Source of the DNA: Thermoanaerobaculia bacterium
GTDB lineage: Bacteria > Acidobacteriota > Thermoanaerobaculia > Gp7-AA8
Assembly: GCA_038244815.1 (NCBI GenBank)
Contig: JBBRTB010000016.1
Location: 29,056 to 93,055 of the forward strand
Length of the DNA stretch: 64,000 bases
Reading direction: 5' to 3'
In this document: piece after piece, positions 1 through 64,000 of the stretch
How the letters are laid out: the number at the start of each line of letters is the position of its first letter
Numbering within the stretch: the stretch's first letter is position 1
Translations under genes and position numbers: made by a program
Notes under the pieces: generated by a model
Database searches by the model: none
The model's input: the letters and a program-made list of their open reading frames with translations, nothing else
Told to the model about the DNA's origin: nothing

Positions 1-17
1 ACCGCTGGATCCGGCGG

Positions 18-281
18 ATGGCGTCCGAGGACAAGCGCGTGCTCATGCGCGTGGCATCGGCGGTGCGCTTTCTCGCTGTCGTGAACGATCGCTTCCGCGC
101 CAAAAGCGGAGAGACCGACGCCGCCGGTCACGTCTTCGACACGCCGGAAGCACGGGTCCCGGCCGTCAACATCGAAGACCGCAAGCTCGCCGAATTCAAC
201 GATGGCGAGATCCAGGAGATCCTCATTCAAGCCGGCTTCCGCACGCTGATTCCCGAGAAGCCCAGGGAGAGCCGGCCATGA
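18..281 (+). CDS. Hypothetical small protein. It may be the 3' end of a longer gene that starts before the window. Its stop overlaps the start of the next gene (ATGA).
   Basis: The frame is open from base 3. The 87 codons run from the first ATG at 18. The stop is coupled to the downstream ferritin-like gene. No family was recognised. Confidence 0.3.
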   Translation: MASEDKRVLMRVASAVRFLAVVNDRFRAKSGETDAAGHVFDTPEARVPAVNIEDRKLAEFNDGEIQEILIQAGFRTLIPEKPRESRP

Positions 282-997
282 CCGACATGAAGCTGTTCGC
301 CGAACCGCCCGCGCGCGACGCTCGCTTCGAAGTGAAGGAGAAGTGGTCGGAGCTACGGAATCTCGACGGCCAGGATCCCGAACATCAGACCGAGTTCCTG
401 CATCGGCAGATGAACGAGGAGATCAACTCCATCGAGATCTCCGCGCGCAATCTCTCCGATTTCCCCGACGCGCCGTGGGAGCTGCGCATGGCCATGGCCC
501 GGCAATGCTGGGACGAAGCCCGGCATTGTGAGGCCTTTCGCCGTCTCTTCGAGGCCAGGGGCGGCACGGTCGGCGAATATCCGGTGATCAATTTCCAGTA
601 TCGAATCATCACGAACATCAACTCGCTGGCGGGGCGGCTGGCCGTCCAGAACCGCAGCTTCGAAGCGGCCGGCATCGACGCCATCGATCTCAACCTGCAG
701 GTCTATGACGCCGAGCGCGATCGGGCGTTCATCGCCCTCTTCGAGATGCAGCTCGCCGACGAGATGCAGCACGTCCGCTTCGGCAATGACTGGGTGAAAC
801 GCCTCATCGATCTCGAGGGGCCGCGCACGACATTCGCGGTGGCACGAGCCGTGGCCCAGGCTGGCATGGCCTTCCAGCAGGTCGCGGACGCCGGGTCGGC
901 GATGTATTACCCGGTCTCCGATGACGCCAGGCGCGAGGCCGGATTCAACGACGACGAGATCGATGTGGCCCGCCGTCTGGCCGAACACAAAGTGTGA
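278..997 (+). CDS. Ferritin-like, diiron-carboxylate-type domain protein (DUF455-like)
   Basis: 239 aa. Two ExxH motifs (DEARHCEAF and ADEMQHVRFG) are spaced as in ferritin-like four-helix bundles. The start and stop are translationally coupled to both neighbours. Confidence 0.55.
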   Translation: MTDMKLFAEPPARDARFEVKEKWSELRNLDGQDPEHQTEFLHRQMNEEINSIEISARNLSDFPDAPWELRMAMARQCWDEARHCEAFRRLFEARGGTVGEYPVINFQYRIITNINSLAGRLAVQNRSFEAAGIDAIDLNLQVYDAERDRAFIALFEMQLADEMQHVRFGNDWVKRLIDLEGPRTTFAVARAVAQAGMAFQQVADAGSAMYYPVSDDARREAGFNDDEIDVARRLAEHKV

Positions 998-1527
998 CCG
1001 AGGGTCCGCAAGTCGCACCGGGGCCCGAGCTCGTGGCCATTGCCAGACTCTGGCGCGCCAGCGGCCGCCAGATCGTCACCAGTTTTCTCGGCACGAGCAT
1101 GCTGCCGACGATTGCGCCGGGCATCGAGCTGACCATCGACTGCGCACACCGTTGGGACGCGGGCGACATCATCGCGTACGTCGTGGGCAGCACGCTGATC
1201 GTCCATCGCATCGAAGCGGTTGCGCCGGATCGCCGGCTGGTCCTGACGCGTGGAGACCATCATCGGATTCCCGATGATCCGTTCGATCCCGGCGAGGGCA
1301 TCATCGGAACGATCGTTCAGATCCGCAGGGGCGACGAGTGGGTCGCACCGCCCGGCCCGCCGCACACATGGCTTCGCGCGTTCGTGCTGCGCCTGATCCT
1401 GCCCTCCTTCGCACGCAACGCCGGATCGTGCCGGCGACGGCTCATGGCCCTGCGCGCATTGACGAGGCCGGCGATCATCCCGCCGCTCGTCATCGGAAAG
1501 CTGCGGCGGATGCGCTCCGGCCGCTGA
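994..1527 (+). CDS. S24/S26-family (signal peptidase / LexA-like) serine peptidase homolog
   Basis: A GTG start overlaps the upstream stop. The GTSMLPTI motif resembles the catalytic Ser loop (GDSMxPT) of S26/S24 peptidases. Length is 177 aa. Confidence 0.5.
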   Translation: MTEGPQVAPGPELVAIARLWRASGRQIVTSFLGTSMLPTIAPGIELTIDCAHRWDAGDIIAYVVGSTLIVHRIEAVAPDRRLVLTRGDHHRIPDDPFDPGEGIIGTIVQIRRGDEWVAPPGPPHTWLRAFVLRLILPSFARNAGSCRRRLMALRALTRPAIIPPLVIGKLRRMRSGR

Positions 1528-1568
1528 GGCCCCAGGTTCAGCGTGCTAGACTTTCGCGAATATCTGCC

Positions 1569-2639
1569 ATGTCTGAGATTGCCCTCGACCGGTCCGCGGC
1601 GACGACGACCACATCACGCGGCTGGATTGTTTCTCCCTCCTTCGACTCGATCCTGATCATCTTCGCGCAACTGACGGTTTTCCCGATCATGCTCGCCTAC
1701 CGGTCGACCGATACGCGAGCGCTGGCGATCGGCGCCGCGCTCACTCTCGCGTTCGCCCACTACTTCTCATCCGCGGCTTTCTTCTTCTGGAAGGAGAGCA
1801 GCGAATACCATCGGGAGCGCTGGCTGGCCTTCTTCGCAGGTCCGGTCATCCTTGCGCTGATCTACTGGTCGTTCATCGTGGCCGGAGTTCCGTACGTCAT
1901 CCAGTTTGCGCTGTTCTTCTGGACGGCCTGGCACGTCGCCAAGCAGAACACCGGCATCCTCTCGATCTACCGCCACCGCGCCGGCAACGCCGATCCCAGT
2001 CAGAAAGACGTCACGAACCGCGCCATCCTGGCCGTCAGCATTTTTCTGGCGCTCTGGAACATCGACACGCACATCGAAGTCTCGGCGCTGTTCGACATGG
2101 TCGCCAGAAACGTGGCGTCGTTCGTCCGCTTCGCGGCCGGAGTCGTCGCCTTCGTCGCCGTCGCTCATCTGGCCATCGTTCTGGTGAGGCGTTGGCGCGC
2201 CGGCCACACACCCACGATTCCGGAGATGCTCTTCCTCTCCGTCAGCCTGTTCTTCTTCTACCCTTACCTGCTCATCCGATCCTCGGCGATGGCCACCGTG
2301 GCCATGCTCCTGCCGCACTACGTGCAGTACATGGCCATCGTCTGGCTCGTTCACCGGCGCAAGTTCGGCGATCAACCCGCGGCGCCCGTGCCGGTGTTTT
2401 TGCGGAAGTTGAGCTCGAAATTGATGTACCTGATTCCGACCCTGCTGGCCATCGGATTCGTCTTCGCCATCAGCGAAAAGGAGCTGGCGACAGCGGGAAG
2501 GCACTCGATCTTCGTGACGCTCGCTGTTTTCATCGCATTTCAGCACTATTACCTCGACGGGTTGATCTGGTCTTTCAAGCGCGCGCACGTGCGCAAGACC
2601 ATCGCACCTGCCCTTCTCGGCCGGCCTACGGCCGCATAA
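1569..2639 (+). CDS. Polytopic membrane protein with His-rich motifs (unknown family)
   Basis: The ATG at 1569 follows a 40 nt gap. Several hydrophobic helices are present. His motifs recur (AHYFSS, WHVAKQNTG, HYVQY, FQHYYLDGLIW). The stop lies 3 nt before the next start. Confidence 0.5.
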   Translation: MSEIALDRSAATTTTSRGWIVSPSFDSILIIFAQLTVFPIMLAYRSTDTRALAIGAALTLAFAHYFSSAAFFFWKESSEYHRERWLAFFAGPVILALIYWSFIVAGVPYVIQFALFFWTAWHVAKQNTGILSIYRHRAGNADPSQKDVTNRAILAVSIFLALWNIDTHIEVSALFDMVARNVASFVRFAAGVVAFVAVAHLAIVLVRRWRAGHTPTIPEMLFLSVSLFFFYPYLLIRSSAMATVAMLLPHYVQYMAIVWLVHRRKFGDQPAAPVPVFLRKLSSKLMYLIPTLLAIGFVFAISEKELATAGRHSIFVTLAVFIAFQHYYLDGLIWSFKRAHVRKTIAPALLGRPTAA

Positions 2640-2642
2640 ACG

Positions 2643-3371
2643 ATGAACGGGTTCCCGTCCCTGCAGCACCTCGCCGCCACCTACCCGTGGCTTCGGGCCA
2701 CCGCCGAGACTCTGCGCCTCGGGGCATTCCTCGGATTCGTGTTTCTCGGTCTCAGGATGGTCTGGAAGCAGGTGCGCAGCCAGGATGCGCAGCGCGCCAC
2801 AACACAGTTCATCGTCTATGCGATCGCCGTGACGTGCGCCGTCGGATTCACGCAGATCGAGGCGTGGCCCTTCTCGAACTGGGCGCTCATCCATCACATC
2901 AGCCAGCCGCAGATGCTCGATTGGATCGTGGAGGGAACGGACGCCACGGGGAAGGCATACCGGATCGACAAGCGATTCATGGAGCCGATGCCGTATGAGG
3001 ACTTCGACACCTGGTTCAAGACCGGATTCTTTCGCATCGGCCGCACCGAGGAGGAAGCAAAACTCTGTTACCTGGTCCGCCGGCCATCGACGCCGGGACA
3101 GGAGCGCGTGGCTCGTTTCCTGATCGCGCGCGCCGAGATCGCGCGCCAGCGTTTCATCCGCGGCCAGTCGCCCGGCAGGAACGGCACGATCGTGGGTCCG
3201 TTCGCGGCGCCGTATCACTTCGATCGTCCGACGTTGTGGCGCACGGTGTCCGATGTACCGTCGACGCCGTTCGTCGGCCTGCGCATCTGGCAGATCGAAT
3301 GGGGCGTCGAGGAACGCTATCGCGACGAATCCAGCGTCAAGCGCCGATTGTTGTTCGACTATCGATCATGA
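2643..3371 (+). CDS. HTTM-associated accessory protein, copy 1: an N-terminal TM helix plus a soluble domain, family unknown
   Basis: 242 aa. It is paralogous to the 4249..4860 product (shared FIVxxxAVxxxxGxTQxxAWPxxNxxLxH and RIDxxxxxxMxDW motifs). Its stop overlaps the next start (ATGA). Confidence 0.5.
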   Translation: MNGFPSLQHLAATYPWLRATAETLRLGAFLGFVFLGLRMVWKQVRSQDAQRATTQFIVYAIAVTCAVGFTQIEAWPFSNWALIHHISQPQMLDWIVEGTDATGKAYRIDKRFMEPMPYEDFDTWFKTGFFRIGRTEEEAKLCYLVRRPSTPGQERVARFLIARAEIARQRFIRGQSPGRNGTIVGPFAAPYHFDRPTLWRTVSDVPSTPFVGLRIWQIEWGVEERYRDESSVKRRLLFDYRS

Positions 3372-4249
3372 CTATGGCCATTCAGGATTTGCGCCGCCGG
3401 TTCGACGCCTTCTGGTTCGCCGGGGAGAGCAGAGCCAACCTCGTGGTGACGCGCGTGCTTCTGGCTGGTACTGCGCTGTGGGTGGTCCTCTCGCGATACA
3501 GGCTTCCGTCGATCGTGGCGTTCCCTCCGGAGATGTGGAACCTCGTTTCGTTCGCGCGGCGCGTCCGGTTCGGATACTTTCTCGACGTCAATGCCGAATA
3601 TGTCCTCTTCGTTCTCCTGCACCTCACGTTGATCGCCGCGATCTTCGGCCTCGCTCCCCGGCTCAGTTGCATTTTGAGCGCGCTCCTGCTCGTCCACTTC
3701 GCGCCGCTGGAGACGATCCTCTGGACGCCGAATCCCTACCTGAGAGGACTGACCATCCCGGCGCTCGGTTTGTTTGTGTTCGGTGTTGCGGGAGGGCGCG
3801 AGCGGCGGCGGTGGCCACTGGTGCTGACGCAGCTCTTCTTCGCGCAGATCTACTTCTTCGCTGGCTATTCGAAGCTCTTCACCGGCGGCTTCGGCTGGGT
3901 AACGGCATCGAACATCCGCGGATACCTCCTGATGCTCAACCAGTTTCTCGAGTTTCCGAGGACGCAGATCGGCTACGCCCTGGCGCCGTATCCGCTCGTC
4001 TGCGCGGGGATGGCCTGGGCTGGAATCGTGTTCGATCTCCTCTTCCCCATCGTTCTCTTCAAGCCATCGACACGGCGCTTCATGCTGCCGCTGGCATTGC
4101 TCTTTCACATCGCCAACGCGGTCGTCTTTCACGTCGTCTTCCAGGACACGGTGCTCCTCTTGATGTTCGTGAACTGGGAGCCGCTCGCCGCGCGCGTTCG
4201 CGGCTGGACGCCGGCGGCCTGGCGGCGGCCCGTGGGAGAGGCATCCTGA
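3368..4249 (+). CDS. HTTM-domain membrane protein (vitamin K-dependent gamma-carboxylase / SdpB-like), copy 1
   Basis: The N-terminal RFDAFWF pattern, the FFAGYSKL motif, multiple TM helices and a C-terminal VNWEP motif are typical of bacterial HTTM proteins. Confidence 0.65.
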   Translation: MTMAIQDLRRRFDAFWFAGESRANLVVTRVLLAGTALWVVLSRYRLPSIVAFPPEMWNLVSFARRVRFGYFLDVNAEYVLFVLLHLTLIAAIFGLAPRLSCILSALLLVHFAPLETILWTPNPYLRGLTIPALGLFVFGVAGGRERRRWPLVLTQLFFAQIYFFAGYSKLFTGGFGWVTASNIRGYLLMLNQFLEFPRTQIGYALAPYPLVCAGMAWAGIVFDLLFPIVLFKPSTRRFMLPLALLFHIANAVVFHVVFQDTVLLLMFVNWEPLAARVRGWTPAAWRRPVGEAS

Positions 4250-4860
4250 TCCATCAGGCCATCTACGCGGCCGCGTTTCTCGCGTTCGTGGCCGGCCTCG
4301 CCGCCATCCGGTTCGCGCCCACGCCGGATTCACGGCGTAGGTTCATCGTGCTGCTCACGGCGTACGTCATCGTCACGCATCTCATCATCGGCGTGACTCA
4401 GAAGGACGCCTGGCCGATCACCAATTACTGTCTGATGCACGGTCGCGCGGATCTGCGGCACGCCGAGTTGTACCGATACGGATTCTTCGGCGTAGACAAG
4501 GACGGCCGTGAATGGAGGATCGATCCGTACGCGTGGCACTCGATGAGCGACTGGCACCTTCAGCTCTGGTTCTACATTCACTTCGCCAAACTCTCACCGC
4601 CTGATCAGCAGCAAGCCCTCGGCTGGTTGTATGGTCTGGCGGAAGAGCAGCGGGCTCAACTCGCTCGCGGCGATCCATCGATCTCGTGGCTCGGTCCGGT
4701 GAGCGCGCCGCAATGGTGGATGTTCCCGCGTGAGCTTGCCGTGCCGCCGGAGCCTTACCGCGCCCTGCGCGTCTACAAGGACACGTGGTTCCCGGCCACG
4801 ATCATCTTCGACCGCAAACCGGTCACGCGAAAGCCGGTCGGCGAATGGCGGGCCCGGTGA
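4249..4860 (+). CDS. HTTM-associated accessory protein, copy 2 (paralog of 2643..3371). The start codon is uncertain.
   Basis: The frame is open across the HTTM stop. There is no ATG near the expected start. Candidates are CTG 4246 or GTG around 4288. The C-terminal two-thirds aligns with copy 1. Confidence 0.45.
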   Translation: MHQAIYAAAFLAFVAGLAAIRFAPTPDSRRRFIVLLTAYVIVTHLIIGVTQKDAWPITNYCLMHGRADLRHAELYRYGFFGVDKDGREWRIDPYAWHSMSDWHLQLWFYIHFAKLSPPDQQQALGWLYGLAEEQRAQLARGDPSISWLGPVSAPQWWMFPRELAVPPEPYRALRVYKDTWFPATIIFDRKPVTRKPVGEWRAR

Positions 4861-5708
4861 AGGAACGGATCGAACGGCTGCTGTTCGCGCCCGCTTCGCC
4901 CCTCGGCCTCGTCGTCGCGCGCGTGATCCTGGCGCTGCAGGCACTCTGGATCGTGTTGTCGCGGCCCGGCATGCGCGATCTGACCAGCTGGCCATCCCCG
5001 TTCTTCACCGTGCCACCAGGGGTACTGCCCCGCTTTCTGATCGTCCCCGGAGCAGAAGCCGTCGACCACGTTCTCTACGGCATGCTGATCGTCGCGCTGG
5101 TGGCGACGCTGTTCGGCGTGCTGCCGCGACTGGCGATGATCACCAGCGCCACCCTGCTGTATCACCTCGCGCCGATGGAAGCGATCATGGGCGGTCTTCT
5201 CTACACGGCCAGTCTCGGGGGGCTGACCCTGCCGATGCTCGGCTTTCTGATCATGGCGTTCTCGGGCTCACCGCGGCTGAGAAGCGAACGATCGCCGGAG
5301 TATCGCTGGCCGCTGGTTCTCATCCAGATCCTCTTCGCGTTTCACTACCTCAACGCCGGGCTGGCGAAGCTGCACTGGACGGGCCTCAGCTGGTACAGCG
5401 CGAAGAACGTGGGCGGCATCGCCGCCACGCTCTGGACCCTCAATGGTCAGCGCCTCGGGCTCACGACGTTCAACAGGCCATGGCTGGCAGGAGCGATCGG
5501 CGTAGCCACGTTCATCCTCGAATTCGGATTTCCTCTCGTCATCTTCTCCAAGTGGGCGCGCCGGATCCTGCTGCCGGCGGCGGCAGTGGCCGCGTTTCTT
5601 CGCGTGCTCGTGTTCGGATTCTTCTTTCTCAGCTTCCCGTCGATCGGGGTGATGGTGAACTGGGATGCGGTGGCGAGGCGGTGGGAAAAGCGGCCTACGG
5701 CGGCGTGA
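4857..5708 (+). CDS. HTTM-domain membrane protein, copy 2
   Basis: The GTG start overlaps the upstream stop (GTGA). The N-terminal LLFAPASPLGLVVARVILAL pattern, the LNAGLAKL motif and a C-terminal VNWDA motif match the HTTM family. It is a paralog of 3368..4249. Confidence 0.65.
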   Translation: MKERIERLLFAPASPLGLVVARVILALQALWIVLSRPGMRDLTSWPSPFFTVPPGVLPRFLIVPGAEAVDHVLYGMLIVALVATLFGVLPRLAMITSATLLYHLAPMEAIMGGLLYTASLGGLTLPMLGFLIMAFSGSPRLRSERSPEYRWPLVLIQILFAFHYLNAGLAKLHWTGLSWYSAKNVGGIAATLWTLNGQRLGLTTFNRPWLAGAIGVATFILEFGFPLVIFSKWARRILLPAAAVAAFLRVLVFGFFFLSFPSIGVMVNWDAVARRWEKRPTAA

Positions 5709-6570
5709 CCTCGACGATCCCGTCGGAACAGTAGAGCCGTATCCCGTTCGCGGTGACCTCGTGCGTCCCTGGCCGCCTGCCGTGCCGCTCCATCGAGTAT
5801 GTCCGGGCTCGTCCCATCGGCAGCGCTGCTCCCGTGGGATCGCGATAGAGCGATCCGAAGAGTTGCGCGGTGCCGGAGACGAAATGCCAGGTGCGCTCCG
5901 CGCTCCACTGGTCGAACGGCACGCGCCATGATGTCGAGCGCGGAGAAGGGCGGCTCGTCGCCAATGCCGGATCCTGGGCCCGCCGCGGCGCCGTGCCCGC
6001 GGCAATGGCTGCGAGTGCGGAGGACAACTGCTTCGCACCGCGTTCGGCAAGCGTGAAGTAGACGTCGACGATCGACTGTCCACGCGCGACCGGCATGCTT
6101 TCCTGCGCGACGATGTCGCCTGTATCCACCCCGGCATCGAGCCAGTGGACGGTCGTCCCCGCCTCGCGTTCATCGTCGTAATACGTCCAGAACAGAGGAT
6201 CGGATCCACGCAGGCGAGGGAGCAGCGACTGATGCAGGTTCACGCCACCGTTGTGCGCGGAAGCGATCAGCGCCGGTGAGAGCACGTGCGGGAACGTAGC
6301 GATCACGATCAGATCGATGTCCAGCGCCCGTAACTCCGCAGCGGTGCCCTCGGCGCTGTACACGACAGCCGGAATGCGCTGGTCGCGCGCGGCGCTCACG
6401 AGCGGATCGGCGGGAAGTCGCCCCATCAACTGCTTCAACCGGGCGCGATAACCGAGGCGGCGGCGGGGAGTGACTACGACGGCAACGCCATGATCGCGCG
6501 CAATCTCGCGAAAGACCGTGACCGAGAGCGGGCTGCCTGAGCCGAAGAATGCGATTCGTTGGCGCAACAC
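5695..6570 (-). CDS. Formyltransferase (Fmt / ArnA N-terminal-domain family)
   Basis: The HQSLLPRLRGSDPLFW motif matches the folate-dependent formyltransferase signature (HxSLLPxxRG). A GTG start is used. The gene is convergent with and overlaps the end of HTTM copy 2. Confidence 0.65.
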   Translation of the reverse strand: MLRQRIAFFGSGSPLSVTVFREIARDHGVAVVVTPRRRLGYRARLKQLMGRLPADPLVSAARDQRIPAVVYSAEGTAAELRALDIDLIVIATFPHVLSPALIASAHNGGVNLHQSLLPRLRGSDPLFWTYYDDEREAGTTVHWLDAGVDTGDIVAQESMPVARGQSIVDVYFTLAERGAKQLSSALAAIAAGTAPRRAQDPALATSRPSPRSTSWRVPFDQWSAERTWHFVSGTAQLFGSLYRDPTGAALPMGRARTYSMERHGRRPGTHEVTANGIRLYCSDGIVEVTPP

Positions 6571-6630
6571 CGGTCATGATAGCGATCTCGCGGAGCGGCA
6601 CGGCCTGCATGCTAGACTCGCCAACCGCCC

Positions 6631-7668
6631 ATGCAGATACCAGCCAATCTGTGGCCGGCGCTCTTTTCGGCGTCGACGGGCAAAGCCTGGCCGCCCCTCA
6701 CGGCCGAGGAGATCGAGACTTTCATCCGAGACTGCGCGGCGGAAAGCCTCCTTCCGATCCTGCAGACGGATGATTCCATCCCCGCAGCGATCCAGGAGGC
6801 GCGCAAGCCCTTCGCGGCGCTGTTGCCCCTCCAGAAGCAGAGGACGCAGATCCTGGTCCGGGCTCTCCAGCGCATCGGCGAGATCCTCGAGGGCGAAGAC
6901 TTCGCATTGCTGAAAGGCGCCGACTACGCATTCCGGCTCTATCCCCAGCCCTACCTTCGTCCGATGTCCGACATCGATCTGCTCGTCCCCGCGGCGCGAA
7001 TGCCCGAAGTCTGCCGCCGCTTCTTCGAGGCGGGAATGCAGCAGCACTTCCCCGCCGGGACGGCATCACGGCTCAAGAGTCATCATGAGACGGTCTTCAC
7101 GCTGAACGGCGTGTTGATCGAACCGCATCACTCGTTCATCCAGCGGGCCCGTCACAGAATCGACTACGACGGAATCTGGAGGCGTCGCATCGCCTTTCAC
7201 CCCGCGGGCGTGCGCACGTTCCGGCTCGCTGATGCTGATGCGCTGATCTATCAGACCCTGCGGATGGCCACCGATCAATTCAACGAGCCGCTGATCCACT
7301 ACCTCGATTTCTATCTGCTGCTGCATCGCTTTGAGGGCGACCTCGAGACTCTGGCCGGACGGGCGCGGGAATACCGTACCGAGCGGGCGCTCTACGCCGC
7401 CTTCCGCCAGCTCACACGACTCTTTCCGGAGCTCCATCCACGCACCGATGCTCTGCTCGAGAGTCTTCTCAGTCCCTCCGTTCGCCGCCACCTCGACGAG
7501 CGGGTGCTGCCGGCGCGATTCATCTATCGGCGCATCGCCAGGCGCGAACAGTTGTGGCGCAAGTTCAACCTGATGGACGGCTACCGCGAGCGCCTCGGAT
7601 TTCTCTTCTACTGGGCGTATGCGGCCGTGGCCGGCCGGTTCGTGCGGTCTACTCGCCCGGCATCATGA
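6631..7668 (+). CDS. Nucleotidyltransferase-family protein (NTP_transf_5-like)
   Basis: The MSDIDLLV motif and the overall pattern resemble the uncharacterised nucleotidyltransferase family. The gene is divergent from the formyltransferase with a 60 nt spacer. Confidence 0.45.
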   Translation: MQIPANLWPALFSASTGKAWPPLTAEEIETFIRDCAAESLLPILQTDDSIPAAIQEARKPFAALLPLQKQRTQILVRALQRIGEILEGEDFALLKGADYAFRLYPQPYLRPMSDIDLLVPAARMPEVCRRFFEAGMQQHFPAGTASRLKSHHETVFTLNGVLIEPHHSFIQRARHRIDYDGIWRRRIAFHPAGVRTFRLADADALIYQTLRMATDQFNEPLIHYLDFYLLLHRFEGDLETLAGRAREYRTERALYAAFRQLTRLFPELHPRTDALLESLLSPSVRRHLDERVLPARFIYRRIARREQLWRKFNLMDGYRERLGFLFYWAYAAVAGRFVRSTRPAS

Positions 7669-8284
7669 ACCGGAAGTTCTGCACGACCAGCTTCACGTAT
7701 TCGGAAAGGACGTCGAATCGATCGATGGGACGGCGCCACCAGACGTCCGGAACGATCCTCTCATAGCGATCCGGCCGCATGAGGACGTCCACGGCGCCGG
7801 CGGCTTCGCGGCGAAAGTATTTTCCGGCCCGCCGCGTGTGGTACGGCGAGGTCGAAACGATGATGCGCTTCCAGCCCTTCCGGCGCGCCAGGTCGATCGT
7901 GAATGCGGCCTCGTCGCGCGTCGCGTCCAGTTGCACGCCAGACTCCTCGATCGACGCGGCGGGCACGCCCATCTGCTGCAACACGTTCTTCTGGAGGTCG
8001 ATCCAGACGGGAAACTCGACGTGCAGGCGTTGCATCAGCTGGCCGTTGACTTCGCCTGGCGAGCGCAGCAGAAGAATGCGTCCGCTCCAACCTTCCTTGT
8101 AGAGGGTGGCCGCCTCCAGCGTCCTCTCCATCCGGTGCGATCCCAGAACGACGATCGCATCGGCGGGAGCGAGTTGATCAGAGCGGATGAGCGCGCGTCC
8201 GAGAAACGGCGCGGCCAGCCGCGCGGCCAGCGCCAGCAGGACGAGAACGACAAAGAAGGTTCCGAGCCGACGCAGCCACTTCAT
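7649..8284 (-). CDS. DUF218 (YdcF/ElyC/SanA-like) domain protein
   Basis: The start is taken at MKWLRR. The longer ORF extension would overlap the tRNA-Thr gene. A signal anchor and DUF218-like core are present. Confidence 0.55.
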   Translation of the reverse strand: MKWLRRLGTFFVVLVLLALAARLAAPFLGRALIRSDQLAPADAIVVLGSHRMERTLEAATLYKEGWSGRILLLRSPGEVNGQLMQRLHVEFPVWIDLQKNVLQQMGVPAASIEESGVQLDATRDEAAFTIDLARRKGWKRIIVSTSPYHTRRAGKYFRREAAGAVDVLMRPDRYERIVPDVWWRRPIDRFDVLSEYVKLVVQNFRFMMPGE

Positions 8285-8301
8285 TCGTTTTGCGAGGATG
8301 C

Positions 8302-8377
8302 TGGAGCCGTTGACCGGACTTGAACCGGTGACCTGCTGATTACGAATCAGCTGCTCTACCAACTGAGCTACAACGGC
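8302..8377 (-). tRNA. tRNA-Thr (anticodon CGU)
   Basis: The reverse complement GCCGTTGTAGCTCAGTTGGTAGAGCAGCTGATTCGTAATCAGCAGGTCACCGGTTCAAGTCCGGTCAACGGCTCCA folds into a canonical cloverleaf. The anticodon loop is TTCGTAA. CCA is encoded. Confidence 0.85.
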
Positions 8378-8500
8378 TTACCTCGCCAGGAACCCCAAGA
8401 ACAGCAGGGCGCGCGATTGTATTCACCGATACCCATGCTGTCCAGCGGTGCTAATCTTCGGGAGGAGGAGGCGTCCTCCCCTGACCACGGAGGTGACGAT

Positions 8501-8710
8501 ATGACGCCACAGGAATTGCGTTCACGCCGCGTTGCAATCGGGATCTCGGTGGGCGAACTGGCGTTCGAAGTCCGTCTGCCCATCCGCGCGGTGGCAGAGA
8601 TCGAGAAAAGCAATCGCGAAGTGCCGCACGCGGATGTTTTCGTTCGCGCGCTCGAACGCCTCGAGCGCGGCTACGTCGTGCGCCGCTCGACCAGCGGGTC
8701 TGATTCGTAA
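8501..8710 (+). CDS. Small helix-turn-helix (XRE-like) DNA-binding protein
   Basis: A GGAGGTG Shine-Dalgarno sequence lies 5 nt upstream of the ATG. The MTPQELRSRRVAIGISVGELAFEV segment resembles an HTH_XRE motif. Confidence 0.45.
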   Translation: MTPQELRSRRVAIGISVGELAFEVRLPIRAVAEIEKSNREVPHADVFVRALERLERGYVVRRSTSGSDS

Positions 8711-8739
8711 CGAACACCTGCTACCATCGCCTGGGACGC

Positions 8740-8816
8740 GCGCCCTTAGCTCAATTGGACAGAGCATCAGACTTCGGATCTGAGGGTTGGGGGTTCGAGC
8801 CCCTCAGGGCGCACCA
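8740..8816 (+). tRNA. tRNA-Arg (anticodon UCG)
   Basis: GCGCCCTTAGCTCAATTGGACAGAGCATCAGACTTCGGATCTGAGGGTTGGGGGTTCGAGCCCCTCAGGGCGCACCA has a 7-bp acceptor stem. The anticodon loop is CTTCGGA. CCA is encoded. Confidence 0.85.
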
Positions 8817-9121
8817 GGATCCGAAGATCGACTGGCTTCCTCTTCGAGGGCATCGGCGATGCGCATGGCGTTGGCCTCGATGAGGTCCGCGGTGGCGTTC
8901 GCGGGCCGGGACGGACACGAGTGCAGGTGAAGCAGCGCAACGGAATGAACATACGGCCAACCAGCGCGCTCCACTTCGATCCGTCGATGGCACCACACAC
9001 ATTCAAAGTTCACCGGGCAAACCTCCTCCACGAACCGGCGGAGAGAGAGTGCGCCGACCACTGAATGGGGAGTACCCGGAGCGGCCGAACCTACACCCTT
9101 GACAATTCAAGTTTGTAGACT

Positions 9122-9487
9122 GTGGGCATGGCCGGCCGCATCCTCGATCACGTCAGCAAAATCTGCCTCTCCCTTCCGGACACCGAGCTGACGATGACCT
9201 GGGGTGCGCCACATTTCCGGGTCGCGAACAAGATCTTCTGCGGCTGCGGCAAGGGGAAGGAGGGGACCGCTCTCGTGTTCAAGCTGGAGATCGAACACGC
9301 CGACATCCTGGTCAGCAACGATCCTCGCTTCACCCGCTCGCCCTATGTGGGACACAAGGGCTAGGTCTCCATGGACGTGCAATCGATCAGGAACTGGGAC
9401 GAGGTCCATGCGCTGGTCCTCGAGAGCTACCGGCTCATCGCTCCGAAGAGGACGTTCGCGAAACTGGCCGCGGGAAAAGCGCCCTGA
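9122..9487 (+). pseudogene. MmcQ/YjbR-family protein gene interrupted by an in-frame TAG (9362-9364) at a conserved Trp position
   Basis: PHFRVANKIFCG and the C-terminal ESYRLIAPKR are family hallmarks. Reading through the TAG gives ...HKG[W]VSMDVQ..., restoring the conserved GW motif. The whole gene stays in one frame to the TGA at 9485-9487. Confidence 0.5.
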
Positions 9488-9609
9488 CCGCGCAATCACG
9501 CTCGCTTCACGTCTCGGTCACGAGCTGATCGCGCTGCGCCGCCCGCGCAGACGCAATTCACGCGTTGCTGCGACGCCGCCGCACGGCATGACCCGCCCGC
9601 GCGGGTATC

Positions 9610-9834
9610 GTGGCCGTGATGCCACTGACACCTTCTGAATTGCGCCTGTTCGAGGAGGCCTGCGCGAACCGCGCGAATCAGGGCGTGGCCAGCCTCCTCA
9701 ACGTGTTCGGGGCCGCCACCGCCTCGCAGATTCTCGAGCAGATCGCCGCCGCTCCGGTGACGATTCGAAAAGAGTTCATGGAACACGTGCGCAGAGCCAT
9801 CGAGGAACAGCGGCGGTTTCGCCCGAAGGGATGA
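9610..9834 (+). CDS. Hypothetical small protein
   Basis: 74-aa ORF. Its stop overlaps the start of the open frame of the downstream membrane protein. No family was recognised. Confidence 0.25.
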   Translation: MAVMPLTPSELRLFEEACANRANQGVASLLNVFGAATASQILEQIAAAPVTIRKEFMEHVRRAIEEQRRFRPKG

Positions 9835-10066
9835 GTCTTCGCCGCGTGCTACGATCCGTCGCCTGACACGCTCGGAACGCCTCACGCTCAGCGCATGCGC
9901 CGTCGTCTCACTGGCCTTACGATGCGTCGCCTTTTCCCGCTACCGCTTCGACTCGGACGAGCCCCAGCACCTTCATGTCGCGTGGGGCTGGACTGCCGGC
10001 CTCCTGCCGTATCGCGACTACTTCGATAACCACGCGCCTCTGTTTCAACTGCTCACGGCGCCCCTG

Positions 10067-11473
10067 TTGGCCGCACTCGGCGAGCGGTCGAACATCCTGT
10101 TCTTCATGCGCGCGGCCATGCTGCCGCTGTTCGCCATCGTGCTCGCGTGCACCTACCTCCTGGCCCGGCAGATGTACTCGCAACGCGTGGCCCTCTGGTC
10201 GGTCGTGCTGCTCAGCCTCTTTCCGCCGTTCTTCCTCAAGTCGATCGAGTATCGGACGGACAATCTCTGGAACGCGTTCTGGATGATGGCGCTTCTGGCG
10301 CTGGTCTCAAGACCGCCCACGTGGCGCCGCTGGTTCGCCGGCGGATTCCTTCTCGGGTGCGCGCTGGCGGTCTCGATGAAAACGATCCTGCTGGTGGTCA
10401 CGCTGGCGGGTGCGGGCCTGATCACCCGTTACGTGCTGCGCGATCGAACGCGCTTCGCAATCCCAGCCCTCGCCGCGGCCGGCGGGTTCGTCATCGTACC
10501 TGCGATCCTCAGTTCGTACTTCATCGCCGTGGGAGCCTGGCGCAACCTGGTCTACTGCGTGATCACGTTCAACACGCTCATTGAGAAGACCAGGCCGGAA
10601 CTCACCATCCAGCGCTATTTCTGGCCGCTGGCCATCGCGGCGATCGTCCTCGTCGCCCGCAGACACCCCACCGCGAGCGTGCGACGGATGTTCTGCGCGA
10701 CGGCTGTGGCGGTCTTCGCCGTGACCCTTCTCGGCTTCTGGCTCCTCGTTTCCCCTCGCGACATGTTGCCGATCATGCCCATCGGAGCGATCTTCACGGT
10801 CGCTGCGCTCGAGCGGTTCGATGAGCGAGTGCTCATCTACTCGATCACCGCCGCGGTGCTCACGATCGCACTCTTCCACTACACCAGCCGGTTTCAGAAT
10901 CGAACGCGAGCCTTCGTCACGATGATGGATCAGGTCCTTCGTCTGACCCGCCCGGGCGAGCCGGTCATGGACATCAAAGGCGAGACGATCTACCGCCCGC
11001 GTCCTTACTACTACATCTTCGAATTGATCACGCATGACGCCATGGCCAACGGGCTGCTCCCCGACCGTGTGCCCGAGGCGGTCGTGGCCGCGCGGTGCCA
11101 TGTGGCGCAGGCCGATGGACGAGAGTTTCCTCCACGCGCCCGGGCATTCCTCAACGCGAACTTCATGGACCTGGGCCGGCTGCGCGCGGCCGGACAGTGG
11201 CTTGCCGCGGACGGTTCGTTCACGATCGCCGTGCCGGGGCGCTACGTCGTCATCCAGACCCACGGCGAGGCCGGTGGAACGTTGGACGGATCCGAGTATG
11301 AAGGGGCCCGGGATCTCGCGGCTGGAGCACATCGCTTTGTTCCGCTCCGGCCCGGTGAGCGGCTGGCCGTGTTGTGGGCGCCGGCGTTCGAGCGCGGCTT
11401 CTCGCCGTTCCACCTTCAGGACCGCGACTTCAGGTCAAGAGGCCGCCACTCACATTCAAGACGGTTCCTGTGA
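10067..11473 (+). CDS. Polytopic membrane glycosyltransferase-like protein (GT-C fold, PMT/ArnT-like). The true start is probably upstream.
   Basis: 12 or more TM helices. The frame is open back to 9830. The motif FSRYRFDSDEPQHLHVAWGW...LPYRDYFDNHAPLF lies upstream of the first canonical start (TTG 10067). Confidence 0.5.
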   Translation: MAALGERSNILFFMRAAMLPLFAIVLACTYLLARQMYSQRVALWSVVLLSLFPPFFLKSIEYRTDNLWNAFWMMALLALVSRPPTWRRWFAGGFLLGCALAVSMKTILLVVTLAGAGLITRYVLRDRTRFAIPALAAAGGFVIVPAILSSYFIAVGAWRNLVYCVITFNTLIEKTRPELTIQRYFWPLAIAAIVLVARRHPTASVRRMFCATAVAVFAVTLLGFWLLVSPRDMLPIMPIGAIFTVAALERFDERVLIYSITAAVLTIALFHYTSRFQNRTRAFVTMMDQVLRLTRPGEPVMDIKGETIYRPRPYYYIFELITHDAMANGLLPDRVPEAVVAARCHVAQADGREFPPRARAFLNANFMDLGRLRAAGQWLAADGSFTIAVPGRYVVIQTHGEAGGTLDGSEYEGARDLAAGAHRFVPLRPGERLAVLWAPAFERGFSPFHLQDRDFRSRGRHSHSRRFL

Positions 11474-12161
11474 TGTAGGCCGCCTGCTCGGAAGCGAGGA
11501 ACACGACGGCGTAGGCGACGTCGTCGGGCGTGCCCAGGCGCCTCAGGGCGATGTGCTCTTCTAGCTTGCCCTTCGCCTCGTCGGTCATGGCGTCGGTCAT
11601 CGACGTCTGAATGAATCCCGGTGCCACGGCATTCACGGTCACGTTGCGCGATCCGATCTCGAGCGCCAGAGCCTTCGTGAATCCGATGAGCGCCGCTTTC
11701 GAAGCCGCATAGTTCACCTGGCCGGCGTTGCCCATCATCCCGACGACCGAGGAGATGTTGATCACGCGGCCCCATCGGGCCCGGATCATTTTCTTCACCA
11801 CTTCCTGTGTGATGTTGAACGCCGAGTCGAGATTCGTGCGCATCACGCTCGACCACGCCTCCGGCTTCATGCGAATGAACAGGTCGTCCGCGGTGATACC
11901 GGCGTTGTTGACGAGGATGTCGATACCGCGCTCCTCCTGCAGTTTCCTGATGCGCTCGCGGACGTCGGCACCGGTGATATCCAGCTCGACGGCGGTGGCG
12001 TTGCTGCCGATGGCGCTGGCCACCTGCTGCACGCGCTCGAGACTCCGCGCCGCCACGAGAACGTGCGCGCCGGTCTCGCCGAGCCGCCTGGCGATGGACT
12101 CGCCAATGCCTCGCGACGCGCCGGTGACGAGCGCCGTTTTCCCGCTGAGATCGATCTTCAT
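11430..12161 (-). CDS. fabG: 3-oxoacyl-[ACP] reductase
   Basis: SDR family. TGASRGIG Rossmann motif and the YAASKAAL catalytic motif. 243 aa. Overlaps the fabD stop. Confidence 0.85.
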   Translation of the reverse strand: MKIDLSGKTALVTGASRGIGESIARRLGETGAHVLVAARSLERVQQVASAIGSNATAVELDITGADVRERIRKLQEERGIDILVNNAGITADDLFIRMKPEAWSSVMRTNLDSAFNITQEVVKKMIRARWGRVINISSVVGMMGNAGQVNYAASKAALIGFTKALALEIGSRNVTVNAVAPGFIQTSMTDAMTDEAKGKLEEHIALRRLGTPDDVAYAVVFLASEQAAYITGTVLNVSGGLLT

Positions 12162-13099
12162 GCCTTCACCCGTGCCAGGAACGATTCCAATGATGCGACA
12201 TCCGAGACGTTGACCAGCTCGACCGAGGAGTCGATGCGCTTGATCAGACCGGTCAGTACGTTCCCGGGACCGACTTCGACGAAGTGTCGCACGCCCATGG
12301 CCATCATCTTCTGCACCGACTCCACCCACCGCACCGGCGATGCCACCTGGCGGATGAGGGCGTTGCGCACCGCATGCGCGGTTCCGATCGGCGAGGCATC
12401 GACATTCGAGATCAGCGACAGCCCCAGATCCTTGAACGGCGCCTTTTCGAGAATCGGGCGCAGGCGCTCTTCTGCCGGCTTCATGAGCTCGCAGTGAAAT
12501 GGCGCGGAAACGGGAAGCAGAAGGGCGCGGCGCACTCCCCGTTTCTTCGCCGCCTCGATGGCCCGATCGATTCCCGCCTTCGTACCGGCGATGACGATCT
12601 GTCCCGGGGCATTGATGTTCGCGACGGACACGACCTCGCCCTGCGCCGCTTCGTCGCAGATCGCGCGCGCCTCTTCGACCGACGGACCGATCAGCGCAGC
12701 CATCGCGCCCGCTCCCACCGGCACCGCGTCCTGCATGAACTTCCCGCGCAGGTGAACGATCTTTGCAGCCTCCGGTGCGGTCAGTCCGCCCACGCTGACG
12801 ATGGCGCTGTACTCGCCGAGCGAATGCCCGGCCACGAGATCGCGGCGCGTGGCGTTCTGCTCTTCGAGCACGGCGTGGATCGCGGCGGAGACAGCGAGAA
12901 TCGCCGGCTGCGTGTTCCGCGTCAGTTTGAGTTCTTCGTCCGGACCCTCGAAGCAGAGCCTGGAGATCGAGTAGCCGAGAGCGGAGTCGATCTCGTCGAA
13001 GACGCGGCGGGCGGTTGGATAGCGCTCGGCGATATCCTTGCCCATCCCCGTGTACTGGCTGCCCTGGCCGGGAAACACGAATGCGGTGTTGTGCACCAT
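12158..13099 (-). CDS. fabD: Malonyl-CoA:ACP transacylase
   Basis: FPGQGSQ and GHSLGE motifs. 313 aa. Confidence 0.85.
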   Translation of the reverse strand: MVHNTAFVFPGQGSQYTGMGKDIAERYPTARRVFDEIDSALGYSISRLCFEGPDEELKLTRNTQPAILAVSAAIHAVLEEQNATRRDLVAGHSLGEYSAIVSVGGLTAPEAAKIVHLRGKFMQDAVPVGAGAMAALIGPSVEEARAICDEAAQGEVVSVANINAPGQIVIAGTKAGIDRAIEAAKKRGVRRALLLPVSAPFHCELMKPAEERLRPILEKAPFKDLGLSLISNVDASPIGTAHAVRNALIRQVASPVRWVESVQKMMAMGVRHFVEVGPGNVLTGLIKRIDSSVELVNVSDVASLESFLARVKA

Positions 13100-13301
13100 C
13101 GGCCGCGAATCATACCGATCTTCTTCACCATCGGCAGGGTGCCGGGGGCGCTCTGACACATTACCGGCTGGTTTCTGCCGATGTGCGGTGCCGGCCGCCT
13201 GGAACGGCGCAACATCGTCGAGTACGAGCGCGCGGCGATGCATGCGCTGCTTTGCGGTCGCGAGGATCTCATCGACTGCCTCGTACCGGGAGCCTGAGCG
13301 G

Positions 13302-14369
<1,068 letters not shown>

Positions 14370-14381
14370 GGAACGCCGGAA

Positions 14382-14567
14382 CTACAGGACGTCCTTGACG
14401 GCGATGACTTCGCGTCCCTTGTAATAGCCGCACTTCGGGCAAACGCGGTGAGGCATCTTGGCTTCGTGACACTGCGGGCACGTCGAGAGCGACTTGGCCA
14501 CGAGGAAATCATGCGCCCGGCGCGTGCGCGTGCGAGCCTTGGAATGGCGTCTTTTGGGATTCGGCAT
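14382..14567 (-). CDS. rpmF: 50S ribosomal protein L32
   Basis: MPNPKRRHSKARTRTRRAH with a CPxC...CxxC zinc ribbon. 61 aa. Confidence 0.85.
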   Translation of the reverse strand: MPNPKRRHSKARTRTRRAHDFLVAKSLSTCPQCHEAKMPHRVCPKCGYYKGREVIAVKDVL

Positions 14568-14579
14568 CGGACTTCTCTC

Positions 14580-15140
14580 CTACTGATTCGTTTTCTTCGA
14601 GATCTGGTCGCGAATGCCCTGGAGTGCGCCCCAGCGTTCATCGGTGACCGAGTCGTCGCAATTGCAGCGCTCGCGCGTGCGATTCACTCCACATTTCGGG
14701 CAAAGACCGAGACAATTCTCGTCGCAGAGCGGCTTCATCGGAATGGTGAGCTGGATCTGCTCCGCCGCAAGATCCCGAAGCGGGATCTCCCGATGAGAAT
14801 AGAACTCGACGTCGAGCTCCTCCTCACCGGCGATCTCGACTTCTTCTTCCGCGCCAGACCCCTCGGGACGAGGCCGGAATCTTACGTGAAACTTTCCCGA
14901 GTTCGCAAACGGATAGGGATCGACACACCGCGAGCAGTTGAGTTCGAGCACGACCTTCGCGGTTCCGTCGGCAATGTACTCGCCGGGGTAGTGGCCCTGC
15001 TCGACGTACGCGTCGAGCTCGATCGAGCCGGTACCCGACACCTCGTCGCGATTGATCTCGCCGGCGGGGATCTCGAAGAGTCCGTGAACCGTCTGCGATC
15101 CGAATTCGTCGATTTCGTCGAAATTGATGACGTCGCTCAT
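14580..15140 (-). CDS. DUF177 / YceD-family protein
   Basis: Acidic protein with a C-terminal CxxC...C cluster. It sits upstream of rpmF-plsX as in many bacteria. Confidence 0.7.
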   Translation of the reverse strand: MSDVINFDEIDEFGSQTVHGLFEIPAGEINRDEVSGTGSIELDAYVEQGHYPGEYIADGTAKVVLELNCSRCVDPYPFANSGKFHVRFRPRPEGSGAEEEVEIAGEEELDVEFYSHREIPLRDLAAEQIQLTIPMKPLCDENCLGLCPKCGVNRTRERCNCDDSVTDERWGALQGIRDQISKKTNQ

Positions 15141-15207
15141 AGAAAAGAACGGAAAGCCCCCGGCGGGCCGGGCGCTGGTTCATGCCCTAACCTCTTGACC
15201 TGCCGAT

Positions 15208-16458
15208 CTATTTCGCCACGCGTACCCGTAATTCCTCGGTGGCGGCATTCACCGAGTGCGCGGCCTCCAGCGACCGCGCCGAGGACAACCAATCGATCCA
15301 GCGCCGGAGGTCGCGCGCCGAGCGGTAGAGGCGCGGTGCGATGAGACGCAACCCGGTGTTGTCGCCGAGCCGCTTGAGGATTGGGGCGGCTCGCTGCGGA
15401 TCGAGACGCACCGACCAGTCATTGGACAGCCACGAGGCGTTGGCGAACGCCTCGGCCGAATAGCGGCCCATGCTCTCGTTGTCGAACGAGACCAGCAGTT
15501 CGCTGCCTTTTCTTCGAATCTCGCCGAACAGGCGCACCGCCGGTTCGATCCTGCTGATGACCTCCTCGTTCTGTTCGGTGGCGTTCGCCACGATGAGGCC
15601 GTCGGGGCGCGGCATCAGCGTTCCCGCGTTCACGTCATAGAGGACGATCGTGCCGCCATCGTCGAGAAGACGAGAAACCTTCGACATGAGCAGACGGTCG
15701 AGATCGCTGACGAACCGGGGCGGATGGCGGAACGTCGCCGCGAGCAGCGCGCCCTCGGGGAACCGGGGCCTGACCGCGGGTTGAGGTTCCGAGGTCTGAG
15801 GTCCGCGGTCCGGGCTCTCAACTCTGGCACTCAAGCTCGTCAGATTGAGGTCTTCGGCTCCAATCTGCACGGTCGTCACCACGGGACGGGGCATCGGCGG
15901 AAATCCGTTCGACTCCGGCCCCTGCTGGACGACCACCGCGTCCGCGGAGGGAAGCCCGTTGGCCACGGCCAGGATTCGATCGAGACGGGACGCACCGAGA
16001 GGCTCGCCGGCGGCAGGATTGATGAGGAGCGTGCCGGCGCTGACGCGGGCGTCGAGGCCCGACCCGAGCATCAGATATACGCGGACGATTCCGGCGCGCA
16101 GCGGATCGAGATGAATGGCGTAGCTGGTCCGCTTTGCAGCGCGCCACATCACCAGATCGGCGTCCCCGATCATCCAGGGGCGGGGAACCTGCGGCTTGTC
16201 GATCCATTCGAGGATGGGGTCGCGCGTGAGGGGATTCGCGATCAGCCTGGCCCGAACGGCCGAAGCAGCGGGGATGAGCGCGAACGTCTCGGCGTTCGCC
16301 GGGACGGCGGCCAGAAGATCGAGTTGGGCGGGCGTGAGCGGAAAGTGCACGCCGCCGCTCGCCGCCGGCACCGCCGTGCTCAGATAGATCACCACCGCGG
16401 CCAGGGCTACGGCCACAGCTACGATGAGGGTCAGGATGACGATCGTGAACTTCCGCAC
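15208..16458 (-). CDS. Hypothetical N-terminally membrane-anchored protein
   Basis: 416 aa with one N-terminal TM helix. Divergent from the GT4 genes. No family was recognised. Confidence 0.45.
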   Translation of the reverse strand: MRKFTIVILTLIVAVAVALAAVVIYLSTAVPAASGGVHFPLTPAQLDLLAAVPANAETFALIPAASAVRARLIANPLTRDPILEWIDKPQVPRPWMIGDADLVMWRAAKRTSYAIHLDPLRAGIVRVYLMLGSGLDARVSAGTLLINPAAGEPLGASRLDRILAVANGLPSADAVVVQQGPESNGFPPMPRPVVTTVQIGAEDLNLTSLSARVESPDRGPQTSEPQPAVRPRFPEGALLAATFRHPPRFVSDLDRLLMSKVSRLLDDGGTIVLYDVNAGTLMPRPDGLIVANATEQNEEVISRIEPAVRLFGEIRRKGSELLVSFDNESMGRYSAEAFANASWLSNDWSVRLDPQRAAPILKRLGDNTGLRLIAPRLYRSARDLRRWIDWLSSARSLEAAHSVNAATEELRVRVAK

Positions 16459-16560
16459 CTGTTACTATCCGCCTCCGTGATTCTGCCGACTGTCGGCACG
16501 GTCGTTCACACCCTGGGCCACGCATTCGCGCAGCGCATCTCCCGCGCCAGGCGCGCCGCC

Positions 16561-17679
16561 GTGTCGCGCCGCCGTCCGCTCAGGATCGGCTTCGACATCC
16601 GTCCTTTCTACGAGCCTTTGACCGGCGTGGGCTGGTATCTCTATCACCTTCTGCATGAGATCGCCCGTGACGATGAGGTGGAGATGGTCTTGTTCGGCGA
16701 TGCCCGCATCACCGATGAGGGTCCCCATCTTCACGCCGCCCTGCCCGCGGAGGCACGCCTCTTGTCGTTCGATCTGCGCGGACAGCCACGGTCACGTCTG
16801 GCCCGGCCTCTGACCGCCGCCGCGTATGTGGCCTGGATGGAGCTGGCGGATTGCGACGTGGTGTTCGGCGCGAATTACTTTCTGCCGCGACTGATGGGAG
16901 CGATCGCCCGGCGGCGCGTCATCACCATCCACGATCTGACGTACAAGCGTTTCCCGGAGCTGCTGCAGAAGGAGACGCTCGACAACCTGGAGCGGCAGAT
17001 GACGCGTGAGATCGGGCTGGCCGACGCCATCATCTGCGTGTCGGAGTCGACACGGCGCGACCTGCTGGCGTACTACCAGGTGGACCCGAGGCGCGTGCAC
17101 GCCATTCATTCAGGGCTGGCCACGCTCGAGAAGCCCTGGCCCGTTCCGGGCCTGCCGGAGCGCTACATCCTGTTCGTGAGCACGATCGAGCCGAGGAAAA
17201 ATCTCGACGTGCTGCTCGACGCGTTCGAGGCCATCGGTGACCAGTACAGCGGAGATCTCGTCGTCGCCGGCCGCATGGGCTGGAAATCGGAGCAGACGGC
17301 GCGCCGGCTGCGTGGCCGGCGGATCATGCATCTCGACTATCTTCCTCCCGCCGAGCTGGCCACCGTCTATCAGAACGCCGAGGTGTTCGTGTTCCCGTCG
17401 ATCTATGAGGGATTCGGGTTCCCGCTGCTCGAGGCCATGGCGCAGGGCGTGCCGACGATCGCCGCGCGCAGCTCCTCGCTTCCCGAAATCGGCGGCGACG
17501 CCACGCTCTTCTTTGACCCGCACGATGCGCGGGAACTGGCGGCGGCCTTGCGCCGCGTGACCACGGATCCGGTGCTGCGCCGCGACCTCATCGCGCGCGG
17601 CCGCGAGCGCGCGGCGCACTTCCGCTGGGATGTGGCAGCACAGGAGACGCTGCGGGTGATTCGCAGCGTCTCCTTCTGA
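16561..17679 (+). CDS. Glycosyltransferase family 4 (GT-B, Glycos_transf_1)
   Basis: GTG start. C-terminal EGFGFPLLEAMAQGVP motif. Confidence 0.75.
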   Translation: MSRRRPLRIGFDIRPFYEPLTGVGWYLYHLLHEIARDDEVEMVLFGDARITDEGPHLHAALPAEARLLSFDLRGQPRSRLARPLTAAAYVAWMELADCDVVFGANYFLPRLMGAIARRRVITIHDLTYKRFPELLQKETLDNLERQMTREIGLADAIICVSESTRRDLLAYYQVDPRRVHAIHSGLATLEKPWPVPGLPERYILFVSTIEPRKNLDVLLDAFEAIGDQYSGDLVVAGRMGWKSEQTARRLRGRRIMHLDYLPPAELATVYQNAEVFVFPSIYEGFGFPLLEAMAQGVPTIAARSSSLPEIGGDATLFFDPHDARELAAALRRVTTDPVLRRDLIARGRERAAHFRWDVAAQETLRVIRSVSF

Positions 17680-17780
17680 AGCGCCCCCCACCCAGATTCC
17701 TCGCCGTCTTCGCGGCTCGGAATGACCAGCCGCCGTCAGGAATCTGGGCGGGGGGTCAGCGTGACGCTACACTCCAGCGA

Positions 17781-18812
17781 TTGCAATCGCTCAATGTCGT
17801 GATCGACGGCCGGCCGCTCGTGGGGAACCGCACCGGAGTCGGCGTGCACACCGCCGAGATCGCGGCACGCCTGCCGTTCCAGCCCGCTCCGCTCATCGCC
17901 TCGCATGCGCCCATCGAGAACCGCGATCGCGTGGAGCACTGCCGGTTTGCTGTCGATCCGTATCCGCTGGGCGTGCTCTGGCAGCAGCTCCGGCTTCCCC
18001 GCATCGACGGCGATGTCGTCTGGGGACCTCACGGCACACTGCCCCTTGCGCTGCGGAAGCCAGCGGTCGTCACGCTCCACGACTTCACCTCCATCACCAT
18101 GCCGGCACGCCACAAGCTCAGCACCATCCTGTCGTTCAACCTTTTCATCGGACGCAGCCTGGAAATGGCCGGACGCGTAGCGGCGGTCTCGCGCGCCGTG
18201 GCAGCGGAGGCAATCCGCGGCTTCGGCGTGGCGCCATCGAAGATCGAAATCGTGCCGAACGGGGTCGACGACTTCTTCTCGCCTGGCGATCACGATGGCG
18301 GCGGCTACATCCTGTTCGTCGGTACGCTCGAGCCGCGCAAGGGCCTCGGCGATCTGGTCCGCGCGTGGTCCGCACTGCCGGCGCCGCGGCCGCGGCTTGT
18401 CCTCTGCGGAGACCGCGGATGGAGAACACGCGTGCAGAATCTGCCCGGCATCGAGTGGACCGGATACGTCACGCGCGAACGGCTGCGCGATCTCTATCGC
18501 GGCGCGCTGCTCTTCGTCTATCCCTCACGCTACGAGGGATTCGGGATTCCGCCGCTCGAGGCGATGGCGTGCGGCGCGCCGGTGGTGGCGACGCGGACCG
18601 GCGCGACAGCCGAATATGCCGGCGACGCGGCGCTGCTCGTCGATCCCGGGGACACCGAAGCGCTGCGCCAGGCCATGTTGCGGCTGATCCGTGATGGGTC
18701 GCTGCGCGACGAGCTGCGCGGCCGTGCCATCGAGCGCGCCGGCCTGTACCGGTGGGACGCGAGCGCACGAACAATGACAGAGCTGCTCCTGGAGGCAGGG
18801 CGGTGCGCGTAG
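17781..18812 (+). CDS. Glycosyltransferase family 4
   Basis: [18 protein letters not shown] motif. 343 aa. Confidence 0.75.
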
Positions 18813-19834
18813 CCATCGACGCGCGCAAGATCGCCGATTTCGGCATCGGCACGTACATCCGCGGCCTGCTGGGCGGTCTCCTGGAGATCGGCGGCGACGA
18901 CACGTACATCGTCCTCGCTCCGGCCTCCGCGCGCGACCTCGTGCCCGTACCGTTCGAGCACGTCGTGCTGGAGACGCCGTCGTATTCGGTACGCGAGCTC
19001 GTCTCGGTCTCGCGCGCGGTCGAGCGGGCCCGCGCCGACGTGTTTCACTCCCCGCACTACGTCGTTCCGTTCACGCGACGCCCCACCGTGGTCACCATCC
19101 ACGACCTCATTCATCTGCACCAGCCGATGAAGAACCGGCTGGTGCCACTGTACGCGCGGATCATGATGCAGCGTGCGGTACGCAAGAGCGCGCGCGTGCT
19201 GACCGTGAGCGCGGCCGTGAAGAATCAGATCATCCTGGAGCTGGGATGCCCGGCTTCGAAGATCGCGGTGACGCACAACGGAGTCGACGAGGTCTTTCGG
19301 GGCGGCCGGCCCAACCGTTCACCCGCGCACTATTTTCTGTTCGTCGGCAACGACAAGCCCCACAAGAACGTCGACCGGGTGGTGGAGGCCTATGCGATCG
19401 TGCGCGCCGTGATGCCGGCGTCGTCCCTGGTTGTGGCCGGAAGTCCATTCCGCAGATTCGGCGCCCGCGAGGGAGTGATCACGCCGGGCTTCGTAACCAC
19501 GGCCGAGTTGTCCTCGCTCTATCGCAACGCCATCGCGCTCGTGCAACCGAGCCTGGAGGAAGGGTTCGGACTGCCGGCGCTGGAGGCCATGAGCTGCGGC
19601 ACGGCCGTGATCACGTCGCACGATCCCGCGCTCGTCGAGATCACCGCGGGTGGAGCGCTGAACGTCGACGCGCGTTCCGTTCGCGAGATCGCCGGAGCCA
19701 TGCAGTTGCTGGCCGGCGACGACGACCTTCGCATGACTCTGGCCGCGCGCGGAATCGAGCGCGCTCATCGCTTCACCTGGCGAGAATGCGCGCGCGAAAC
19801 GCGGCGCGTGTATCGCGAGACCAGCATGTCGTGA
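18803..19834 (+). CDS. Glycosyltransferase family 4
   Basis: The GTG start overlaps the upstream stop. [18 protein letters not shown] motif. Confidence 0.75.
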
Positions 19835-19899
19835 GTTGCTCGAGTTGTGGAACTCCGTGGAACAGCATGCTTTTGATTTCGATTTTGATAAACAAATGC

Positions 19900-19930
19900 T
19901 TGACAATATCGTTTAAACATCGCATATTAA
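19900..19930 (+). promoter_or_regulatory. Sigma70-like promoter inside a local AT-rich island
   Basis: TTGACA at 19900-19905. A -10-like CATATT/TATTAA follows 17-19 nt later. The context is AT-rich in an otherwise GC-rich genome. Confidence 0.35.
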
Positions 19931-20118
19931 TGCCAACAAAATGATGATCGCCAGAAACTGGTCGATACAAGCAGCGACTGTAGATGGTCATCAGCATCGC
20001 TCTCTCCAGGTTTTTTCCCCCCTCACATCGCATACACAAGTTGCCGGAGCGATCCGGTGCTTTTTGCCAAGTAGGCGCGACCGGGAGGTCCCGTACGGCA
20101 TGAAAGGTGGTGAGCTCG

Positions 20119-20178
20119 ATGGCCGCGAAGAAGAAAGCTGCTAAGAAGTCCAGCAAGAAGTCGTCGAAGAAACGCTAA
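20119..20178 (+). CDS. Tiny polybasic peptide ORF (MAAKKKAAKKSSKKSSKKR, 19 aa)
   Basis: An AAGGTGG Shine-Dalgarno sequence lies 9 nt upstream of the ATG. A TAA stop is followed 30 nt later by an intrinsic terminator. The ORF is below the size cutoff of the supplied ORF track. Confidence 0.35.
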   Translation: MAAKKKAAKKSSKKSSKKR

Positions 20179-20207
20179 GATCATCACCATAATCTGGGGA
20201 GTCTTCC

Positions 20208-20240
20208 GAGGGGCCCGTTAAGGGCCCTTCGTTTTTTCTC
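20208..20240 (+). terminator. Rho-independent terminator
   Basis: GAGGGGCCC-GTTAA-GGGCCCTTC hairpin followed by GTTTTTTCTC. Confidence 0.5.
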
Positions 20241-20256
20241 TCGTACAATCGCACTG

Positions 20257-22161
20257 GTGACTCCCCGATCACTTCGCGGCGCGATTGCCGGCCTTCTCTG
20301 CACCGCACTGATCGCCGCGGTCTCTGTGAGCAACGAGACCTATTTCGGCGCTGAGTGGCTGCTGCGCGATTGGATCTCCGCCCGCCTGGCTGTACATCGC
20401 CAACCGGACCCACGCATCGTCCTCGTGCCCATCAGCGATTCCGCCGCGCGCGTACTCGCCGACTATGGGCGACCGCAGAGCTACACGCGCGAGCTGTACG
20501 CCATGGCCATCGAAGAGCTCCGCCGTGCCGGTGCCGTCGTGATCGCAGTCGACCTCCTGCTCGCCGAAGAAAACGTGGCCGATCCCGCGGGCGACCGCCG
20601 CCTCGCCGAGGTCCTGCGCACCACACCTGCGATTCTCGGTGCCGAGACGATGGCTCCCAACGAGCGCGCCGCAGCTTCCGCGCTGGCACCCGATCTCGTC
20701 TGGTCCATCCGCGGCGAAACGCAACTCCAGCCGAAACACGCCATCCTCCCGCGCTTTCCCGCCCCGATCGGCACGATGCGCATCGCCTCGTCACCGTTCT
20801 CCGCGAACGTGCACACCTATCCGATGGTCGATCGCGTCACCAACGGCTTCGTGCCGAGCCTGGCCGCGGAGATGGCCCGGCAGTTTCTGCACGCGCGCCC
20901 TGAAGCGTCCGTCGAAGGCTCCTCCTTCGTCTTCGACAGCCGCTCCGTTCCCGTCGATGACCATCTGACGATGGTGATCCGCTGGCACGGGGGAGCGGGC
21001 TCCAGCCAGGGGCTGAGCTACAAGGCCGTCGACTTCGACAAGGTGATCGTGGCGGCGATGGCGCGCAACGATCCGTCGGCCGGCGTCAGCCCCGAAACTT
21101 TGGCCCGGTTCGAAGAGCAGTTCCGCGGCAAGCTCGTGCTCATCGGGCAGACCGCGGTGGGCCTCGATCTGCGCGCCACGCCGCTCTCGCCCACCGCCGC
21201 CGGCGTGGAGATCCACGCCAACGCTGTGGACAATCTGATCAACGGCCACTTCGACGCCGTGGTCGATCGCTGGCTGGTCTTCCCGCTCATCGCCATCATG
21301 GCGGCGCTTCTCGGCGCGCTGCTCGACCGGATCCGCGGCCAGCTCGCCGCCGCCGCGGTGACGATCCTGTTCGTCGCCGCCGCACTGGGCGTCCTCTACG
21401 CCTCGGCAGGCGGAGGGCACATCCTGCCGGCCTTCGCTTCGATCGCGTCGCTGGTGGCGACCTACATCGTGCTCACGGTCATCAACCTCATCTCCGAACA
21501 GAGGCAGACCGCGCTGCTGCGCACGACCTTCGGGCGCTACGTCTCTCCGCAGATTCTCGACCACATCCTCGCCCATCCCGAGAAAGTGCATCTCGGCGGC
21601 GAACGGCGCGATCTGACCATTCTCTTCTCCGACATCCGCGGCTTCACATCGATCTCCGAGGCCTCAGAGCCCGAGGAGGTCGTGGAGATGCTGAACGAAT
21701 ATCTGACCCGGATGGTGGAGATCCTGCTCGCCCACGGCGGCACGCTGGACAAATTCATCGGCGACGCCGTGATGGGGTTCTGGAACGCCCCGGTCCTCGA
21801 TTCCGATCACCCCCGGCATGCCGTGGCCTGCGCCATCGAGATGATCCGCGAGACCGCCGCGCTGCGCGAGCGCTGGACAGCCGTGGGAAAGGCGGCCATC
21901 CGCATCGGCATCGGCATCAACACCGGCGAGGCGGTGGTCGGAAACATCGGCGCCGAGAAGGTGTTCGGCTATACCGTGATCGGCGACGCCGTCAACCTGG
22001 CTTCGAGGCTGGAGAGCAAGAACAAGGACTATTCGACGGAGATCATTATCAGCGAGTTCACCCGGGCGAGAATTGGAGACGCGGTCGAGTCGTTTTACCT
22101 CGACGAGGTCAAAGTGAAGGGTAAAGAAAAGGCGGTCAAGATCTATGAAGTCCGTGGCTAG
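20257..22161 (+). CDS. CHASE2-domain class III adenylate/guanylate cyclase
   Basis: N-terminal periplasmic CHASE2-like region, TM segments, and a C-terminal cyclase domain (FSDIRGFT...FIGDAVM...GDAVNLASRLE). GTG start. Confidence 0.8.
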   Translation: MTPRSLRGAIAGLLCTALIAAVSVSNETYFGAEWLLRDWISARLAVHRQPDPRIVLVPISDSAARVLADYGRPQSYTRELYAMAIEELRRAGAVVIAVDLLLAEENVADPAGDRRLAEVLRTTPAILGAETMAPNERAAASALAPDLVWSIRGETQLQPKHAILPRFPAPIGTMRIASSPFSANVHTYPMVDRVTNGFVPSLAAEMARQFLHARPEASVEGSSFVFDSRSVPVDDHLTMVIRWHGGAGSSQGLSYKAVDFDKVIVAAMARNDPSAGVSPETLARFEEQFRGKLVLIGQTAVGLDLRATPLSPTAAGVEIHANAVDNLINGHFDAVVDRWLVFPLIAIMAALLGALLDRIRGQLAAAAVTILFVAAALGVLYASAGGGHILPAFASIASLVATYIVLTVINLISEQRQTALLRTTFGRYVSPQILDHILAHPEKVHLGGERRDLTILFSDIRGFTSISEASEPEEVVEMLNEYLTRMVEILLAHGGTLDKFIGDAVMGFWNAPVLDSDHPRHAVACAIEMIRETAALRERWTAVGKAAIRIGIGINTGEAVVGNIGAEKVFGYTVIGDAVNLASRLESKNKDYSTEIIISEFTRARIGDAVESFYLDEVKVKGKEKAVKIYEVRG

Positions 22162-22909
22162 CTGCATATTGTTGCTCGCCAGCGCGACCATGCTGCACGC
22201 GTCGCCGGCACTCTTCAGTCCCGGATCCGAGTCGAGATGGATCGTAACGCGCGGCTCGTCGCCGGCCGGCACGCTCACCGTCCTCACCGGCTCCACGGGA
22301 ACCCGCGCCGAGCTCCGCTCTCCATCAGGCTCCCTCACCACACTCCTCGGCGGCAACGGGAGCGTGTGGATGCGCACGAGCAGCGGCGATGTCGAACTGT
22401 CGTCACTCAGCGCCGCGACTCCGGAAACAACCGTAGCGGCGGCACTGCTCCTGCCGTTCACGACCACCAAAGGCGATACCGTGGAAACGAAGAAGGGCAA
22501 GGTGGCCACGTACGCGTTCCGCGGAGCTGCCGCCCGCTACACGTTCGACGGGAAGGGTCCGGCAAAGGTCGAAGTCGACCTCGGCGGCACGCCATACACG
22601 CTGACGCGCAAATCGCTGTCGAGCACCTCGGCCGACGCCTCGACTTTCGCGATCCGGCCGAAGAAAGGCACCGCCTCCCGGCTGGCCCGCCTCTCCGGCG
22701 ATCTCCTCGGACCCACGGATACGAGCGTGTCGGCGACGGCTGGTGGTAGAGGCGCAGGGAACACCGGACTCAAACTCAAGGACGGCGGCGACTACGCCGC
22801 CGTAGAGAAGCTCGAAAAGCGCGACACGGCCTGGAAAGCAAAACTCGATCAGGCTCTGACCGATTTTCAGCAGTCGGGCAAAGTCGGCAAAGCGCGGGAG
22901 GATCGGTGA
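22145..22909 (+). CDS. Secreted hypothetical protein
   Basis: Signal peptide. Rich in Ser, Thr and Gly. Overlaps the neighbouring starts and stops. Confidence 0.45.
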   Translation: MKSVASCILLLASATMLHASPALFSPGSESRWIVTRGSSPAGTLTVLTGSTGTRAELRSPSGSLTTLLGGNGSVWMRTSSGDVELSSLSAATPETTVAAALLLPFTTTKGDTVETKKGKVATYAFRGAAARYTFDGKGPAKVEVDLGGTPYTLTRKSLSSTSADASTFAIRPKKGTASRLARLSGDLLGPTDTSVSATAGGRGAGNTGLKLKDGGDYAAVEKLEKRDTAWKAKLDQALTDFQQSGKVGKAREDR

Positions 22910-23751
22910 TGAAGAGACTCACAGGCATCGCCACGGCCCTGGCGCTGACGGTCGCAGCATCGGCACAGGCGCAGTTCGGCGACATCCTCAAAAGACTCGA
23001 CCCCAGCAAGATCAAGAAAGGGGCACAAGTCGTCCATCAGGCTTCACACGAATTCACCGAGGATGAGGAGGCGGACATCGGACGGGTCGTGGCCGCGCGC
23101 ATCCTGGCGACGTATCCGATGGCAGGCAACGACAAGGTGCAGAAGTACGTGACACTGGTCGGCAACACCGTGGCGGCGTACAGCACGCGCCCCACGCTGG
23201 AGTGGCACTTCGCCGTCATCGAGGCACCCTTCGTCAACGCCTTTTCGGCGCCGGGCGGCTTCGTGTTCGTCACCACCGATGCGCTCAAGCAGATGCATTC
23301 CGAAGCGGAGCTCGCCGCCGTCCTCGGCCACGAGATCGCACACGTGACACAGAAGCACATTCTCAAAGAGGTCAAACGCGCCAACACCATCAATGCCGGA
23401 GTCGATCTGGCCAAAGCGAGCTCGGGCGGCTCGTTCCTGACCGACGAGATGGGCGAGAAGATCGGCAAGATCGCGTACGAGAAGCTGTTCACAACCGGTC
23501 TGTCCCGCCGCGACGAGGAGGAAGCGGACACGATCGGCACCGAGATCGCCGGCCAGGCGGGCTACAAGGCCAGCGAGTTCCTGACCTTCCTCGAGGATCT
23601 CAAGAAGCTCGAAGGCTCGAAAGAAACGAGCATGCTGACGGCGACGCATCCGAGTCCGGACGACCGGATGAAGTACCTCCGCCCGAAGCTCAGGAACGAC
23701 AACGGCGGCGTGGTCCTGGCGGAACGCTGGGTCGAGTGGACGCGGTCCTGA
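22906..23751 (+). CDS. M48-family zinc metalloprotease (signal peptide present)
   Basis: HEIAHVTQKH HExxH motif with a downstream E. 281 aa. Confidence 0.75.
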   Translation: MMKRLTGIATALALTVAASAQAQFGDILKRLDPSKIKKGAQVVHQASHEFTEDEEADIGRVVAARILATYPMAGNDKVQKYVTLVGNTVAAYSTRPTLEWHFAVIEAPFVNAFSAPGGFVFVTTDALKQMHSEAELAAVLGHEIAHVTQKHILKEVKRANTINAGVDLAKASSGGSFLTDEMGEKIGKIAYEKLFTTGLSRRDEEEADTIGTEIAGQAGYKASEFLTFLEDLKKLEGSKETSMLTATHPSPDDRMKYLRPKLRNDNGGVVLAERWVEWTRS

Positions 23752-23756
23752 TCGTC

Positions 23757-24422
23757 ATGCGCAAGACCACGCTCGCACTGATCTTTCTGTTGGCCACCGC
23801 CCTCCCCGCGGCCGCGGAGCAGGTGCGTCACACGTTTCAGTCGTCGGTCGCGCGCGGCGACGTACAGCGCGTGATCATCGATGTGCCCGCCGCGGATGTC
23901 GGCATCCGCAACGGTGCCGGCGACAAACTGGCGGTATCGGGATGGGTCTCCCGCGATCCGGACAGCGACCGCAACCGCGACAAGGAGCAACGCATCGTTG
24001 ACGACACATCGGTCGTGATCGAGGTGAAGAACGGCGAGGCCACGGTCCGCCGCCAGTTCGGACCACAGGCGCAGAGCTGGCGCGCCGGCATGTTCAGCAA
24101 CTACCACGTGACGGTGGAAGTGCCGCGCGGTCTGAACATCGACGTGCAGACGCGGTACGGCGACGTCACCATCGAGGGAAGCTTCGGCGACATCGACGTC
24201 GACCTGCGTGCCGGTGACATCGATGTGCGCATCCCGAAAAAGGACGTGCGCCAGCTCAACGCCTCGGCACGCATCGGCGATGTACGTACGCGGATCGGCG
24301 ACGAGATCGTGCAGCGCGAAGGGGTGTTCCCCGGCAAGACGCGATACGCGAACCCCGAGGGACGCACGATCGTGAACGTGCACGTGACCGCCGGCGACGT
24401 CAACGTGGATTTGACGCCGTAG
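23757..24422 (+). CDS. Secreted beta-rich protein (DUF4097-like putative adhesin fold)
   Basis: Signal peptide. Repeated GDV/IDV strand motifs (GDVTIEGSFGDIDVDLRAGDIDV). Confidence 0.45.
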   Translation: MRKTTLALIFLLATALPAAAEQVRHTFQSSVARGDVQRVIIDVPAADVGIRNGAGDKLAVSGWVSRDPDSDRNRDKEQRIVDDTSVVIEVKNGEATVRRQFGPQAQSWRAGMFSNYHVTVEVPRGLNIDVQTRYGDVTIEGSFGDIDVDLRAGDIDVRIPKKDVRQLNASARIGDVRTRIGDEIVQREGVFPGKTRYANPEGRTIVNVHVTAGDVNVDLTP

Positions 24423-25446
24423 CCACGAAGCGCCTGGCCTCCTCTTTCGTCTTCACCTGGCCACGGATCTGCGCCTCGAGAAGTGCGCGCTTGCGCCGGC
24501 CCAGCTCCGGTCCTTCCTCGATGCCCATCTCTTCACCGGTGAGGAGAGTGCGAATGCCGAAGTCCGGCATCGTCACCCGGTCATCGCGGCCGAGGGCGCG
24601 AAGAACGGCCGGGAGTTGCCGCGCCACGAGCTCGCCGGAGTCATACAACGGCACGCGCAAGTCATCGCTCATCGCCAGCAATGACTGGAGAGCGGTGACC
24701 TCGCGCAGGAGCTCCGCGCTCCATCGCCATCGTTTCGCATATTGCTTGGGATGAGCGACGAGCAGCGCGTATGCGCCTGCCAGCGACACATCGTCCGTCG
24801 GCGCGGCCTGGAGCTCCCGCCCGAAGAGGGGAAGGTCGAGGCCCGTGGAGCGCAGCAGCGAAACGGCCTGGCGGAACCTTCCGGCCGAGAGAATGATCGA
24901 CAACTCGAACGTGATGCGCTCGGCGGCGACGGCGGTGAGCAGCGAGGCTCGGGTTCGGATCGCATCCACCGTGGACAGATCGATCTCGAATGCGTAGCGC
25001 ACCGCCATCCGCACGGCCTTGAGGCAGCGCAGCGGGTCGTCGTCGAAGTTCTCCGCGGCAATCATGCGCACCACGCCGTCGCGCAGGTCGTCCCGGCCGC
25101 CGTGCGGATCGAGCAGCGTGCCGTCACGCAGCGATACGGCCATGGCGTTGACGGTGAAGTCGCGCCTGGCCAGGTCCGCCCCGATGTCGTGATCGAGGAT
25201 CTCCGCGAAGTCGTAGACACGGTCACCCTCGACGACACGCCATGCGCTGAGGTGTTCGCCCGTGCCCAGCCGGATCACACGCCGGCTGATCGACTCCGCG
25301 CAGCGGCGCGGGTCGTCGCAGGCGATGTCGGCATCCGCGGGCTCGAGGTCCAGCAGCAGGTCGCGGACCGCACCGCCGACGACATAGCAATCCGGGGGGA
25401 GCGACGCCAGTCTGGTGAATCGTCGCACCAGCTCGTCACGCAACAT
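24400..25446 (-). CDS. cca: tRNA nucleotidyltransferase (CCA-adding) / poly(A) polymerase family
   Basis: N-terminal GGAVRD motif followed by a DxD segment of the polymerase-beta-type head domain. 348 aa. Confidence 0.65.
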
Positions 25447-26098
25447 GATTGCGCAACGTGCCGATACCCTCGATCTCCACTTCCACTTCGTCGCCTTCGC
25501 CGAGCGGGCCCACGCCGGCCGGCGTTCCGGTGCAGATCACGTCGCCGGGGAGAAGGGTCATGACCGAGGAGATGAACTCGATGAGGAAGTCGCACTTGAA
25601 GATCATGTCGCGCGTGTTGCCATTCTGCTTGACCTCGCCGTTGACGCGCGTGATGAGACTGAGTGCCGAAGGATCGAGGTCGGTCTCGATTTCCGGCCCG
25701 ATCGGGCAGAAGGTGTCGAAGCTCTTGGCGCGCGTGAACTGCACGTCCTTCTTCTGCAGATCGCGCGCGGTCACGTCGTTGGCGCACGTGAATCCGAGGA
25801 CGAAGTTGCGCCACTGGGCCCTGGGGACGTTGCGGGCGCGCTTGCCCATGACGATGGCCAGCTCGCCCTCGTAGTCGACGCGCTGCGATTGCGGCGGACG
25901 GACGATCGTTCCGCCGGGCGGAAGAATGGAAGTGGGCGGCTTGAGGAAGATGATCGGCTCGCTGGGAGCGTCGTTGCCGAGCTCTCTGGCATGCTCTGCG
26001 TAATTCCGGCCCACGCAGACGATCTTGCTCGGGGCCACGACCGCGGCCGGATCGGCCGGAGTGGACGCTTCATCGACGAAACGCGCCAGCTTCATCAT
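25436..26098 (-). CDS. Fumarylacetoacetate hydrolase (FAH) family protein
   Basis: Start taken at [19 protein letters not shown] and [12 protein letters not shown] motifs. Confidence 0.7.
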
Positions 26099-26121
26099 GC
26101 CTACGTTATCATTCGCGGCCG

Positions 26122-26640
26122 ATGGCACAGACGACATTGTTCTCGCGCGACGAGATCCAGACGCGCGTCGCCGAGATGGCCAAGCAGATCAGCGGCGATT
26201 TCGGCGACGGCTCCGAGCTCATCGCGCTCTGCGTCCTCAAGGGTGCGGTCTTCTTCTGCACCGACCTCGTCCGCAACATGTCCATCGACGTAGCGCTCGA
26301 CTTCATCCAGATCTCCAGCTACGGAAACCAGAAATACTCCTCCGGCGTGGTGACGATCCTCAAAGAACCGCAACTGGACATGCGCGGCAAGTCCGTGCTC
26401 ATCGTCGAAGACATCATCGACAGCGGCCTGTCCATGCGCGAGGTGTTCAACTACATCGAGAGCCGCGGCGCTGCGAAAGTGAAGACAGCGACCTTCCTGG
26501 ATAAGCCCAAAGCCCGCAGGGTGCCGTTCAACGCCGACTACGTCGGCTTCTCGATCGAGCCGCAGTTCGTCGTCGGCTACGGCCTCGACTTCGCCGAGAA
26601 GTACCGCAACATCCCCGAGGTGCAGGTGCTGTCGGACTGA
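26122..26640 (+). CDS. hpt: Hypoxanthine phosphoribosyltransferase
   Basis: [17 protein letters not shown]-binding motif. 172 aa. Confidence 0.85.
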
Positions 26641-26670
26641 GCCTTCCCGTCCGGCATTCCGGGCGGCCCT

Positions 26671-27498
26671 TCAGGATGAGATGCGGCCGCTGGCGAGCAG
26701 CACGATCATCAGCAGCCCCAGCGCGTACCGGTAGTAGATGAACACCGACGTCGTATGCGTGCGCAGGTAGCGGATCAGGAACCAGATCGACGCGTAGCCG
26801 GAGATGAATGCCACGGCGATGGCGACGATAATCGGCGTCCATCCCAGCGCCGCCAGATGGGCGCGCTCGTGAACGAGCTCCAGCATGCCCGCGCCGCCGA
26901 CGGCGGGAATGCTCAGCAGAAACGAGTAACGCGCGGCCGTCGGGCGATCGATCTTCCGGAACAGCGCAGCCATGATCGTCGAGCCACTGCGCGAGGAGCC
27001 GGGGATCAGCGCCAGACACTGGCCGAGACCGATGGCCACGCCGTCGGGCACGCGCATGGCGTCGAAGCCCTTCAACTCTTTTCGCCTGACATACAGCTCG
27101 GCCAGCTGCAGCAGGACCGCCACCACGATCACCATCACCGTGATCACCCACAGCCCGCGAAACACCGACTCGACGTACTTCTTCAGCAGCAGCCCCAGAA
27201 CGACGATGGGAATCGTGCCGATGACGACCAGCCAGGCCTCGCGTGAATCGGTGTCGGTGAGCGGGTGCCGGTTCACCAGTCCGCGGAAGAACCCGGCCAC
27301 GAGCCGGATGATGTCACCCCGGAAATAGATGATCGCCGCGAACCAGGTCCCGAACTGGATGACCGCCGACGCCGCCGCGCCGGGATCGCCCCAGCCCAGA
27401 AGCACCGGAATGATCTCGAGATGAGCGGTGGATGAAACGGGGATGAATTCTGTCAGGCCCTGGACCAGACCGAGAACAATCGCTTGGATGATGGACAT
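26671..27498 (-). CDS. uppP: Undecaprenyl-diphosphatase
   Basis: BacA/UppP family. Motifs GLTEFIPVSSTAHL and PGSSRSGSTI. Confidence 0.85.
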   Translation of the reverse strand: MSIIQAIVLGLVQGLTEFIPVSSTAHLEIIPVLLGWGDPGAAASAVIQFGTWFAAIIYFRGDIIRLVAGFFRGLVNRHPLTDTDSREAWLVVIGTIPIVVLGLLLKKYVESVFRGLWVITVMVIVVAVLLQLAELYVRRKELKGFDAMRVPDGVAIGLGQCLALIPGSSRSGSTIMAALFRKIDRPTAARYSFLLSIPAVGGAGMLELVHERAHLAALGWTPIIVAIAVAFISGYASIWFLIRYLRTHTTSVFIYYRYALGLLMIVLLASGRISS

Positions 27499-27520
27499 AG
27501 TAAATCCGAGATTCAGCCTC

Positions 27521-29197
27521 TCACATCTCCCAGATGACCGGCAGGATCAGCGGACGCCGTCCCATGGTCTTGCGGAAGTACCGCTTGAGCAGCGTCCGCA
27601 TTTTCTCCTGAAGCACGTCGGAGTCGCGCAACCCGTCGGTGGCACTTTCGGTAAGCATGCCAACAAGCTGCCGGCGCACTTCGTCCAGCACGTCCTGACT
27701 GGCGTCGACATGAACGAGGCCACGGGTGATGATCTCGGGGTCGCGGATCAGTCGTCCGCTCGAATCGATGGCGACGACGACGATGACGAAGCCATCCTCG
27801 GCCAGATGCTGGCGGTCGCGGACTACCACTTCCGGCACTTCCTCGGACTCCGCGTCGATAAAGACCTTGCCGTTCGCCACGCGCTCCTCGAGCACGCGCA
27901 CCTCGCCGGCGTCGATCTCCGCGACCTGCCCGTTGGTGATGACCACGCCGTGGGGCACGCCGACCGACTGGCCGAGACGGGCGTGATGAATGAGATGCCG
28001 CAGGGTGCCGTGAATGGGAACCAGGAACCTGGGCCTGGTCAGATTGAGCATCAGCTTCAGCTCCTCTTCGCAGGCGTGACCGGAGACATGCACGTCGGGA
28101 TGCTCGTGCGAGATCACCTCGGCACCGCGCCGGTAGAGATTGTCGATGACGTGGGCGATGGCCCGCTCGTTCCCGGGAATCGTGCGCGCGGAGATCACCA
28201 CCGTGTCCCCTTCCCCGATGACGATCTGCTTGTGCTCGCCGATGGCCATCCGCGATAACGCCGACGCCGGCTCGCCCTGTGTGCCTGTGGTCATGATGAC
28301 CAGTTTTCGGGGCTCGAGATCGGCCGAGCTGGCGCGCGCCTCGCGCGGGAACCTCAGGTAGCCGAGTCGCTCCGCGGTCTCGATGTTGTCGACGAGCGAG
28401 CGTCCGATCAGGAGAACCTTGCGGTTGTGCCGCCGTGCCGTGTCGATGACTTGCTGGACGCGGTGAATGTGCGACGCGAACGTGGTGGCGATGATGCGCC
28501 CATTGGCGTTCGCAAAAATCCGGTCGAGGGCGCCCCCGACGGTGCGCTCGGACGGGCAATGTCCGGCCACGAGGGCATTCGTCGAGTCGCTCATCAGCGC
28601 CAGCACCCCGCGCTCACCGTATTCGGCAAACCTGGCGATGTCGGTTGGTTTGGCATCGATCGGCGTGTGATCGATCTTGAAGTCGCCCGTGTGGACGATC
28701 GTGCCCGCCGGCGTGGTGATGGCCAGGCCGATAGCGTCGACGATCGAATGCGTGACACGGATGGCTTCGATGCGGAACGGCCCCGTCTCGACGACTTCAC
28801 GCGGCATGATCTCGCGCAGGTCGATGCCTTCGATGCCGAACTCCTCGAGCTTGTCGCGCACGAAGCCGAGCGTCAGCGGCATTCCGTAGACCGGCAGCGG
28901 AACACGCTCCACGAGGAACGGCAACGCCCCGATATGGTCCTCGTGACCGTGGGTCAGAAAAACGGCCCGGAACTTCACGGCGTTGTCGTAGATGTACGAC
29001 ATGTCCGGCACGATCACATCGACGCCGAGCGTGGCCGAGTCGGGGAACATCATGCCGCAGTCGACGACGATGGCTTCGCCGCCGTACTCGTAGATCATGC
29101 AGTTCATGCCGATCTCGCCGAGTCCGCCTAACGGGATGATTCTCAGAGGCGCCGGTTTGCCGGGTTGCCCGGTTTCTTGTGTGTAGGAATCCGACAT
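27521..29197 (-). CDS. rnj: Ribonuclease J (metallo-beta-lactamase / beta-CASP)
   Basis: Start taken at MSDSYTQ. HGHEDHIG metal-binding motif. About 558 aa. Confidence 0.85.
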   Translation of the reverse strand: MSDSYTQETGQPGKPAPLRIIPLGGLGEIGMNCMIYEYGGEAIVVDCGMMFPDSATLGVDVIVPDMSYIYDNAVKFRAVFLTHGHEDHIGALPFLVERVPLPVYGMPLTLGFVRDKLEEFGIEGIDLREIMPREVVETGPFRIEAIRVTHSIVDAIGLAITTPAGTIVHTGDFKIDHTPIDAKPTDIARFAEYGERGVLALMSDSTNALVAGHCPSERTVGGALDRIFANANGRIIATTFASHIHRVQQVIDTARRHNRKVLLIGRSLVDNIETAERLGYLRFPREARASSADLEPRKLVIMTTGTQGEPASALSRMAIGEHKQIVIGEGDTVVISARTIPGNERAIAHVIDNLYRRGAEVISHEHPDVHVSGHACEEELKLMLNLTRPRFLVPIHGTLRHLIHHARLGQSVGVPHGVVITNGQVAEIDAGEVRVLEERVANGKVFIDAESEEVPEVVVRDRQHLAEDGFVIVVVAIDSSGRLIRDPEIITRGLVHVDASQDVLDEVRRQLVGMLTESATDGLRDSDVLQEKMRTLLKRYFRKTMGRRPLILPVIWEM

Positions 29198-29242
29198 TGT
29201 CTTAGACCCGGCTACCCGGCAACCCGATAACCCGGCAACCCG
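29151..29242. repeat. Imperfect inverted octamer arrays (GGGTTGCC-type vs ACCCGGCA-type) bracketing the rnj start codon
   Basis: Direct reading. TTGCCGGGTT at 29157-29166 lies inside the first rnj codons. AACCCGGCAA occurs twice at 29213-29238 in the 5' leader. The rnj start codon (29195-29197) lies between them. Confidence 0.5.
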
Positions 29243-29258
29243 TTCACGCAGCAACCGG

Positions 29259-30551
29259 TCACGGATAGATCCGGTTCAACATGCGCGGATACGGAATGGT
29301 CTCGCGCAAGTGTGGCACGCCGCTCACCCACGCCACCATGCGCTCGATACCCATCCCGAATCCAGAGTGCGGGAAGGTGCCGTACTTGCGAACATCGAGA
29401 TACCACTGGAATTTGTCGATGGGCAGGTTGTGGTCCTTGATGCGCTGGAGCAGCAGATCGTGATCGTGAATGCGCTGGGAGCCGCCGATGATCTCGCCGT
29501 AGCCCTCGGGCGCGATCATGTCCAGACCGAGAACCACATCCGGATCCTTCGGATCGGGCTGCATGTAGAACGCTTTGATCGAGGTCGGATAGCGCGAGAT
29601 CATCACGGGCCGGTCGAATGAATTCGCGATGACCGTCTCCTCGTCGCCGCCGAAGTCGTCACCGAAGCTGACGTTCATGCCCTTCGTCTTCAGGAGCTCG
29701 ATGGCTTCGCGATAGGTGATGCGCGGGAACGGCTTCTTCACGTTCTCCAGCTTCGTCACGTCGCGCTCGAGCGTCTTCAGCTCTTCCTGGCAGCGATCGA
29801 GCGCGCGCCCGACCAGATATTCGACGAAGTCCTCGGCCAGTCTCTCGAGACCGTCGAACTCGAGAAAGGCCACCTCGGGCTCGACCATCCAGAACTCCAT
29901 GAGGTGCCGCCGCGTCTTCGATTTCTCGGCGCGGAACGTCGGCCCGAAGCAGTAGACGCGTCCGAACGCCGCGGCCGCGGGCTCGAGATAAAGCTGACCC
30001 GATTGCGACAGGTAGGCCTTCTCGCCGAAATAATCGGTCTCGAAGAGCGTGGACGTTCCCTCCGCTGCATTCGCGGTGAGGATCGGCGAGTCGATCAGGA
30101 CGAAGTCGCGGTCGTAGAAGAAATCGCGGATGCCCTTCTCGATCTCATTGCGCACGCGCAGCACGGCGTACTGCTTCGAGGAGCGCAGCCAGAGATGCCG
30201 CAGGTCCATGAGGAACGCCGTGCCGTGCTCTTTGGGCGTGATCGGATAGTCCTGGGCCAGCTGCATGACCTGGAACGACTCGACGCCGAGCTCCACCCCG
30301 CCCGGCGCGCGCTGCTCGGCACGCACGGTCCCGGTGACGCGCACGCTCGACTCCTGCGTCACTTCCTCGGCGGCCTTCCACGTCTCCTCGGAGACCTCCT
30401 TCCGGAAGACCACGCACTGCAGGTAGCCGCTGCCGTCGCGGATGATCGGAAACTGCAGCTTCCCCGAGCTGCGCTTGTTGTAAAGCCAGCCGTCGATGGT
30501 GACCGTTTCGCCGATGTGCTGCGGGAGCTCCTTGATGCGGACAGAGGACAT
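29259..30551 (-). CDS. asnS: Asparagine--tRNA ligase (class II). An archaeal-type AspRS is not excluded.
   Basis: KRSSGKLQF anticodon-binding region. [21 protein letters not shown] motif 2 and [10 protein letters not shown] motif 3. Start taken at MSSVRIKEL. Confidence 0.75.
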
Positions 30552-30586
30552 AAGGCGGCGGATTATAGCGGCCCTCATTCCGCGCG

Positions 30587-32284
30587 TTACAGCCGCTCGA
30601 TCGACACAGCGATGTCCTGCGCCTGGGTATCGACCTCGGCGAGCTTCGACGCGAACCGCTCGATCTTCTCCGACTCGGTCGCGTAGAAGCGCTGATACGG
30701 CTCGAGGGCGGAGCTGATCCCACGGACCATACGGTCGATCTCCGTCGTCGACTCACGAACCAGCGACTCGCCCATCGTCGTCCGCAGCTCGTTGATCCGG
30801 TGCTTGAACTCGGTCTTGGCCTTGCTGCGCTTGTACGGAAGGATGAGGAAACTCGTCACCAGCAGCATCGTCGCCGCGGTCAGTCCGGTGACGTCGAGGG
30901 CCATGCTGCTGACCGCGGAGGTGATGATGTAGCCGAGCCCCAGCGCGCCGGCACCGAGGCCGAACGACTGGATGACGGCGCGGATGGCGTTGTCGATGAT
31001 GCGGCGGCTCTCGATGTTGACGTCGTACGAGGCCAGGCGCTGCTCGGCCTGCTTGCGCATGCGCGAGTAGACCTCCTCGCGGTTGTAGGCGAACTCCCGG
31101 CCGACGCGTCCGATCACGTCGCGGTCGCGGGCGTCGCGCGTGGCCTCGCGGTGAAACTCCTCGACCGTGGAGTTCCAGAGCTTCATGTTCTCGCGGATGA
31201 GCCAGTCCACCGACTCCTGGATCGTGGCGTCGATGCTGCCCTTGAATCCCTGGAAGACCTGGCGGTCGAACTCTTCACGGAAGCGCAGGCTGTCGCGCAG
31301 CAGCATCACGTGCTGGATGCGCACGTAGCGGTCGAGGAAATCGACGCCGCGGCGCTCGAGATCCATCATCAGATTGTCGACCCTGGCCACGAACTGCCTG
31401 AAGTTGCTCTCCAGATCGCCGCGGGCCCTGTCCAGCTGCGCGGTGATCGACTCGACGCGGGTCTTGTCCGCCTCGAGCAACTGGCGCCGCGAGTCGATGA
31501 CGATGAACTGCTTCTTCGACAGACTGGCGATCGTCTCGAGCGGCGCCTCCAGCTTGAGCCGCACCCGCTCCTTCTCCGACAGCACCTGGAACATGTAGTG
31601 CTCGAGCTCATCGAAGCCCCGCCGCGTCTTGGCACTGACGGGATAGATGACCGGATCGAATCCGAAGATGCCGCGGATGTTCGTATTCAGGTACTCGAGC
31701 ACCTGGGCGATCTCGGCGTCTTCCTTCGTGTCGACCTTGTTGAGGACGAAGACGACCTTCTTGCCCCACTCCCGGATGTACTCGAGGAACTTGCGCTCCG
31801 ACTCGGACAGCGGCCGGTCGATCGACGTCACGAACAGCACCAGGTCCGCGCGCGGGATGTAGTCCTCCGTGATCTCCTGATGGCGGGCCACGATCGAGTT
31901 CGTGCCCGGCGTATCGACGAGCGTGATGTTGCGGAGGAAGTCGATCGGGTAAAACTGCTCGACCACAAAATCGGAGATCTGCCGGAGCGTCTGGGTCTCC
32001 CCGAAGCGAAGCAGCGAGATGCGGTCGTCGACCGGAACCGGCCCTTCCACACGCAGCTTCGCGCCGAAGAGCGCGTTGATGAGCGACGACTTGCCGGCGT
32101 TGAACTCGCCGACGATGACGATCGTGAAGAGATCCTCCAGCGTCGCCAGGAGATCATCGACGCGGCCACGCTCGACGGCCTGCTCGCGGTCGAGCGTCTC
32201 CCGGAGCTGAACGAGGAGCTGCCCCTCGCGCCTCACCAGCGCCTGCACCTGCGGATCGACGACGGTATCGAAGATTCCCGGCAT
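30587..32284 (-). CDS. Bacterial dynamin-like GTPase
   Basis: G1 motif [13 protein letters not shown] and NKVD motifs, and a long C-terminal helical stalk. 565 aa. Confidence 0.7.
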
Positions 32285-32294
32285 GGCTATGCGA

Positions 32295-33161
32295 TCACCT
32301 CGGCACTCTCACCAGGAGGGATTGTGGCACGCTCGTGAGCGTCAGTGGTGTGGGGAGCGTGAAGACCTCCCCGTCGATGCCCACGCGCAACGTGGCCCGG
32401 CGCGCCTGCATCTTCATGGCCGCCGTCCGGAAGGAGCGAAATCCCGGCGTCTCCAGGACCCGGCCGGCGAGGTAGTGGGCGACGAACTTCATCAGCGTCA
32501 GCCGCGGCACATGCGGCAGCCAGTAGACCGAAAGGCATCCGCTCTCCAGGTTTTCCCGCGACGCTTCGACGCCGATGCGTGACAGATCGTAAGGATTGTT
32601 CGACACCATGAGCACCGGTGTGCGAACGAGCTCCGAATGGTGCGCACTCTCGATGTGCAGCGTGACGTGCGGGTACTTGCGCAGCGTGCGGTAGGCCGCG
32701 TAGAGCCGGGCCTTCCAGCGGGGGTAATCGCGGCCATGCTCCTCCCGCCGCGCCACCAGCTCGGGATAGAGGCCGAGGGAGACGTTGTTGACGAAGAAGC
32801 GGTTGTTGATCCGGGCGGTGTCGACCTGGCGGGTGTCGCCGCTCATGACGACGTCCAGCGCCTCGCGCCAGCCGAGCGGGATTTCCAGGTCCCGGGCGAA
32901 GTGGTTGTACGTTCCTACGGGAATGACGCCCAGGACCGCATCGGTGTTGACCAGGGGCTGAACGACGTTGGTGATCGTGCCGTCGCCGCCGGCGGCCACA
33001 AAAAGCCCGACGCCCCGGGCGATTCGTTCACGGATTGTTTGCGTGCAGTCGAGACCGCGCGTGAGCGGGATCACCTCCAGGCCGGCCTTCCCCGCCGCGG
33101 CGGTCAATTGCTCACGCTCTGTTTCCGCGAGTTTCGCGCCTGAGGAGGGATTGAAGAACAT
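32295..33161 (-). CDS. Diacylglycerol-kinase-family lipid kinase (YegS/BmrU-like)
   Basis: Start taken at MFFNPSSG. AAGGDGT signature motif. Confidence 0.7.
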   Translation of the reverse strand: MFFNPSSGAKLAETEREQLTAAAGKAGLEVIPLTRGLDCTQTIRERIARGVGLFVAAGGDGTITNVVQPLVNTDAVLGVIPVGTYNHFARDLEIPLGWREALDVVMSGDTRQVDTARINNRFFVNNVSLGLYPELVARREEHGRDYPRWKARLYAAYRTLRKYPHVTLHIESAHHSELVRTPVLMVSNNPYDLSRIGVEASRENLESGCLSVYWLPHVPRLTLMKFVAHYLAGRVLETPGFRSFRTAAMKMQARRATLRVGIDGEVFTLPTPLTLTSVPQSLLVRVPR

Positions 33162-33240
33162 CGTTCCCGTGATTTTCGGCAATTTTCGACTCCACGCCGC
33201 CGGTTGAAGACGGCGCACCAAATTCGTCCAGAGGATCCCG

Positions 33241-36114
33241 ATGAAACGTCTTGTGATTCTGATCGCGATACACGTGATCGCGTTATCCTCCTTCGCGGCG
33301 GACAGCCCGAAAGAATGTACCCTTTGTGTCGGCGCCGTGTCCGGCCTGACCGCTCCGCCCACGGCGACAGTTCCCTTGCTGGTCGAGACGACAGTCAATG
33401 ACCTTGCCAACCTTGCCCAGCCAATGGATGCGCTCACTCCGCAACAGCGCGCCAAGACCGTGCTGGTGGTGCGCTACTCGACCGAGGAGGGGAAGGACCC
33501 GCTGCTCGACGTGGAGTCGAAAACAGCCACCATCGTCGAGTGGGCGCGCCTGCACGGACCGTTCGACGCGCTCGCCGCGGTGGTGGCGAACAACGATCCG
33601 GCCGTCGTGTCGTACGCGATCAAGCGCCTGGCCGTGACCGCGCAGGGGGCGAACGCCGCCGGCCGCATCGCCGTGGCGCACATGCCCTTCGACCAGCTCA
33701 AAGGGCTCTTCGAACATGGAGCGCAGTCGTATTTCGACGCCTTGATCGTCGATGGACAGGATGTCCAGCCCACTGCCGCCTGGCTGATGACCAACGATCC
33801 GGCCAAGAAGATCTACGCTGTGGTGACGGCGACCTCACCGAACGCGATGTTCGACCTCGCCCAGGCGCTCTCGCAGGGGGCCACACGTGCCTACCTCAAC
33901 AGTGCCGGCGAGAGCCCGAGCTACGCCGCTCTGGCCAGCTTCAACCAGGCTCTGAGCGGAGACTTCGCGTTCGATTCGACCTCGCGGACGGCCATTCTCG
34001 ACGCCAAAGGCAACAAGACTCCTACACCGGTGCTGACGTTCATCCGCGGAGAAGATCTCCGGGCGCTGGTTGTGCCGCGCGGCGACACGCAAACCACGAT
34101 CGTGGCCATTCCCAGCGATCAGTTCGAGAAGCCCAGGCGCGTGGACGCCGCGGGCGAGACCGCCATCACCGACACGGGCAAAAAAGGGGGAAGCCTGCTC
34201 GTCGGCGTCCGTCCCTCTCCCGATCCCTACGCCATCATCGTCGACCGGGCCGAAAAGCCCGATCAGAACGTGACCCGGGAAGCGATCGACGTGGCCACTC
34301 ATCGCGGCATCACCGTCGAGGAGATCATCCGCAATCACCAGGCCTACCAGTCGTTTCAGGAGTCGATCCGCCCTCGCTACATCGCCCGCGATATGACGAA
34401 GCTGCGCTTCGACATCGGCGGCGGCGCGGAGGCGGTCGAGGCCACCATCGCCGGCGACTACTTCGCCGACTCGAAGAACAACAAGGCCGACTGGATCTGG
34501 CAGGATTTCTACCTCAACGGTGTGAAGTGGAAGTACGGCCGCATCCCCGAGCTGCCGCTCATTCAGCCGGAGAAGGTCACCCAGCTCCCGCTCGATATCC
34601 ACCTCACGAACGAGTATCGCTACCAGCTCGTGCGGGAGACCGACGTGGCCGGTTATCACACATACGAGGTCCGATTCGAGCCGCCGCAGAACGCGCCGAT
34701 CTCGCTCCCGCTTTATCGCGGCACGGTGTGGATCGACGCCCGCACCTGGGCGCGCGTCCGCATCAGCATGGTCCAGCTCAACCTCACCGGCGAAGTGCTG
34801 TCGAACGAGGAGCGCGTCGACTTCCAGCCGTTCGCGGTCGAAGGCTACCGGCCGATCGAAGCCACCGATGTGGCGACGCGCGACGCCCGGTCGGTGCTGT
34901 GGCTGCAGCGCGAAGTGGCGGCGCAGCAGGTCGTCTCGGCCGCCGGACGCGCCAACGTGGTGCTCCGGTCGACGACGTTCAGCGACTTCCGCATCGATCC
35001 GGTCGACTTTGACGCATCGCTGGCGCAGGCTTCGGCGTCGGACGCGCGGATGGTCCGTGAGACGAAGGCCGGCCTGCGCTATCTCGAGAAGCGCGGCGAC
35101 GGCGAGCGCGTGGTCCAGGAAGGCTTCAATACTTCGCGCACGTTCCTCCTCGGCGGCATCCACCACGACGCTGGATTGCAGTATCCGGTCGTTCCCCTCG
35201 GCGGGATCGACTACTTCAACTTCAATCTGGGCGGCCGGGGCATCCAGACCAACGTCTTCTTCGCCGGCGTCATCCTCGCGGCGAACGCCACGCATCCCAA
35301 CGTCGCCAATACGCGTACGAACGCAGGCGTGGACTTCTTCGGCATCGCCATCCCGACCGACAACTCCATCTTCCGCGGTGGTGTCGAGCAGAAAGGTGAA
35401 GCGGTCAAGACGCTGCCGACGAATCTCACGCTGCGCGTGGGACATCCCGTCTTTGGATTCGGAAAAGTGGACGTCTCGTTCGGCCTGTCGCACACCACGT
35501 ATCAGCGCTCCCAGGACACCGCGCCGGACTTCGCCGTTCCAGCGGACACGTTCCAGGCCGGTCCGTCGATCGACGGGCAGTACTCGCGCTGGGGCTATAC
35601 GCTGACCGGCTTCTATGACTGGCGGACCCGCACGTCATGGCGTCCCTGGGGCAATCTGGCCGAATACAGTCCCGACCAGAAGACCTACACGACGTTCGGA
35701 GGAAGCTTCGGCAAGAGCTTCTACCTGCCGAGGTTCCAGCGCATCAGTGTCGACGTCAACTATCTCGACGGCAAGAACCTCGATCGTTTCTCGAAATACG
35801 AGCTCGGCTTCTTCGGATCGCAGCGCATCCACGGCATCCAGTCAGGCTCGGTGCGCGCGGAGAGCGCCATCCTCAGCCATCTGTCCTACGGCTTCGTGTT
35901 CAGCGATCAATTCCGGATCGAGGCGTTCTACGACCAGGGATTCCTGAGCGACAAGACCGCGGGCTACAGCCACGAGCCGTTCCAGGGCATCGGCGTTGCC
36001 GGGCAGACCGTCGGCCCGTACGGGACGCTGCTGCGTCTCGACATCGGCAAGACGGTCGGCCGCAACGCCCAGGGCGGGTTCGTGGCGAACGTGGTGTTCC
36101 TCAAGTTGTTCTAG
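33241..36114 (+). CDS. Large secreted protein, probably an outer-membrane beta-barrel (957 aa)
   Basis: Signal peptide. The C-terminal half has alternating-hydrophobicity strands. The C-terminal residue is Phe (…VFLKLF), typical of the OMP sorting signal. Confidence 0.45.
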   Translation: MKRLVILIAIHVIALSSFAADSPKECTLCVGAVSGLTAPPTATVPLLVETTVNDLANLAQPMDALTPQQRAKTVLVVRYSTEEGKDPLLDVESKTATIVEWARLHGPFDALAAVVANNDPAVVSYAIKRLAVTAQGANAAGRIAVAHMPFDQLKGLFEHGAQSYFDALIVDGQDVQPTAAWLMTNDPAKKIYAVVTATSPNAMFDLAQALSQGATRAYLNSAGESPSYAALASFNQALSGDFAFDSTSRTAILDAKGNKTPTPVLTFIRGEDLRALVVPRGDTQTTIVAIPSDQFEKPRRVDAAGETAITDTGKKGGSLLVGVRPSPDPYAIIVDRAEKPDQNVTREAIDVATHRGITVEEIIRNHQAYQSFQESIRPRYIARDMTKLRFDIGGGAEAVEATIAGDYFADSKNNKADWIWQDFYLNGVKWKYGRIPELPLIQPEKVTQLPLDIHLTNEYRYQLVRETDVAGYHTYEVRFEPPQNAPISLPLYRGTVWIDARTWARVRISMVQLNLTGEVLSNEERVDFQPFAVEGYRPIEATDVATRDARSVLWLQREVAAQQVVSAAGRANVVLRSTTFSDFRIDPVDFDASLAQASASDARMVRETKAGLRYLEKRGDGERVVQEGFNTSRTFLLGGIHHDAGLQYPVVPLGGIDYFNFNLGGRGIQTNVFFAGVILAANATHPNVANTRTNAGVDFFGIAIPTDNSIFRGGVEQKGEAVKTLPTNLTLRVGHPVFGFGKVDVSFGLSHTTYQRSQDTAPDFAVPADTFQAGPSIDGQYSRWGYTLTGFYDWRTRTSWRPWGNLAEYSPDQKTYTTFGGSFGKSFYLPRFQRISVDVNYLDGKNLDRFSKYELGFFGSQRIHGIQSGSVRAESAILSHLSYGFVFSDQFRIEAFYDQGFLSDKTAGYSHEPFQGIGVAGQTVGPYGTLLRLDIGKTVGRNAQGGFVANVVFLKLF

Positions 36115-36123
36115 GAAACAAAT

Positions 36124-36153
36124 AAAAAGCCCGGCGCGATGCCGGGCTTTTTG
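36124..36153. terminator. Bidirectional rho-independent terminator between convergent genes
   Basis: AAAAAGCCCGGC-GCGAT-GCCGGGCTTTTT. An A-tract and a T-tract flank a GC-rich hairpin. Confidence 0.6.
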
Positions 36154-36173
36154 TCGCATCCACTCTGGTCTGT

Positions 36174-37799
36174 CTAAGGTGTGGGTGCAGCGTTGAGTAC
36201 GTAGAAGTCAGCCGAGGCAAGCTCGATCCGGTTGCCGCGCGAGTCGAGTATGCGTGCGGTGACGCGGTGGCGTGCGTTGGAAAGCTTGGTCGTATCCATG
36301 GTGAATCGCCATCCGGAGTTGAGCGAACCGAGGAACGACGGGTTCTGGTCGTGGACATCAGGACGGGGGAACCCGTACTGGGCCTGTCCGACGTAGTCGC
36401 CGTCGATGATGATCTCCACCGCGGCCACGCCGTCGAAGTCGAGCGCCCATCCCTGCATGACCACGTTGCCGGTGACGTAGTCCTGAATCGGCGAGGGCAC
36501 GTCGATGTAGCCGAACGACGGCGAGTCCAGCGACGAGTCGGAGCACTTGAAGAACACCGGGATGCCCTGCGGTCCCGGAAGCTCGGTGATGGTCTGCTGC
36601 TGGTCGCCGACGCGAACCTTGAGCACGTGATTGCCCTCACGCACGCCGAGGTTCAGGAGGTTGCCGACATCGAGGGTGAACATGAAGCCCGAGCGTGGTG
36701 CATCGGGATAATTCGGATAGAACCGTTCCACGTCGTAGCGCGGGATGCCATAGCAGTTCGCGTAGCCGCCGAACGGCAGCGTGCAATCGTCGGTGGAGAG
36801 GTAGCGTACGCCGTCGATGAGCAGCTCGACGTAAGAAACGCGACCGAGATCGGCGCGGGCACCGAGGTCGAGAGCCCATCCGCGGACCGGGGTGATGCGC
36901 GCAAACGGACGAACCGGCGGCGAAACGACCGGCGGACCGGCGCTGACGCCGCAGTTGGTTCCGTAGAGCACGGCGTCGCGCTGCGGCTCGTCGATGTAAC
37001 CGAATGGATGGAGATTCTGCTCGCTGTTGAGGATCTGCACCTGGCGGCGGCCGATCAGGCGCGCGCTGCCGAGCTTGTCGGTGGCCCGCACTTCCAGAAG
37101 GTGAACGCCGTCCTGTACACGCGTGGTGTCCACGTTGGCGACGAAGCCGCTGAAGAGGGCTCCCGGAAAATCGGGGAACGTCGCGCCGACATCGGGCCGG
37201 GCATCCCCGTACATCGCCGACTGCATGATGCCGCCGTCGATGAGAACGTCGATGCGGGAGACACCGTCGGTGTCAGCGGCCCAGCCGGCCACCGGAAACG
37301 ATCCGGTGGTGTTGTAGGTGACATCGCCGCCACCGGGCTGATCGAGCGAGCCGAACGGAGTCTGATTGAGCGTGTTGTCGATGGTGACGGTGCGCCGGCC
37401 CAGCTCCTGAAGCGTCCCGTCGCTCAGATAGATCCGGACGTACACGGTGTGCGGACCGTTGGAGAACCGGCTGGCCAGAAATCCGGTCGTGAATCCGGGA
37501 GCGGTCTGATGAATCCCGGGATAGTTGGGATAGGCCTGCTCGATGTCGATGCGGGGCAGCGCCGTGATGGCACGGTACTGAAACTGATCGTCCACGTACA
37601 ACTCGATCTTCGAGATCTGCGCCGGATCGAGTGCCCATCCTCTGACGAGAACGACGCCACTCTGAACGGCCGCGGAATCCGGAAAATCAAGCGCTCCGCA
37701 GAATGCCCCCGCGGTGCAGTTCGTTTGCGCGATCAACGCAGGGGCCAGAAGCGCCGACAATAAGGCGAGAACCAGGCCGCGGGTAACCCATCTCCACAT
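36174..37799 (-). CDS. Secreted protein built from four tandem ~130-aa repeats
   Basis: Signal peptide. Repeats share GWAxD...I(D/E)xxIDG...Y(G/P)xPRxDV...YPxxP...GFxxxxD. 541 aa. Confidence 0.5.
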   Translation of the reverse strand: MWRWVTRGLVLALLSALLAPALIAQTNCTAGAFCGALDFPDSAAVQSGVVLVRGWALDPAQISKIELYVDDQFQYRAITALPRIDIEQAYPNYPGIHQTAPGFTTGFLASRFSNGPHTVYVRIYLSDGTLQELGRRTVTIDNTLNQTPFGSLDQPGGGDVTYNTTGSFPVAGWAADTDGVSRIDVLIDGGIMQSAMYGDARPDVGATFPDFPGALFSGFVANVDTTRVQDGVHLLEVRATDKLGSARLIGRRQVQILNSEQNLHPFGYIDEPQRDAVLYGTNCGVSAGPPVVSPPVRPFARITPVRGWALDLGARADLGRVSYVELLIDGVRYLSTDDCTLPFGGYANCYGIPRYDVERFYPNYPDAPRSGFMFTLDVGNLLNLGVREGNHVLKVRVGDQQQTITELPGPQGIPVFFKCSDSSLDSPSFGYIDVPSPIQDYVTGNVVMQGWALDFDGVAAVEIIIDGDYVGQAQYGFPRPDVHDQNPSFLGSLNSGWRFTMDTTKLSNARHRVTARILDSRGNRIELASADFYVLNAAPTP

Positions 37800-37913
37800 A
37801 TCCCCACTCCTCCAACCCGAAGATGACCTGAATGCTATGGCGTCAGCCGACGATACTCCGGTGAGTGTAAAAAATCAAATAATCGCCGTGCTGGGCAAGC
37901 CCATCGTACTTGT

Positions 37914-38912
37914 TTGCACGAGTTTATACTAAGCAGGGTGACATCTCAAAACGAGCCCGCCGCGACGGATTCAACCCTTCTCATCGACTCGGTTCGGGCG
38001 GCCGGGACGCGCATCCGCCCCTACATCCACCGCACTCCCCTCCTGCCGAGCCGCTCGATCTCGGAACGGGCCGGTGTGGAGGTGCGGCTGAAGTGCGAGA
38101 ACCTCCAGCGCGCCGGGTCGTTCAAGATCCGCGGGGCCATGAACGCGCTCCTGCAACTCACCCCAGAGCAGCGAAGACGCGGCGTCGTGGCGTTTTCCTC
38201 CGGCAATCACGCTCAGGGAGTGGCCCTGGCCGCCCGGACCCTCGGCATCAAAGCCACGATCGTCATGCCGGAGAATTCCGTGCAGACCAAGGTCGACGCC
38301 ACGAGAGCCTATGGTGCGGAGGTGGTCCAGGGCGGAGTCACCGCGGCCACGCGCGACACGGTCGCTCGCGAGATCGCCGGACGTACCGGGGCATCCGTGA
38401 TTCCGCCGTTCGACGACGAGCGCATCATCTCCGGCGCGGGAACGGTCGGTCTGGAAATGGTCGAGGAGTGGCCGGAAGTGACAGCGGTGATCGTACCGCT
38501 CGGCGGAGGCGGGTTGCTCTCCGGGGTCGCCGCCGCCGCCACGTCCGTGAAGCCCGGCATCGACGTCTACGGCGTCGAACCGGCCGCGGGAAACGACGGC
38601 GAGCAATCCTTCCGCAGCGGACGGATCGTATCGATCGATCCTCCGAACACCATCGCCGACGGTGCGCGCACTCTGGCCATCGGAGCGCTCAACTTCGCCG
38701 TGATCCGGGAACGGGTGAGGGACGTGGTCAGTGTCGACGACGCCGTCCTGCTCGAGACACTGAAATTCGCCATGTACCGTACGAAGCTGGTGATCGAGCC
38801 GACCGGAGCGCTCGGGCTGGCGGCGTTGTTCTCCGGAAAGGTGCGTCCGAGGGGACCCGTCGCGGTGGTCATCTCGGGAGGGAACCTGGATTTCAACCTG
38901 CTCTGCAAGTAA
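37914..38912 (+). CDS. PLP-dependent threonine/serine dehydratase (threonine ammonia-lyase family)
   Basis: Lys-PLP motif SFKIRGAMNAL and a Gly-rich loop. The real start may be the GTG at 37938. Confidence 0.7.
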   Translation: MHEFILSRVTSQNEPAATDSTLLIDSVRAAGTRIRPYIHRTPLLPSRSISERAGVEVRLKCENLQRAGSFKIRGAMNALLQLTPEQRRRGVVAFSSGNHAQGVALAARTLGIKATIVMPENSVQTKVDATRAYGAEVVQGGVTAATRDTVAREIAGRTGASVIPPFDDERIISGAGTVGLEMVEEWPEVTAVIVPLGGGGLLSGVAAAATSVKPGIDVYGVEPAAGNDGEQSFRSGRIVSIDPPNTIADGARTLAIGALNFAVIRERVRDVVSVDDAVLLETLKFAMYRTKLVIEPTGALGLAALFSGKVRPRGPVAVVISGGNLDFNLLCK

Positions 38913-38921
38913 ACCGCACGC

Positions 38922-40250
38922 ATGACCGGCAATCTCTTTGGCGATGCGGACAGCCGCGACGCCCCCGAAACTCCACGAGGGGATGCCCCCCTTCCGGAGC
39001 GTCTCCGCCCGAAATCGCTGGCCGACGTGATCGGGCTGGAGGAGATCCTCGGGCCGGGACGTTTTCTGCGCAATGCCATCGAGAGCGATCGCATCCCCTC
39101 GATGATCTTCTGGGGGCCGCCGGGATCGGGCAAGACCACGCTGGCGCGGATCATCGCCGGCACGACGCGCGCGCGATTCGTTCAATTCTCCGCGACCAGC
39201 ACGTCGATCAAGGACATCAAGACCCTGATGGAAGAGGCGCGCAAATCACGGCAACTGCGCGGATCGAAGACGATCGTCTTCATTGATGAAATCCACCGGT
39301 TCAACAAAGCGCAACAGGATGCGTTTCTGGGGTACGTCGAGTCGGGCGACATCACCCTCATCGGAGCCACCACGGAGAATCCGTCGTTCGAGGTGAACTC
39401 GGCCCTTCTGTCACGCAGCAAAGTGGTGGTCATCCCGGCGCTGGAACGCGAACAGGTCATCACCATCCTTCATCGCGCCATCGACGATCCGAGCGTCAGC
39501 CAATACGGAATCGAGATTCTGCCGGACGCGCTCGACTTCATCGCCGCTACTTCCGCGGGCGATGCGCGACAGGCGCTGAATTCACTGCAGCTCGTCGTGG
39601 AGACGGCCACGAAGGAAGACGGGCCCATCGACGCCCCGAAGATCAGGACGATCCTGCAGCGCCGCTCCCTGATGTATGACAAATCGGGCGACGAGCACTT
39701 CAACATCATCTCGGCGCTCCACAAGTCGGTGCGCAACGGCGATGCCGATGCCGCCGTGTACTGGCTGGTGCGCATGCTCGAGGGGGGCGAAGACCCGCTC
39801 TACATCGCCCGGCGCATGGTGCGTGCGGCATCGGAGGACGTCGGCAACGCCGACCCGCAGGCTCTGGTCTTCGCCATCGCCGTCCAGCAGACCGTTCATT
39901 TCCTGGGCATGCCCGAGGCCGGAGTCGCGCTCGCCCAACTCGTCACGTACCTGGCGGCGGCGCCGAAATCCAACGCGGCGTACGTGGGCTACGGCGAAGC
40001 GGTGACCGAGGTGCGCCAGGGTGACAACCCTCCCGTGCCGCTGCACATCCGCAACGCACCCACGCGTCTCATGAAGGACCTTGGCTACGGCCAGGGATAC
40101 AAATACGCCCACGACTTCGAGGATCAGACCGCGGCGATGGACTGCCTGCCCGATGCATTACGGGATCGCCGGTTTTACGAACCGAAGGATGCCGGATTCG
40201 AGCGCGAGATGCGCGAGAGGCTGGAGCGAATGCGGAAGGCGCGGAAATGA
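38922..40250 (+). CDS. rarA: Replication-associated recombination protein A (AAA+ ATPase)
   Basis: Walker A GPPGSGKTT, sensor motifs and the MgsA C-terminal domain. 442 aa. Confidence 0.85.
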   Translation: MTGNLFGDADSRDAPETPRGDAPLPERLRPKSLADVIGLEEILGPGRFLRNAIESDRIPSMIFWGPPGSGKTTLARIIAGTTRARFVQFSATSTSIKDIKTLMEEARKSRQLRGSKTIVFIDEIHRFNKAQQDAFLGYVESGDITLIGATTENPSFEVNSALLSRSKVVVIPALEREQVITILHRAIDDPSVSQYGIEILPDALDFIAATSAGDARQALNSLQLVVETATKEDGPIDAPKIRTILQRRSLMYDKSGDEHFNIISALHKSVRNGDADAAVYWLVRMLEGGEDPLYIARRMVRAASEDVGNADPQALVFAIAVQQTVHFLGMPEAGVALAQLVTYLAAAPKSNAAYVGYGEAVTEVRQGDNPPVPLHIRNAPTRLMKDLGYGQGYKYAHDFEDQTAAMDCLPDALRDRRFYEPKDAGFEREMRERLERMRKARK

Positions 40251-40450
40251 AAATGCAAAATGCAAAATGCAAAATGCAGAATCAGGGTCGAGCGAATGCG
40301 GAAGGCGCGGGACTGAGAAATCTTGAATGAAGAATCGGCCGTCGCCGTGATCGTGATTTCTTAATTCGAAATTCGAAATTCACTCCGACAACGGCTCAGA
40401 GCAGATACCAAATGCTTTTTTGCATTCTGCATTTTGCATTTTGCATTTCG
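40249..40450. repeat. Composite structured repeat region: (AAAATGC)x4 and an inverted (GCATTTT)x3 flank about 135 nt that include a duplicated rarA 3' end
   Basis: Direct reading. 40250-40282 holds AAAATGC tandem copies. 40418-40448 holds the reverse-complement array. GAGCGAATGCGGAAGGCGCGG occurs at 40222 and again at 40289. CGAAATTC and TTCACTCCGA are duplicated. Confidence 0.5.
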
Positions 40451-40460
40451 AATTCTGCCT

Positions 40461-40865
40461 TCACTCCGAATACGCGTTCGCCTTCCTCTTGATCACCGCC
40501 GGCTTCCGGTCCTCGCCCACATTTACATAAACCACGGTCGCTTCGGTCACGACGACCCGTTTCTCCGGATCGTTGCCGCGGATGGCCTCACAGGTCACCT
40601 TGACGGTGATCGAGGTCGTGCCGATGCGTACGGTCTCGGTCCAGAAGGAGATGAGATCGCCGACGAAGACGGGCTCGTGAAAGACGACCTTGTCCATCGA
40701 CACGGTGACCATGAAGCGGGAACCCTGCCGGCGCGCTTCGATCGCGCCGGCCTGGTCGATGTAGGAGAGGATGACGCCGCCGAAGATGGTGCCGTGGGCG
40801 TTGGTGTCGCGCGGCATCATGAGCACGCGAATGGCGGGCTCATCCCACTTCGAAACGGCTTCCAT
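40461..40865 (-). CDS. Acyl-CoA thioesterase (hotdog fold, YciA/4HBT-like)
   Basis: 134 aa. Core DTNAHGTIFGGVILSYID motif. Confidence 0.75.
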   Translation of the reverse strand: MEAVSKWDEPAIRVLMMPRDTNAHGTIFGGVILSYIDQAGAIEARRQGSRFMVTVSMDKVVFHEPVFVGDLISFWTETVRIGTTSITVKVTCEAIRGNDPEKRVVVTEATVVYVNVGEDRKPAVIKRKANAYSE

Positions 40866-40870
40866 CGGCG

Positions 40871-42823
40871 TCAGGCGCCCTGCTGCTGCGATTTGCTGCG
40901 CGACTGGAGCACCTGCTGATTGATGTCCACTTTCGCTTCTTTGCGCAGTTTCTCCAGAAGGACCGCGCGAAGATTGCGCGACTGCTGACCGCGGATCATG
41001 TCCATGTAGGAAGCCTCATTCGCCTTCACGTCCGCATCGGTCACTTTCTTCTGTTCGGTTACCGAAAAAACGACGGCGCCATCGCCGGTGGCCACGGGGC
41101 CCTCGAGTTTTCCGACCGGAGCGGCAAAGGCCGTATTCACGAGCTGCGCGGTGTCGCCGGTGATGCCGCTGGTGAAGCCCTGGCGGTTCACGGTGGTGTC
41201 GCTGGCCGGAAGTCCGACTTTGGCGGCCACCGCGTCGACCGAAGGCGCGCCCGTCATGGCGTTCTTTAGCGCCTGCAGGGCCAGCTGCCTGGCCTTGCCC
41301 ATCTTGGCGTCCTGCGTCACGCGGTCGCGGATCTCGGCCAGCGCGGTCACACCGGCCGGACGAATGCCGTACAGGAACGGGATGACGATGCCGCGCTGCG
41401 TGCCGGTCATCTCGCCCACGTCATTCTGTTTGGCGCTGAACGCCCATCCCGAGAGGGCCGGATTGGCGCCGATGCCGGGGATCGTATCCGTCTTCTGGAA
41501 CCACAGCGTGTCGTTCGAGCTGATCTTGTCATTGGCGTACGCCGCGAACGCCTCGGCCGTGGCCGGTTTGTTCTGGCGAAGCTTCGCCGCGATCTGCGTC
41601 ATCTGCTCGCGAGCCTGATCCTTGGCCATCTGTTCGGCCACCTGTGCGGCGAGCTCCGCCTTCACTTCTTCGAATGACTTCGTGGCCGCCGGACGCCGCT
41701 CCATTACTTTGAGGATGTGGTACCCGTACTGCGTCTTGATCGGATCGCTGATCTGATTGAGCGGCAGAGTGAACGCCGCGTTCTCGAACTCGGGCACCAT
41801 CTGCCCGCGCGAGAACCAGCCCAGATCGCCGCCCTTCGCCGCCGACTGAGGGTCGGCTGAATTTTGCTTGGCCAGGGCCGCGAAGTCCGCACCGGAGCGG
41901 AGCTGTTTCACCAGCGATTCCACCCTGGCCTTCGCCGCGGCGTCGACCTCGGGAGCGGCGTTCGGATCGACCTTGATCAGGATATGAAGGGCGTGGGCTT
42001 GCTCCGGGGTCTTGAAGTCGTTGACCGACGCTTCGTAGCGCTTCTTCAGTTCGTCTTCGCCGGGGATGATCTGCGACCGAAGGCGGTTGAAGTCGGCCAT
42101 GAGGTACTTCACGTCGCGCTGTTCGGAGTGCGAATACTTCGACTGGTTGGCGCTGTAGAACGCATCGACCTCGGCAGGAGTGATCGTGACGGTGCCCAGC
42201 TCGCGGTTGGCCGGATAGAGCACGTAACGGATCTTCGCGTTCTCGCTGATGCGGCGGTACTCTGCATCGGCCATCTTCGGCGAGATGATGACCGACGCCG
42301 CCATGACGCTCTCCATCTTCTGAATGGTGATGTCCCTGGCCAGCTGGTCCTCGAATTCCGCCGGCGAAGAGAAACCCAGGTTCGCCGTGACGTAACGGGA
42401 ATAGAGATCGGCTCCGATGAACGAGCCGTCCGGATTCTTGAGGATGGGAATCTCCATGATCTTCTTGCGGACCTCTTCCGGCGTGGCGCTGAGATGGAGG
42501 CGCTGCGCCTGCTGCAGCATGAGCCGCTGATCGACGAGCGAATCGATGACCTGCTTCGACAACCCCATCTGGTCGAGCATCTCCTGGGTGAGGTTCGCGC
42601 CGTAGATCTGACGGTAGTTCTGCTCCGCGTAGTACATGGCCCGGTCGAAATCGCGATACGTGATCGTCTCGCCGTTGACGCGCGCGGCGTAGCCCCCGGC
42701 CGCCGAAGCGCCGCTCGTACCGCCGGCACCCCAGTCGACGAAGATGAACAGGATGAAGACCGCCACAACCCCGACGAGGATCCACTTGAGCTGCTGGAAG
42801 CTGTCACGCATCAACTTGAGCAT
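40871..42823 (-). CDS. ppiD: Periplasmic chaperone / peptidyl-prolyl isomerase PpiD (SurA-like)
   Basis: N-terminal TM anchor. SurA-N-like region. Parvulin domain (GGDLGWFSRGQMVPEF). 650 aa. Confidence 0.7.
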   Translation of the reverse strand: MLKLMRDSFQQLKWILVGVVAVFILFIFVDWGAGGTSGASAAGGYAARVNGETITYRDFDRAMYYAEQNYRQIYGANLTQEMLDQMGLSKQVIDSLVDQRLMLQQAQRLHLSATPEEVRKKIMEIPILKNPDGSFIGADLYSRYVTANLGFSSPAEFEDQLARDITIQKMESVMAASVIISPKMADAEYRRISENAKIRYVLYPANRELGTVTITPAEVDAFYSANQSKYSHSEQRDVKYLMADFNRLRSQIIPGEDELKKRYEASVNDFKTPEQAHALHILIKVDPNAAPEVDAAAKARVESLVKQLRSGADFAALAKQNSADPQSAAKGGDLGWFSRGQMVPEFENAAFTLPLNQISDPIKTQYGYHILKVMERRPAATKSFEEVKAELAAQVAEQMAKDQAREQMTQIAAKLRQNKPATAEAFAAYANDKISSNDTLWFQKTDTIPGIGANPALSGWAFSAKQNDVGEMTGTQRGIVIPFLYGIRPAGVTALAEIRDRVTQDAKMGKARQLALQALKNAMTGAPSVDAVAAKVGLPASDTTVNRQGFTSGITGDTAQLVNTAFAAPVGKLEGPVATGDGAVVFSVTEQKKVTDADVKANEASYMDMIRGQQSRNLRAVLLEKLRKEAKVDINQQVLQSRSKSQQQGA

Positions 42824-42944
42824 GGGAACTACCTTTCGGACGAAATGTCGCCGCGCGGGCGACGAGTGAGAACCTCAAGAAAAAACGGCGCATCTTACCT
42901 ATTCCCCGCCGTCGCGTAAACGCCTCTCTGTGCTATAACAATTC

Positions 42945-44393
42945 GTGGCGGGAATGGCCAAAAAGCGTAGCAGGGCAGTGCAAGGTGCCGAAGTCGATTG
43001 GTACCTGATATCGATCGACCGGCTCAAGCAGGTCGGTCTTGTCGTCTTGATTCTCCTCCTTGCCGCTGCCGGTTACTTCTTCTGGCAGAAGGAGAAGGGC
43101 AACCCGCGCTCGAATGCCGAATCCGCGATCGCCGACGCGCGACAGGCCCTGAACTCACTGGCTGCCTCGAAGGACTTCAACATTCACCGCCCCGAGTTCG
43201 ATCGTGCGCAACGCAAACTGGACGAGGCGAATTCGCACTTCGGGGCCACAAAGTACGCCGAGGCTCAGGACGCGGCGGTGGAATCGCAGACCATCAGCCG
43301 CGGTGCGCTCAGCGGCGACCGCGAGAACGACGCCCAGTTTCTCACCGTGGAAGGCGATGTCCGGTTTCAGAAGGGCGGTTCCGGCGACTTCAAACCTGCC
43401 GAGCCGCGCACTCCTCTATTCAATGGCGACTGGGTCAAGACCGGGGATCATGCCTCAGCCGAGCTCATCTTTTCGAACGGGTCGCTCTACACGATCGGCT
43501 CCAACGCGCTGCTGGAGATCTACTCGCAGGTCACCCCCGGTTCGTCGAAGAAGACGAACGAAGTGAAGATGCAGGTCGGCTCGGTCGAAGTGGCCACGAC
43601 CGACGACCAGTCGACCGTGCGCACGCCGGGCACGCGCGTGGTGATCGACTCCGAGTCGACCACCCAGGTGGGCGTCGACAAGGGGCAGCAGACCGCCGTC
43701 GTGGCCACGCGGGGAACCGCGTCGGTGGCATCGAGCACGGGCGGCCAGACCATCAAGCTCAGCAGCGGCGAAAAAGTCAGCGCCACCGCGGCGGGCCAGG
43801 TCTCCGGCGTCAAGACGCTCGCCGAACCTCCGGCGATCCTCTCGCCGGCCGACAACCAGGTGTTCCAGATGACCGGCGACCTGCGCGTGCAGTTCGGCTG
43901 GGACAAGGAGCCGGCGGCCGGCGCCTACGTCCTGCAGGTTTCCCGCTCCCGCCTCTTCTCGACCCTGGAGATCAACTCGCGGCGCCAGACCACCACCGCG
44001 AACGCAAAGGTGACCTCGGAAGGCTCGTTCTACTGGCGCGTCGCCTCCCTGGGAACCGACGGCGAGGTCGGGCCGTTCTCCTCGTTCCGGCGCTTCCGCG
44101 TCTCCGGAGGCAGCCGAGGCGGGTCGAGCGCGGTGACGGCGGACCGGGAGCCGCCGAAGCTGCAGCTCAACAAGCCGTACTCGATCGGCGGTCCGTTCTT
44201 CATGATCGAAGGGACGACCGAGCCGGGCGCCACCGTGTTCATCAACGAGGAAGAAGTGGACGTCGAGTCCAACGGCCACTTCAAGAAGCTGGTGAGCTTC
44301 AGCAAGACCGGCTCGAACGCGGTGGTGGTGAAAGCGATCGACCCCGCGGGCAACCAGACCGTGAAGTCCGAGTCCGTGTTCGTGGAGGAGTGA
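42945..44393 (+). CDS. FecR-domain membrane-anchored protein
   Basis: Single TM helix. FecR-like beta segment (GDWVKTGDHASAELIFSNGSLYTIGSNALLEI). 482 aa. Confidence 0.5.
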   Translation: MAGMAKKRSRAVQGAEVDWYLISIDRLKQVGLVVLILLLAAAGYFFWQKEKGNPRSNAESAIADARQALNSLAASKDFNIHRPEFDRAQRKLDEANSHFGATKYAEAQDAAVESQTISRGALSGDRENDAQFLTVEGDVRFQKGGSGDFKPAEPRTPLFNGDWVKTGDHASAELIFSNGSLYTIGSNALLEIYSQVTPGSSKKTNEVKMQVGSVEVATTDDQSTVRTPGTRVVIDSESTTQVGVDKGQQTAVVATRGTASVASSTGGQTIKLSSGEKVSATAAGQVSGVKTLAEPPAILSPADNQVFQMTGDLRVQFGWDKEPAAGAYVLQVSRSRLFSTLEINSRRQTTTANAKVTSEGSFYWRVASLGTDGEVGPFSSFRRFRVSGGSRGGSSAVTADREPPKLQLNKPYSIGGPFFMIEGTTEPGATVFINEEEVDVESNGHFKKLVSFSKTGSNAVVVKAIDPAGNQTVKSESVFVEE

Positions 44394-44397
44394 CGGA

Positions 44398-44600
44398 CGT
44401 TCTCGGTGCTGGGTGCTCGGTGCTCGGTGCTGGGTGCTAGGTGCCTCGGTGCTGGGTGCTTCGGTTCGCCCACCGCAAAACCGAGAACCGAGAACCGAGG
44501 GACCGCGGATCAAGGACCGACGACCGAGGACCGATGACCGAGCATCCAGCACCGAGCACCGAGCACCCAGCACCCAGCACCCAGCACCCAGCACCGACTG
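44398..44600. repeat. Inverted heptamer-array element: (GGTGCTS)n ... (CCGAGAA / GACCGAN)n ... (SAGCACC)n
   Basis: Direct reading. 44401-44460 holds about 8 tandem GGTGCT[GC] units. 44546-44596 holds the reverse-complement array CAGCACC/GAGCACC. Between them lies a second repeat (CCGAGAA x3). It sits in the intergenic spacer before mreB. Confidence 0.55.
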
Positions 44601-44664
44601 TATAGTTCGCGGGGCAAACGTTTTGCACCACGTCTTCGCGACTACGCTACCGAGATCCACCTGA

Positions 44665-45708
<1,044 letters not shown>

Positions 45709-45751
45709 GCGCGACACTGGCGTAATTTCTGCTCAGGGCGGTTGATCAGTT

Positions 45752-46612
45752 ATGGCAGTTCCCTCAGACGTCATCCCGCGTCGGCCAACGCTGTTGTTCA
45801 TCGTCGTCCTCTCACTCCTGTTCATTCTGATGAGCCTGAGCAGCCGGACGCGGTACATCGGCGAGACGCGTACGCTCTTCGAGCGCACCGTGATGACGGT
45901 GTTCTCTCCCGTGCCGCGGGCGGTGAACTGGGTGGGCGGGACGGCATCCGACATGTTCCACGGCTACCTGGATATGCGCCGGGCCGTGAATGAGAATCTC
46001 GACCTGCACCGCAGAGTGGCCGCGCTGACCATGGAGAACCTCAAGCTTCGCCAGTCTGCGACGGACATGCGCCGTATGCGCAGCCTCCTTGGCTATTCCG
46101 AGCAGTTCACGCTGCAGACCTCGGTGGCGCAGGCGATCATGCTCGACACGTCGGGCCGCTTCAAATCGATCATCATCGATCGCGGATCGTCCGACGACAT
46201 CGAGATCAACGACGCCGTGGCCAATGCCAGCGGGCTCATCGGACGCGTCGTATTGACGACGAAGGACATGGCCAAGGTACAGCTTCTGACAGACGGGAAC
46301 TCCGCGGTCGGCGCGCTCATCGAACGGACTCGGCGGCAGGGAGTGATCCGCGGTGACGGATCGGGTGGTCTGCAGATGAACGACGTGCCGGCGCTGTCGG
46401 ACGTCGTGGCCGGGGACCGCGTCTTCACGGCCGGCATCGACGGCATCTATCCAAAGGGGATTCCCATCGGCGTGGTCGTCAAAGCCGAGCAGGGGCCGAA
46501 CCTCTTCAAGAACATCCTGGTCAGGCCGGCCATCGAAACCGGGTCCATCGAAGAGGTCATCATCATTCACACGCGCAAGATTCCGGCGGGAGTGGTGAGG
46601 TACACCCCGTGA
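45752..46612 (+). CDS. mreC: Rod shape-determining protein MreC
   Basis: N-terminal TM helix, coiled coil and C-terminal beta domain. Follows mreB. Confidence 0.8.
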   Translation: MAVPSDVIPRRPTLLFIVVLSLLFILMSLSSRTRYIGETRTLFERTVMTVFSPVPRAVNWVGGTASDMFHGYLDMRRAVNENLDLHRRVAALTMENLKLRQSATDMRRMRSLLGYSEQFTLQTSVAQAIMLDTSGRFKSIIIDRGSSDDIEINDAVANASGLIGRVVLTTKDMAKVQLLTDGNSAVGALIERTRRQGVIRGDGSGGLQMNDVPALSDVVAGDRVFTAGIDGIYPKGIPIGVVVKAEQGPNLFKNILVRPAIETGSIEEVIIIHTRKIPAGVVRYTP

Positions 46613-47103
46613 GGTGGTTGCGCTTCGCCGTGGGCCTGCTGATCGCGCTGACGCTGCATTCGCTGCTGGACAGCTTCTTTCCGAACGCGCTGGCGTTTTT
46701 CAATCCTTACGTCATCCTCATCGTGTACTACGCGATGGGCGGCAACGTCCTGGGAGCGATCATCGCCGGCGTGATCGCCGGTCTGGTGCAGGATGCCTTT
46801 TCATCGTCGATGTTCGGACTGCACGCGTTTTCGCTGACTGTCTGCGCGTACATCGTGGCGTACATCAACTCGCGCCTGTCGCTGCGCGGGACGTTCGCGT
46901 TCGGCGCCTGTCTGGCCGGGGCGGTGATCGTCAATGAGCTGGTGATCTATATCCTCGTAAACATCCTCCTGCGGCAGCGCATCGAGATGTTCGAGCAGGG
47001 TCTGCTCGTCAAGACGATCTTCACGCTCATCTTCGGAATGTTTGTGTATCAGCTTCTGGCGCTGTTCCTGCGCGAGGAGCCGGTGGAAGCAACCAGGTTC
47101 TAA
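46609..47103 (+). CDS. mreD: Rod shape-determining protein MreD
   Basis: Small polytopic membrane protein in the mreBCD position. Start overlaps the mreC stop. Confidence 0.7.
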   Translation: MRWLRFAVGLLIALTLHSLLDSFFPNALAFFNPYVILIVYYAMGGNVLGAIIAGVIAGLVQDAFSSSMFGLHAFSLTVCAYIVAYINSRLSLRGTFAFGACLAGAVIVNELVIYILVNILLRQRIEMFEQGLLVKTIFTLIFGMFVYQLLALFLREEPVEATRF

Positions 47104-47107
47104 GCCC

Positions 47108-49084
47108 ATGCGAGTCTATCGAGACGATCAGAAGTTCCTGCAGTTCCGCATCAACGCCGTGTTGTGGGGCATCGCCGCAGTCTTCGTGTTCCTGGCCGGA
47201 TCGTTCTGGTTCGTGCAGGGCGTGCAGGCCGACAAGTATCGCGGGTTGTCCGAGGCCAACGCGCTGCGAGAGAACGTGATCCCGGCGAAGCGCGGCCTGA
47301 TCATGGACCGCAACGGCAAGATTCTCGCGGACAACCAGCCGACGTATTCGCTGACGGTCGATCGCGTGGTGCTGAAATCGCTCATCAAAGGCGACGCCAA
47401 TCATCGCCCCAAGCTCATCACCTTTCTCTCCGGCGTCCAGGGAGTGCCGCCCCAGGAGATCGAAGCCCGCTTTGAGAAGGGAAAAGACATTCCCATGGCC
47501 CGGCCGCTGCCGGTCGGCGAAGATCTGGCCATGGATCAGGTGGCCTCGATCCAGGCCCAGGCAGTGTCGTTTCCAGAGCTGAACGTCAATCCCGTGCAAC
47601 GCCGCAACTACGGCTACGGCACGATGGCCGCGCATGTGATGGGATTCCTCGGCGAGGTCAACGACAAGGACCTCGCCCAGCATCCCGACCTCAAGCAGGG
47701 CGACCTCATCGGCAAGCGCGGCGTCGAGCTGATGTACGACAACTATCTCCGCGGCAGAGACGGCGCCGAGTACTGGGAGTACGACAGCCATGGCCGCCGC
47801 CTCTCAGAGTACGTGCCTGCCCGCAAGGAAGCGGTGGCCGGCGACAACGTCTATCTGACGCTCGACTTCGAGATGCAGCGCCGCGCCGAACAGTACTTCA
47901 TCGAAAACGAATTCGTCGGCGCCGCGGTCGCGCTCGATCCCCGCAACGGCGAAGTACTGACCATGGTCTCGTCGCCGACGTTCAATCCAAACGTCTACTC
48001 GAAGCGCTTCACACCGCAGGTGTGGAAGACCATCATCTCCAATCCGTTCAAGATCGAGCTGAACCGCTGCATCCAGGGCCTCTACTCGCCGGGATCGGTC
48101 TTCAAGGCTGTCATGGCCATGGCCGGACTCTCCGACGACGCCATCACACCGACGACGACGTTCGACTGCGCCGGTACGGCGGTGTTTTTCGGACGCCGCT
48201 TCCGCTGCTGGCGGCGCGCCGGGCACGGCTCCGTCTCCGTCGCCAACGCCCTCAAAGTCTCCTGCGACATCTTCTTCTACAACGTGGGAGCGCGGCTCGG
48301 TGTCGACAAGATCGCCGAGTACGCCCACAACCTGACGTTCGGCGAGATCTCCAAGATCGATCTCGACGGCGAAAAGGCCGGCCTCCTTCCATCGACCACC
48401 TGGGCGGAGCAGAAGCAGCACCGCAAGTGGTATCCGTCGGAGACCATTTCTGTGGCCATCGGTCAGGGACCGCTGATCGTGACGCCGCTGCAGGTCGCGA
48501 ACATGATGGCCGCCATCGCCAACGGCGGAAAGGTCTACCAGCCCCACGTCGTGCGCAAGATCGAGCACATCAATCCGGACGGCACGAAGAGCTTGAAGGC
48601 CGTGCAACCGCAGGTGCTGCACGAGGTGAGACTCTCACCGGCCGCGCTGCAGACGGTCCGCCTCGGCCTCTGGAAGGTGGTCAACGAAGAAGGAGGAACG
48701 GGCGGCAACGCGCGCATCACCGGCCTCGACATCTGCGGCAAGACCGGCACGGTGCAGGTCATCGCCCAGCACGGCTGGATCAGCACGGCGAACATGCCGT
48801 TCAGCGCGCGCGATCACGCCTGGTTCGCCTCGTTCGGCCCGCGCGACAACCCGGAGCTCGTCGTCGTCGTTTTCGTCGAGCACGCCGGAACGCACGGCGG
48901 CATCGACTCCGCACCGCTGGCGAAACTCATGTACGAGGCCCATTTCCGCCGGGACATTCAGAACACGCGTCTCGACCTCAGCAACCCCGATACGCTCGAA
49001 GCGATCAAGGAAGGGAAAACGCCCGTCCCGGGCCAGGCACCGAAGGCACCTGCGGTTCCTGTCGACAGCAACCTGGGACACTGA
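47108..49084 (+). CDS. mrdA: Penicillin-binding protein 2 (elongasome transpeptidase)
   Basis: SxxK (SPGSVFK), SxN and KTG (KTGT) motifs. 658 aa. Confidence 0.85.
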   Translation: MRVYRDDQKFLQFRINAVLWGIAAVFVFLAGSFWFVQGVQADKYRGLSEANALRENVIPAKRGLIMDRNGKILADNQPTYSLTVDRVVLKSLIKGDANHRPKLITFLSGVQGVPPQEIEARFEKGKDIPMARPLPVGEDLAMDQVASIQAQAVSFPELNVNPVQRRNYGYGTMAAHVMGFLGEVNDKDLAQHPDLKQGDLIGKRGVELMYDNYLRGRDGAEYWEYDSHGRRLSEYVPARKEAVAGDNVYLTLDFEMQRRAEQYFIENEFVGAAVALDPRNGEVLTMVSSPTFNPNVYSKRFTPQVWKTIISNPFKIELNRCIQGLYSPGSVFKAVMAMAGLSDDAITPTTTFDCAGTAVFFGRRFRCWRRAGHGSVSVANALKVSCDIFFYNVGARLGVDKIAEYAHNLTFGEISKIDLDGEKAGLLPSTTWAEQKQHRKWYPSETISVAIGQGPLIVTPLQVANMMAAIANGGKVYQPHVVRKIEHINPDGTKSLKAVQPQVLHEVRLSPAALQTVRLGLWKVVNEEGGTGGNARITGLDICGKTGTVQVIAQHGWISTANMPFSARDHAWFASFGPRDNPELVVVVFVEHAGTHGGIDSAPLAKLMYEAHFRRDIQNTRLDLSNPDTLEAIKEGKTPVPGQAPKAPAVPVDSNLGH

Positions 49085-49093
49085 CGTCAGACG

Positions 49094-50197
49094 ATGCCCA
49101 CCGACCGCACTCGAAACCTGCCTACGCTGGACTGGAACTTCATCGGCACCGCCCTGGTGATCGCCGCGATCGGCTGCCTGCTCGTCTATAGCGCCACCTA
49201 TTTCAATGATCCCGGCCTGAACACCTTCAAAAAGCAGCTTCTCTGGATCGGAATCGGGATCGCCCTCATGGCGCTCTTCATCAGCGTCGACTACCACGTC
49301 CTGTTCGATATCGCCCCGATTCTGTACGGCATCGGTGTGGTGCTGCTCGTCTATCTCCTGGTCTGGGGGAAGGTCACCGCCAACGTGAAGTCGTGGATCC
49401 ACATCGGCGGTTTTCAGTTTCAGCCCGCCGAGTTCATGAAGGTGTTCACGGCCCTGATGCTGGCGAAGTTTTTCGACTCGAACGATCGCGCCTATCTGAA
49501 TTTCCGGTCGTTCTGCTATGCCATGGGCATCATCGGCCTGCCGGTCGGACTGATCATCGTGCAACCCGACTTCGGGACGGCGGCGACGTTCTTTCCGCTC
49601 GTGGCCGTGGCCATGTTCTTCGGCGGCATCCGCCCACGCATCTGGGCGGCCATGATCCTCATCGGCCTCATCGCCCTCCCCGCCGGCTGGGTCTTCTTCC
49701 TGAAGCCATATCAGAAAGAACGGATCATGATCTTCCTGAATCCGGAACGCGATCCGCTCGGGTCCGGCTACCAGGTCACGCAGGCCAAGATTGCCATCGG
49801 CTCGGGCGGCATCCACGGCAAAGGATTCAAACAGGGCACCCAGGCGGCGCTCGGCTATCTTCCGGCACGGCACACCGACTTCATCTTCGCCGTCCTCGGC
49901 GAGGAGTGGGGGTTCATCGGCGTGGTCATCGTTCTCAGCCTCTACCTCTACCTGATCACGCAGGCGCTGACGTTCGCCAAACATGCCCGCGACCGCGGCG
50001 GCACGTTCTTATGCATCTGCCTCATCTCCTTCATCATCTTTCACGTTTTCATCAACGTGGCCATGCAGATCGGTGTGCTGCCGACCACCGGCATTCCGCT
50101 GCCGCTCATCTCCTACGGCGGATCGTCGACGATGATGTTCATGATCGCCATCGGGCTGATCGCGAACGTGGATATGCGGCGGTTCGTCAACGCCTGA
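49094..50197 (+). CDS. rodA: Peptidoglycan glycosyltransferase RodA (SEDS family)
   Basis: FtsW/RodA/SpoVE signature motifs. 10 TM helices. Confidence 0.85.
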   Translation: MPTDRTRNLPTLDWNFIGTALVIAAIGCLLVYSATYFNDPGLNTFKKQLLWIGIGIALMALFISVDYHVLFDIAPILYGIGVVLLVYLLVWGKVTANVKSWIHIGGFQFQPAEFMKVFTALMLAKFFDSNDRAYLNFRSFCYAMGIIGLPVGLIIVQPDFGTAATFFPLVAVAMFFGGIRPRIWAAMILIGLIALPAGWVFFLKPYQKERIMIFLNPERDPLGSGYQVTQAKIAIGSGGIHGKGFKQGTQAALGYLPARHTDFIFAVLGEEWGFIGVVIVLSLYLYLITQALTFAKHARDRGGTFLCICLISFIIFHVFINVAMQIGVLPTTGIPLPLISYGGSSTMMFMIAIGLIANVDMRRFVNA

Positions 50198-50202
50198 GTG
50201 AC

Positions 50203-50568
50203 CTACGACCGGCGGCCCACGACCTTATCGAGATCCCGGCGCTCTTTCTTGGTCGGCCTGCCCGCTCCGCGGTCCCGAAACGAGCTCGCCGCGGCAGGCT
50301 GGCTCACCGGCGCCGGGCTCTCGTCGATGTAGGCCGTCTTCCCGGCCTCCTTCGAGAGCTGTCCCTCGGGCAGGACGACGGCGATCACCCGCCGGAAACG
50401 GTCGTTCAGCAGGAACTCGACGACATCATCTTCCCGGACCGGCGCGGACGGCTTGACCCGCTGGCCGTTGATCTTCACGTGCCCGCCGCGGCAGGCTTCA
50501 GCCGCCTCTTCCCGGTGCTTGAAGAGACAGACGAGCTTGAGCCAGTGATCGATCCGATGACGTTCCAT
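50203..50568 (-). CDS. S4-domain RNA-binding protein (Hsp15/HslR-like)
   Basis: Start taken at MERHRIDHWLK (S4 motif). The longer ORF extension is encoded by the heptamer repeat and is rejected. Confidence 0.6.
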   Translation of the reverse strand: MERHRIDHWLKLVCLFKHREEAAEACRGGHVKINGQRVKPSAPVREDDVVEFLLNDRFRRVIAVVLPEGQLSKEAGKTAYIDESPAPVSQPAAASSFRDRGAGRPTKKERRDLDKVVGRRS

Positions 50569-50570
50569 TT

Positions 50571-50653
50571 GCGAGGCCTCGGGCCTCAGGCCTCGGGCCA
50601 CAGGCCTCAGACCCTCCCCTTTTTCCGAGGCCCGAGGCCCGAAGCCCGAGGCC
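50571..50653. repeat. Inverted heptamer-array hairpin: (GGCCTCR)x5 - CCCTCCCCTTTTTCC - (GAGGCCC)x4
   Basis: Direct reading. The arms are exact reverse complements. The 17-nt loop carries a T-tract. It lies in the divergent spacer between the S4 gene and hupB. Confidence 0.55.
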
Positions 50654-50667
50654 TGTATAATCAGCCC

Positions 50668-50937
50668 ATGATCAAGGCCGATATCGTCAACAAAGTCGCG
50701 GAGTCATCGGATATTTCGCGGGTGAAGGCGGCTCAGGCAGTGGACACGGTCATCGAAGGACTGCGGAACGCGCTCGCCCGCGGACAGCGCATCGAACTGC
50801 GCGGGTTCGGTGTCTTTCAGGTGAAACAGCGCAAGAAGGGCATCGGACGCAACCCCAAGACCGGCGTCGAGGTGAAGATTCCGCCGGGCAACACCATCCG
50901 CTTCAAGCCGGGCAAAGAGCTCCGCAATCTTCTGTAA
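50668..50937 (+). CDS. hupB: HU/IHF-family nucleoid-associated DNA-binding protein
   Basis: RGFGVFQVKQR...GRNPKTG arm motif. 89 aa. TATAAT lies 6 nt before the ATG with no Shine-Dalgarno sequence. Confidence 0.8.
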   Translation: MIKADIVNKVAESSDISRVKAAQAVDTVIEGLRNALARGQRIELRGFGVFQVKQRKKGIGRNPKTGVEVKIPPGNTIRFKPGKELRNLL

Positions 50938-50965
50938 CAACAACGACAAACTGTCACGGATGAAA

Positions 50966-50996
50966 GGACGCCGCAACGGCGTCCTGTCTTTTTCGT
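50966..50996 (+). terminator. Rho-independent terminator after hupB
   Basis: GGACGCCG-CAA-CGGCGTCC hairpin followed by TGTCTTTTT. Confidence 0.5.
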
Positions 50997-51097
50997 GAAC
51001 TTCGCCTCCAGCCGGCTATCCGCAGAAACCCGCGGACGTCTGAATCGAATGAAGCTCCGAACAACGACGCCGAAAGGTCAAACAAGGAGAAGACTCG

Positions 51098-51520
51098 ATG
51101 AAGACTCTCATACCCGCACTCGCCCTGGTCCTCGCTGTCGGATGCGCTTCCACCGCCACGAACTCGAACAACGAGGCTGGCGGAACGCCGACGATCGCCG
51201 GCATCACCAGCAATCCCAGAAATGCACCTGAGTTCGTGCTGCTGTCGGCGCCCACCCAGGTCCGTACATACGACTTCAGTGACTCGCTGGGCGTGCGCGG
51301 CTTCCACGTGCGCGGCACGCTCACGAACAAGGGCTTCTATCCAGCCGGTGAGGTTCAGGGCTCCGGCAAATTCTGCGCGGACGGCAAGGATTGGTTCAGC
51401 CTCTCCGAGTTGAAAGTGCACACCGCATCGGATGGGAAGGCACCAATAGCGCCGTACATCCTGGGATGCGCCACCAGTTCCGGCTTCCAGCCTGCATCGC
51501 GAACCATCGTGATGCAGTAA
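51098..51520 (+). CDS. Lipoprotein (hypothetical)
   Basis: Signal peptide with a lipobox (LAVGC). 140 aa. Confidence 0.45.
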
Positions 51521-51630
51521 CGGCAGTCCCACCTCTTTCTTCCTTCCTTCTTCAGGCAGGCCGCCGGTTTGGGCTGAAACCGGCGGCCATTTCGTCTCGC
51601 GGCCATGCACCCTCCGCTACAATCCCGCCC

Positions 51631-53172
51631 GTGCAGCCCGCCCAGTGCGTCCTCGTTCTCGATTTCGGCTCTCAATACACGCAACTGATCGCACGGCGCA
51701 TCCGCGAACAGAACGTTTATTCGATCGTTCATCCGTTCGACTTCCCGGTCGATGCCATCCGCAGACTCGCTCCTCGCGCGATCATCTTTTCCGGCGGTCC
51801 TCAGTCCGTATATTCCGAGACGGCGCCCTGGTGCTCGCGGGAGATCTTCGACCTGGGCGTGCCGATTCTCGGCATCTGCTACGGGATGCAGCTCACCGCC
51901 TATCTCCTCGACGGAAAAGTGGAAGCGGCGTCGGAGCGCGAATACGGGCGCGCGGAAATCGAGGTCGTGTCCGACTCCGCGCTCTTCGCGGGAACGCCGA
52001 AGCGGCAGCAGGTCTGGGAGAGTCACGGCGACCGCATCGTCGAGCCGCCGGCGGGCTTCGTGGTCACGGCCACTTCCTGCAACGCTCCGATCAGCGCGTT
52101 CGAGAATCGTGAGCGCCGCTGCTACGGCATCGAGTTTCACCCCGAGGTCACGCACAGCGAGGCCGGGACGCAGGTGCTGCGAAACTTTCTGTTCGACATC
52201 GCCGGCTGCCAGCCGAACTGGGACCTCGGCGACTTCCGCCGGCGCAAAGTCGAAGAGATCCGCGAGACCGCCGGCAAGAGCCATGTCATCGCTGCTGTGA
52301 GCGGTGGCGTCGATTCATCCGTGGCGGCGCTGCTGGTGGCCGAGGCGATCGGCGATCGACTCACCGCCATCTTCGTCGACAACGGCGTGCTCCGGAAGAA
52401 CGAAGCGATGCAGGTGGTCTCGAGGCTGAGCGAGGGTCTGGGCATGCACATCGTCGCGATCGACGGCAGGCAGCGCTTCTACGAGAAGCTCGCCGGCGTC
52501 GAAGATCCCGAAGTGAAGCGCAAGCGGATCGGCAACGAGTTCATCGCCATCTTCGAAGAAGAAGCACGGAAGATTCCCAACGTCGAGTTCCTCATGCAGG
52601 GAACTCTGTATCCGGACGTCATCGAGTCCGTCTCCATCAAAGGTCCGTCCGCGGTCATCAAGACGCATCACAACGTCGGCGGACTCCCCGAGAAAATGGG
52701 GCTGAAGCTGATCGAGCCGGTCCGCGAGCTCTTCAAGGACGAAGTGCGTCGCCTCGGCGTCGAGCTGGGACTGGAAGAAGAGTTTGTGTGGCGACATCCC
52801 TTCCCCGGACCGGGCCTGGCCGTGCGCATCCTCGGCGAAGTGAACGCCGAACGCGTCGAAATCCTGCAGAACGCCGACGAGATCGTCATCGAGGAGATCC
52901 GCCGCGCCGGCTTGTATCGCGCCATCTCGCAGGCCTTCGCCGTGCTGCTGCCGGTGAAGAGCGTCGGCGTCATGGGTGACGAGCGGACGTACGAGAATGT
53001 GCTGGCGGTGCGGGCGGTGTCGACGACCGACTTCATGACCGCGGACTGGTACCGCATGCCGCACGATGTGCTCGACCGCATGTCCCGCCGGATCGTCAAC
53101 GAGGTGCGCGGTGTGAACCGGGTGGTCTACGATATCTCCTCGAAGCCGCCATCGACGATCGAATGGGAGTAG
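51631..53172 (+). CDS. guaA: GMP synthase (glutamine-hydrolysing)
   Basis: GATase-1 domain (GICYGMQ), ATP-PPase SGGVDSS motif and the C-terminal dimerisation domain. GTG start 7 nt after TACAAT. Confidence 0.9.
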
Positions 53173-53204
53173 CGATGCGCAGGATGTTGTGACCGCTGTG
53201 AGTC

Positions 53205-53238
53205 GAAAAAAGGGGGCACGGCGGAAGACCGTGCCCCC
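53205..53238 (-). terminator. Rho-independent terminator, T-tract on the minus strand, downstream of ftsZ
   Basis: GGGGGCACGG-CGGAAGA-CCGTGCCCCC hairpin preceded by AAAAAA on the plus strand. Confidence 0.55.
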
Positions 53239-53306
53239 CGGAGCAGTGGCCGCGGGTTCCTCTCCCCGTGGCCCTTGCAGCGCACAGAGGCGTGCGCCGT
53301 GATTCG

Positions 53307-54626
53307 CTAGTCGCTCAGGTTGCGAATCACCGTCGGAATATCGAGATCACTTCCGAAATCATTTGACGCCATGGGTCCGAATCCTCCGGAACCATCGGAC
53401 CGTGTGAAACCACCTTTGCGAAAAAAGGGAGGATCGTAGATTTCCCCCTCCGCTCCGATCTGCTGCTGCTGGGGAGCGGCCGGTGCGGCGGGGGCCGCCG
53501 GCTCGTGATGTTGTGCTGCGATCTCTCTCGGCGCGAAGGGGCGGTGCACCGAAGCGGAAACCGTGGCCGCTGCTGCGCGCGTCGCCGCGGACAACTGTTC
53601 TCCGCGCGAGTTGAGCAGACCCTTGGTGGCGGCATCGAATCCCGTGGCGATGACCGTCACCTTGACCTCGTCCTTCATCCTCGGATCGATGACCGTGCCG
53701 AAGATGATATTGGCCTCTTCGTCCGCGGCTTCCTGGATGATCGAGGCGGCCTCATGGACTTCGAACAGCGTCATGTCCGTACCGCCGGTGATGTTGATGA
53801 GAACGCCTTTCGCTCCTTCGATCGACGCCTCTTCGAGCAGCGGCGACGAGATCGCTCGCTGGGCCGCCTCGACGGCACGATGCTCGCCCGACGAAACGCC
53901 CGTGCCCATGAGGGCCATGCCCATGCCGTGCATGATCGTGCGCACGTCGGCAAAGTCGAGGTTGATCTCGCCGGGCACGGTGATGAGATCGGAGATGCCC
54001 TGCACGGCCTGGCGAAGGATGTCGTCGGCGATCTTGAAGGCTTCGCCGAGCGACGTGGCGCGCTCCACGAAATTCAGCAGCCGTTCGTTCGGGATCGTGA
54101 TCAGCGTGTCCACGGTGTCCCGCAACGCGCGGATGCCCTGCTCGGCCTGCACGCGCCGGCGCTTCCCTTCGAAGGTGAACGGCTTCGTGACCACGGCCAC
54201 GGTCAGGGCGCCCAGTTCGGCGGCCAGCGAGGCGATGATCGGCGCCGCGCCCGTGCCGGTGCCGCCGCCCATCCCCGTGGTGATGAAGATCATGTCCGCG
54301 CCCGACAGCGCTTCCAGAATGCGATCGGTGTCTTCGAGCGCGGCCTGCTTCCCGATCTCCGGATTCGCGCCGGCGCCGAGCCCTTTGGTCAGCTTCCCGC
54401 CGATCTGCAGCTTGACCGGCGCGGCCGAAGCCCTCATGGCCTGCACGTCCGTGTTGGCCACGAGGAACTCCACGCCCTTGATGCCGGCCTGGATCATCCG
54501 GTTGACGGCGTTTCCACCACCACCACCCACACCCACGACTTTGATCCTGGCCGTGAGCTGCGACTCCTCTTCGATGGTCACCTTGAGGTTGCTGCTTTCA
54601 CGGTTCGCGTCGTCAAACGTTATCAT
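53307..54626 (-). CDS. ftsZ: Cell division GTPase FtsZ
   Basis: GGGTGTG tubulin signature, NTDxQ motif, and a C-terminal conserved peptide after a linker. 439 aa. Confidence 0.9.
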
Positions 54627-54676
54627 TACGATTTCTCCGGATTATATATCATTCGCCATTCCGTGCGAACGACGGG

Positions 54677-55909
54677 TCAATTTGCGGCGAACCATGCCCG
54701 CACCGAGTCGGCCACGCGGGCCAGACCGGTTCGGGGACGCTTCCGAACGTTCGCCTTCTGATTTCTGAATCCCCACAACAGCAGACCGGCGGCCGCGGCC
54801 CACTCCGGTCCGTTCACCGTGTCGGACAGTCCGCCCAGTCCCCGGGGCACGCCCTTGCGGGCACTCTGATCGAAGACCTGCTCGACCATCTCCACCATGC
54901 CGTCCATCTCCGCGCCGCCGCCGACCAGGACGACGCCCGAACGGATCTCCTTCTCCAGTCCCACTTTCTCGAGATCGCGATAGACGAGCTTGGCGATCTC
55001 CGCCGCGCGCGGCTCGATGATTCCGGTGAGCTCGTGTTTGGACAGGATCTTCGGCGCGCGGCCGCCGACCGTGGGCACCTCGATGGGATCGTCTTCCGTG
55101 ACCAGAGACCCCACCGCACAGCCGTAGCGTTTTTTGATCCGTTCCGCGTCTTCCATGGGCGTCCTGAGCACCACGCTGATGTCGCTGGTGAAGTGTCCGG
55201 CGCCGACCGGCAGCACGTTCGTGTGCACCACGTTTCCTTCCAGGAACACGGCGTAGTCGGTCGTGCCGCCACCCAGGTCCATGAGCAACACGCCCATCTC
55301 CCGTTCGTCGCCGGTCAGCACCGCCTCGCCCGCCGCCAGTTGCTCGAGGACGAGCTCCTGCACGGCGATGCCGGCCTTGTTGACGCACGTCAGCACGTTC
55401 TGGTTGTGCGTGCGCGCACCGGTGACGATGTGCACATTGGCCTCCAGCCGCGCCGCGGTCATGCCCAGAGGATCGTGGATGCCGTCCTGACCGTCGACGA
55501 CGAACTCGCGGGGGATGACGTGGAGCAACTCGAGCTCGGCGGGGATGTTGATCGACTTGGACGCCTCGATGACCCGGTCGATGTCCTCGCGCGTGATCTC
55601 CTTGTGCTTGCCGCCGACGGACACCACGCCGCGTGAGTTGACCGAGCGGATGTGATCGCCGGCGATCCCCACGTAGACCGATTCGATCTGCAGCCCGGCC
55701 ATCACCTCGGCCTCGTCCACCGCCTTCTTCACGGCGTCGACGGCCTGATCGAGGTTGATGATGTTGCCCCGGCGCGTTCCCTTCATGGGCGCCGTTCCCT
55801 TGCCGATGATCTCGATCTGGCCACGGTCGTTGACTTCGCCGACAAGGACGCAGACCTTCGACGTTCCAAGGTCCAGGGCCACGACGTACTTCTCTTCGGT
55901 TCTGGGCAT
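54677..55909 (-). CDS. ftsA: Cell division protein FtsA
   Basis: Start taken at MPRTEEKYVVALDLGTS (actin-fold phosphate-1 motif). 410 aa. Confidence 0.85.
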   Translation of the reverse strand: MPRTEEKYVVALDLGTSKVCVLVGEVNDRGQIEIIGKGTAPMKGTRRGNIINLDQAVDAVKKAVDEAEVMAGLQIESVYVGIAGDHIRSVNSRGVVSVGGKHKEITREDIDRVIEASKSINIPAELELLHVIPREFVVDGQDGIHDPLGMTAARLEANVHIVTGARTHNQNVLTCVNKAGIAVQELVLEQLAAGEAVLTGDEREMGVLLMDLGGGTTDYAVFLEGNVVHTNVLPVGAGHFTSDISVVLRTPMEDAERIKKRYGCAVGSLVTEDDPIEVPTVGGRAPKILSKHELTGIIEPRAAEIAKLVYRDLEKVGLEKEIRSGVVLVGGGAEMDGMVEMVEQVFDQSARKGVPRGLGGLSDTVNGPEWAAAAGLLLWGFRNQKANVRKRPRTGLARVADSVRAWFAAN

Positions 55910-55926
55910 GCGATCTCCTGACGGTA

Positions 55927-56778
55927 TTAGTTGGTGATCTCTACGTTTTGCGCCGGAACGATCGCGGCGCCGGTGGTTGGTATCGGATGAACTGGCTTGA
56001 GGACGACGCGGTCGGCAAAGCGAAGGTCGGCGTACTCGATGGCCCCGCGCTGGAACCGCTCCGCATTGGCGATGGCGTACAGCGTTCGCCACTTCTCCGA
56101 CAGGTGCTCGGCGTCGGCATAGACGACGGCGCCGAGGTCGCGATCGAACAACGCGAAGGCGTGCGGAGCGATGGGCCTGACTTCCGAGATCCGCGAATAA
56201 AGAAGGGGATCGCGCTGGTGCAGATCGCGAATCAGCCGCGCGCAGCGTTGAAGGTCCGCGGTGTCGGACGCGATGATGACCGGCAGATCAGGATCGCCCA
56301 CCGACGGCGAGAGCGGAGCGAACGGAACCCCGTTCTCGTCCGCGTAACGCAGCGTCGATCCGCTCCGCACCAGAGCCCACGGTGTGCGCTCGGTGATCCG
56401 GATGCGCAGCGTGTCGGGAAGCTTCTTCTCGATCTCCACGCGGCTCACCCACGGCAGAGCGCGCAACTCGCGCTGCACGTGGCCGATATCGATCCTGAAC
56501 AGATTCACCCCGGCGAACCCCGAAGTCACGGCCTCGAGCGTCTGCCGGGACGTGTGCGTCACACCCGTTACCTCGATGTTCCGGACGGCGAAGCGGCCGT
56601 CCGACAGCGTGAGGTGCCAAACCCACAACGACAACCCGACGACGGCCACGGCCAGCGCGGCGCTGCGGCCGACCCGAGTGGCCCGCTGCACGTTGATGCG
56701 GCGCTGATTGCGCTGGATGCGCTCGACGTCGTCCGGACGGAGGAAGCGCGAGGCGGTGGAATCGAAGATGCTGCTCAC
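55927..56778 (-). CDS. ftsQ: Cell division protein FtsQ (POTRA domain)
   Basis: Single TM helix. POTRA-like region. Position between murC and ftsA. Overlaps the murC stop. Confidence 0.65.
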   Translation of the reverse strand: MSSIFDSTASRFLRPDDVERIQRNQRRINVQRATRVGRSAALAVAVVGLSLWVWHLTLSDGRFAVRNIEVTGVTHTSRQTLEAVTSGFAGVNLFRIDIGHVQRELRALPWVSRVEIEKKLPDTLRIRITERTPWALVRSGSTLRYADENGVPFAPLSPSVGDPDLPVIIASDTADLQRCARLIRDLHQRDPLLYSRISEVRPIAPHAFALFDRDLGAVVYADAEHLSEKWRTLYAIANAERFQRGAIEYADLRFADRVVLKPVHPIPTTGAAIVPAQNVEITN

Positions 56779-58160
56779 GCCGCTCCCTCCACCAGTGCTT
56801 CGGCGATCCTGTGGACGTCGCCCGCTCCCATGGCGATGAATAGATCGTTCGGCCGCAGGCGCCGGCGCAACTCGGCCACGATCCCCTCGTTGTCGAGATC
56901 GAGGAACTCGACGCCTTCCCCGGACTCGGAGATCAGGCGGGAGCTGACTCCTTCGATCGGCTCTTCGCGTGCCGCGTAGACCGGCGCCACCAGACCGACA
57001 TCCGCCACGCGCAGGGCCTGCGCGAATTCCGCGGCGAAGTCGCGCGTCCGCGAGTAGAGATGCGGCTGGAAGAGCGCCACCACCCGCCTCTTCGGATATC
57101 CGGCCCTGGCCGCGTCAAGCGTGGCCCGGATCTCAGTGGGGTGATGCGCGTAGTCGTCGACCACAATCGCCCCACCACACTCTCCGAGGATCTGAAAACG
57201 GCGGTCCACGCCGAGGAACCGCGACAGCGCGCGGGACGTAACGGCGGGATCGATGTGGAGCTCGCGCGCGACGGCGATCGCAGCCAGGGCATTGCGGATG
57301 TTGTGCTCGCCGGGGACGTACAGCGCGAACCGTCCCATTCCCGGAACCTCGAACGTGGTCCCGCGCTCCGTGTAGGCGATGTTCTCCGCGCGCACGTCCG
57401 CATGCTTCGAAAGGCCGTAGCGGACGGTCTTGACCCGGACACTGTCCAGCAGCTTCTCCACGGCCGGATCGTCGACGCAGCCGACCACGGCGCCGCCGCT
57501 CTTGATGCCTTCGACGAAGATCCGGAACGCCTCGATGATGGCCTCGAGGCTGCCGTAGTACTCGAGGTGATCGGCCTCGATGTTCGTGACCACGCCGATC
57601 TCCGGATGGAGCTGATGGAACGTACGGTCGTACTCGTCCGCTTCGACGACGAGGAACTCGCCCTGACCCGACTTGGCGTTCGTCCCGAGATTGCGCAGCA
57701 TCCCGCCCACGATGACGGTGGGATCGAGACCGGCTTCTTCCAGAATCGTGGCGATCATGGCCGAGGTGGTGGTCTTGCCGTGCGTGCCGGACACTCCCAC
57801 GGCGCGCTTGCGGTTCACCAGCTCCCCGAGCATCTCCGAGCGGCGGATGACGCGGATGCCGAGTGCGATGGCCTCGTCGACTTCGCGGTTGTGCTCCCTG
57901 ACCGCGGCGGTGACGACGATGGCGTCGACGCCGTGAACATGGGCCGGGTCGTGCCCGATGGTCACAGGGATGCCCCGGCGGAGGAGAAGGTCGGTGGCCG
58001 GGGAGGGCCGGAGGTCACACCCCGATACCGATACGCCCGCACCCTGGAGAATCTCCGCGATGCCACTCATCCCGATTCCGCCGATTCCGACGAAATGGAT
58101 GGTTTTTATGTCACCAAAATGCATTCTGTTCGGGGCGTCGTTAATTGAGAATTTTACCAA
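56775..58160 (-). CDS. murC: UDP-N-acetylmuramate--L-alanine ligase
   Basis: HFVGIGGIGMSGIA and Mur ligase GTHGKTTT motifs. The start could be an internal Met. Confidence 0.85.
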   Translation of the reverse strand: MVKFSINDAPNRMHFGDIKTIHFVGIGGIGMSGIAEILQGAGVSVSGCDLRPSPATDLLLRRGIPVTIGHDPAHVHGVDAIVVTAAVREHNREVDEAIALGIRVIRRSEMLGELVNRKRAVGVSGTHGKTTTSAMIATILEEAGLDPTVIVGGMLRNLGTNAKSGQGEFLVVEADEYDRTFHQLHPEIGVVTNIEADHLEYYGSLEAIIEAFRIFVEGIKSGGAVVGCVDDPAVEKLLDSVRVKTVRYGLSKHADVRAENIAYTERGTTFEVPGMGRFALYVPGEHNIRNALAAIAVARELHIDPAVTSRALSRFLGVDRRFQILGECGGAIVVDDYAHHPTEIRATLDAARAGYPKRRVVALFQPHLYSRTRDFAAEFAQALRVADVGLVAPVYAAREEPIEGVSSRLISESGEGVEFLDLDNEGIVAELRRRLRPNDLFIAMGAGDVHRIAEALVEGAA

Positions 58161-58165
58161 AGCTA

Positions 58166-59263
58166 TTAATTTCTCTGAATACTTTCTATGGAATCGACAA
58201 TCTTTTTTGTAGCTTCCGGTGTGGCCAGTCTCCCCGCTGCCAGACCCATCTGCCGCGTCCGCTCGGGGTTGCCGATGATCTCGTTGATGGCCGCGCCGAG
58301 TTTCTCCGGCGTCAGCTCCGCTTCCGTGATCACGATGCCTCCTCCCGCCCTCTCCACCGCGCGGGCGTTCAGCTCCTGGTGATTGTTCGTGGCCGCGGCG
58401 AACGGCACGAAGATGGCCGGCCGGCCGATCGCGGCCAGCTCGCCGATGGTCATCGCTCCGGCCCGGCTCACCACGAGGTCCGCGGCCGCGATCTCGTCGA
58501 CGATGGGATCGAGGTACGGCACCACCCGCGCCTCCGGAAATGCTCCCGAGGTGCGATACGCGGCCTGAACCTTCTGCAGCTCTCCCGGCCCGGTCTGATG
58601 AACGATGTGCAGACGGTCTTTCAGGCGCGAGAGGAATAGCAGGGCGCCGGTCATGGCGTCGTTGAGCGTGCGTGAGCCCTGCGAGCCGCCGAAGATCAGC
58701 AGGCGAGGCCTCGGGCCTCGGGCCTCGGGCCTCGGCTGCAGGAACTCCGCGCGAACCGGATTCCCGGTGACCACCGCATCCGGACGCTTCATCCGGGTGG
58801 CCGCCTCCGCGAAGGCGACGTCGACTCCCTTCACGAATCTTGCGAGCAGGCGGTTCGTGAGACCGGGAAACGCGTTCTGCTCGTGGATGATCGTCGGTAC
58901 GCCGCGCAGCATCGCCGCGAGCAGCACCGGGCCGGATGAATAGCCACCGACGCCGAGAACGACGTCCGGCTGGTACCTGCCGACGAGGCGAAAGGCCTGC
59001 GCGAAGCCGAGAGGCAGGCGGACGATGTTGCGGATGAGATCGAGTCCGGCCTTTCCCTTGAGCCCGCCGACCGAGATGAACTCGACCGGGAAGCCCGCCT
59101 TCGGAACGATGGTCTTCTCGAGGCCGCGCTCGGTGCCGACGAAGACGGCCCGGCGGTTCTTGTCGCGCGCGACGTACTCGCGAGCGATGGCGATGGCCGG
59201 GTAGATGTGTCCCCCCGTCCCTCCGCCGCCGACCATCAGTGTCTTCACGCCCGCCTCGCCCAT
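58166..59263 (-). CDS. murG: UDP-GlcNAc--undecaprenyl-PP-MurNAc-pentapeptide GlcNAc transferase
   Basis: GGTGGHIYPAIAIA N-terminal motif and the FGGSQGS motif. The linker contains the in-frame (GGCCTCG)4 array. Confidence 0.85.
   Translation of the reverse strand: MGEAGVKTLMVGGGGTGGHIYPAIAIAREYVARDKNRRAVFVGTERGLEKTIVPKAGFPVEFISVGGLKGKAGLDLIRNIVRLPLGFAQAFRLVGRYQPDVVLGVGGYSSGPVLLAAMLRGVPTIIHEQNAFPGLTNRLLARFVKGVDVAFAEAATRMKRPDAVVTGNPVRAEFLQPRPEARGPRPRLLIFGGSQGSRTLNDAMTGALLFLSRLKDRLHIVHQTGPGELQKVQAAYRTSGAFPEARVVPYLDPIVDEIAAADLVVSRAGAMTIGELAAIGRPAIFVPFAAATNNHQELNARAVERAGGGIVITEAELTPEKLGAAINEIIGNPERTRQMGLAAGRLATPEATKKIVDSIESIQRN
58705..58735. repeat. In-frame (GGCCTCG)x4 heptamer array inside murG (encodes PRPEARGPRP in the inter-domain linker)
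   Basis: Direct reading. The unit is the same as in the 50571-50653 element. Confidence 0.5.
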
Positions 59264-59270
59264 CGATTCC

Positions 59271-60368
59271 TCAGGTTGCCTGTTGTGAGAGATTGAGAAG
59301 AATGCCGATCGCCACCAGATTCGCGATCAGGGAAGAGCCACCGTAGCTGACGAGCGGCAGGGCAATTCCCTTCGTCGGCAAGAGACAGAGCGTCACGCTG
59401 ATGTTGATCAGCGCCTGCAGCGCGATCATCAGCGTGAGCCCGAGCGCCGCGTAAAACGCGAATCGGTCGTTGCTGTAGCGCGCGATCCGGAAGCCGCGCC
59501 ATACCAGAAACGTGAACGCGGCGATGAGCAGGAACGCGCCGACGAATCCCAGCTCCTCTCCGACGATCGAGAAGATGAAATCCGTATGCGGCTCCGGCAG
59601 GAAGAACAGCTTCTGCCGCCCGTTGCCGATCCCCAGTCCGCGCATTCCGCCGGTACCGAGAGCGATCAGCGACTGCAGGGCCTGGAATCCCTTTCCCAGC
59701 GGATCGGCCTCGGGATTGAGAAACGAGAAGAAGCGATCGCGCCGGTATGCCGCTCCGAACGCGAATGCGATGACCGCCGGCACGAGCGGAATCGAGATCA
59801 GGCCGATCAACCGCCACGACACGCCGGCCACGAAGATCATGCTGAAGCCGACCAGCAGGACCATGGCCGCGGTCCCGAAGTCGCGTCCCAGGAGAATCAA
59901 GCCTGCGAACAGGCAGAGGACGGAGGCGATCGGGAGCAGCGTCGTGGTCAGCTCGTTGATCCGGGCCTCGCGCCTGGCCAGGAACCTGGCCACGAACAGG
60001 ATCAGAACGGGCTTCGCGAATTCGGACGGCTGCAGGTTGAACCACGGCAGCACGATCCAGCGGTGTGTGCCATTGATGGGCGACTCGAACAGGGCCACGA
60101 CCAAAGTCAGCCCTGCCAGCGCCAGACCGGCGTATTGGACGCGGCGGTCCTGCAGAAGGGCCAGGTCGACGTGCATCAGAAGCATCATCACGGCGCCGCC
60201 GGCGAACAGCCACACCAGTTGGCGGGTCATGAAGTGATAAGCGTCGCCGGCGCCGAAGCGCTGTGTGGCGATGATGGCCGAGGCGCTGTAGATCATGACG
60301 ATGCCCAGGACGACGATGAGCATCGCCGCACCGAAGAGCCAGCTGTCGTAGGTGAGTTTTCGGCTCAT
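59271..60368 (-). CDS. ftsW: Peptidoglycan glycosyltransferase FtsW (SEDS)
   Basis: Start taken at MSRKLTYDSW, overlapping the murD stop (ATGA). FtsW/RodA motifs. Confidence 0.85.
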   Translation of the reverse strand: MSRKLTYDSWLFGAAMLIVVLGIVMIYSASAIIATQRFGAGDAYHFMTRQLVWLFAGGAVMMLLMHVDLALLQDRRVQYAGLALAGLTLVVALFESPINGTHRWIVLPWFNLQPSEFAKPVLILFVARFLARREARINELTTTLLPIASVLCLFAGLILLGRDFGTAAMVLLVGFSMIFVAGVSWRLIGLISIPLVPAVIAFAFGAAYRRDRFFSFLNPEADPLGKGFQALQSLIALGTGGMRGLGIGNGRQKLFFLPEPHTDFIFSIVGEELGFVGAFLLIAAFTFLVWRGFRIARYSNDRFAFYAALGLTLMIALQALINISVTLCLLPTKGIALPLVSYGGSSLIANLVAIGILLNLSQQAT

Positions 60369-61708
60369 GATTTCGGGTTGCCGGATTGCCGGGTTGCCGG
60401 GTTGCCGGACAGTTCTCTGACCAGTTGTTCGAAGTGTTCGCCGCGATACTCGAAGTTTCTGTATTGATCGAAGCTCGCGCATGCCGGCGACAACAGCACG
60501 GTGTCACCCGGTTTGGCGTGCTTCGAAGCCCAGTCGATGGCGTGCTCCATGTCGCCCGCGGGAACGATCGTCGCCGCACCCTCCAGCGCCTCCTCGATCC
60601 GATGCGCGGCCTTGCCGATGGTGATGACGCCGCGCGTTTTCTCCTTGACGAGCTCGCGCATGCGCTCGAATTCCCCCGCTTTGTCCTTGCCGCCGAGGAT
60701 CAGCCAGACGCTCGATGGCGGAAAGCTCTCCAGCGACTTGAGCGTGGCGTCTACGTTCGTCCCTTTGGAGTCGTTGATCCAGCGCACGCCGTCGCGCTCG
60801 CGCACGAGAACCATGCGGTGGGGCAAGCCGGCGAACGACGCGAACGCGGTCTGCACGGAAAGGTCATCGATGCCGGCGGCCCGCGCCGCCAGCCAGGCGG
60901 CCAGCGCGTTCTCAGCGTTCGCGGTGCCCTCCAGCCTCAGCGACGAGCGGGGAATGCGCCGCTGGTTGCCATCGACGCGAATGACCATCTCGTTGCCGTC
61001 GAGGTACGCGCCTTCGTTCACCTTCTGCGACGACGAGAACTGCCATAGTCGCGCGCGCGAATCGGGATGCCCCAACGATGCGTTCACGATCGCGAAGTCC
61101 ACCGGCTGTTGGTTGCGGAAGATGCGGTACTTCGCCGCCGAGTAGGCGTCGAACGTCGGATAGCGATCCATGTGATCGGGCGTGACGTTGAGCAGCAGCG
61201 CGATGTGAGCGTGGAACTTATCGACCGTTTCGAGCTGAAACGAGGACAGCTCGAGCACGTAGGCCCTTTGCTTTTCGAGATCGATCGCGGCGGTGAGCGG
61301 CTCGCCGATGTTGCCGGCCACGATGGGCTGCCTGCCGGCCACGCGCAGGATCTCGCCGATGAGCGCGGTCGTGGTCGACTTGCCGTTCGATCCGGTGACG
61401 GCGATGACCGAGCCTTGCAGATGACGCCAGGCCAGCTCGATCTCGGAGATGATCGGAATCGATCTCGACGCGGCGACCTGCAGCAACGGGATGGTCGTGG
61501 GCACGCCGGGACTGAGCACGATCGTGCTGACGGCATCGAGCAGGATCTCGTCCTGCCGTCCGAACGATCGTTGCACGCGCTCGTCGAGCGGCTGCGGCAA
61601 CGCCGGCGAATCGCTGCTGTCGATGAGACAGACATCCTCGCCGCGGCCGGCCAGAAGATTCGCCGCCGCCACACCCGACTTCCCAGCACCCACCACCAGA
61701 ATTCCCAT
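60365..61708 (-). CDS. murD: UDP-N-acetylmuramoylalanine--D-glutamate ligase
   Basis: GAGKSG N-terminal motif and GSNGKSTT Mur-ligase motif. The C-terminal tail GNPATRQSGNPKS is encoded by the TTGCCGGR array. Confidence 0.85.
   Translation of the reverse strand: MGILVVGAGKSGVAAANLLAGRGEDVCLIDSSDSPALPQPLDERVQRSFGRQDEILLDAVSTIVLSPGVPTTIPLLQVAASRSIPIISEIELAWRHLQGSVIAVTGSNGKSTTTALIGEILRVAGRQPIVAGNIGEPLTAAIDLEKQRAYVLELSSFQLETVDKFHAHIALLLNVTPDHMDRYPTFDAYSAAKYRIFRNQQPVDFAIVNASLGHPDSRARLWQFSSSQKVNEGAYLDGNEMVIRVDGNQRRIPRSSLRLEGTANAENALAAWLAARAAGIDDLSVQTAFASFAGLPHRMVLVRERDGVRWINDSKGTNVDATLKSLESFPPSSVWLILGGKDKAGEFERMRELVKEKTRGVITIGKAAHRIEEALEGAATIVPAGDMEHAIDWASKHAKPGDTVLLSPACASFDQYRNFEYRGEHFEQLVRELSGNPATRQSGNPKS
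60376..60410. repeat. (TTGCCGGR)x4 octamer array spanning the murD 3' end and the ftsW start region
   Basis: Direct reading. The reverse-complement unit (ACCCGGCA) recurs at 29206-29242. Confidence 0.5.
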
Positions 61709-61715
61709 GATCGAT

Positions 61716-62812
61716 TCAACGCAGCTTCAACGTGGCCAGACTGATCATCGCGAAGATGATGGCGATGATCCAGAAGCGCACGACGACTTTCGTCTCCTTC
61801 CACCCCGACAACTCGAAGTGATGATGGATCGGCGACATCTTGAAGACGCGCCGCCCGGTCAGCTTGAACGAGGCCACCTGGATCATCACCGACAGCGCTT
61901 CGATGACGAACAGACCGCCGACGAAGACGAGAAGGATCTCCTGCTTGATCATTACCGCCAGCGTGCCGATGGCGCCGCCGAGCGCGAGCGAGCCGACGTC
62001 GCCCATGAAGATCTCCGCCGGATGAGCGTTGAACCAGAGAAATCCGAGTGACGCCCCCACCATCGCCCCGCAGAAAACCGCCAACTCGCCGGTCTGCGGA
62101 ACCCAGGCGATGCGCAGATAGTCGGCGATGCGGAAGTGCCCGGCCGCATACGTGAGGATCGTGTAGGTGGCGGCGGCCACGAGCGTCGAGCCGATGGCCA
62201 GCCCGTCCAGACCGTCGGTCAGGTTCACCGCGTTCGACGCCCCGACGATGATGATCATGATGAACAGGATGTACACCGGTCCGTAGAGGTTCAGCTTGAA
62301 GATGTCCGGCCGGAGGAACGGGAACGTCACCGTCGTCGAATAGTTGTTGTGGATGCTGGGCAGATAGGCGATGGCCAGTCCGGCCAGCAGGGCCACGCCG
62401 AACTGCAGCGAGAACTTCTCTTTCGCGGTCAGTCCGAGGCTGCGCTTCTTGGCCAGCTTGCGGTAGTCGTCGACGAAGCCGATCGCACCGTACGCGAACG
62501 TCACGAACAGCACGATCCAGATGTACGGGTTGTAGATGTCGGCCCAGAGAATCGTGGGGATGAGAATGGCCACGTTGATGAGAATGCCGCCCATGGTCGG
62601 CGTTCCCGCTTTCTGCAGATGCGACTTCGGCCCTTCCTCGCGGATGAACTGGCCGAGCTTGATCATCTTCATGCGCTCGATCAGCCAGGGGCCGAGGATG
62701 AAGGAGATCAGCAGTGCGGTGAGCGCGGCGAAGGCCGTGCGGAACGTGATGTAGCGGAATACGTTGAACCCGTGGACCTGTCCGCTCAGCGGATAGAGGA
62801 GGTGGTACAGCA

Positions 62813-62813
<1 letters not shown>
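61716..62813 (-). CDS. mraY: Phospho-N-acetylmuramoyl-pentapeptide transferase
   Basis: Signature motifs [13 protein letters not shown] and HHHFE. 365 aa. Confidence 0.9.

Positions 62814-64000
<1,187 letters not shown>

Follow-up and report, generated by a model that had tools for sequence, protein, structure and literature searches.

We have found that a short intergenic region of a Thermoanaerobaculia (Acidobacteriota) genome is a self-contained single-gene transcription unit for a lysine-rich microprotein of 19 amino acids. We call the window the whole stretch of 64,000 nucleotides that was analyzed; the unit occupies its positions 19900 to 20237 and all its elements are on the + strand. 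Judging by its relatives, the ORF MAAKKKAAKKSSKKSSKKR is a real protein-coding gene, equipped with a promoter and a terminator of its own, and selection acts on the charge and composition of the peptide, not on its exact sequence or length. Our reading of the whole, a self-contained gene for an abundant disordered polycation that would neutralize cellular polyanions, seems to us reasonably probable.

Organization of the locus

The region from 19835 to 20256 contains a sigma-70 promoter, a structured leader of about 185 nt, a Shine-Dalgarno sequence, the ORF and a strong terminator. It is delimited by a GT4 glycosyltransferase gene that ends at 19834 and by a gene coding for CHASE2 and a class III cyclase that starts at 20257. 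The GC content was between 0.455 and 0.545 over positions 19800-20299, compared to 0.65-0.71 in the genes at either side, which confirms the AT-rich island in a GC-rich genome described in an earlier sequence-only reading of this DNA. The promoter, Shine-Dalgarno, mini-ORF, terminator and CHASE2 cyclase listed in that reading were also all found, at or near the places where it had put them. Four more features come in addition to those it listed, namely a 5' hairpin, a pair of GNRA-loop hairpins, the invariant TGGGGAGTC and the upstream GT4 gene. This arrangement is far beyond chance, since the same promoter, Shine-Dalgarno, ORF frame and terminator recur at more than 110 related loci.

Evidence for protein-level selection

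The gene extends from the ATG at 20119 to the TAA at 20176-20178 (20119..20178). Its product is made almost wholly of lysine, alanine and serine, with 10 K/R and no acidic residues at all. There is an in-frame stop five codons 5' of the GTG located at 20107, and the product is a stand-alone peptide rather than a domain extension. Without its Met, the peptide of the window would read AAKKKAAKKSSKKSSKKR.

We scanned metagenomes with a leader motif that is independent of the ORF and obtained 116 loci. Adding the window and five syntenic loci gives a total of 122 instances. The ORF is intact in 112 of them, runs off the end of the contig in 9 and is decayed in a single one. Frameshifts or stops in related genomes had been named beforehand as the sign of a non-coding region, and the relatives keep the mini-ORF open in 112 of the 113 complete instances. 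Besides, the ORF is also present in loci that were reached via the downstream DUF4097 gene, without use of either the ORF or the motif. The 94 unique full-length ORFs code for 47 distinct peptides of 18 to 30 aa, and the changes in length are all in frame. The composition of the family is K 48%, A 26% and S 14%, the remainder being only G, T, P and R; Arg represents less than 1% of the residues, and aromatic, acidic and hydrophobic residues are absent. The consensus is MAxKKKAxxKKxxKKSSKKK, with six invariant alignment columns and periodic Lys doublets. The peptides start with MA(A/T/S)(K/S)K and the tail is nearly always KKK, KKR or K-G-K/R.

Synonymous replacements are the other side of this evidence. 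The peptide of locus L002 is identical to that of the window with 8 synonymous codon differences, while its cyclase is merely 75% identical. The same pattern appears across L002-L005, where the peptide is the same and only synonymous codon differences are found, while the cyclases are 66-76% identical. Within identical peptides we counted 38 synonymous-variable codon sites, including Ser TCR/AGC and Arg CGC/AGA switches. These switches point to a protein-level signal because they are synonymous in the ORF's own frame only. The in-frame length changes and the synonymous substitutions in the relatives bear out the unannotated micropeptide gene that the sequence-only reading had suggested. Coding in a shifted frame or in antisense was also considered and rejected, given that no conserved start, Shine-Dalgarno or stop is found in those frames. 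Actually, + frame 1 and antisense frame 1 are free of stops in the ORF body, but this is due to composition alone, and both the Ser and Arg switches and the exchanges among A, S, G, T and P would be radical there.

Transcription signals and expression

The sigma-70-type promoter (19900..19928) has its -35 box, TTGACA, at 19900-19905 and, after a 17-nt spacer, the -10 box CATATT at 19923-19928. In a promoter scan it matched at 10 of 12 positions, and two promoter-like sites appeared in the 2-kb region versus 0.3 expected from shuffles. TTGACA-17-CATATT was found in 112 of the 116 assessable related loci. Transcription would start near 19935. Reading of the sequence directly 5' of the -35 revealed an AT-rich stretch, TTTTGATTTCGATTTTGATAAACAAATGC (19868..19899, + strand), where an UP element would be expected; it is kept in syntenic loci as GATTTTGATAAACAAATGC and may act as one.

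At the other end, a terminator scan detected an intrinsic terminator (20207..20237), with a stem of 10 bp at 20207-20231, eight of them GC pairs, a 5-nt loop and then T6. Four pairs of the stem showed compensatory changes, in 12, 6, 2 and 2 sequences respectively. A promoter was identified in 106 loci. In 89 of these, GGGGAGTC and the hairpin are followed by at least four T in a row, and in the remaining 17 the terminator pattern failed or was cut by the contig end.

The ORFs of the family also differ from the rest of the window in their codons. Taking as reference all long ORFs of the window, part of which are non-genes, 98% of the family ORFs stop with TAA versus 14%, Lys is coded by AAG in 87% versus 70%, and Ala by GCA or GCT in 52% versus 21%. 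The TAA stop and the codon bias suggest high expression.

The leader and the 3' untranslated region

Close to the start of the transcript, a hairpin seen by eye (19943..19992) is formed by GATGATC...GGTCATC closing about 36 nt. Comparing the window, L066 and L004, its stem pairing is retained after changes (GATGACC/GGTCGTC in L066). The hairpin is dispensable, as L004/L005 have lost it by deletion. It is followed by a C/U-rich linker (20000..20029), the predicted partner of GGGGAG at the 3' side. This invariant sequence is part of TGGGGAGTC, which lies after the stop codon and ahead of the terminator (20195..20203) and shows no change over the 98 aligned unique sequences or in L243/L244/L247. 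In the RNAalifold consensus, columns 32-35 pair with 323-326, each of the four pairs being kept in 86-94% of the sequences, and when partition functions were computed for 89 sequences one by one, 4.7 of the 6 GGGGAG bases were on average paired with the 5' C/U-rich region. This long-range pairing of TGGGGAGTC with the leader stays a prediction, because the invariant partner is incapable of covariation.

Two conserved hairpins with GNRA loops make up the rest of the leader. Hairpin 1 (20043..20058; GCCGGA-GCGA-TCCGGT, with a GNRA-type loop) appeared in a terminator-like scan and in the window is followed by CTTTTTG at 20060-20066. It shows compensatory changes, with C-G replaced by U-A in 8 sequences and A-U by C-G in 4, and takes the form GCCGAA/TTCGGC in L243/L244. 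The T-run that follows is inconsistent, with at least five T in 42 of 89 sequences and three or fewer in 36, and we thus rejected hairpin 1 as a general, conserved attenuator. Hairpin 2 (20066..20099; GCC-AA-GUA-...GACC-GGGA-GGUC...-UAC-GGC) is situated directly 5' of the Shine-Dalgarno and is present in the centroid fold, the MFE fold and the alifold consensus. One position of its loop can be G, U or A, GNRA-compatible in every case. Outside the loop it is invariant, in part because hairpin 2 served as search pattern; its core GCGCGACCGGGAGGTCCCGTA is also unchanged in the independently fetched L243/L244.

The extended Shine-Dalgarno AAAGGTGGTGA (20103..20113) includes AAGGTGG at 20104-20110, has the ATG 5 nt further and is essentially invariant over the 98 aligned sequences. 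It matches the 3' end of the 16S rRNA at 9 of 10 positions. In the MFE fold, the Shine-Dalgarno GGTGGTGA pairs with its complement TCATCACC (20181..20188). This complement is restricted to the sub-clade of the window and most relatives have TCATCGAC there, so sequestration of the Shine-Dalgarno was rejected as a general feature.

With such a degree of structure, the main product of the locus might be the RNA itself, a small or dual-function RNA, with translation as a secondary matter that would, for example, do no more than stabilize or regulate this RNA. The compensatory changes in hairpin 1 and the 5'-3' pairing predicted in nearly all sequences agree with this, and in approximately half of the loci hairpin 1 with its T-run could give rise to a short RNA of about 130 nt. 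Hairpin 2 and TGGGGAGTC are invariant over the 98 unique sequences while the peptide drifts, and this stricter conservation implies that the RNA itself may carry part of the function, even if for hairpin 2 it is partly a product of the search pattern. However, the locus keeps the start, Shine-Dalgarno, frame, composition, TAA and length changes in whole codons, none of which a non-coding RNA needs, and the fold of the whole transcript was not significantly more stable than shuffles (z = -0.95). Neither was there any match to an RNA family. At the gathering score Rfam gave only two tRNAs in the whole window, both elsewhere in it, and between 19700 and 20400 its only match at E<=10 was a chance snoRNA fragment (E = 6.1). 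ARAGORN, searching for tRNA and tmRNA, found two tRNAs near 8.3-8.8 kb and nothing else. We therefore regard a product that is mainly RNA as quite unlikely. For a protein-coding gene, the most likely role of the structured leader and its predicted pairing with GGGGAG would be to stabilize a small and heavily used mRNA or to control its translation.

Gene neighborhood

In the window, the ORF, the terminator and the start of the cyclase follow each other within 80 nt, and the ORF is rich in a single amino acid, as is the case in classical attenuator peptides. The sequence-only reading had contemplated a leader peptide whose translation, through its Lys codons, controls read-through into the CHASE2 cyclase. 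The likeness to leader peptides of the trpL, hisL and pheL type is that of a short ORF dominated by one amino acid and followed by an intrinsic terminator. However, this idea did not hold when we looked at the relatives. Of 72 assessable loci, only 13 have the cyclase downstream. Most relatives have there either a DUF4097-like gene (38 of 63 loci; in the window a DUF4097-like gene appears 3.5 kb further on) or a gene in convergent orientation (at least 16 loci), and the ORF is followed by a strong terminator. There is thus no conserved downstream operon, and the downstream genes are unconnected with lysine or its metabolism. The alifold consensus shows the terminator and no anti-terminator helix competing with it. 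Besides, the composition is under selection, with non-Lys positions limited to small residues and both peptide ends conserved. We consider this explanation highly improbable, and the adjacency of the microprotein gene to the CHASE2 cyclase is incidental.

On the upstream side the situation is different, as the GT4 glycosyltransferase cluster is linked to the gene in 102 of 105 loci. This linkage could hint at a connection with the envelope or exopolysaccharides instead of nucleic acids, or it may simply reflect the shared ancestry of close relatives.

Nature of the product

What we propose for the product is an abundant and intrinsically disordered polycation, a free version of the Lys/Ala-rich tails of histone-H1 type. 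It would bind by non-specific electrostatic interactions and neutralize the charge of RNA and ribosomes, the nucleoid or polyphosphate, targets that its composition suggests. Histone-H1-like tails rich in Lys, Ala and Pro are known from the HU extensions of actinobacteria and Deinococcus, from Pseudomonas AlgP and from Chlamydia Hc1/Hc2, and their function is the electrostatic binding of DNA or polyphosphate. The microprotein uses the same low-complexity alphabet with the same KK-xx-KK rhythm. Actually, the same MAAKKKAAKK... stretch is found in other genomes as the N-terminal tail of proteins of HU, SWIB and biotin-carboxylase types (types judged by eye). The resemblance to H1-like tails noted in the sequence-only reading therefore stands for the composition and the rhythm of Lys doublets, but not for the extension of a folded domain or a size of about 100 aa. 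The known tails are attached to a folded domain, whereas here the complete product has 19 aa and its own promoter, leader and terminator. Other very small, basic and disordered proteins are ScvA of Coxiella burnetii and the eukaryotic protamines, which are thought to neutralize the charge of nucleic acids. They are Arg-rich (ScvA also Gln-rich), belong to a particular developmental stage and have no sequence relationship with the gene described here.

The sequence-only reading had also considered a ribosomal protein, and a stoichiometric microprotein filling a pocket of the rRNA, in the way of bS22/eL41/mS38, bL37 or Thx, has to be weighed. The size and charge are comparable, and the strong promoter, strong Shine-Dalgarno, TAA stop and biased codons would fit as well. 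Proteins of this kind routinely go unannotated; bS22, bL37 and bL38 came to light only by cryo-EM. The bS22 of Borrelia, with 61% K/R, was found in an unexpected phylum by cryo-EM and a translated genome search, is predicted in more bacteria, and has a single substitution across the genus. Both bS22 (eL41, mS38) and bL37 have 24-35 aa, more than 50% of them basic, are usually missed by annotation and are coded by small independent genes. However, they have conserved sequences that form helices in defined rRNA pockets, with Arg and other types of residues. The family described here conserves only composition and Lys spacing, over 18-30 aa, and tolerates Gly, Pro and Ser runs. Its 47 variants among close relatives are far from the near-invariant Borrelia bS22, and the GG, P or Ser runs of some of them misfit a fixed helix in a pocket. 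Arg and aromatic residues are typical of peptides that bind rRNA, and the family has almost none of the former and none of the latter.

Seven peptides were scanned against Pfam and NCBIfam, namely that of the window in its GTG-extended form, two orthologues from Thermoanaerobaculia and four analogues belonging to other phyla, and none had a match at E<=10. A profile of 37 family peptides found no match at E<=10 among the 177,635 distinct sequences of the PDB. Low-complexity filtering may lower the sensitivity of these searches. The ribosomal-protein idea is thus a poor fit, with a composition that is conserved and a sequence that is not, and with no model or solved chain matched; we deem it unlikely. 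Ten such peptides (20-41 aa) were also looked up as exact sequences in a collection of 15 billion proteins and none was there. In the literature on lysine-rich, polybasic and protamine-like small proteins of bacteria and of Acidobacteria we found no description of such peptides.

Analogues in other phyla

A similar situation appears outside the Thermoanaerobaculia. Among 120 loci from many phyla, 86 contained analogous stand-alone ORFs of 10-45 aa, 88 in total. They contain about 55% Lys, the remainder being mostly Ala, and a Shine-Dalgarno-like sequence precedes 80% of them, versus 17% at random positions. These ORFs are present in at least ten other phylum-level groups, and each of the five lineages that were inspected closely has its own conserved untranslated regions, with a promoter/leader and a terminator. 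The carriers are found in Acidobacteriota, Dormiibacterota, Eisenbacteria, Gemmatimonadota, Planctomycetota, Alphaproteobacteria, Actinomycetota, many Patescibacteria and DPANN archaea. The 131 genes neighboring the analogous ORFs share no common family and include no ribosomal operon, and some genomes have tandem copies; both observations are further points against a ribosomal component.

The gene of the window could tentatively be seen as one case of a very widespread and essentially unannotated class of ribosomally synthesized, polylysine-like microproteins acting as a peptide counter-ion pool. If so, cells would possess abundant counter-ions for RNA, DNA or polyphosphate that are a genetically encoded analogue of polyamines and protamines. 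It is known that very small basic proteins tend to escape notice. Gene callers overlook the class because of their length cut-offs, and it would escape tryptic proteomics because trypsin chops the peptides to pieces. Selection on charge and composition instead of sequence is, besides, beyond the reach of ordinary homology tools. What we present is a purely comparative proof that a low-complexity ORF of 19 codons is under protein-level selection, over more than 110 loci and 47 variants. Should these peptides be abundant, a polycation would have been left out of the charge balance as it is drawn up for the cytoplasm, nucleoid, ribosomes or polyphosphate granules, with the greatest relevance in little-studied soil and candidate phyla. 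Some candidates belong to organisms that are seemingly in culture, namely Vineibacter terrae CC-CFT640 as a named strain, with Reyranella, Gemmatimonas and planctomycete isolates only as possible carriers.

A short unannotated gene upstream of the cyclase

We analyzed a 422 bp gap whose neighbours were assigned by Pfam: the gene for a GT4 glycosyltransferase (18752-19834) on one side and that for a CHASE2 plus class III cyclase (20257-22161) on the other. The GC content of the gap is 0.46-0.55 versus 0.65-0.71 in the flanks. It contains a sigma-70-type promoter matching 10 of 12 positions (TTGACA at 19900 and, after a 17-nt spacer, CATATT with its last base at 19928; two promoter-like sites were found in 2 kb versus 0.3 expected), an extended Shine-Dalgarno sequence AAAGGTGGTGA (20103-20113), the mini-ORF MAAKKKAAKKSSKKSSKKR with ATG at 20119 and TAA at 20176-20178, and a terminator made of a 10-bp GC-rich hairpin (20207-20231) and T6. 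Since promoter, Shine-Dalgarno sequence, ORF and terminator are all present upstream of the cyclase, the description of this island in the sequence-only reading was accurate. Further polybasic mini-ORFs were absent from the 64-kb window. Neither Rfam (gathering threshold and E<=10) nor ARAGORN gave a match within the mini-gene region, their sole matches in the window being the divergent pair tRNA-Thr(CGT) (8302-8377, minus strand) and tRNA-Arg(TCG) (8740-8816, plus strand).

Conservation of the mini-ORF among relatives

The homologues of the cyclase were annotated as Thermoanaerobaculia, Acidobacteriota, and one protein of an NCBI/Logan assembly was 100% identical to it. Four syntenic loci (L002-L005) code for an identical 19-aa peptide throughout, with cyclases only 66-76% identical. 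Between the window and L002 the mini-ORF differs at eight codons, all of them synonymous, including two multi-base changes, TCG to AGC (Ser) and CGC to AGA (Arg). In L006, which is more distantly related (60% identity in the cyclase), the synteny is lost and a repeat array (3583-3966) replaces the mini-gene upstream of the cyclase. This array has units of 21/42 nt (GCGGAAAAACCGCCTCCGCCGCGATCCAAACCGCCTCCGCGA), the 42-mer being repeated 3.8 times with 96% matches, and is flanked by short CGTCCTATC-type repeats.

As a coding test, a metagenome collection was scanned with the 30-nt leader motif GCCAAGTANGCGCGACCGNGAGGTCCCGTA, which lies entirely 5' of the Shine-Dalgarno sequence and carries no ORF information. 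The 116 loci obtained, together with L002-L005, a further syntenic relative (L066) and the window, make 122 instances. The mini-ORF was intact in 112; nine are cut by a contig end and one, L193, has decayed by a deletion that took most of the mini-ORF. The latter (reverse strand, around 9913-10192) is the only decayed copy among the 113 complete instances: it retains an intact promoter, leader and Shine-Dalgarno sequence, but the internal deletion leaves an ORF of MATKK that continues directly into the terminator, and the T-run after the first conserved leader hairpin is gone too.

The 94 unique full-length mini-ORFs code for 47 distinct peptides of 18-30 aa (for example MAAKKGGKGGTKKGGAKKSSKKK and MAASKKSSKASSSKKSSSSSKKSSSKKK), always differing in length by whole codons. 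After the initial Met they contain 48% K, 26% A and 14% S, otherwise just G, T, P and R. All variants start with MA(A/T/S)(K/S)K, their C-terminus is almost always KKK, KKR or a Gly-containing Lys-rich tail (for example KGK or KGR), and the stop is TAA in 92 of the 94. Inside identical peptides we found 38 synonymous-variable codon sites, with Ser and Arg family switches among them. Coding in + frame 1 or antisense frame 1 was also considered. Neither has a stop within the ORF body, owing to its richness in AAG. As both lack a conserved start, Shine-Dalgarno sequence and stop, and as the substitutions seen would be radical in either, these frames were rejected.

A second sampling, independent of ORF and leader motif, used loci fetched via a downstream DUF4097-like protein. 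The mini-gene was present in all of them, even in L243 and L244, where the leader motif has diverged and the peptides are new variants (MASKKGGKASAKKSSASSSSKKSSKKK, MASKKGGKAPAKKAAGGSKKASKKK). These comparisons indicate that selection acts on the mini-ORF at the protein level and maintains its frame, charge and composition but not its exact sequence. The sequence-only reading had proposed an unannotated micropeptide, to be abandoned if relatives carried frameshifts or stops; the frame is kept open in them, with in-frame length changes and synonymous codon switches, and we consider it very probable that the mini-gene is real and translated. Gene callers miss it, and place hypothetical ORFs of 54-56 aa in the leader region of L243 (5610-5780), L244 (4495-4659) and L245 (4050-4214), probably spurious calls.

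An independent transcription unit

The promoter, TTGACA-17-CATATT, was found in 112 of 116 assessable loci. The terminator stem shows compensatory changes among relatives and is followed by a T-run of at least four in the 89 unique delimitable transcripts, a count that excludes 17 loci unmatched by the terminator pattern. Upstream, the GT4 gene is kept in 102/105 loci. Downstream, the cyclase comes next in only 13/72, while a DUF4097-like gene of about 228 aa does so in 38/63 and a convergent gene in at least 16 loci. The suggestion that the peptide is a leader controlling read-through into the cyclase was therefore rejected, the downstream neighbour being variable; attenuator leader peptides have a conserved downstream operon, and the mini-gene has none. 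It is an independent transcription unit.

In the window, the DUF4097 gene (23757-24422, 51% identical to that of L066) is found beyond 20257-23751, a stretch occupied by the genes for the cyclase, a protein of 254 aa with no Pfam match and an M48 peptidase. This block is thus lineage-specific and separates the mini-gene from its usual neighbour. The three genes occupy this place only in a minority of relatives, so that they were either inserted in this lineage or lost in others. Of the neighbours seen, just one is related to translation, a cluster of rpmF (L32), yceD and plsX; it runs in the opposite orientation and is not adjacent, being about 5 kb upstream of the mini-gene past three GT4 genes (L243 1-664, L247 89-877).

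Anatomy of the predicted mRNA

Predicted leader lengths are 127-200 nt (median 185 nt). The leader comprises an optional 5' hairpin (19943-19992, deleted in L004), and a C/U-rich linker connects this to hairpin 1 (20043-20058), which has a GNRA-type loop and compensatory changes (C-G to U-A in eight sequences, A-U to C-G in four, G-C to A-U in L243/L244). Hairpin 2 (20066-20099), always with a GNRA-compatible loop, is immediately 5' of the Shine-Dalgarno sequence. In the window a T-run 3' of hairpin 1 gives it an attenuator-like look; a conserved terminator was ruled out because this run is of three or fewer in 36/89 relatives.

Between stop codon and terminator, TGGGGAGTC (20195-20203) is invariant in all sequences. 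Its G-run is predicted to pair with the C/U-rich leader by RNAalifold and by 89 single-sequence partition functions (mean 4.7 of 6 bases paired), and this stays a prediction because an invariant element cannot covary. The cyclase ORF start (20251-20266, GTGACTCCCCGA) includes GACTCCCC, whose reverse complement is exactly the invariant GGGGAGTC (20196-20203); this is probably a coincidence, since it is absent from other cyclase-bearing loci. Only the sub-clade of the window has TCATCACC (20181-20188), complementary to the Shine-Dalgarno sequence. Codon use is consistent with a heavily translated message when compared with the long ORFs of the window, a crude reference set: TAA stops 98% vs 14%, AAG 87% vs 70%, GCA plus GCT 52% vs 21%.

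Relation to known microproteins and likely function

The closest known products are the polybasic ribosomal microproteins bS22/eL41/mS38 and bL37, equally tiny, basic and commonly unannotated, and more of this type have been explicitly predicted in further bacteria. We nevertheless find it doubtful that the peptide is one of them, as had been suggested, given that searches of Pfam, NCBIfam and PDB found nothing similar to the family and that its sequence varies between closely related genomes; bS22, by contrast, hardly varies across Borrelia. A looser, salt-labile association with the ribosome may apply. The mini-gene belongs among the small basic microproteins, a known general kind, but as a new family that is unannotated and, unlike the others, conserved by composition only. 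We found no description of such peptides in the literature, and ten peptides of 20-41 aa were absent from a collection of 15 billion proteins.

What is fixed is a high positive charge, with Lys doublets regularly placed 2-5 small residues apart; A, S, G, T and P are freely interchanged and length is variable. To judge from sequence, such a pattern would be expected of a disordered polycation acting by charge and not of a peptide made for a specific pocket. A genome scan with MAAKKKAAKK found the same stretch as N-terminal tail of some larger proteins, which by eye we take to be of HU, SWIB and biotin-carboxylase types, suggesting a reusable, putative polyanion-binding module. Modules of this sort are familiar from histone-H1-like bacterial tails, which have the same composition but are not known to stand alone as 19-mers, as this product does. 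The product would best be explained as a free H1-type tail, an abundant small polycation that would bind RNA and ribosomes, DNA or polyphosphate non-specifically. Leaving the target among these free, we lean slightly towards this mechanism.

Similar ORFs in other phyla

Among the matches listed in the same scan, at least 86 of 120 loci had stand-alone ORFs that open with MAAKKKAAKK, at least 88 in all and 10-45 aa long (median 22; Lys 54%, Ala 33%), for example at L011 5748 and 6148 (minus strand), L018 2978, L026 2518 and L007 4588. They belong to Dormiibacterota, Eisenbacteria, Gemmatimonadota, Planctomycetota, Actinomycetota, Reyranella-type Alphaproteobacteria, Terriglobales, many Patescibacteria and DPANN archaea. 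A Shine-Dalgarno-like sequence was found 4-16 nt upstream in 80% of them, vs 17% at random positions. In the five lineages inspected, the ORF lies within the lineage's own conserved leader and terminator and shows synonymous and in-frame length changes; between these lineages the untranslated regions have no similarity. The neighbours include no common family and no ribosomal operon. Composition alone is compatible with homology as well as convergence, and in either case the mini-gene is not an oddity of one clade. An ORF of only 19 codons seldom has comparative support this strong, and the class seems both widespread and beyond the reach of gene callers and tryptic proteomics alike.

Some genomes have the ORF in tandem, with copies spaced about 400 nt in L011 and 95 nt in L096; a second copy in L010 is cut by the contig end. 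In the Dormiibacterota version (L011, L015, L034, L042, L093, L113, L118) the 3' untranslated region has ACTTCTTC(A/T)TC, the complement of the Lys-codon run GAAGAAG with which the ORF ends, and 3' of it a conserved GCCGGGGTTCTGTGG(A)GCCCCGGC hairpin. This element may be a fold-back over the ORF.

Follow-up and report, generated by a model that had tools for sequence, protein, structure and literature searches.

Opposed pairs of short tandem arrays at gene boundaries have been described previously in Xanthomonas and Geobacter, yet they have never been explained. In Xanthomonas campestris and X. citri, Rehm et al. (2015, PMC4692102) reported convergent pairs of arrays of the heptamer GGGAATC. 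These arrays typically comprise ~4 units, are intergenic in 89–93% of cases and lie ~28 nt from the end of the upstream ORF; each genome contains 70–75 close pairs on opposite strands, which are potential stem-loops or cruciforms, and formation of G-quadruplexes (G4) by the arrays was observed in vitro (PMC4692102). For Geobacter metallireducens, Aklujkar et al. (2009, PMC2700814) described "putative global regulator binding sites" of classes 1–3, which are pairs of opposite-strand sites, each formed by 3–5 tandem octa- or heptanucleotides, with variable spacing. The units are GTTGCTYN in class 1, TCTCCGTS(Y) in class 2 and MTYCTGA in class 3. The pairs are located at gene junctions, also inside operons (nifD–nifK, proB–proA, trpC–trpB2), many of them are split by the IS110-family element ISGme8, and binding of IHF/HU was proposed (PMC2700814). 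Heptamer direct repeats of the TAACTGA type and the cyanobacterial STRR are found upstream of start codons (MacGregor 2015, PMC4679880). The TAACTGA repeats keep one unit across phyla, include 1 inverted case in 170 sets, and have been proposed as sites for RNA-binding regulators (PMC4679880).

Structured elements of other kinds also have to be considered. Autoregulatory structures of RNase genes include hp2 in the 5′-UTR of E. coli rne, the rnc and pnp leaders, which are cut by RNase III, and that of B. subtilis rny. REP, BIME and REPIN elements are dispersed intergenic hairpin repeats with roles in mRNA 3′-end protection, attenuation and binding of gyrase or IHF; REPs are fixed, imperfect palindromes (~20–40 nt) whose end, GTAG or CGTC, is conserved. 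SD–AUG arrangements bridged by a hairpin are found in genes 38 and 25 of phage T4.

The element analysed here belongs to a 64-kb stretch of Thermoanaerobaculia DNA (the window, from now on), in which rnj, the gene for ribonuclease J, lies on the minus strand, so mRNA sense is minus. As in the paired arrays of Xanthomonas and Geobacter, its units are of 7–8 nt, arranged head to tail, with an inverted partner and at a gene boundary; a genome in those genera shares one or a few unit consensus sequences, whereas the window has at least 4 unrelated units. Like those of Xanthomonas, the tandem units, also of 7 nt, occur in pairs near the upstream ORF end, and their length and sequence vary among close species at given junctions. 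Instead of one dominant G-rich unit per genome, studied as a G4 former, there are many unrelated units of 7–8 nt. Moreover, a start codon in the loop, a translated arm, covariation of the arms at orthologous sites and the phylum, Acidobacteriota, go beyond the Xanthomonas case. The class 1 unit of Geobacter is the rnj unit of two relatives, L086 and L163, and is near the window's GTTGCCGG, but start codons in the loop, translated arms and covariation were not reported for Geobacter, and the IS association is absent in the copies studied here. With REPs, the element has in common that hairpins lie at operon junctions or between convergent genes, are dispensable at each site and vary among strains, whereas its arms are tandem units of 7–8 nt with varying sequence and no GTAG/CGTC tag. 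The TAACTGA/STRR repeats are similar in being heptamers at gene boundaries, often a few nt before the start or overlapping the upstream stop, and in having forward units with stops in all three frames, as in many 5′ arms here; however, they are nearly always in a single orientation and not in inverted pairs. As in the autoregulatory RNase leaders, there is secondary structure in the 5′ region of the mRNA of a ribonuclease, although those leaders are gene-specific, conserved in orthologs and recognised by the enzyme, while the present element looks like a generic repeat and is missing from most near-identical rnj genes. The likeness to T4 hairpin bridging concerns the rnj–uppP junction and not the rnj start, and is suggested by geometry only.

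Array Pair at the asnS–rnj Junction

The positions of the element, its neighboring genes and the related arrays are collected in Table 1. Tandem Repeats Finder detected two period-8 arrays with 82–87% matches, at 29151–29174 (3.0 copies, + strand unit GCCGGGTT) and at 29206–29242 (4.6 copies, unit ACCCGGCA), the latter with a degenerate period-16 extension up to 29256. In a repeat search the arms appeared as inverted repeats with 23 nt at 83%, 21 nt at 86% and 14 nt at 93% complementarity, and 32–40 nt separate the arms of 21–23 nt (83–86% complementary). Both searches confirm what the initial annotation had noticed, namely that opposed octamer arrays bracket the rnj start codon. Its strand labels were right for the + strand text; leader and early coding region are indeed complementary to each other, and a loop of 32 nt contains the start codon.

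Table 1. Features of the asnS–rnj junction and related arrays in the 64-kb window
Feature	Position	Strand	Description
rnj–uppP spacer	27499..27520	-	GAGGCTGAATCTCGGATTTACT; collapsed heptamer-palindrome relic
rnj, ribonuclease J	27521..29197	-	558 aa; Pfam RNase_J_b_CASP, RNase_J_C, Lactamase_B, RMMBL
3′ arm	29151..29174	-	mRNA sense ACCGGGCA ACCCGGCA AACCGGCG
Loop	29175..29205	-	~31–32 nt, CUAAGACAAUGUCGGAUUCCUACACACAAGAA; rnj start codon and codons 1–8
rnj start codon ATG	29195..29197	-	frame check; 558-aa product in public collections has this start
5′ arm	29206..29258	-	octamers CGGGTTGC / GGGTTGCC (mRNA sense); fills the asnS–rnj spacer
Class II aminoacyl-tRNA synthetase (AsnS/AspS type), upstream	29259..30578	-	Pfam tRNA-synt_2, tRNA_anti-codon; stop TGA 29261–29259
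Heptamer pair AAATGCA / TGCATTT	40241..40462	.	136-nt spacer; between convergent rarA/mgsA and 4HBT thioesterase genes
Heptamer pair CTCGGTG (×8.9) / ACCGAGC (×16.7)	44399..44597	+	between FecR-like gene (stop 44393) and mreB (ATG 44683)
Heptamer pair AGGCCTC / CCGAGGC	50574..50655	.	between divergent S4-domain and HU/IHF-like genes
murD octamer array	60374..60408	-	CCGGCAAC ×4.4 (mRNA sense), unit as at rnj; no inverted partner

Since rnj is on the minus strand, the GGGUUGCC array is the mRNA leader, and it starts 1 nt past the asnS stop. The segment of this 5′ arm that pairs well is 29206–29242, with degenerate units continuing up to 1 nt after that stop, and a regular-expression match gave a (G3N5)x4 G-quadruplex motif within it. 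There is no clear Shine–Dalgarno (SD) sequence in the loop of the window; the homologous loops of relatives L161 and L166 have GGGAG or GGAG at the equivalent place. The rnj ATG occupies 29197–29195 and does not begin at 29196, and independent gene callers choose the identical start for the 558-aa protein MSDSYTQETGQPGKPAPLRIIPLGG. The 3′ array, of the GGCAACCC type, forms rnj codons 8–16 (..TGQPGKPA; residues 8/9–16). According to the N-termini of homologues, its product is a non-conserved tail preceding the conserved LRIIPLGG core.

The window has 8 matches to the decamer TTGCCGGGTT with ≤1 mismatch, whereas 3.0 would be expected; the 92-nt rnj element contains four of them and the murD array (60378–60403) three more. 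An independent assembly, L167, is identical to the window across the 220 nt compared, and therefore the rnj arrays are not an assembly artefact. In an Rfam scan of the whole window only two tRNAs reached the gathering score, with no hit at the rnj element. Between 28900 and 29600 no terminator-like site was found on the minus strand, where the 3′ arm is followed by GCGCCUCUGAGAAUC with no U-tract; a search for a promoter or intrinsic terminator in the spacer gave a single hit, a terminator-like site on the + strand (antisense), within the 3′ arm.

Conservation and Turnover Among Relatives

With the RNase J loci of relatives anchored by tblastn, 11 asnS–rnj junctions, those of the window and 10 relatives, were found to have a pair of inverted arrays whose loop, of 21–46 nt, includes the start codon. 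The unit is GGGTTGCC in the window, GGGTCGCT in L161 and L166, GGTTGCGC in L085 and L004, GTTGCTNN in L086 and L163, and GGTTGCCC/GGTCACCC in L164; heptamers are used in L087 (CGGTTGT), L081 (ACGATGA) and L162 (GGATTGA). The array register starts 1 nt past the asnS TGA in the window and 0–4 nt past it in the relatives. The initial annotation had named lack of complementarity between leader and early coding region in relatives as the observation that would speak against its hairpin; instead, all 11 junctions keep the pairing, with unit changes occurring jointly in both arms. An example is given by L166 and L161, whose loop (ATG TCN GAY) is common with the window and whose unit differs at two positions, in both arms and in a compensatory manner. 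An alignment-free comparison of leader/early-coding complementarity within and across genomes, performed on six junctions, gave 17.2 for the same genome versus 7.5 across genomes, and only the identity permutation (1/720) attains the observed sum. On the same six junctions, MAFFT/RNAalifold gave a consensus of −1.7 kcal/mol with 5 compensatory pairs, from a poor alignment in which the repeat periods differ.

The arrays sit directly past stop codons and both arms always carry one common unit, while the units turn over far faster than the flanking genes. Moreover, copies are gained, collapsed or lost among near-identical genomes. In the cluster of RNase J proteins with ≥90% identity to that of the window, 8 of 10 members have no array-coded extension, and therefore the element is dispensable for rnj; the extension is also missing in roughly 70 of 120 cluster representatives of the clade. 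The junction carries the element across lineages in which RNase J is just 74–88% identical. Its persistence or recurrence at asnS–rnj, together with the start codon always being in the loop, could reflect selection for an rnj-related function. In most lineages the core GGTTGC is kept, which is found too within the GTTGCTYN arrays of Geobacter; this hints at sequence-specific recognition over pure structure.

Other Members of the Family

Each member of the family consists of two opposed arrays, built from a 7- or 8-nt unit and located at a gene junction. The window contains 4 such inverted pairs, rnj included, and 3 single arrays. Pairs occur between convergent genes and between divergent genes as well, and the 5′ array of the pair at 40241..40462 starts where rarA ends, at its stop codon. 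The units are of at least 4 unrelated types (GGGTTGCC, CTCGGTG, AGGCCTC and AAATGCA), and one unit is common to two loci, rnj and murD. The murD array encodes the C-terminal tail of MurD, ..SGNPATRQSGNPKS*, and ends at the ATGA overlap of the murD stop and the ftsW start. Inverted pairs were found at 11 of 12 clade loci, whereas 148 further RNase J loci (887 kb) had none (Fisher p = 4e-16).

The rnj–uppP junction is a second conserved site, with heptamer pairs in 13 relatives; most relatives have the palindrome there, and the window keeps its collapsed relic. Different junctions within one genome can have the unit, and even the loop, in common: the asnS–rnj and rnj–uppP hairpins of L162 have identical unit and loop, the asnS–rnj copy being tandemly duplicated, and L163 uses GTTGCTNN at both junctions. 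The rnj–uppP units AAATTGA, GAATGTT and GGATTGA resemble the 3′ end of rnj, GAAATGTGA. Many 5′ arms carry stop codons in all three frames (GGATTGA, AAATTGA, ACGATGA, GTTGCTGA/TAG/TAA). At rnj–uppP the SD in the final codons of rnj (GGGAGATGTGA) remains 5′ of the palindrome, which is followed by the ATG after 1–25 nt; in L163 and L087 both the stop and the start codon touch the base of the stem. From this geometry alone, folding would restore a TGAATG-like arrangement as in the array-free relatives.

Two other origins or roles for the pairs were considered and rejected. Extended −10-like sequences (TGTATAAT / TGTATAGT) follow two of the window pairs, which would fit a role linked to promoters, and nothing comparable is present at the rnj arrays of the window or of the relatives. 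As for a REPIN/RAYT origin, L163 and L164 have a RAYT-like Y1_Tnp gene next to asnS, but it is flanked by the REP-like GGCGGCGGGACGCCGCC and not by tandem arrays.

Folding and Accessibility of the Start Region

The AUG is in the loop, as the initial annotation proposed. Judged by folding energy only, the window copy is weak: a stretch of 133 nt gave a z-score of −1.05 and one of 112 nt gave −1.86; in the latter case 5 of 200 shuffles are equally stable and the centroid structure is empty. Thus, as modelled, the window rnj stem would be only marginally more stable than shuffled sequence.

Pairing of the arms had been expected to occlude initiation. The predictions do not support this possibility, because the probability of being unpaired over −15..+12 is about 0.45–0.5 in array-bearing and array-free relatives alike, and across the 11 junctions the AUG, plus the SD where present, is inside the loop of 21–46 nt. 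The composition of the stems was also analysed. In 16 stems there are 429 Watson–Crick pairs, 6 G·U, 12 A·C and 24 other mismatches, so the mismatches of the sense strand show no enrichment in G·U over A·C. Folding energies of sense and antisense strands are not consistently biased in either direction. The idea that the helix is kept as a wobble-tolerant RNA was dropped, as both comparisons lack a sense-strand signal.

Proposed Origin and Role

We think, with a probability of about 0.6, that the rnj element belongs, as a single copy, to a clade-specific family of tandem-repeat palindromes of Thermoanaerobaculia-type Acidobacteriota, and that it is a generic junction element maintained at the DNA level. 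The arrays would grow via replication slippage, seeded at the stop-codon region, and the complementarity of the arms would be kept by copying of DNA, through template switching or through conversion, ectopic or from arm to arm, and not by selection on a wobble-tolerant RNA helix. In the case of rnj, the inserted palindrome sits precisely between the stop codon of asnS and the conserved core of RNase J. As its loop supplies the rnj start, translation of the 3′ arm gives the protein a variable N-terminal tail, which is probably disordered. In the asnS–rnj transcript the arms would form a stem of ~20 bp in the window and 20–37 bp in relatives, flanking a roughly ribosome-sized loop that would present the AUG. 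The hairpin probably acts as generic operon punctuation, as a structural barrier or a substrate of double-strand RNases that would insulate rnj initiation from asnS. We would expect the element neither to block initiation nor to sense RNase J.

A bolder version of this scheme can be imagined, although we consider it rather unlikely as a whole. The palindromes would be self-propagating: they would nucleate at stops, homogenise their arms and hop between junctions by a dedicated DNA-level mechanism, and they would be tolerated or even used because the stem rejoins stop and start (or SD and AUG) across insertions of 60–110 nt. In this way they would donate starts and disordered tails to RNase J, MurD and MurG, and at rnj the stem, with a competing G4 in this genome, would set the output and uncouple it from asnS.

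The consequence for rnj is deflationary, because the hairpin is real but appears to be a generic, dispensable repeat, and we advise against its annotation as a regulatory leader of RNase J. The family itself is of more interest. It offers an unusually clean natural case of concerted evolution of palindrome arms at orthologous sites, it includes non-triplet tandem repeats translated into variable tails of essential enzymes, and its insertions of 60–110 nt between stop codon, SD and start codon do not break the operons. In addition, the arrays of Xanthomonas and Geobacter can now be connected with those of a third phylum, and three ideas can be offered for them: seeding at stop codons, conversion of the arms at the DNA level and hairpin-bridged translational coupling. 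For annotation of these genomes, start calls and apparent low-complexity N-terminal extensions should be viewed as array by-products.

Alternative Explanations

The hairpin might instead be specific to rnj, tuning RNase J synthesis post-transcriptionally through 30S access, protection from 5′-exonucleases, or cleavage (RNase J feedback or RNase III cross-control), in line with the cis-regulatory device postulated in the initial annotation. We regard this as unlikely. The compensatory pairing around the rnj start in 11 genomes would suit such a device, and so would a further perfect hairpin of 13 bp (AACAAUGCGCAGC/GCUGCGCAUUGUU) over the second in-frame AUG of L087 and other long hairpins in the rnj leader of L084 and L082. 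Yet the same type of element is found at the uppP, mreB, murD/ftsW, rarA/thioesterase and S4/HU junctions, and 8 of 10 RNase J genes with ≥90% identity lack it, as does the majority of the clade representatives mentioned above. The postulated autoregulation has a precedent in RNases E, III, Y and PNPase, which act through structures in their own mRNAs, but in the papers examined on RNase autoregulation no report of RNase J autoregulation via its leader was found. The unchanged predicted accessibility of AUG and SD and the absence of G·U bias in the sense strand (6 against 12 A·C) do not favor it either.

Binding of a trans-acting factor to the arrays seems improbable to us as well. The putative binders would be IHF/HU, an unidentified global regulator or RNA-binding proteins of the S1/Csp/Csr type, and the inversion would serve dimeric or looping binding instead of a hairpin. 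The GGTTGC core in most lineages and its similarity to the Geobacter class 1 unit GTTGCTYN point to this reading, and so does the reuse of a unit by two loci, both in the window and in L163; moreover, the pair at 50574..50655 abuts the −10 box of the HU/IHF-like gene. It is difficult to reconcile, however, with the diversity of units within a single genome (GGGTTGCC, CTCGGTG, AGGCCTC, AAATGCA), and binding in Geobacter is itself a proposal only. Units change wholly between close relatives with the arms still complementary, which indicates structure or copying and not a fixed recognition sequence.

We give very little credit to the possibility that the element is a contingency locus, in which slipped-strand gain or loss of units would shift the rnj frame and switch RNase J off and on. 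Such phase variation could operate in principle, as neither unit length, 7 or 8 nt, is divisible by 3, the 3′ array is within the ORF (codons 8–16), and copy number and presence differ among close relatives; nevertheless, no sequenced copy departs from the frame, the two independent assemblies are identical, and a housekeeping RNase is an unlikely on/off target. Most family members are, besides, intergenic, where frame is irrelevant.

Still fainter is the case for a switch between G4 and hairpin, with the 5′ arm (GGGUUGCCGGGUUAUCGGGUUGCCGGGUAGCCGGG) forming a G4 upstream of the AUG, as RNA or non-template DNA, in competition with the stem. The window and L166 do contain a canonical (G3N5)x4 motif, and the GGGAATC arrays of Xanthomonas set an in vitro precedent, but the units of most relatives have GG or no G-runs (GGTTGCGC, GTTGCTNN, CGGTTGT, ACGATGA, GGATTGA). 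The potential for G4 formation is thus not conserved among the copies of the element.

A biologically meaningless coincidence of GC-rich sequence of low complexity, for which only the modest z-score of the window copy (−1.05 to −1.9) would speak, is refuted by the comparative data, given the local 10-mer enrichment, the Tandem Repeats Finder arrays on both sides, the recurrence of the architecture with covarying arms in 10 other genomes and the clade enrichment (p = 4e-16).

Relics of the element were also seen at asnS–rnj, as TGATGGTTGAAAC in L083 and as a single unit (ACG GGC AAC) in L165, a genome that carries (AAGGATG)x3.4 at a different junction.

Structure of the rnj start region

The gene rnj lies on the minus strand (the region was inspected on both strands) and encodes a 558-aa ribonuclease J with beta-CASP, C-terminal, MBL and RMMBL domains; public gene calls concur with its ATG start. 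The stop codon of the upstream asnS, a class II tRNA synthetase gene of the Asn/Asp type, is 112 nt from the conserved RNase J core (LRIIPLGG). Two arrays of period 8 (4.6 and 3.0 copies by Tandem Repeats Finder) stand opposed across this interval and are recovered by an inverted-repeat search as inverted repeats of 21-23 nt with 83-86% complementarity. The initial annotation had thus described the structure correctly, including the start codon in the loop and a 3' arm in the early codons, which are codons 8-16 (TGQPGKPA). The 10-mer TTGCCGGGTT, with at most one mismatch, has 8 matches in the 64 kb against 3.0 expected, four at the rnj arrays and three in a second array at 60378-60403. Over the 220 nt compared, the window and an independent assembly do not differ.

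In the RNA fold proposed as a check, the z-score is just -1.05 to -1.9, and the centroid structure is empty because many alternative pairing registers are open to the tandem arms. By thermodynamics alone, the window's rnj copy is unimpressive.

Features of the window (window coordinates) and array units at the asnS-rnj junctions; L-numbers denote relatives' RNase J loci
Feature	Position or locus	Sequence or units	Remark
asnS terminal codon	29261-29259	TGA
rnj start codon	29197-29195	ATG	minus strand
rnj 5' arm		TGA C CGGTTGCT GCGTGAAC GGGTTGCC GGGTTATC GGGTTGCC GGGTAGCC GGGT	minus, mRNA sense
rnj loop		CTAAGACA ATG TCGGATTCCTACACACAAGAA	minus, mRNA sense
rnj 3' arm		ACCGGGCA ACCCGGCA AACCGGCG, then CCT CTG AGA ATC	minus, mRNA sense
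asnS-rnj units	window	GGGTTGCC / GGCAACCC
asnS-rnj units	L161, L166	GGGTCGCT / AGCGACCC
asnS-rnj units	L085, L004	GGTTGCGC / GCGCAACC
asnS-rnj units	L086, L163	GTTGCTNN / NNAGCAAC
asnS-rnj units	L164	GGTTGCCC-GGTCACCC / GGGAGACC-GGGCAACC
asnS-rnj units	L087	CGGTTGT / ACAACCG	period 7
asnS-rnj units	L081	ACGATGA / TCATCGT	period 7
asnS-rnj units	L162	GGATTGA / TCCTCAA	period 7
Inverted pair	40241-40462	AAATGCA / TGCATTT	between convergent rarA and thioesterase genes
Inverted pair	44399-44597	CTCGGTG / ACCGAGC	between FecR-like gene and mreB
Inverted pair	50574-50655	AGGCCTC / CCGAGGC	between divergent S4-domain and HU/IHF-like genes
Single array	60374-60408	CCGGCAAC x4.4	octamer identical to rnj's; no inverted partner
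Single array	58707-58735	(CGAGGCC)x4, perfect	MurG-like gene; encodes PRPEARGPRPR, residue ~175
Single array	15774-15812	GAGGTCC-type	within 15256-17679 ORF
tRNA genes	8305-8377 (-), 8740-8813 (+)

The junction in relatives

RNase J protein scans of genome and metagenome collections yielded 12 close loci (73-81% identity), all others being at most 52% identical, and by this measure the window is placed among Thermoanaerobaculia-type Acidobacteriota. Additional close relatives were obtained via protein matches. Eleven asnS-rnj junctions have a common layout, formed by stop codon, 5' array, a loop of 21-46 nt with the start codon, 3' array and core, and their units vary. The complementarity maintained by compensatory change that the initial annotation proposed to look for in relatives is kept at these 11 junctions, and the case that would have spoken against it, a lack of such pairing in relatives, is clearly not what they show. 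In an alignment-free comparison of six of them, leader and early coding region score a mean of 17.2 within the same genome versus 7.5 across genomes, and the identity alone among 720 permutations attains the observed total. The RNase J proteins of L161 and L166 are 88% and at least 90% identical to the window's; the loop ATG TCN GAY is common to all three, and both arms are altered at matching unit positions, which at the sequence level is in-situ compensatory change. The array-coded N-terminal peptides are all different (QPGKPA, SNPATQQPSN, SSILNPQSSI, DNRQPTSDN, DRSSLIVPRSS and others); therefore, the constraint is on the nucleic acid and not on the protein.

Other hairpins occur in this region. 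A perfect 13-bp hairpin, AACAAUGCGCAGC-GGAAA-GCUGCGCAUUGUU, lies just 3' of the heptamer palindrome of L087 (~965-1000); in it the conserved LRIV codons are base-paired to a second AUG that is in frame. The rnj leaders of L084 (600-735) and L082 (~400-560) hold a different long hairpin lacking tandem repeats, with the common motif GCGAAGGATC...GATCCTTCGC...CTCAGGAT; it probably belongs to a further family of dispersed repeats.

Further members of the family

Besides the rnj pair, the window contains three further inverted pairs of short tandem arrays, as well as single arrays. Taking all loci from the two scans, 11 of the 12 clade loci (67 kb) have inverted pairs of arrays with 7-8 nt units, whereas the 148 other RNase J loci (887 kb) have none (Fisher p = 4e-16). 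At the junction of rnj with the downstream uppP, 13 relatives' loci carry an inverted heptamer pair, with units such as AAATTGA, GAATTGA, GGATTGA, ATTGAAA, AATGCAG, AGTGCCC, CAGTGCC, TGAATGT, GAATTTC and GTTGCTNN; it is missing where the stop codon directly adjoins the start codon, and only a relic is left in the window. The array at 60374-60408 encodes the C-terminal tail of MurD (SGNPATRQSGNPKS*); its end lies in the ATGA by which murD and ftsW overlap. The arrays in the MurG-like gene and the 15256-17679 ORF are non-triplet repeats translated within proteins.

Several sites show additional traits. A perfect 21-nt direct duplication of the rarA 3' end, GAGCGAATGCGGAAGGCGCGG (40224-40244 and 40290-40310), flanks the 5' heptamer array there, and the old stop-codon context (..GGGACTGA) persists past the second copy; this has the look of a scar left on array insertion by target-site duplication or template switching. 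Directly after the 3' array upstream of the HU/IHF-like gene lies an extended -10-like TGTATAAT (50654-50670), whose TATAAT hexamer is 6 nt from the ATG (50668), which suggests a leaderless mRNA with the palindrome in place of a -35 box. A similar CTGTATAGT (44598-44606) follows the 44.4-kb arrays upstream of mreB. In the stretch 50568-50601, the S4-domain gene has two candidate start codons. With a start at GTG (50601), codons 1-11 (MARGLRPEASQ) would form one AGGCCTC palindrome arm with the SD AGGGGAGGG in the loop, a possible second start-in-loop case.

Turnover and level of maintenance

Among the best 120 RNase J cluster representatives (77-88% identity), ~45 have an array-coded extension and ~70 do not, and 8 of 10 members of the window protein's cluster (at least 90% identity) lack it. 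L165, one of the latter, starts with GTG ACG GGC AAC CTG, a single-unit relic; L083 retains TGATGGTTGAAAC. Hence rnj can do without the element, which is quickly gained, collapsed or lost. Its bearers are dispersed across the entire clade tree, compatible with an ancestral element that was lost many times or with repeated colonisation of the site. An rnj-specific or autoregulatory hairpin, the reading of the initial annotation, is thus unlikely: the structure itself was described correctly, but pairs occur at unrelated junctions and most close RNase J genes lack the extension, so that the functional reading is unsupported.

The 16 stems of known transcription direction hold 429 Watson-Crick pairs, 6 G.U, 12 A.C and 24 other mismatches. 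Folding energies of the two strands, sense and antisense, are not consistently biased, and pairs also occur between convergent and between divergent genes. Complementarity is therefore probably kept symmetrically at the DNA level; selection on a wobble-tolerant sense RNA helix would not produce this pattern. These sequence patterns argue for DNA-level copying or conversion between arms. Copying between loci is directly visible in L162, whose asnS-rnj and rnj-uppP palindromes are alike in unit and share near-identical loops (9830-10061; 11704-11806), the former being tandemly duplicated with start codon and first core codons, and in L163, with GTTGCTNN at both junctions. Many 5' arms contain TGA, TAG or TAA, rnj-uppP units resemble the rnj 3' end GAAATGTGA, and L165 has (AAGGATG)x3.4 (6895-6918), a unit of SD plus start codon, where a dynamin-like GTPase gene overlaps asnS. 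Together, they suggest that arrays were seeded by slippage at stop-codon regions.

Effect on translation start

The AUG lies within the loop in all 11 asnS-rnj cases, and so does any SD that is present (GGGAG in L161, GGAG in L166, AGGGGA in L004, AGGU in L081). The median loop of 32 nt is about the length of mRNA occupied by a 30S subunit. Occlusion of the initiation region, as initially proposed, is not supported: positions -15..+12 have a predicted unpaired probability of ~0.45-0.5 in relatives with arrays and in those without, and the arms are predicted to be more paired. No U-tract follows the rnj stem and no promoter-like site was found in the asnS-rnj spacer. The modelled stem would therefore frame the initiation region rather than bury it.

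At rnj-uppP, the SD within rnj's last codons remains 5' of the palindrome and the ATG comes after it; the base of the stem contacts the stop codon as well as the start codon in L163 and L087. On folding, the RNA would regain the TGAATG-like arrangement seen in relatives without arrays, which indirectly suggests that such RNAs indeed fold and that this is why the insertions are tolerated.

Interpretation and relation to known systems

We think, with a probability of about 0.6, that this is a clade-specific family of tandem-repeat palindromes that propagate and homogenise at the DNA level. At asnS-rnj, the loop would supply the start codon and the 3' arm the variable tail; any role in the transcript would be generic operon punctuation at most. 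That the arrays are sites for protein binding, the proposal made for Geobacter, is as improbable as the autoregulatory hairpin, and a phase-variable simple sequence repeat is more doubtful still. A G4/hairpin switch is slightly less credible again: a canonical (GGGN5)x4 motif lies on the mRNA-sense (minus) strand of the 5' arm (29206-29240), but beyond the window it occurs only in L166, being absent from L161 and L164. Chance is hardly conceivable.

Tandem arrays of 7-8 nt units, paired in inverted orientation at the ends of genes, have been noticed before, and by analogy two descriptions are closest. Xanthomonas GGGAATC heptamer arrays form 70-75 convergent pairs per genome, are 89-93% intergenic, lie ~28 nt from the upstream ORF and vary highly between species (PMC4692102). 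The class 1-3 paired sites of G. metallireducens are tandem octa- or heptanucleotides, found at junctions including nifD-nifK and proB-proA, often split by the IS110-family ISGme8 and proposed as putative IHF/HU binding sites; class 1, GTTGCTYN, equals the L086/L163 unit (PMC2700814). A looser parallel is offered by TAACTGA heptamers, repeated directly a short way upstream of start codons (PMC4679880). New here are a third phylum, many different units in one genome, both arms covarying in concert at orthologous sites, the start codon within the loop, the putative bridging of stop, SD and start, and arms translated as RNase J and MurD tails, with a single heptamer array translated in MurG.

Rfam has no family matching the element, the two tRNAs being the window's sole gathering-threshold hits. 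Membership in RNase autoregulatory leaders was rejected for lack of gene specificity and conservation, and in REP/REPIN because the arms lack the form of a fixed palindrome and another repeat flanks the RAYT-like genes of L163 and L164. These Y1_Tnp genes (186 aa; L163:7987-8547, L164:6223-6783) lie between the dynamin-like GTPase gene and asnS, with classical REP-like palindromes, GGCGGCGGGACGCCGCC and GCCGGCGGGGACGCCGGC, on both sides, unrelated to the tandem arrays.

Follow-up and report, generated by a model that had tools for sequence, protein, structure and literature searches.

What is the long inverted repeat that lies between a gene for a FecR/Glucodextran_B-domain protein and mreB in a Thermoanaerobaculia genome, how did it arise, and does it matter to the genes on either side? 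The initial annotation of the 64,000-nt stretch of DNA analysed here (the window) described about eight GGTGCTS units followed by a reverse-complement array able to form a long hairpin, and assigned this locus (locus 1) to a family of structured intergenic repeats. Our data bear out both of these claims, and the census, the comparison of relatives and the published repeat systems discussed below bear on what the element is.

The inverted heptamer arrays of locus 1 and their hairpin potential are genuine. Tandem Repeats Finder (TRF) places the left array at 44402-44465 (period 7, 8.9 copies, 82% matches) and the right array, a single and longer one, at 44480-44597 (period 7, 16.7 copies), and additionally gives a 21-nt period. 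The variable position of GGTGCTS is its last base, at which G is commoner than C in the 5' arm. The arms, previously described as exact reverse complements, are 87-93% complementary over 42-46 nt, for example 44403-44444 with 44556-44597 (93%). A spacer of about 75 nt containing (CCGAGAA)x3 had also been proposed; the triple repeat is present, as ACCGAGA x3 at 44480-44500, but there is no separate spacer, because the right array runs through this region, which is a degenerate extension of the 3' array made of ACCGAGN units. In an alternative register, the inner region pairs with the 5' arm over 68 nt (71%). The expectation of a stem of at least 40 bp with many slipped registers also held: numerous such registers were returned by the inverted-repeat search, and the RNA fold of 44394-44612 reaches –137.2 kcal/mol with a stem of about 60 bp, compared with –83.9 ± 4.7 kcal/mol for 200 dinucleotide shuffles (z = –11.4), none of which folded as well.

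The positions of the element and its neighbours are given in Table 1. The stem begins about 6 nt after the TGA stop codon of the upstream gene (44391-44393), and the right end lies 13 nt upstream of the GG-N10-GC motif GGCAAACGTTTTGCA, which stands outside the element and marks its right-hand limit. This motif is found about 55 nt 5' of the mreB ATG, a distance that is constant in 39 of 47 related loci. A promoter and terminator scan of 44300-45800 gave nothing that resembled a promoter, nor anything terminator-like at the element, and Rfam searched across the whole window at gathering thresholds gave two tRNAs only, with no match at the repeat loci. The boxes TGTATAGT and TGTATAAT, which adjoin the right arms at loci 1 and 3, were first taken as parts of the elements, a view that we abandoned; comparison with empty sites shows that the locus 3 box belongs to the HU gene as its native –10 box.

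Table 1. Position of locus 1, its neighbours and the other arrays of the window (numbering of the window).
Feature	Position	Strand	Evidence
Upstream gene, FecR / Glucodextran_B-domain protein	42945..44393	+	ORF list, Pfam, sequence
Locus 1 5' arm, ~9-10 tandem GGTGCTS units	44399..44469	.	TRF, inverted-repeat search, polarity table
Locus 1 inner region ('spacer')	44470..44536	.	TRF, inverted-repeat search
Locus 1 3' arm, ~9 SAGCACC units	44537..44600	.	inverted-repeat search, folding, L043 comparison
Conserved sigma-54-type promoter motif GGCAAACGTTTTGCA (GG-N10-GC)	44613..44627	+	related loci, alignments by eye
mreB	44683..45708	+	Pfam MreB_Mbl, E = 5.9e-152
Sister element 2, AAATGCA x5.6 + complement	40245..40462	.	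TRF, inverted repeats, folding
Sister element 3 (locus 3), RGGCCTC x5 + CGAGGCC x4	50574..50653	.	TRF, inverted repeats, folding, empty sites
Sister element 4, 8-nt unit, GCCGGGTT x3 + AACCCGGC x4-6	29151..29256	.	TRF, inverted repeats
Unpaired GGCCTCG x4.1 array, unit as in element 3	58707..58735	.	TRF; in MurG interdomain linker
Unpaired CGGGTTGC x4.4 array, unit as in element 4	60374..60408	.	TRF; encodes MurD C-terminal tail
Unpaired GAGGTCC x4.1 array	15783..15812	.	TRF; inside ORF without Pfam match

A like architecture with other heptamers had been reported at 40249-40448 and 50571-50653, and both elements are real. The arms of element 2 (AAATGCA at 40245-40282, its complement at 40418-40462; z = –5.7) enclose a 136-nt spacer holding an older AATTCGA x2.7 array (40363-40381), and the element wholly occupies the convergent gap between the stop codons of MgsA and a thioesterase. 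Element 3 (AGGCCTC at 50574-50610, CCGAGGC at 50625-50653; z = –6.3) is an 80-nt insertion between the start of an S4-domain gene on the minus strand (ATG 50568) and the HU gene's conserved TATAAT box (50656-50661); the site is empty in 9 relatives, in which the gap measures 17-41 nt. Element 4, with arms at 29151-29174 and 29206-29256, is found where a class II aminoacyl-tRNA synthetase gene has ended, between its stop codon and the start codon of RNase J. This pair was absent from the initial annotation, as were the three unpaired arrays at 15783-15812, 58707-58735 and 60374-60408. Two units recur inside the window, GGCCTCG (50574, 58707) and CGGGTTGC (29151, 60374), and in each case the unit alone is common to the two sites.

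We examined 745 kb of non-redundant sequence, made up of the window and 68 related Thermoanaerobaculia loci, for most of which genes were called with a crude purpose-made caller. This sample contains 132 period-7 arrays, 21 period-8 arrays and 52 inverted pairs. Arrays of period 7 and 8 lie outside coding sequence in 139 of 153 cases (about 91% intergenic), and 34 of the 37 arrays of period 6 and 9 lie within it. The 74.6 kb of intergenic sequence yields 126 period-7 TRF rows of at least three copies, compared with 0.6 on average for five dinucleotide shuffles, and intergenic arrays of period 7 or 8 are absent from the outgroup loci L023-L025. Our census shows that the class is lineage-specific, abundant and almost wholly intergenic in one Thermoanaerobaculia clade, and that its architecture is a short spacer between two inverted arrays, whose unit is 7 nt or sometimes 8 nt long. 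Most arrays are 3-6 units long, the copy numbers of paired arms correlate (rho = 0.45, p = 8e-4), the spacers, –2 to 221 nt long, are mutually unrelated, and at least 23 unrelated unit families occur in the clade sample. Elements occupy 54 of 406 tandem, 17 of 90 convergent and 9 of 113 divergent gaps, a modest depletion in raw counts that leaves divergent gaps 2-3 fold below gaps with a gene 3' end. With about one in eight intergenic gaps of the clade occupied, these repeats shape gene spacing and probably transcript ends too. They also break short-read assemblies, three related contigs starting or stopping in an array, and, as the MurD tail and the MurG linker show, they can extend proteins.

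At the mreB gap, the position of the element is kept in the window, L043, L006, L007, L012, L049 and L058 while its length and sequence vary. The closest relative, L043 (92% amino-acid identity), carries a shorter, degenerate GGTGCTC element on the same stem base, with the outermost pairs TCGGTGC/GCACCGA preserved. L006 and L007 have GGTTTTY units at this site, L026 and L028 long hairpins of unique sequence, L002 and L003 a short hairpin only, and L001, L004 and L005 neither element nor hairpin. Position is likewise kept, and length and sequence are likewise variable, at the mreB-mreC and PALP-MgsA gaps. Of the 24 spacers that measure 25 nt or more between the mreB stop codon and the mreC promoter, 22 have a folding z ≤ –3 despite their unrelated sequences; this gap holds a hairpin in 22 of 32 loci and measures 9 nt in the window itself. 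In the PALP-MgsA gap, most of the clade has a hairpin despite replaced sequence, and in relatives it abuts start codons. Elements are replaced or lost at 80-93% identity and expanded or shrunk between species. At closer range, two sister elements (three arrays) are identical in strains of three to four samples at 99.3-99.8% identity with flanking SNPs present; L005, L030 and L031 (99.4-99.7% identical; sister elements only) have identical arrays. For strains of the same species as the window, an exact-protein look-up with MreC gave none, and the MreB and HU look-ups, together with both collection scans, reached nearest relatives at about 80% nucleotide or 92% amino-acid identity.

The reading that we favour, with moderate confidence, is that locus 1 is a palindromic repeat made by slippage or templated repair and tolerated in gene-free gaps, which probably serves here as a passive transcript-end hairpin. 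The origin and turnover of such elements would be a matter of DNA: arrays would gain or lose length through replication slippage in 7-nt steps, units would be copied from arm to arm and from locus to locus by templated repair or gene conversion, and selection would purge the insertions that harm genes, promoters or leaders, leaving survivors directly after stop codons and upstream of promoters. Once transcribed, the upstream gene would give an RNA that ends, just before the sigma-54-type mreB promoter, in a hairpin of about 60 bp, which could block read-through or 3' exonucleases and separate the upstream gene from mreB. Judged from sequence, the upstream transcript probably ends at this RNA hairpin. 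Of the terminator, insulator or mRNA-stability role suggested earlier, placement at a transcript end or as an insulator fits, but a classical terminator does not. A G+C-rich hairpin does stand right after the gene, with a stem several times the canonical length; however, the stem is followed by CTGTATAGTTCGCGG, without a U-rich tract 3' of it, and locus 1 is therefore not a classical terminator. The element is also dispensable, since the closest relatives without it keep the promoter and the gene order, and the absence of a hairpin from L001, L004 and L005, together with the 9-nt mreB-mreC gap of the window, makes any function dispensable; it is probably of little consequence for mreB itself. 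In addition, a terminator role cannot explain members found in a divergent promoter gap (element 3), against start codons or in coding sequence.

A possible, though unlikely, alternative is that the elements are functionless mutational by-products: 7-nt slips and copying of the inverted arm would litter tolerated gaps, and the RNA hairpin would be incidental. Elements occur in every intergenic context and even in the MurG linker and the MurD tail, and the same sites are empty in close relatives. The order of variant units is unmirrored between arms (mean z ~0; 0 of 47 pairs above the 95th percentile), so that there is no fine-scale compensatory signal of selection on pairing. (By eye, the G-C-C-G order at locus 1 seemed mirrored, which is not general.) That mreB-mreC spacers longer than 25 nt are nearly all hairpins is what insertion alone predicts in a compact genome, and the over-representation of heptamer simple repeats in many bacteria has been ascribed to polymerase slippage (PMC4692102, citing Mrazek 2007). 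However, hairpins persist through sequence replacement in the mreB-mreC (22/32 loci) and PALP-MgsA gaps, arms retain a matching unit through unit changes, and the divergent gaps are the less occupied ones; slippage alone also leaves the inverted pairing and the G-rich 5' arm unaccounted for.

Any model is constrained by this G-rich 5' arm, by unit sharing within genomes and by concerted unit change across loci. The G-rich arm is the 5' arm in 45 of 52 inverted pairs, non-array hairpins have no such bias, and the rule falls outside the slippage and repair model that we favour. Units are identical in 12 of 115 within-locus element pairs (10.4%) versus 40 of 4256 between-locus pairs (0.94%; odds ratio 12, p = 5e-9). 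Unit swaps affect both arms alike and occasionally also separate loci, as at two sites 7.2 kb apart that both read NGATAGC in L051 and both GGACAGC in L055 (93.8% identity between the two). A more speculative proposal, which we consider doubtful, is that both arms are made together by directional templated synthesis at DNA ends and not by independent slippage. Following a break, such as one at a fragile palindrome centre, a single G-rich unit would be added to both 3' ends in the centreward direction, with another array or a trans-acting template serving as the source of the copy; in a variant of this proposal, a single G-rich tail would be made and would then copy itself by snap-back. Synthesis of this kind would account for paired birth, for a G-rich strand running 5' to 3' centreward, for genome-specific families, for the joint unit switch about 7 kb apart and for unrelated units at 92-93% identity. 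If true, it would represent a repeat-adding repair pathway so far undescribed in bacteria, maybe common to Xanthomonas and Geobacter.

Several further ideas were considered and set aside. Substitutions are concentrated within units (0.63 vs 0.52 if uniform), but slippage duplication of variant units accounts equally well for this value, and the idea of a single hypervariable position per unit, created by template jumping and an untemplated base, was dropped for that reason. Renewal from the centre outward, with old degenerate units outermost, is seen at site A of L051 but is not general; outer and inner flanks are equally unlike the unit. Unpaired arrays have no orientation bias relative to transcription (12 vs 9). 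In viral contigs, (GGTGCTS)x3 occurs in 42 stretches that are nearly all unpaired, with one partner, downstream, and thus provides no evidence of a phage origin. The likeness between (GGTGCTG)n and Chi of E. coli was rejected as too weak.

It is improbable that the arrays act as DNA, either as binding sites for a nucleoid-associated or regulatory protein of the IHF/HU type or another, or as cruciforms, aiding enhancer looping at the sigma-54 promoter. Promoters of the sigma-54 class work with upstream enhancers and DNA bending, and locus 1 lies just upstream of a promoter of this type. Three units make 21 bp, or two helical turns, and TRF gives a 21-nt period at locus 1; in G. metallireducens, this architecture has been annotated as putative global-regulator (IHF/HU) sites (PMC2700814). 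However, with at least 23 unrelated unit families, no single sequence-specific protein can bind them all, unrelated units replace each other at one site at 92-93% identity, the promoter is retained in relatives with 7-40 nt from stop codon to promoter, and arrays are found in coding sequence too.

A non-autonomous mobile element of the REP/BIME or MITE kind, moved for example by a RAYT-type HUH transposase encoded elsewhere, is quite improbable. Presence and absence vary at orthologous sites, one unit is found at several loci of a genome, L028 carries AATGCAA and GTGCTGA elements one gene away from the positions of the AAATGCA and GGTGCTS elements of the window, and unrelated REP-like palindromes occupy similar kinds of site in relatives. 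REP/BIME palindromes of enterobacteria and pseudomonads are thought to stabilise upstream mRNA and affect termination (PMC3733652), and the earlier REP/MITE-like description retains a loose validity. Both kinds are short palindromic extragenic sequences that follow genes or lie within operons, and both are confined to lineages and differ from strain to strain. It fails on structure. A REP is a single 20-40 bp imperfect palindrome with a genome-wide consensus, a GTAG/CGTC tag and a linked RAYT, whereas the elements described here are tandem arrays of variable length, whose copies share a 7-8 nt unit alone. The base of the locus 1 stem reads GTTCTCGGTGC...GCACCGAC, with no GTAG/CGTC tag. Filled and empty sites at loci 3 and 1 reveal no duplicated flank, and sites with the same unit (29151/60374 and 50574/58707) have neither shared terminal inverted repeats nor an interior of defined length. 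Arrays also grow or shrink in place (window vs L043), and no RAYT (IS200/IS605-like) or other transposase or reverse transcriptase domain was found in the 18 ORFs scanned with Pfam of the roughly 60 in the 64-kb window.

Highly improbable is a phase-variable contingency switch, proposed earlier as a slipped-strand or repeat-number device, in which unit number would set mreB expression or promoter-element spacing: although slippage is classically frequent at simple repeats, many slipped registers are open to the arms and copy number differs between the window and L043, the sister elements have no unit-number polymorphism in near-identical strains despite flanking SNPs, locus 1 lies upstream of the promoter motif and not in an ORF, between promoter elements or in a leader, most arrays have only 3-6 units, and mreB is a housekeeping gene. 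Locus 1 is not a phase switch, nor is it a classical REP, MITE or intrinsic terminator.

The class was initially thought not to have been catalogued. However, like pairs have been published in Xanthomonas (PMC4692102), Geobacter metallireducens (PMC2700814) and cyanobacteria (PMC2670836), and locus 1 and its class add a new lineage to a known, poorly understood kind of inverted repeat pair. As in STRR-like repeats of the Xanthomonas, Geobacter and cyanobacterial type, whose units are 7-9 nt long, there are at least three tandem copies (8.9 and 16.7 of period 7 at locus 1), a complementary array lies nearby on the opposite strand in convergent orientation (at locus 1 and in the class), the arrays are intergenic and over-represented (139/153; 126 vs 0.6), families are multi-copy within a genome, judging from the two recurring window units and within-locus sharing, and position is kept while length and sequence vary (mreB, mreB-mreC and PALP-MgsA gaps).

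The GGGAATC heptamers of Xanthomonas are mostly intergenic, are transcribed and form arrays of 2-26 units (Rehm et al., 2015; PMC4692102), with 70 convergent opposite-strand array pairs in X. campestris and 75 in X. axonopodis. As we read them, these pairs have the G-rich strand 5' on each side, which is the polarity found here, and they keep their place from species to species with variable length and sequence, again as here. In contrast to the one dominant G-tract unit of Xanthomonas, studied as a G-quadruplex former, the Thermoanaerobaculia arrays comprise at least 23 families, most of whose units (e.g. AAATGCA, GAATTGA) are incapable of forming quadruplexes, and the phylum differs. G. metallireducens has three classes (1-3) of 3-5 tandem octa-, nona- or heptanucleotide units, GTTGCTYN, TCTCCGTS[Y] and MTYCTGA (Aklujkar et al., 2009; PMC2700814). 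As here, there are several families per genome, mostly in opposite-strand pairs at variable distance; the sites are intergenic, including within operons (proB-proA), and absent from sister species, and GTTGCTYN resembles GTTGCTG, GGTGCTG and CGGGTTGC found here. They were read as putative IHF/HU or global-regulator sites, without analysis of polarity, turnover or hairpin energy, and IS elements insert at fixed distances from them, which is not seen here.

The STRR of filamentous cyanobacteria are intergenic tandem 7-bp units of several families, with hairpins for instance in the hupS-hupL gap and upstream of hoxW, to which putative roles in transcript stability or translational coupling are given (PMC2670836); in Nostoc, the gap between hupS and asr0689 holds TTGTCAG x3 and then CTGACTA-type units (PMC2408588). 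In contrast to the class described here, a few STRR families are common to many genomes and most reported arrays are single; for GGGGAYT in Nostoc, only a few paired repeats were found (PMC4692102). The TAACTGA repeats of Beggiatoaceae and cyanobacteria include one inverted case in 170 (MacGregor, 2015; PMC4679880). They are intergenic heptamers (2-6 units) with shorter repeat-free gaps in relatives, as here but, unlike the paired families of Thermoanaerobaculia, they consist of a single unit in direct repeats pointing to the downstream start codon. The pairs of Xanthomonas, Geobacter and cyanobacteria were reported separately, and their recurrence in a fourth phylum, with Xanthomonas-like polarity, suggests a common mechanism, for which a 7-nt slippage step, palindrome handling by SbcCD/RecBCD and templated repair are candidate factors.

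Locus 1, the inverted heptamer-array hairpin upstream of mreB, is made of two arrays delimited by Tandem Repeats Finder (see the table), and its sequence agrees with the initial annotation apart from two corrections. The right-hand array is indeed a reverse complement of the left, but not an exact one, the arms being 87–93% complementary over 42–46 nt in several registers. The stretch previously read as a spacer is part of the right array, because that array extends through it; the three ACCGAGA units fall within it. Folding of the RNA, a check that the annotation had proposed, predicts a near-continuous stem of ~60 bp at –137.2 kcal/mol; shuffled sequences give –83.9 ± 4.7 (z = –11.4). The stem begins ~6 nt after the stop codon of the upstream gene and a sigma-54-type promoter motif follows shortly beyond it, so locus 1 separates the end of one transcription unit from the next promoter and lies outside the mreB leader. 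Of 47 related loci, 39 keep the GGCAAACGTTTTGCA-type motif at a fixed distance upstream of mreB, and the mreC motif occurs across the clade and is kept in most related loci. This conservation suggests separate sigma-54-dependent promoters for mreB and mreC in the clade.

Features of the window discussed in the text
Feature	Position (strand)	Description
tRNA genes (two, divergent)	8305-8377 (-); 8740-8813 (+)	sole Rfam matches in the window
Unpaired array	15783	
Octamer pair	29151-29256	unit CGGGTTGC
Element 2	40245-40462	AAATGCA
Array in element 2 spacer	40363-40381	AATTCGA x2.7
Upstream gene	42945-44393	FecR and Glucodextran_B domains
Locus 1	44398-44600	GGTGCTS / SAGCACC
Locus 1, left array	44402-44465	period 7, 8.9 copies, consensus CTCGGTG (rotated GGTGCTS)
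Locus 1, right array	44480-44597	16.7 copies, ACCGAGC
Sigma-54-type promoter motif GGCAAACGTTTTGCA	44613-44627	GG-N10-GC with TTTGCA; 13 nt past locus 1 stem
mreB	44683-45708	follows upstream gene; then mreC, PBP2-type transpeptidase, rodA
Second sigma-54-type motif TGGCGTAATTTCTGCT	45718-45733	TGGC-N7-CTGCT (GG-N10-GC); ahead of mreC
Element 3	50574-50653	GGCCTCG-type
HU extended -10 box TGTATAAT	50654-50670	6 nt ahead of ATG
Perfect GGCCTCG x4.1 array (unpaired)	58707-58735	in murG (58166-59263, minus), linker between two glycosyltransferase domains
CGGGTTGC x4.4 array (unpaired)	60374-60408	final ~12 codons of murD (60365-61708, minus), beside ftsW start codon

The same architecture recurs at elements 2 and 3, as first noticed, and the octamer pair and three unpaired arrays had been overlooked. 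Element 2 takes up an entire convergent gap, reaching from one stop codon to the other. The array in its spacer resembles the GAAGTTC/GAACTTC element in the same gap of the relative L001, as though a more recent pair of arrays had formed around an earlier one. Element 3 adds 80 nt between the conserved TATAAT box that precedes the HU gene and the start codon of the divergent S4-domain gene; in nine relatives this site is empty and measures only 17–41 nt. The HU box is equally close to the ATG in L027, a spacing that suggests a leaderless transcript; in other relatives an identical box precedes a 21-nt leader that contains GGAGG. Two arrays lie inside genes: the murG array shares its unit with element 3, and the murD array shares that of the octamer pair, so that a repeat array has become the C-terminal tail of MurD.

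To place these elements in their lineage, we searched with the protein encoded upstream of locus 1, which yielded 25 loci in species-representative genomes, each of them a MAG of Thermoanaerobaculia or Acidobacteriota (best 88% identity), and 26 further loci from metagenomes (best L043, 92%); another 17 came from look-ups of exact MreB and HU proteins. Neither searches nor look-ups found a strain of the window's own species, the nearest DNA being ~80% identical. The source genome is covered over 64 kb, and the relatives are mostly short-read MAG contigs; L012, which comes from a 5-Mb contig, carries the same elements. Short-read contigs begin or end inside heptamer arrays (L006 92-144, L010 7439-7473, L017 8286-8332); the elements thus probably interrupt assembly, and MAGs under-count them.

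The non-redundant set left after near-duplicate masking (745 kb) holds 132 arrays of at least three copies with period 7 and 21 with period 8, besides 23 with period 6 and 14 with period 9, nearly all of both sets being coding, and 8 with period 3. Its intergenic part, 74.6 kb, contains 126 period-7 rows, compared with 0.6 in dinucleotide shuffles, a clear excess that upholds the earlier view of locus 1 as one of a class. An inverted partner lies within 300 nt of 92/132 period-7 and 12/21 period-8 arrays, giving 52 pairs with a median of 4.3 copies per arm and a median spacer of 19 nt; since pairs are often orthologous and not independent events, family-level counts are given too. By our own simple gene caller, elements stand in ~13% of intergenic gaps (tandem 54/406, convergent 17/90, divergent 9/113). 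Intergenic arrays of period 7 or 8 are absent from ~60 kb of the most distant relatives, L023–L025 (52–54% identity).

The pairs are polar. G-minus-C skew is higher in the 5' arm for 45 of 52 pairs (p = 7e-8) and for 19 of 23 unit families (p = 0.003); T/A skew is not polar. Because an element reads alike on both strands, the side of the G-rich arm is intrinsic to it. An independent hairpin finder placed the G-rich arm 5' versus 3' in 62 versus 9 array hairpins, with no such bias in other hairpins (intergenic 46 versus 35, coding 138 versus 132); the rule is thus a property of arrays and not of hairpins generally. Of element pairs in one locus, 10.4% have an identical unit; for pairs from different loci the figure is 0.94% (odds ratio 12, p = 5e-9). 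Copy numbers of the two arms correlate (rho = 0.45), the variant units of one arm do not mirror those of the other, and unpaired arrays have no orientation bias with respect to transcription.

Arrays are identical among strains at 99.3–99.8% identity, and at 92–93% the unit at one site can be wholly replaced (L008/L010, L016/L018, L055/L060). L051 and L055, which are 93.8% identical, differ in concert at two sites 7.2 kb apart: in L051 the unit is NGATAGC/GCTATCN at both, in L055 GGACAGC/GCTGTCC at both. At the locus 1 site, L043 (the closest relative) carries a GGTGCTC element that is shorter and more degenerate and retains the stem base GTCGGTGC/GCACCGAC. Other units stand there in L006 and L007 (GGTTTTY) and in L012 and L058 (GCAGTNN or GGCAGTC), long hairpins of unique sequence in L026 and L028, and only a short hairpin in L002 and L003; L001, L004 and L005 have no element. 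The locus 1 unit also occurs, as (GGTGCTS)n of up to 17 units, in 42 viral-contig stretches from IMG/VR (L069–L110), nearly all unpaired; several are at contig ends and many come from sample 3300047539, apparently one conserved phage site.

Our data establish locus 1 as a member of a dynamic repeat class with a defined placement, and we favor an explanation at two levels, a DNA-level repeat class and an RNA hairpin at locus 1. We infer that slippage in 7-nt steps, together with the copying of units from arm to arm and from locus to locus, would make and renew palindromic arrays, which selection would allow to survive only at harmless positions. Once transcribed, locus 1 would form a very stable hairpin ending the upstream gene's transcript just before the independent mreB promoter, where its probable effect is to curb read-through or shield the 3' end. 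Evidence stands against the element being a terminator alone, a role proposed initially: the promoter/terminator scan and the sequence reveal no U-tract at locus 1, the hairpin is missing from some relatives (L001, L004, L005), and members of the class lie in promoter gaps and inside genes. A repeat-number switch, also suggested, is contradicted by the invariance of arrays among strains and by the position of locus 1 upstream of the promoter. The elements do not qualify as REPs or MITEs, since they lack the consensus sequence, the end tags and the target-site duplication.

Some sites hold hairpins persistently. The distance from the mreB stop codon to the mreC promoter motif is <25 nt in 8 of 32 non-redundant loci, the window included; in the remaining 24, 22 spacers fold with z ≤ –3, through at least 10 different repeat units, long unique stems or short simple hairpins. 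The PALP-MgsA gap follows the same pattern. A hairpin may be useful at these sites; that these compact genomes gain intergenic length only where elements landed also fits. Perfect or near-perfect 40–45 bp hairpins of unique, non-repetitive sequence (L033 2816-3975 region, mreB-mreC gap; L028 9850-10003) occupy sites where other genomes have heptamer elements. The same gap types also contain two families of REP-like palindromes, both of unique sequence: GGCGGGCTGAGAGCCCGCC, with three copies in L013 (MgsA-thioesterase gap) and one in L018 (PALP-MgsA gap), and TCATCCCGAGCG...CGAGGGAT, in L015 (PALP-MgsA gap) and L026 (9700-10003), part of which matches the GAGGGAT unit of L005 and L057. In L016, arrays of GAGGAAA and of its complement CTTTCCT (6860-7521) stand ~600 nt apart in an mreB-mreC interval of ~1.8 kb, far longer than in relatives, which may reflect insertion into the element's spacer.

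Elements of this kind, initially taken to be uncatalogued, are already known, though unexplained, in Xanthomonas, Geobacter and cyanobacteria (PMC4692102, PMC2700814, PMC2670836); our literature search found no paper tying them to Thermoanaerobaculia. Many bacteria have an excess of heptameric simple repeats (PMC4692102, citing Mrazek 2007). Xanthomonas has ~185 GGGAATC arrays, convergent inverted pairs in 70–75 cases, which keep their position and vary in length between species (PMC4692102). In Geobacter metallireducens, GTTGCTYN is the unit of one class of paired repeats, and proB and proA flank one of the sites (PMC2700814). Hairpins of cyanobacterial STRR heptamers occur between hupS and hupL, among other places, with a proposed effect on transcript stability (PMC2670836, PMC2408588), and TAACTGA arrays are another heptamer family (PMC4679880). 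To these systems our study adds quantified strand polarity, unit sharing within genomes, concerted unit switching, and stability among strains set against turnover between species.

Follow-up and report, generated by a model that had tools for sequence, protein, structure and literature searches.

The inverted heptamer array found between an S4-domain (Hsp15-like) gene and a gene for an HU/IHF-family DNA-binding protein is an ordinary representative of a class of palindromic heptanucleotide microsatellites which is found in intergenic DNA throughout the lineage. We put at roughly 55% the probability that this microsatellite has grown in place and probably now forms a hairpin in the 5' leader of the S4 mRNA. 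Judging from sequence comparisons, any activity would most likely be exerted at the RNA level, on the stability or translation of the S4 message, and not by a switch in the DNA. The array was analysed in its window, i.e., the whole stretch of 64,000 nucleotides of Thermoanaerobaculia DNA, together with the corresponding regions of relatives, whose loci are designated here by numbers such as L009 or L089. The features of the window are compiled in Table 1.

Table 1. Features of the element, of its flanking genes and of other period-7 and octamer arrays in the window
Feature	Position	Strand	Sequence, evidence or remarks
Left arm, ~5.3 heptamer units, GGCCTCR type	50573..50610		GAGGCCTC GGGCCTC AGGCCTC GGGCCAC AGGCCTC AG; read directly and by TRF
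Loop/spacer, 14 nt	50611..50624		ACCCTCCCCTTTTT; S4-sense strand AAAAAGGGGAGGGT
Right arm, ~4 heptamer units, GAGGCCY type	50625..50654		CCGAGGC CCGAGGC CCGAAGC CCGAGGC CT; TRF and inverted repeats I1, I2
S4-domain (Hsp15-like) gene, 121 aa	50203..50568	-	PF01479, E 1.1e-9; weak match to Hsp15 model NF007673
TATAAT -10 box of HU/IHF gene	50656..50661	+	conserved in readable related spacers
HU/IHF-family DNA-binding protein gene (Bac_DNA_binding), 89 aa	50668..50937	+	PF00216, 100 bits
Canonical intrinsic terminator of HU/IHF gene	50965..50994	+	9-bp stem (7 GC pairs), then GTCTTTTTCG
Inverted octamer arrays	29151-29256		GCCGGGTT / ACCCGGCA
Inverted arrays	40245-40462		AAATGCA / TGCATTT, nested with AATTCGA
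Inverted arrays	44402-44597		CTCGGTG, CTGGGTG facing CACCGAG, CACCCAG
Single coding array, GGCCTCG unit	58707-58735		encodes PRPEARGPRP in the MurG interdomain linker
Single coding octamer array	60374-60408		encodes an extra MurD C-terminal tail

The stretch 50571-50655 opens with GC, after which the left arm starts with GAGGCCTC GGGCCTC, and it closes with CTG. By TRF, a left array of period 7 with 5.3 copies and 80% matches (50574-50610) and a right array of the same period with 4.1 copies and 90% matches (50625-50653) were detected. Both arms contain at least three head-to-tail copies of a 7-nt unit, a tract of complementary units is present close by on the opposite strand, and the site is non-coding, the element lying between two start codons. 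The first-pass annotation had described five GGCCTCR and four GAGGCCC units at 50571-50653, as a heptamer-array hairpin in a divergent promoter region, and a strong hairpin-forming array in the divergent spacer was borne out by TRF, by direct reading and by the folding results (z about -6.8). Its statement that the arms are perfect reverse complements was too strong, the complementarity being 83-92% (inverted repeats I1 and I2, in which arms matching by 92% over 26 nt or by 83% over 30 nt are 12-29 nt apart).

Folding as RNA yielded -68.3 kcal/mol (z -6.83) for the - strand, which is the S4-sense strand, and -58.9 kcal/mol (z -6.77) for the + strand; the value for DNA was -30.1 kcal/mol (z -5.63). 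None of 200 shuffles folded as well as the element. The stem has two imperfections, each of which is a G.U pair when the S4-sense strand is folded and an A.C mismatch when the opposite strand is folded. The element is not an intrinsic terminator: its T-tract is located inside the loop, with none 3' of the stem, and the element lies between two gene starts; a terminator scan reported only the terminator of the HU/IHF gene, at 50965-50985. The latter is conserved in L089, and the genome does use ordinary terminators. An Rfam scan of positions 40000-52000 matched the hairpin solely with animal miRNA precursors and snaR, below threshold, and these matches were regarded as spurious.

The divergent context was confirmed by domain models, with the S4 gene (PF01479) on the - strand and the Bac_DNA_binding gene (PF00216) on the + strand. 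Homologs of the former are named "ribosome-associated heat shock protein Hsp15" by JGI. For the latter, the designation hupB in the first-pass annotation is more specific than the model scores allow: they were 85.7 bits for IHF-beta, 80.6 bits for IHF-alpha and 65.9 bits for HU-beta, all below the curated cut-offs, and therefore "HU/IHF family" is the safer label. The surroundings comprise an mreBCD-PBP2-rodA cluster and, further on, a mur/ftsW cluster.

On the S4 side, the ATG at 50568 is 4 nt away from the first repeat unit, and its CCAT start-codon context is invariant in the alignment with relatives. On the other side, the element adjoins the -10 box of the HU/IHF gene, as had been noticed, with the last unit ending 1-2 nt, not 3 nt, before TATAAT. 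This is the sole TATAAT on the + strand within the 64-kb window. The ATG of the HU/IHF gene follows 6 nt after the box, without a Shine-Dalgarno sequence. The same TATAAT-N6-ATG arrangement, also without a Shine-Dalgarno sequence, occurs in L009, L019, L029 and L023, and a leaderless layout is present in L089 as well. Within the Thermoanaerobaculia clade, the frequency of -10-like hexamers upstream of long ORFs is highest at 6-7 nt from the start; guaA is an example, its TACAAT-N7-GTG being conserved in six genomes. Since leaderless layouts recur in the clade, the earlier suggestion of a leaderless HU/IHF message is plausible, and the message is probably of this kind.

Read in reverse (ATTATA / TATACA), the same box is the probable -10 of the S4 gene. 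A -35 hexamer was found for neither gene by a sigma-70 scan (0 promoters with both hexamers in 50100-51100). The right arm, with its 29 periodic nucleotides, fills the whole -35 zone of the HU/IHF promoter, and the array keeps the S4 ATG at a distance of 87 nt from the one -10 box that can be recognised. The motif TGTATAAT / TGTATAGT, which follows two arrays (at 50654 and 44599), was considered as an array-borne outward promoter; this idea was rejected because the HU box is ancestral, occurring also where there is no array, and because mreB possesses another motif, of a conserved sigma-54-like -24/-12 type.

The spacer between the S4 and HU/IHF genes was compared in eight contigs encoding an identical HU/IHF protein, in fifteen GTDB species representatives and in contigs encoding the closest S4 homologs. 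Retrieval by RodA placed the window among soil metagenome-assembled genomes of Thermoanaerobaculia (Acidobacteriota), the best RodA identity being 87%. In 26 related contigs with a readable spacer no array is present upstream of TATAAT. Spacers lacking the array are mostly 21-62 nt long, and that of the closest genome representative has 21 nt. The L009 spacer, of 21 nt, reads CCAT GCTTGTGGT TATAAT CGCTCC ATG; each of the two start codons is 6-8 nt away from its palindromic core TTATAA, an arrangement suggestive of one -10 box common to two leaderless divergent genes. A TATAAT-like box is present in every related spacer in which this region is readable, TATAAT itself in most of them and one-base variants (TATCAT, TATGAT or TATACT) in L010, L019, L029 and L011. 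In most relatives the S4 gene starts 9-13 nt from the box. On the HU side, a leader of 15-23 nt with GGAGG has been retained in relatives other than those of the L009 type.

An array at the orthologous site was obtained by a metagenome scan (one scan) with the -10-to-ATG junction. The contig, L089 (CAAGKR010026612.1), is 85% identical to positions 49853-52698 of the window (~2.8 kb). It contains the same unit as the window, one left-arm unit fewer and a related loop, ACCCGCCCATCCTCTTT; its outermost right unit has diverged and pairs with a matching left variant unit. The L089 array folds with -66.3 kcal/mol on the S4-sense strand versus -57.9 kcal/mol on the other, and the imperfections of its stem are likewise G.U pairs on the S4-sense strand. 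In L094, whose S4 protein is 87% identical, a (GTCCTCG)n array abuts the S4 ATG, and the contig breaks inside the array. The presence of the array in independent assemblies excludes an assembly artefact. No conspecific sequence was encountered: exact-protein look-ups for RodA and S4 were empty, and the one metagenome match is just 85% identical. Other insertions in this spacer, in further close relatives, are a direct heptamer run within the HU leader (L095) and a perfect, non-tandem inverted repeat of 28 bp in the S4-to-HU spacer (L097); for the P0010 contig, a spacer length of 143 nt was recorded. Judged by this comparison, the array of ~80 nt arose in a subclade to which the window, L089 and probably also L094 belong, inside a spacer which elsewhere measures 21-46 nt, and it lies exactly between the S4 start codon and a TATAAT box which appears to be common to both divergent genes.

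Arrays of this type are not restricted to one site. A census of the window and 34 Thermoanaerobaculia loci, 390 kb in total, yielded 48 period-7 arrays, where 0.2 were expected from Markov-2 simulations; period 8 occurred 8 times, period 9 occurred 7 times and each of the remaining periods at most twice. This corresponds to about one period-7 array per 8 kb. Approximately 41 of the 48 lie outside ORFs, some two thirds are accompanied by an inverted partner no more than 160 nt away, and their unit sequences differ from locus to locus. All intergenic topologies are represented, including sites between convergent genes and inside operons, and arrays are found in coding linkers also. At many sites arrays have been gained or lost between close relatives, and several arrays, e.g., in L009 and L029, flank a unique core hairpin.

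The mreB-mreC junction is instructive, since five species (L010, L016, L018, L021, L025) possess five different heptamer units there (GAGGGAT, CGAGTAG, GAGGAAA, TAGGGAG and ACTCAGG), and in many cases the conserved mreB stop codon (GAGTAG) is where the array begins or is overlapped by it. Similarly, in the convergent spacer between RodA and S4 the units of the arrays differ among L001, L004, L009 and L023, and L016 and L018 have single arrays there which begin just past the RodA stop. Different units at orthologous sites, some of them overlapping a stop codon, are better explained by growth in place than by transposition. In control loci from other phyla (932 kb), period 7 was again the commonest, with 45 arrays, while period 6 was represented by 8, period 8 by 11 and period 9 by 10; hot spots such as Pedobacter were noted, and inverted pairs also occur there.

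The element thus belongs to a known, poorly understood class of heptanucleotide repeats, with the local twist that each locus has its own unit. Heptanucleotide simple sequence repeats are an over-represented class of long repeats in many prokaryotes, mainly intergenic and scattered over lineages (Mrazek, Guo and Shah 2007, as reported in PMC4679880 and PMC4692102); both their role and the preference for 7 nt were treated as unresolved in the 2015 papers (PMC4679880, PMC4692102). The excess of period 7 and the intergenic bias are shared by the arrays of Thermoanaerobaculia, and the excess of period 7 by those of the control phyla also, whereas the prevalence of inverted pairs with locus-specific units is not emphasised in the accessible surveys. 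Nor do these surveys (PMC4679880, PMC4692102) describe Acidobacteriota or Thermoanaerobaculia, and a literature search for tandem repeats in Thermoanaerobaculia yielded nothing.

In Xanthomonas, 70-75 inverted pairs of the heptamer GGGAATC per genome were reported (Rehm et al. 2015, PMC4692102), the type of repeat being kept and its length varying between species (PMC4692102). As in our case, the intergenic heptamers frequently form two convergent tracts which are able to fold into a stem-loop or cruciform; in contrast, the Xanthomonas unit is a single G-rich one used genome-wide and discussed as forming G-quadruplexes, whereas the unit at our locus is locus-specific and without G4 potential. 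The STRR and other heptamers of cyanobacteria (Calothrix, Nostoc) adjoin promoters and start codons, including those of housekeeping and DNA-repair genes, and deletions in reporter constructs modulated the access of regulators with modest effects, their role being unresolved (PMC4692102; bioRxiv 10.1101/2022.06.06.494920). The tandem heptamers described here are similarly located next to promoters or start codons, but form locus-specific palindromic pairs, while the cyanobacterial ones are mostly direct arrays of a few families at many loci. As regards its probable mode of action, the element is best compared with the REP/BIME and REPIN sequences of Enterobacteria and Pseudomonas, which are intergenic GC-rich hairpins, transcribed in operons or at gene ends, where they affect mRNA stability or termination (PMC3116915). 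Those are conserved families spread by the RAYT transposase, unlike the arrays here, which lack a family sequence and bear signs of growth in place.

From these patterns, it would appear that slipped-strand duplication lets an array grow in place out of a 7-nt seed present at the site, that the complementarity of the arms is probably kept, roughly, through intrastrand template switching, and that no mobile family is being copied. At our locus the HU/IHF gene has kept its -10 box and, probably, its leaderless start, with repeat DNA now upstream instead of S4 coding DNA; the S4 gene, probably leaderless in most relatives, would have been pushed to its present distance of 87 nt from the box. If it is still transcribed from the shared box, its mRNA should begin with the entire array and could then form a 5'-terminal hairpin of 26-32 bp (-68 kcal/mol), ending 4 nt before the AUG. 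The sequence GAGG of the last unit, 8 nt upstream of the S4 AUG (9 nt in L089), could provide a makeshift ribosome-binding site. The S4 transcript may instead start inside or downstream of the array, which would leave it without a hairpin leader.

Some details temper the notion of a refined leader. In the window, GAGG is hidden in the paired base of the hairpin, and in L089 an extra unit makes a free copy available; a translational logic is thus not conserved. The strand asymmetry of G.U pairs at the S4 locus comprises just 2-3 events, both orthologs favouring the S4-sense strand; when G.U and A.C were compared over 24 array pairs, the + strand arrays of the mre operon mostly favoured the antisense strand or neither, and co-directional operon arrays had no consistent sense-strand bias. 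An N-terminal extension of the S4 protein was also considered, which would start with GTG at 50601, with GGAGG in the loop 11 nt upstream, and would add MARGLRPEASQ in frame; it was rejected, since the corresponding frame is not preserved in L089.

The main rival to a leader hairpin on the S4 mRNA is neutrality: the palindromic microsatellite would have no function and be tolerated because the spacer is permissive, with S4 being transcribed from near its ATG or from elsewhere and both genes remaining approximately unaffected. We consider this possible, though less probable than the leader hairpin; the element may indeed be without any function. Between the window and L089, identity in the array region is 76%, which is close to that of third codon positions (65-74%) and lower than that of the intergenic region downstream of the HU/IHF gene (89%), and the primary sequence of the array would seem roughly unconstrained, about neutral. 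The frequent gain and loss of arrays between close relatives is in accordance with lack of function, as are comparable arrays even in coding DNA (the MurG linker and the MurD C-terminal tail, Table 1). The unit variants in the inverted arrays at 44402-44597 are not mirror-ordered between the arms, i.e., these arms drift independently. On the other hand, the start of S4 has been moved off the sole recognisable -10 box, so that some effect on S4 expression would be hard to avoid; the hairpin potential has been kept at -66 to -68 kcal/mol in two species which are about 15% diverged, and the imperfections of the stem are G.U pairs on one and the same strand in both.

Compared with these possibilities, a phase-variable promoter, in which gain or loss of units by slippage would alter the promoter geometry and switch the HU/IHF gene, the S4 gene or both, is very unlikely. 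The tandem units directly abut the -10 box, the window and L089 differ by about one left-arm unit, and the T-tract of the loop, at about -44 to -48, might be pictured as an UP-like element which is rephased by 7-nt steps. However, the re-spacing of promoter elements which had been suggested in the first-pass annotation finds no -35 hexamer to act upon in the sigma-70 scan, and the 29 nt upstream of the -10 box are not changed by the number of units, the right arm being periodic. The tracts are interrupted, with at most two identical consecutive units and 80-90% matches, and interruptions in repeats predict low rates of slippage; about one unit has changed over ~15% sequence divergence (window versus L089). 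Moreover, the flanking genes are of the housekeeping type, and comparable arrays are located between convergent genes, in operons and in coding linkers.

Contingency repeats proper, such as the TA tracts of Haemophilus hif or the AGAT tract of Moraxella uspA2, are long, uninterrupted tracts of surface-structure genes, placed either between the -35 and the -10 element or within the 5' UTR, and vary between sibling cells (PMC4679880; review PMC11868660). Our element shares with them a tandem repeat beside core promoter elements, but differs in being degenerate, located upstream of a -10-only promoter and flanked by genes of the housekeeping type; from one species to the other it has changed by about one unit. 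It is neither a tract between -35 and -10 nor one that re-spaces two fixed elements, and the genes which it adjoins (HU/IHF-family and Hsp15-like S4) are not surface, host-interaction or restriction-modification genes. Nothing in the present data points to a genetic switch; this reading is unsupported and should be dropped.

Four-way junctions are bound by HU-family proteins, and the first-pass annotation had raised the idea of autoregulation. In such a model, negative supercoiling between the divergent promoters would extrude a cruciform, to which the HU/IHF-family product binds. The arms of 26-30 bp in a divergent promoter region and the DNA fold (-30.1 kcal/mol, z -5.6) are compatible with such an operator, which is nevertheless highly improbable. 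In DNA the arms contain at least two mismatches and an unpaired centre of 12-14 nt, which disfavour extrusion, and on one strand RNA can accommodate these mismatches as G.U pairs. In 26 relatives with a readable spacer the HU/IHF gene uses an equivalent -10 box with no array upstream, arrays of this type occur at many loci unrelated to HU, and the protein does not resemble HU more than IHF; the proposed autoregulation was accordingly set aside as speculation.

Highly improbable, too, is insertion of a MITE-, REP- or REPIN-like hairpin by a transposase: presence and absence are lineage-specific, the element is palindromic, the GGCCTCG unit recurs in the MurG linker and the L097 spacer contains its 28-bp non-tandem inverted repeat, but no second copy of loop plus arm exists in the 64-kb window and the related loci, where only the short unit recurs, units are locus-specific across the 48 arrays, the flanks (TTGC / TG TATAAT) are without direct duplication at the target site, and arrays at orthologous sites carry different units across species, some seeded from local stop-codon sequence. 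Many dispersed copies of one palindromic family, as expected of REP or REPIN sequences, were not found in the 64-kb window or among the 48 arrays of the clade, nor were the terminal inverted repeats with target-site duplication in multiple copies which are expected of a MITE.

Returning to the palindromic microsatellite grown in place, the analysis documents an uncultured soil class of Acidobacteriota as dense in locus-specific palindromic heptamer arrays. The turnover of arrays at fixed intergenic sites, with apparent local seeding, bears on the question of why bacteria favour 7-nt repeats, which to our knowledge is still open. It is conceivable, albeit unlikely, that in Thermoanaerobaculia and in heptamer-rich lineages such as Pedobacter an unknown active process seeds 7-nt units at gene boundaries and extends them symmetrically into hairpins. 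In that case, units would often be seeded from the stop-codon sequence itself, and period 7 would be the footprint of a specific enzyme, e.g., a polymerase, a primase or a repair factor, not of generic slippage. Such a process would furnish a fast-evolving supply of locus-specific RNA hairpin modules which re-wire the 5' and 3' ends of mRNAs, and a leaderless Hsp15-like gene would have been turned into one with a structured leader.

The presence or absence of an array in a bidirectional leaderless promoter of 21 nt constitutes a natural experiment, which should be usable for assessing the effects of insertions on expression. As to the origin of the repeat unit, the HU leader of array-less relatives, CAGGCCTTCGGAGG, resembles the unit of the array, and a derivation of the array from this leader might be suspected.

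Heptamer arrays, with a different unit at each locus, were found to be frequent not only among the Thermoanaerobaculia relatives. They were frequent too in contigs from unrelated phyla (L075, L079, L085 and L087), where some of the heptamer arrays are inverted pairs; 15 heptamer arrays were present in 17.6 kb of the Pedobacter MAG L087. Thus, the phenomenon of heptamer arrays is not specific for Acidobacteriota. Locations of the arrays and of two associated or separate promoter-type motifs are compiled in the following table.

Positions and settings of repeat arrays and promoter-type motifs in the window and in related loci
Feature	Location	Setting
Heptamer array (GAGGTCC)x4	window 15783-15812	within long minus-strand open frame
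Inverted octamer array with arms of the GCCGGGTT and ACCCGGCA types	window 29151-29256	between two co-directional minus-strand genes
Nested double inverted array	window 40224-40462	convergent spacer, filled from stop codon to stop codon
Inverted heptamer array, 196 nt	window 44402-44597	between stop of FecR-like gene and mreB
Sigma-54-like -24/-12 motif GGGGCAAACGTTTTGCA	window 44611-44627	just downstream of the 196-nt array
TACAAT 7 nt upstream of GTG start	window 51616-51633	guaA (GMP synthase, 513 aa)
Heptamer array (GGCCTCG)x4	window 58707-58735	within murG gene
Octamer array (CGGGTTGC)x4.4	window 60374-60408	coding, end of MurD gene
Junction arrays	L010 6561-6643; L016 559-616; L018 6467-6539; L021 1309-1409; L025 419-492	mreB-mreC
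91-nt element, 28-bp perfect non-tandem inverted arms	L097 306-424	between TATAAT and HU Shine-Dalgarno sequence
Direct heptamer run CAACCGA/GAACCGA	L095 268-335	HU 5' UTR

Upstream of mreB, the array represents an insertion when compared with L012; its arms consist of about 9 CTCGGTG/CTGGGTG units versus about 17 units of the ACCGAGC type, and the order of the unit variants is not mirrored from arm to arm. The adjacent sigma-54-like motif is kept in the 12 relatives whose upstream region is conserved, with L022 and L013 as exceptions, and this conservation suggests that transcription of mreB is sigma-54-dependent. At the other end of the gene, in the mreB-mreC intercistronic junction, each of five species possesses its own, different heptamer array, which starts at the conserved mreB stop codon or overlaps it; the arms of the L018 array are strongly unequal (about 2 versus 10 units).

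The spacer between the S4-domain gene and the HU gene, too, contains different insertions in the close relatives L097 and L095, and the HU 5' UTR of L095, which carries the heptamer run, is devoid of GGAGG.

In the convergent spacer of the window, (AAATGCA)5 and (TGCATTT)n enclose an AATTCGA array. A 21-nt direct duplication, GAGCGAATGCGGAAGGCGCGG, at 40224 and 40290 flanks the left array; its source is the 3' end of the upstream gene, and a new stop codon arose through this duplication.

The RNA of the intergenic octamer array folds better from the minus strand (-50.1 kcal/mol) than from the plus strand (-44.5 kcal/mol). An identical unit makes up the MurD array. It codes for a tail (SGNPATRQSGNPKS*), about 16 aa long, which is added past the last position matched by the MurD model and terminates in ATGA, overlapping the ftsW start codon. 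The murG array, whose heptamer is that of the inverted array in the S4-to-HU spacer (50573-50654), encodes PRPEARGPRP within the variable interdomain linker, directly before the conserved GGSQG motif. For the (GAGGTCC)x4 array no inverted partner was found.

From the position of its TACAAT, guaA appears to be leaderless; the same layout is conserved in L009, L011, L015, L021 and L028.
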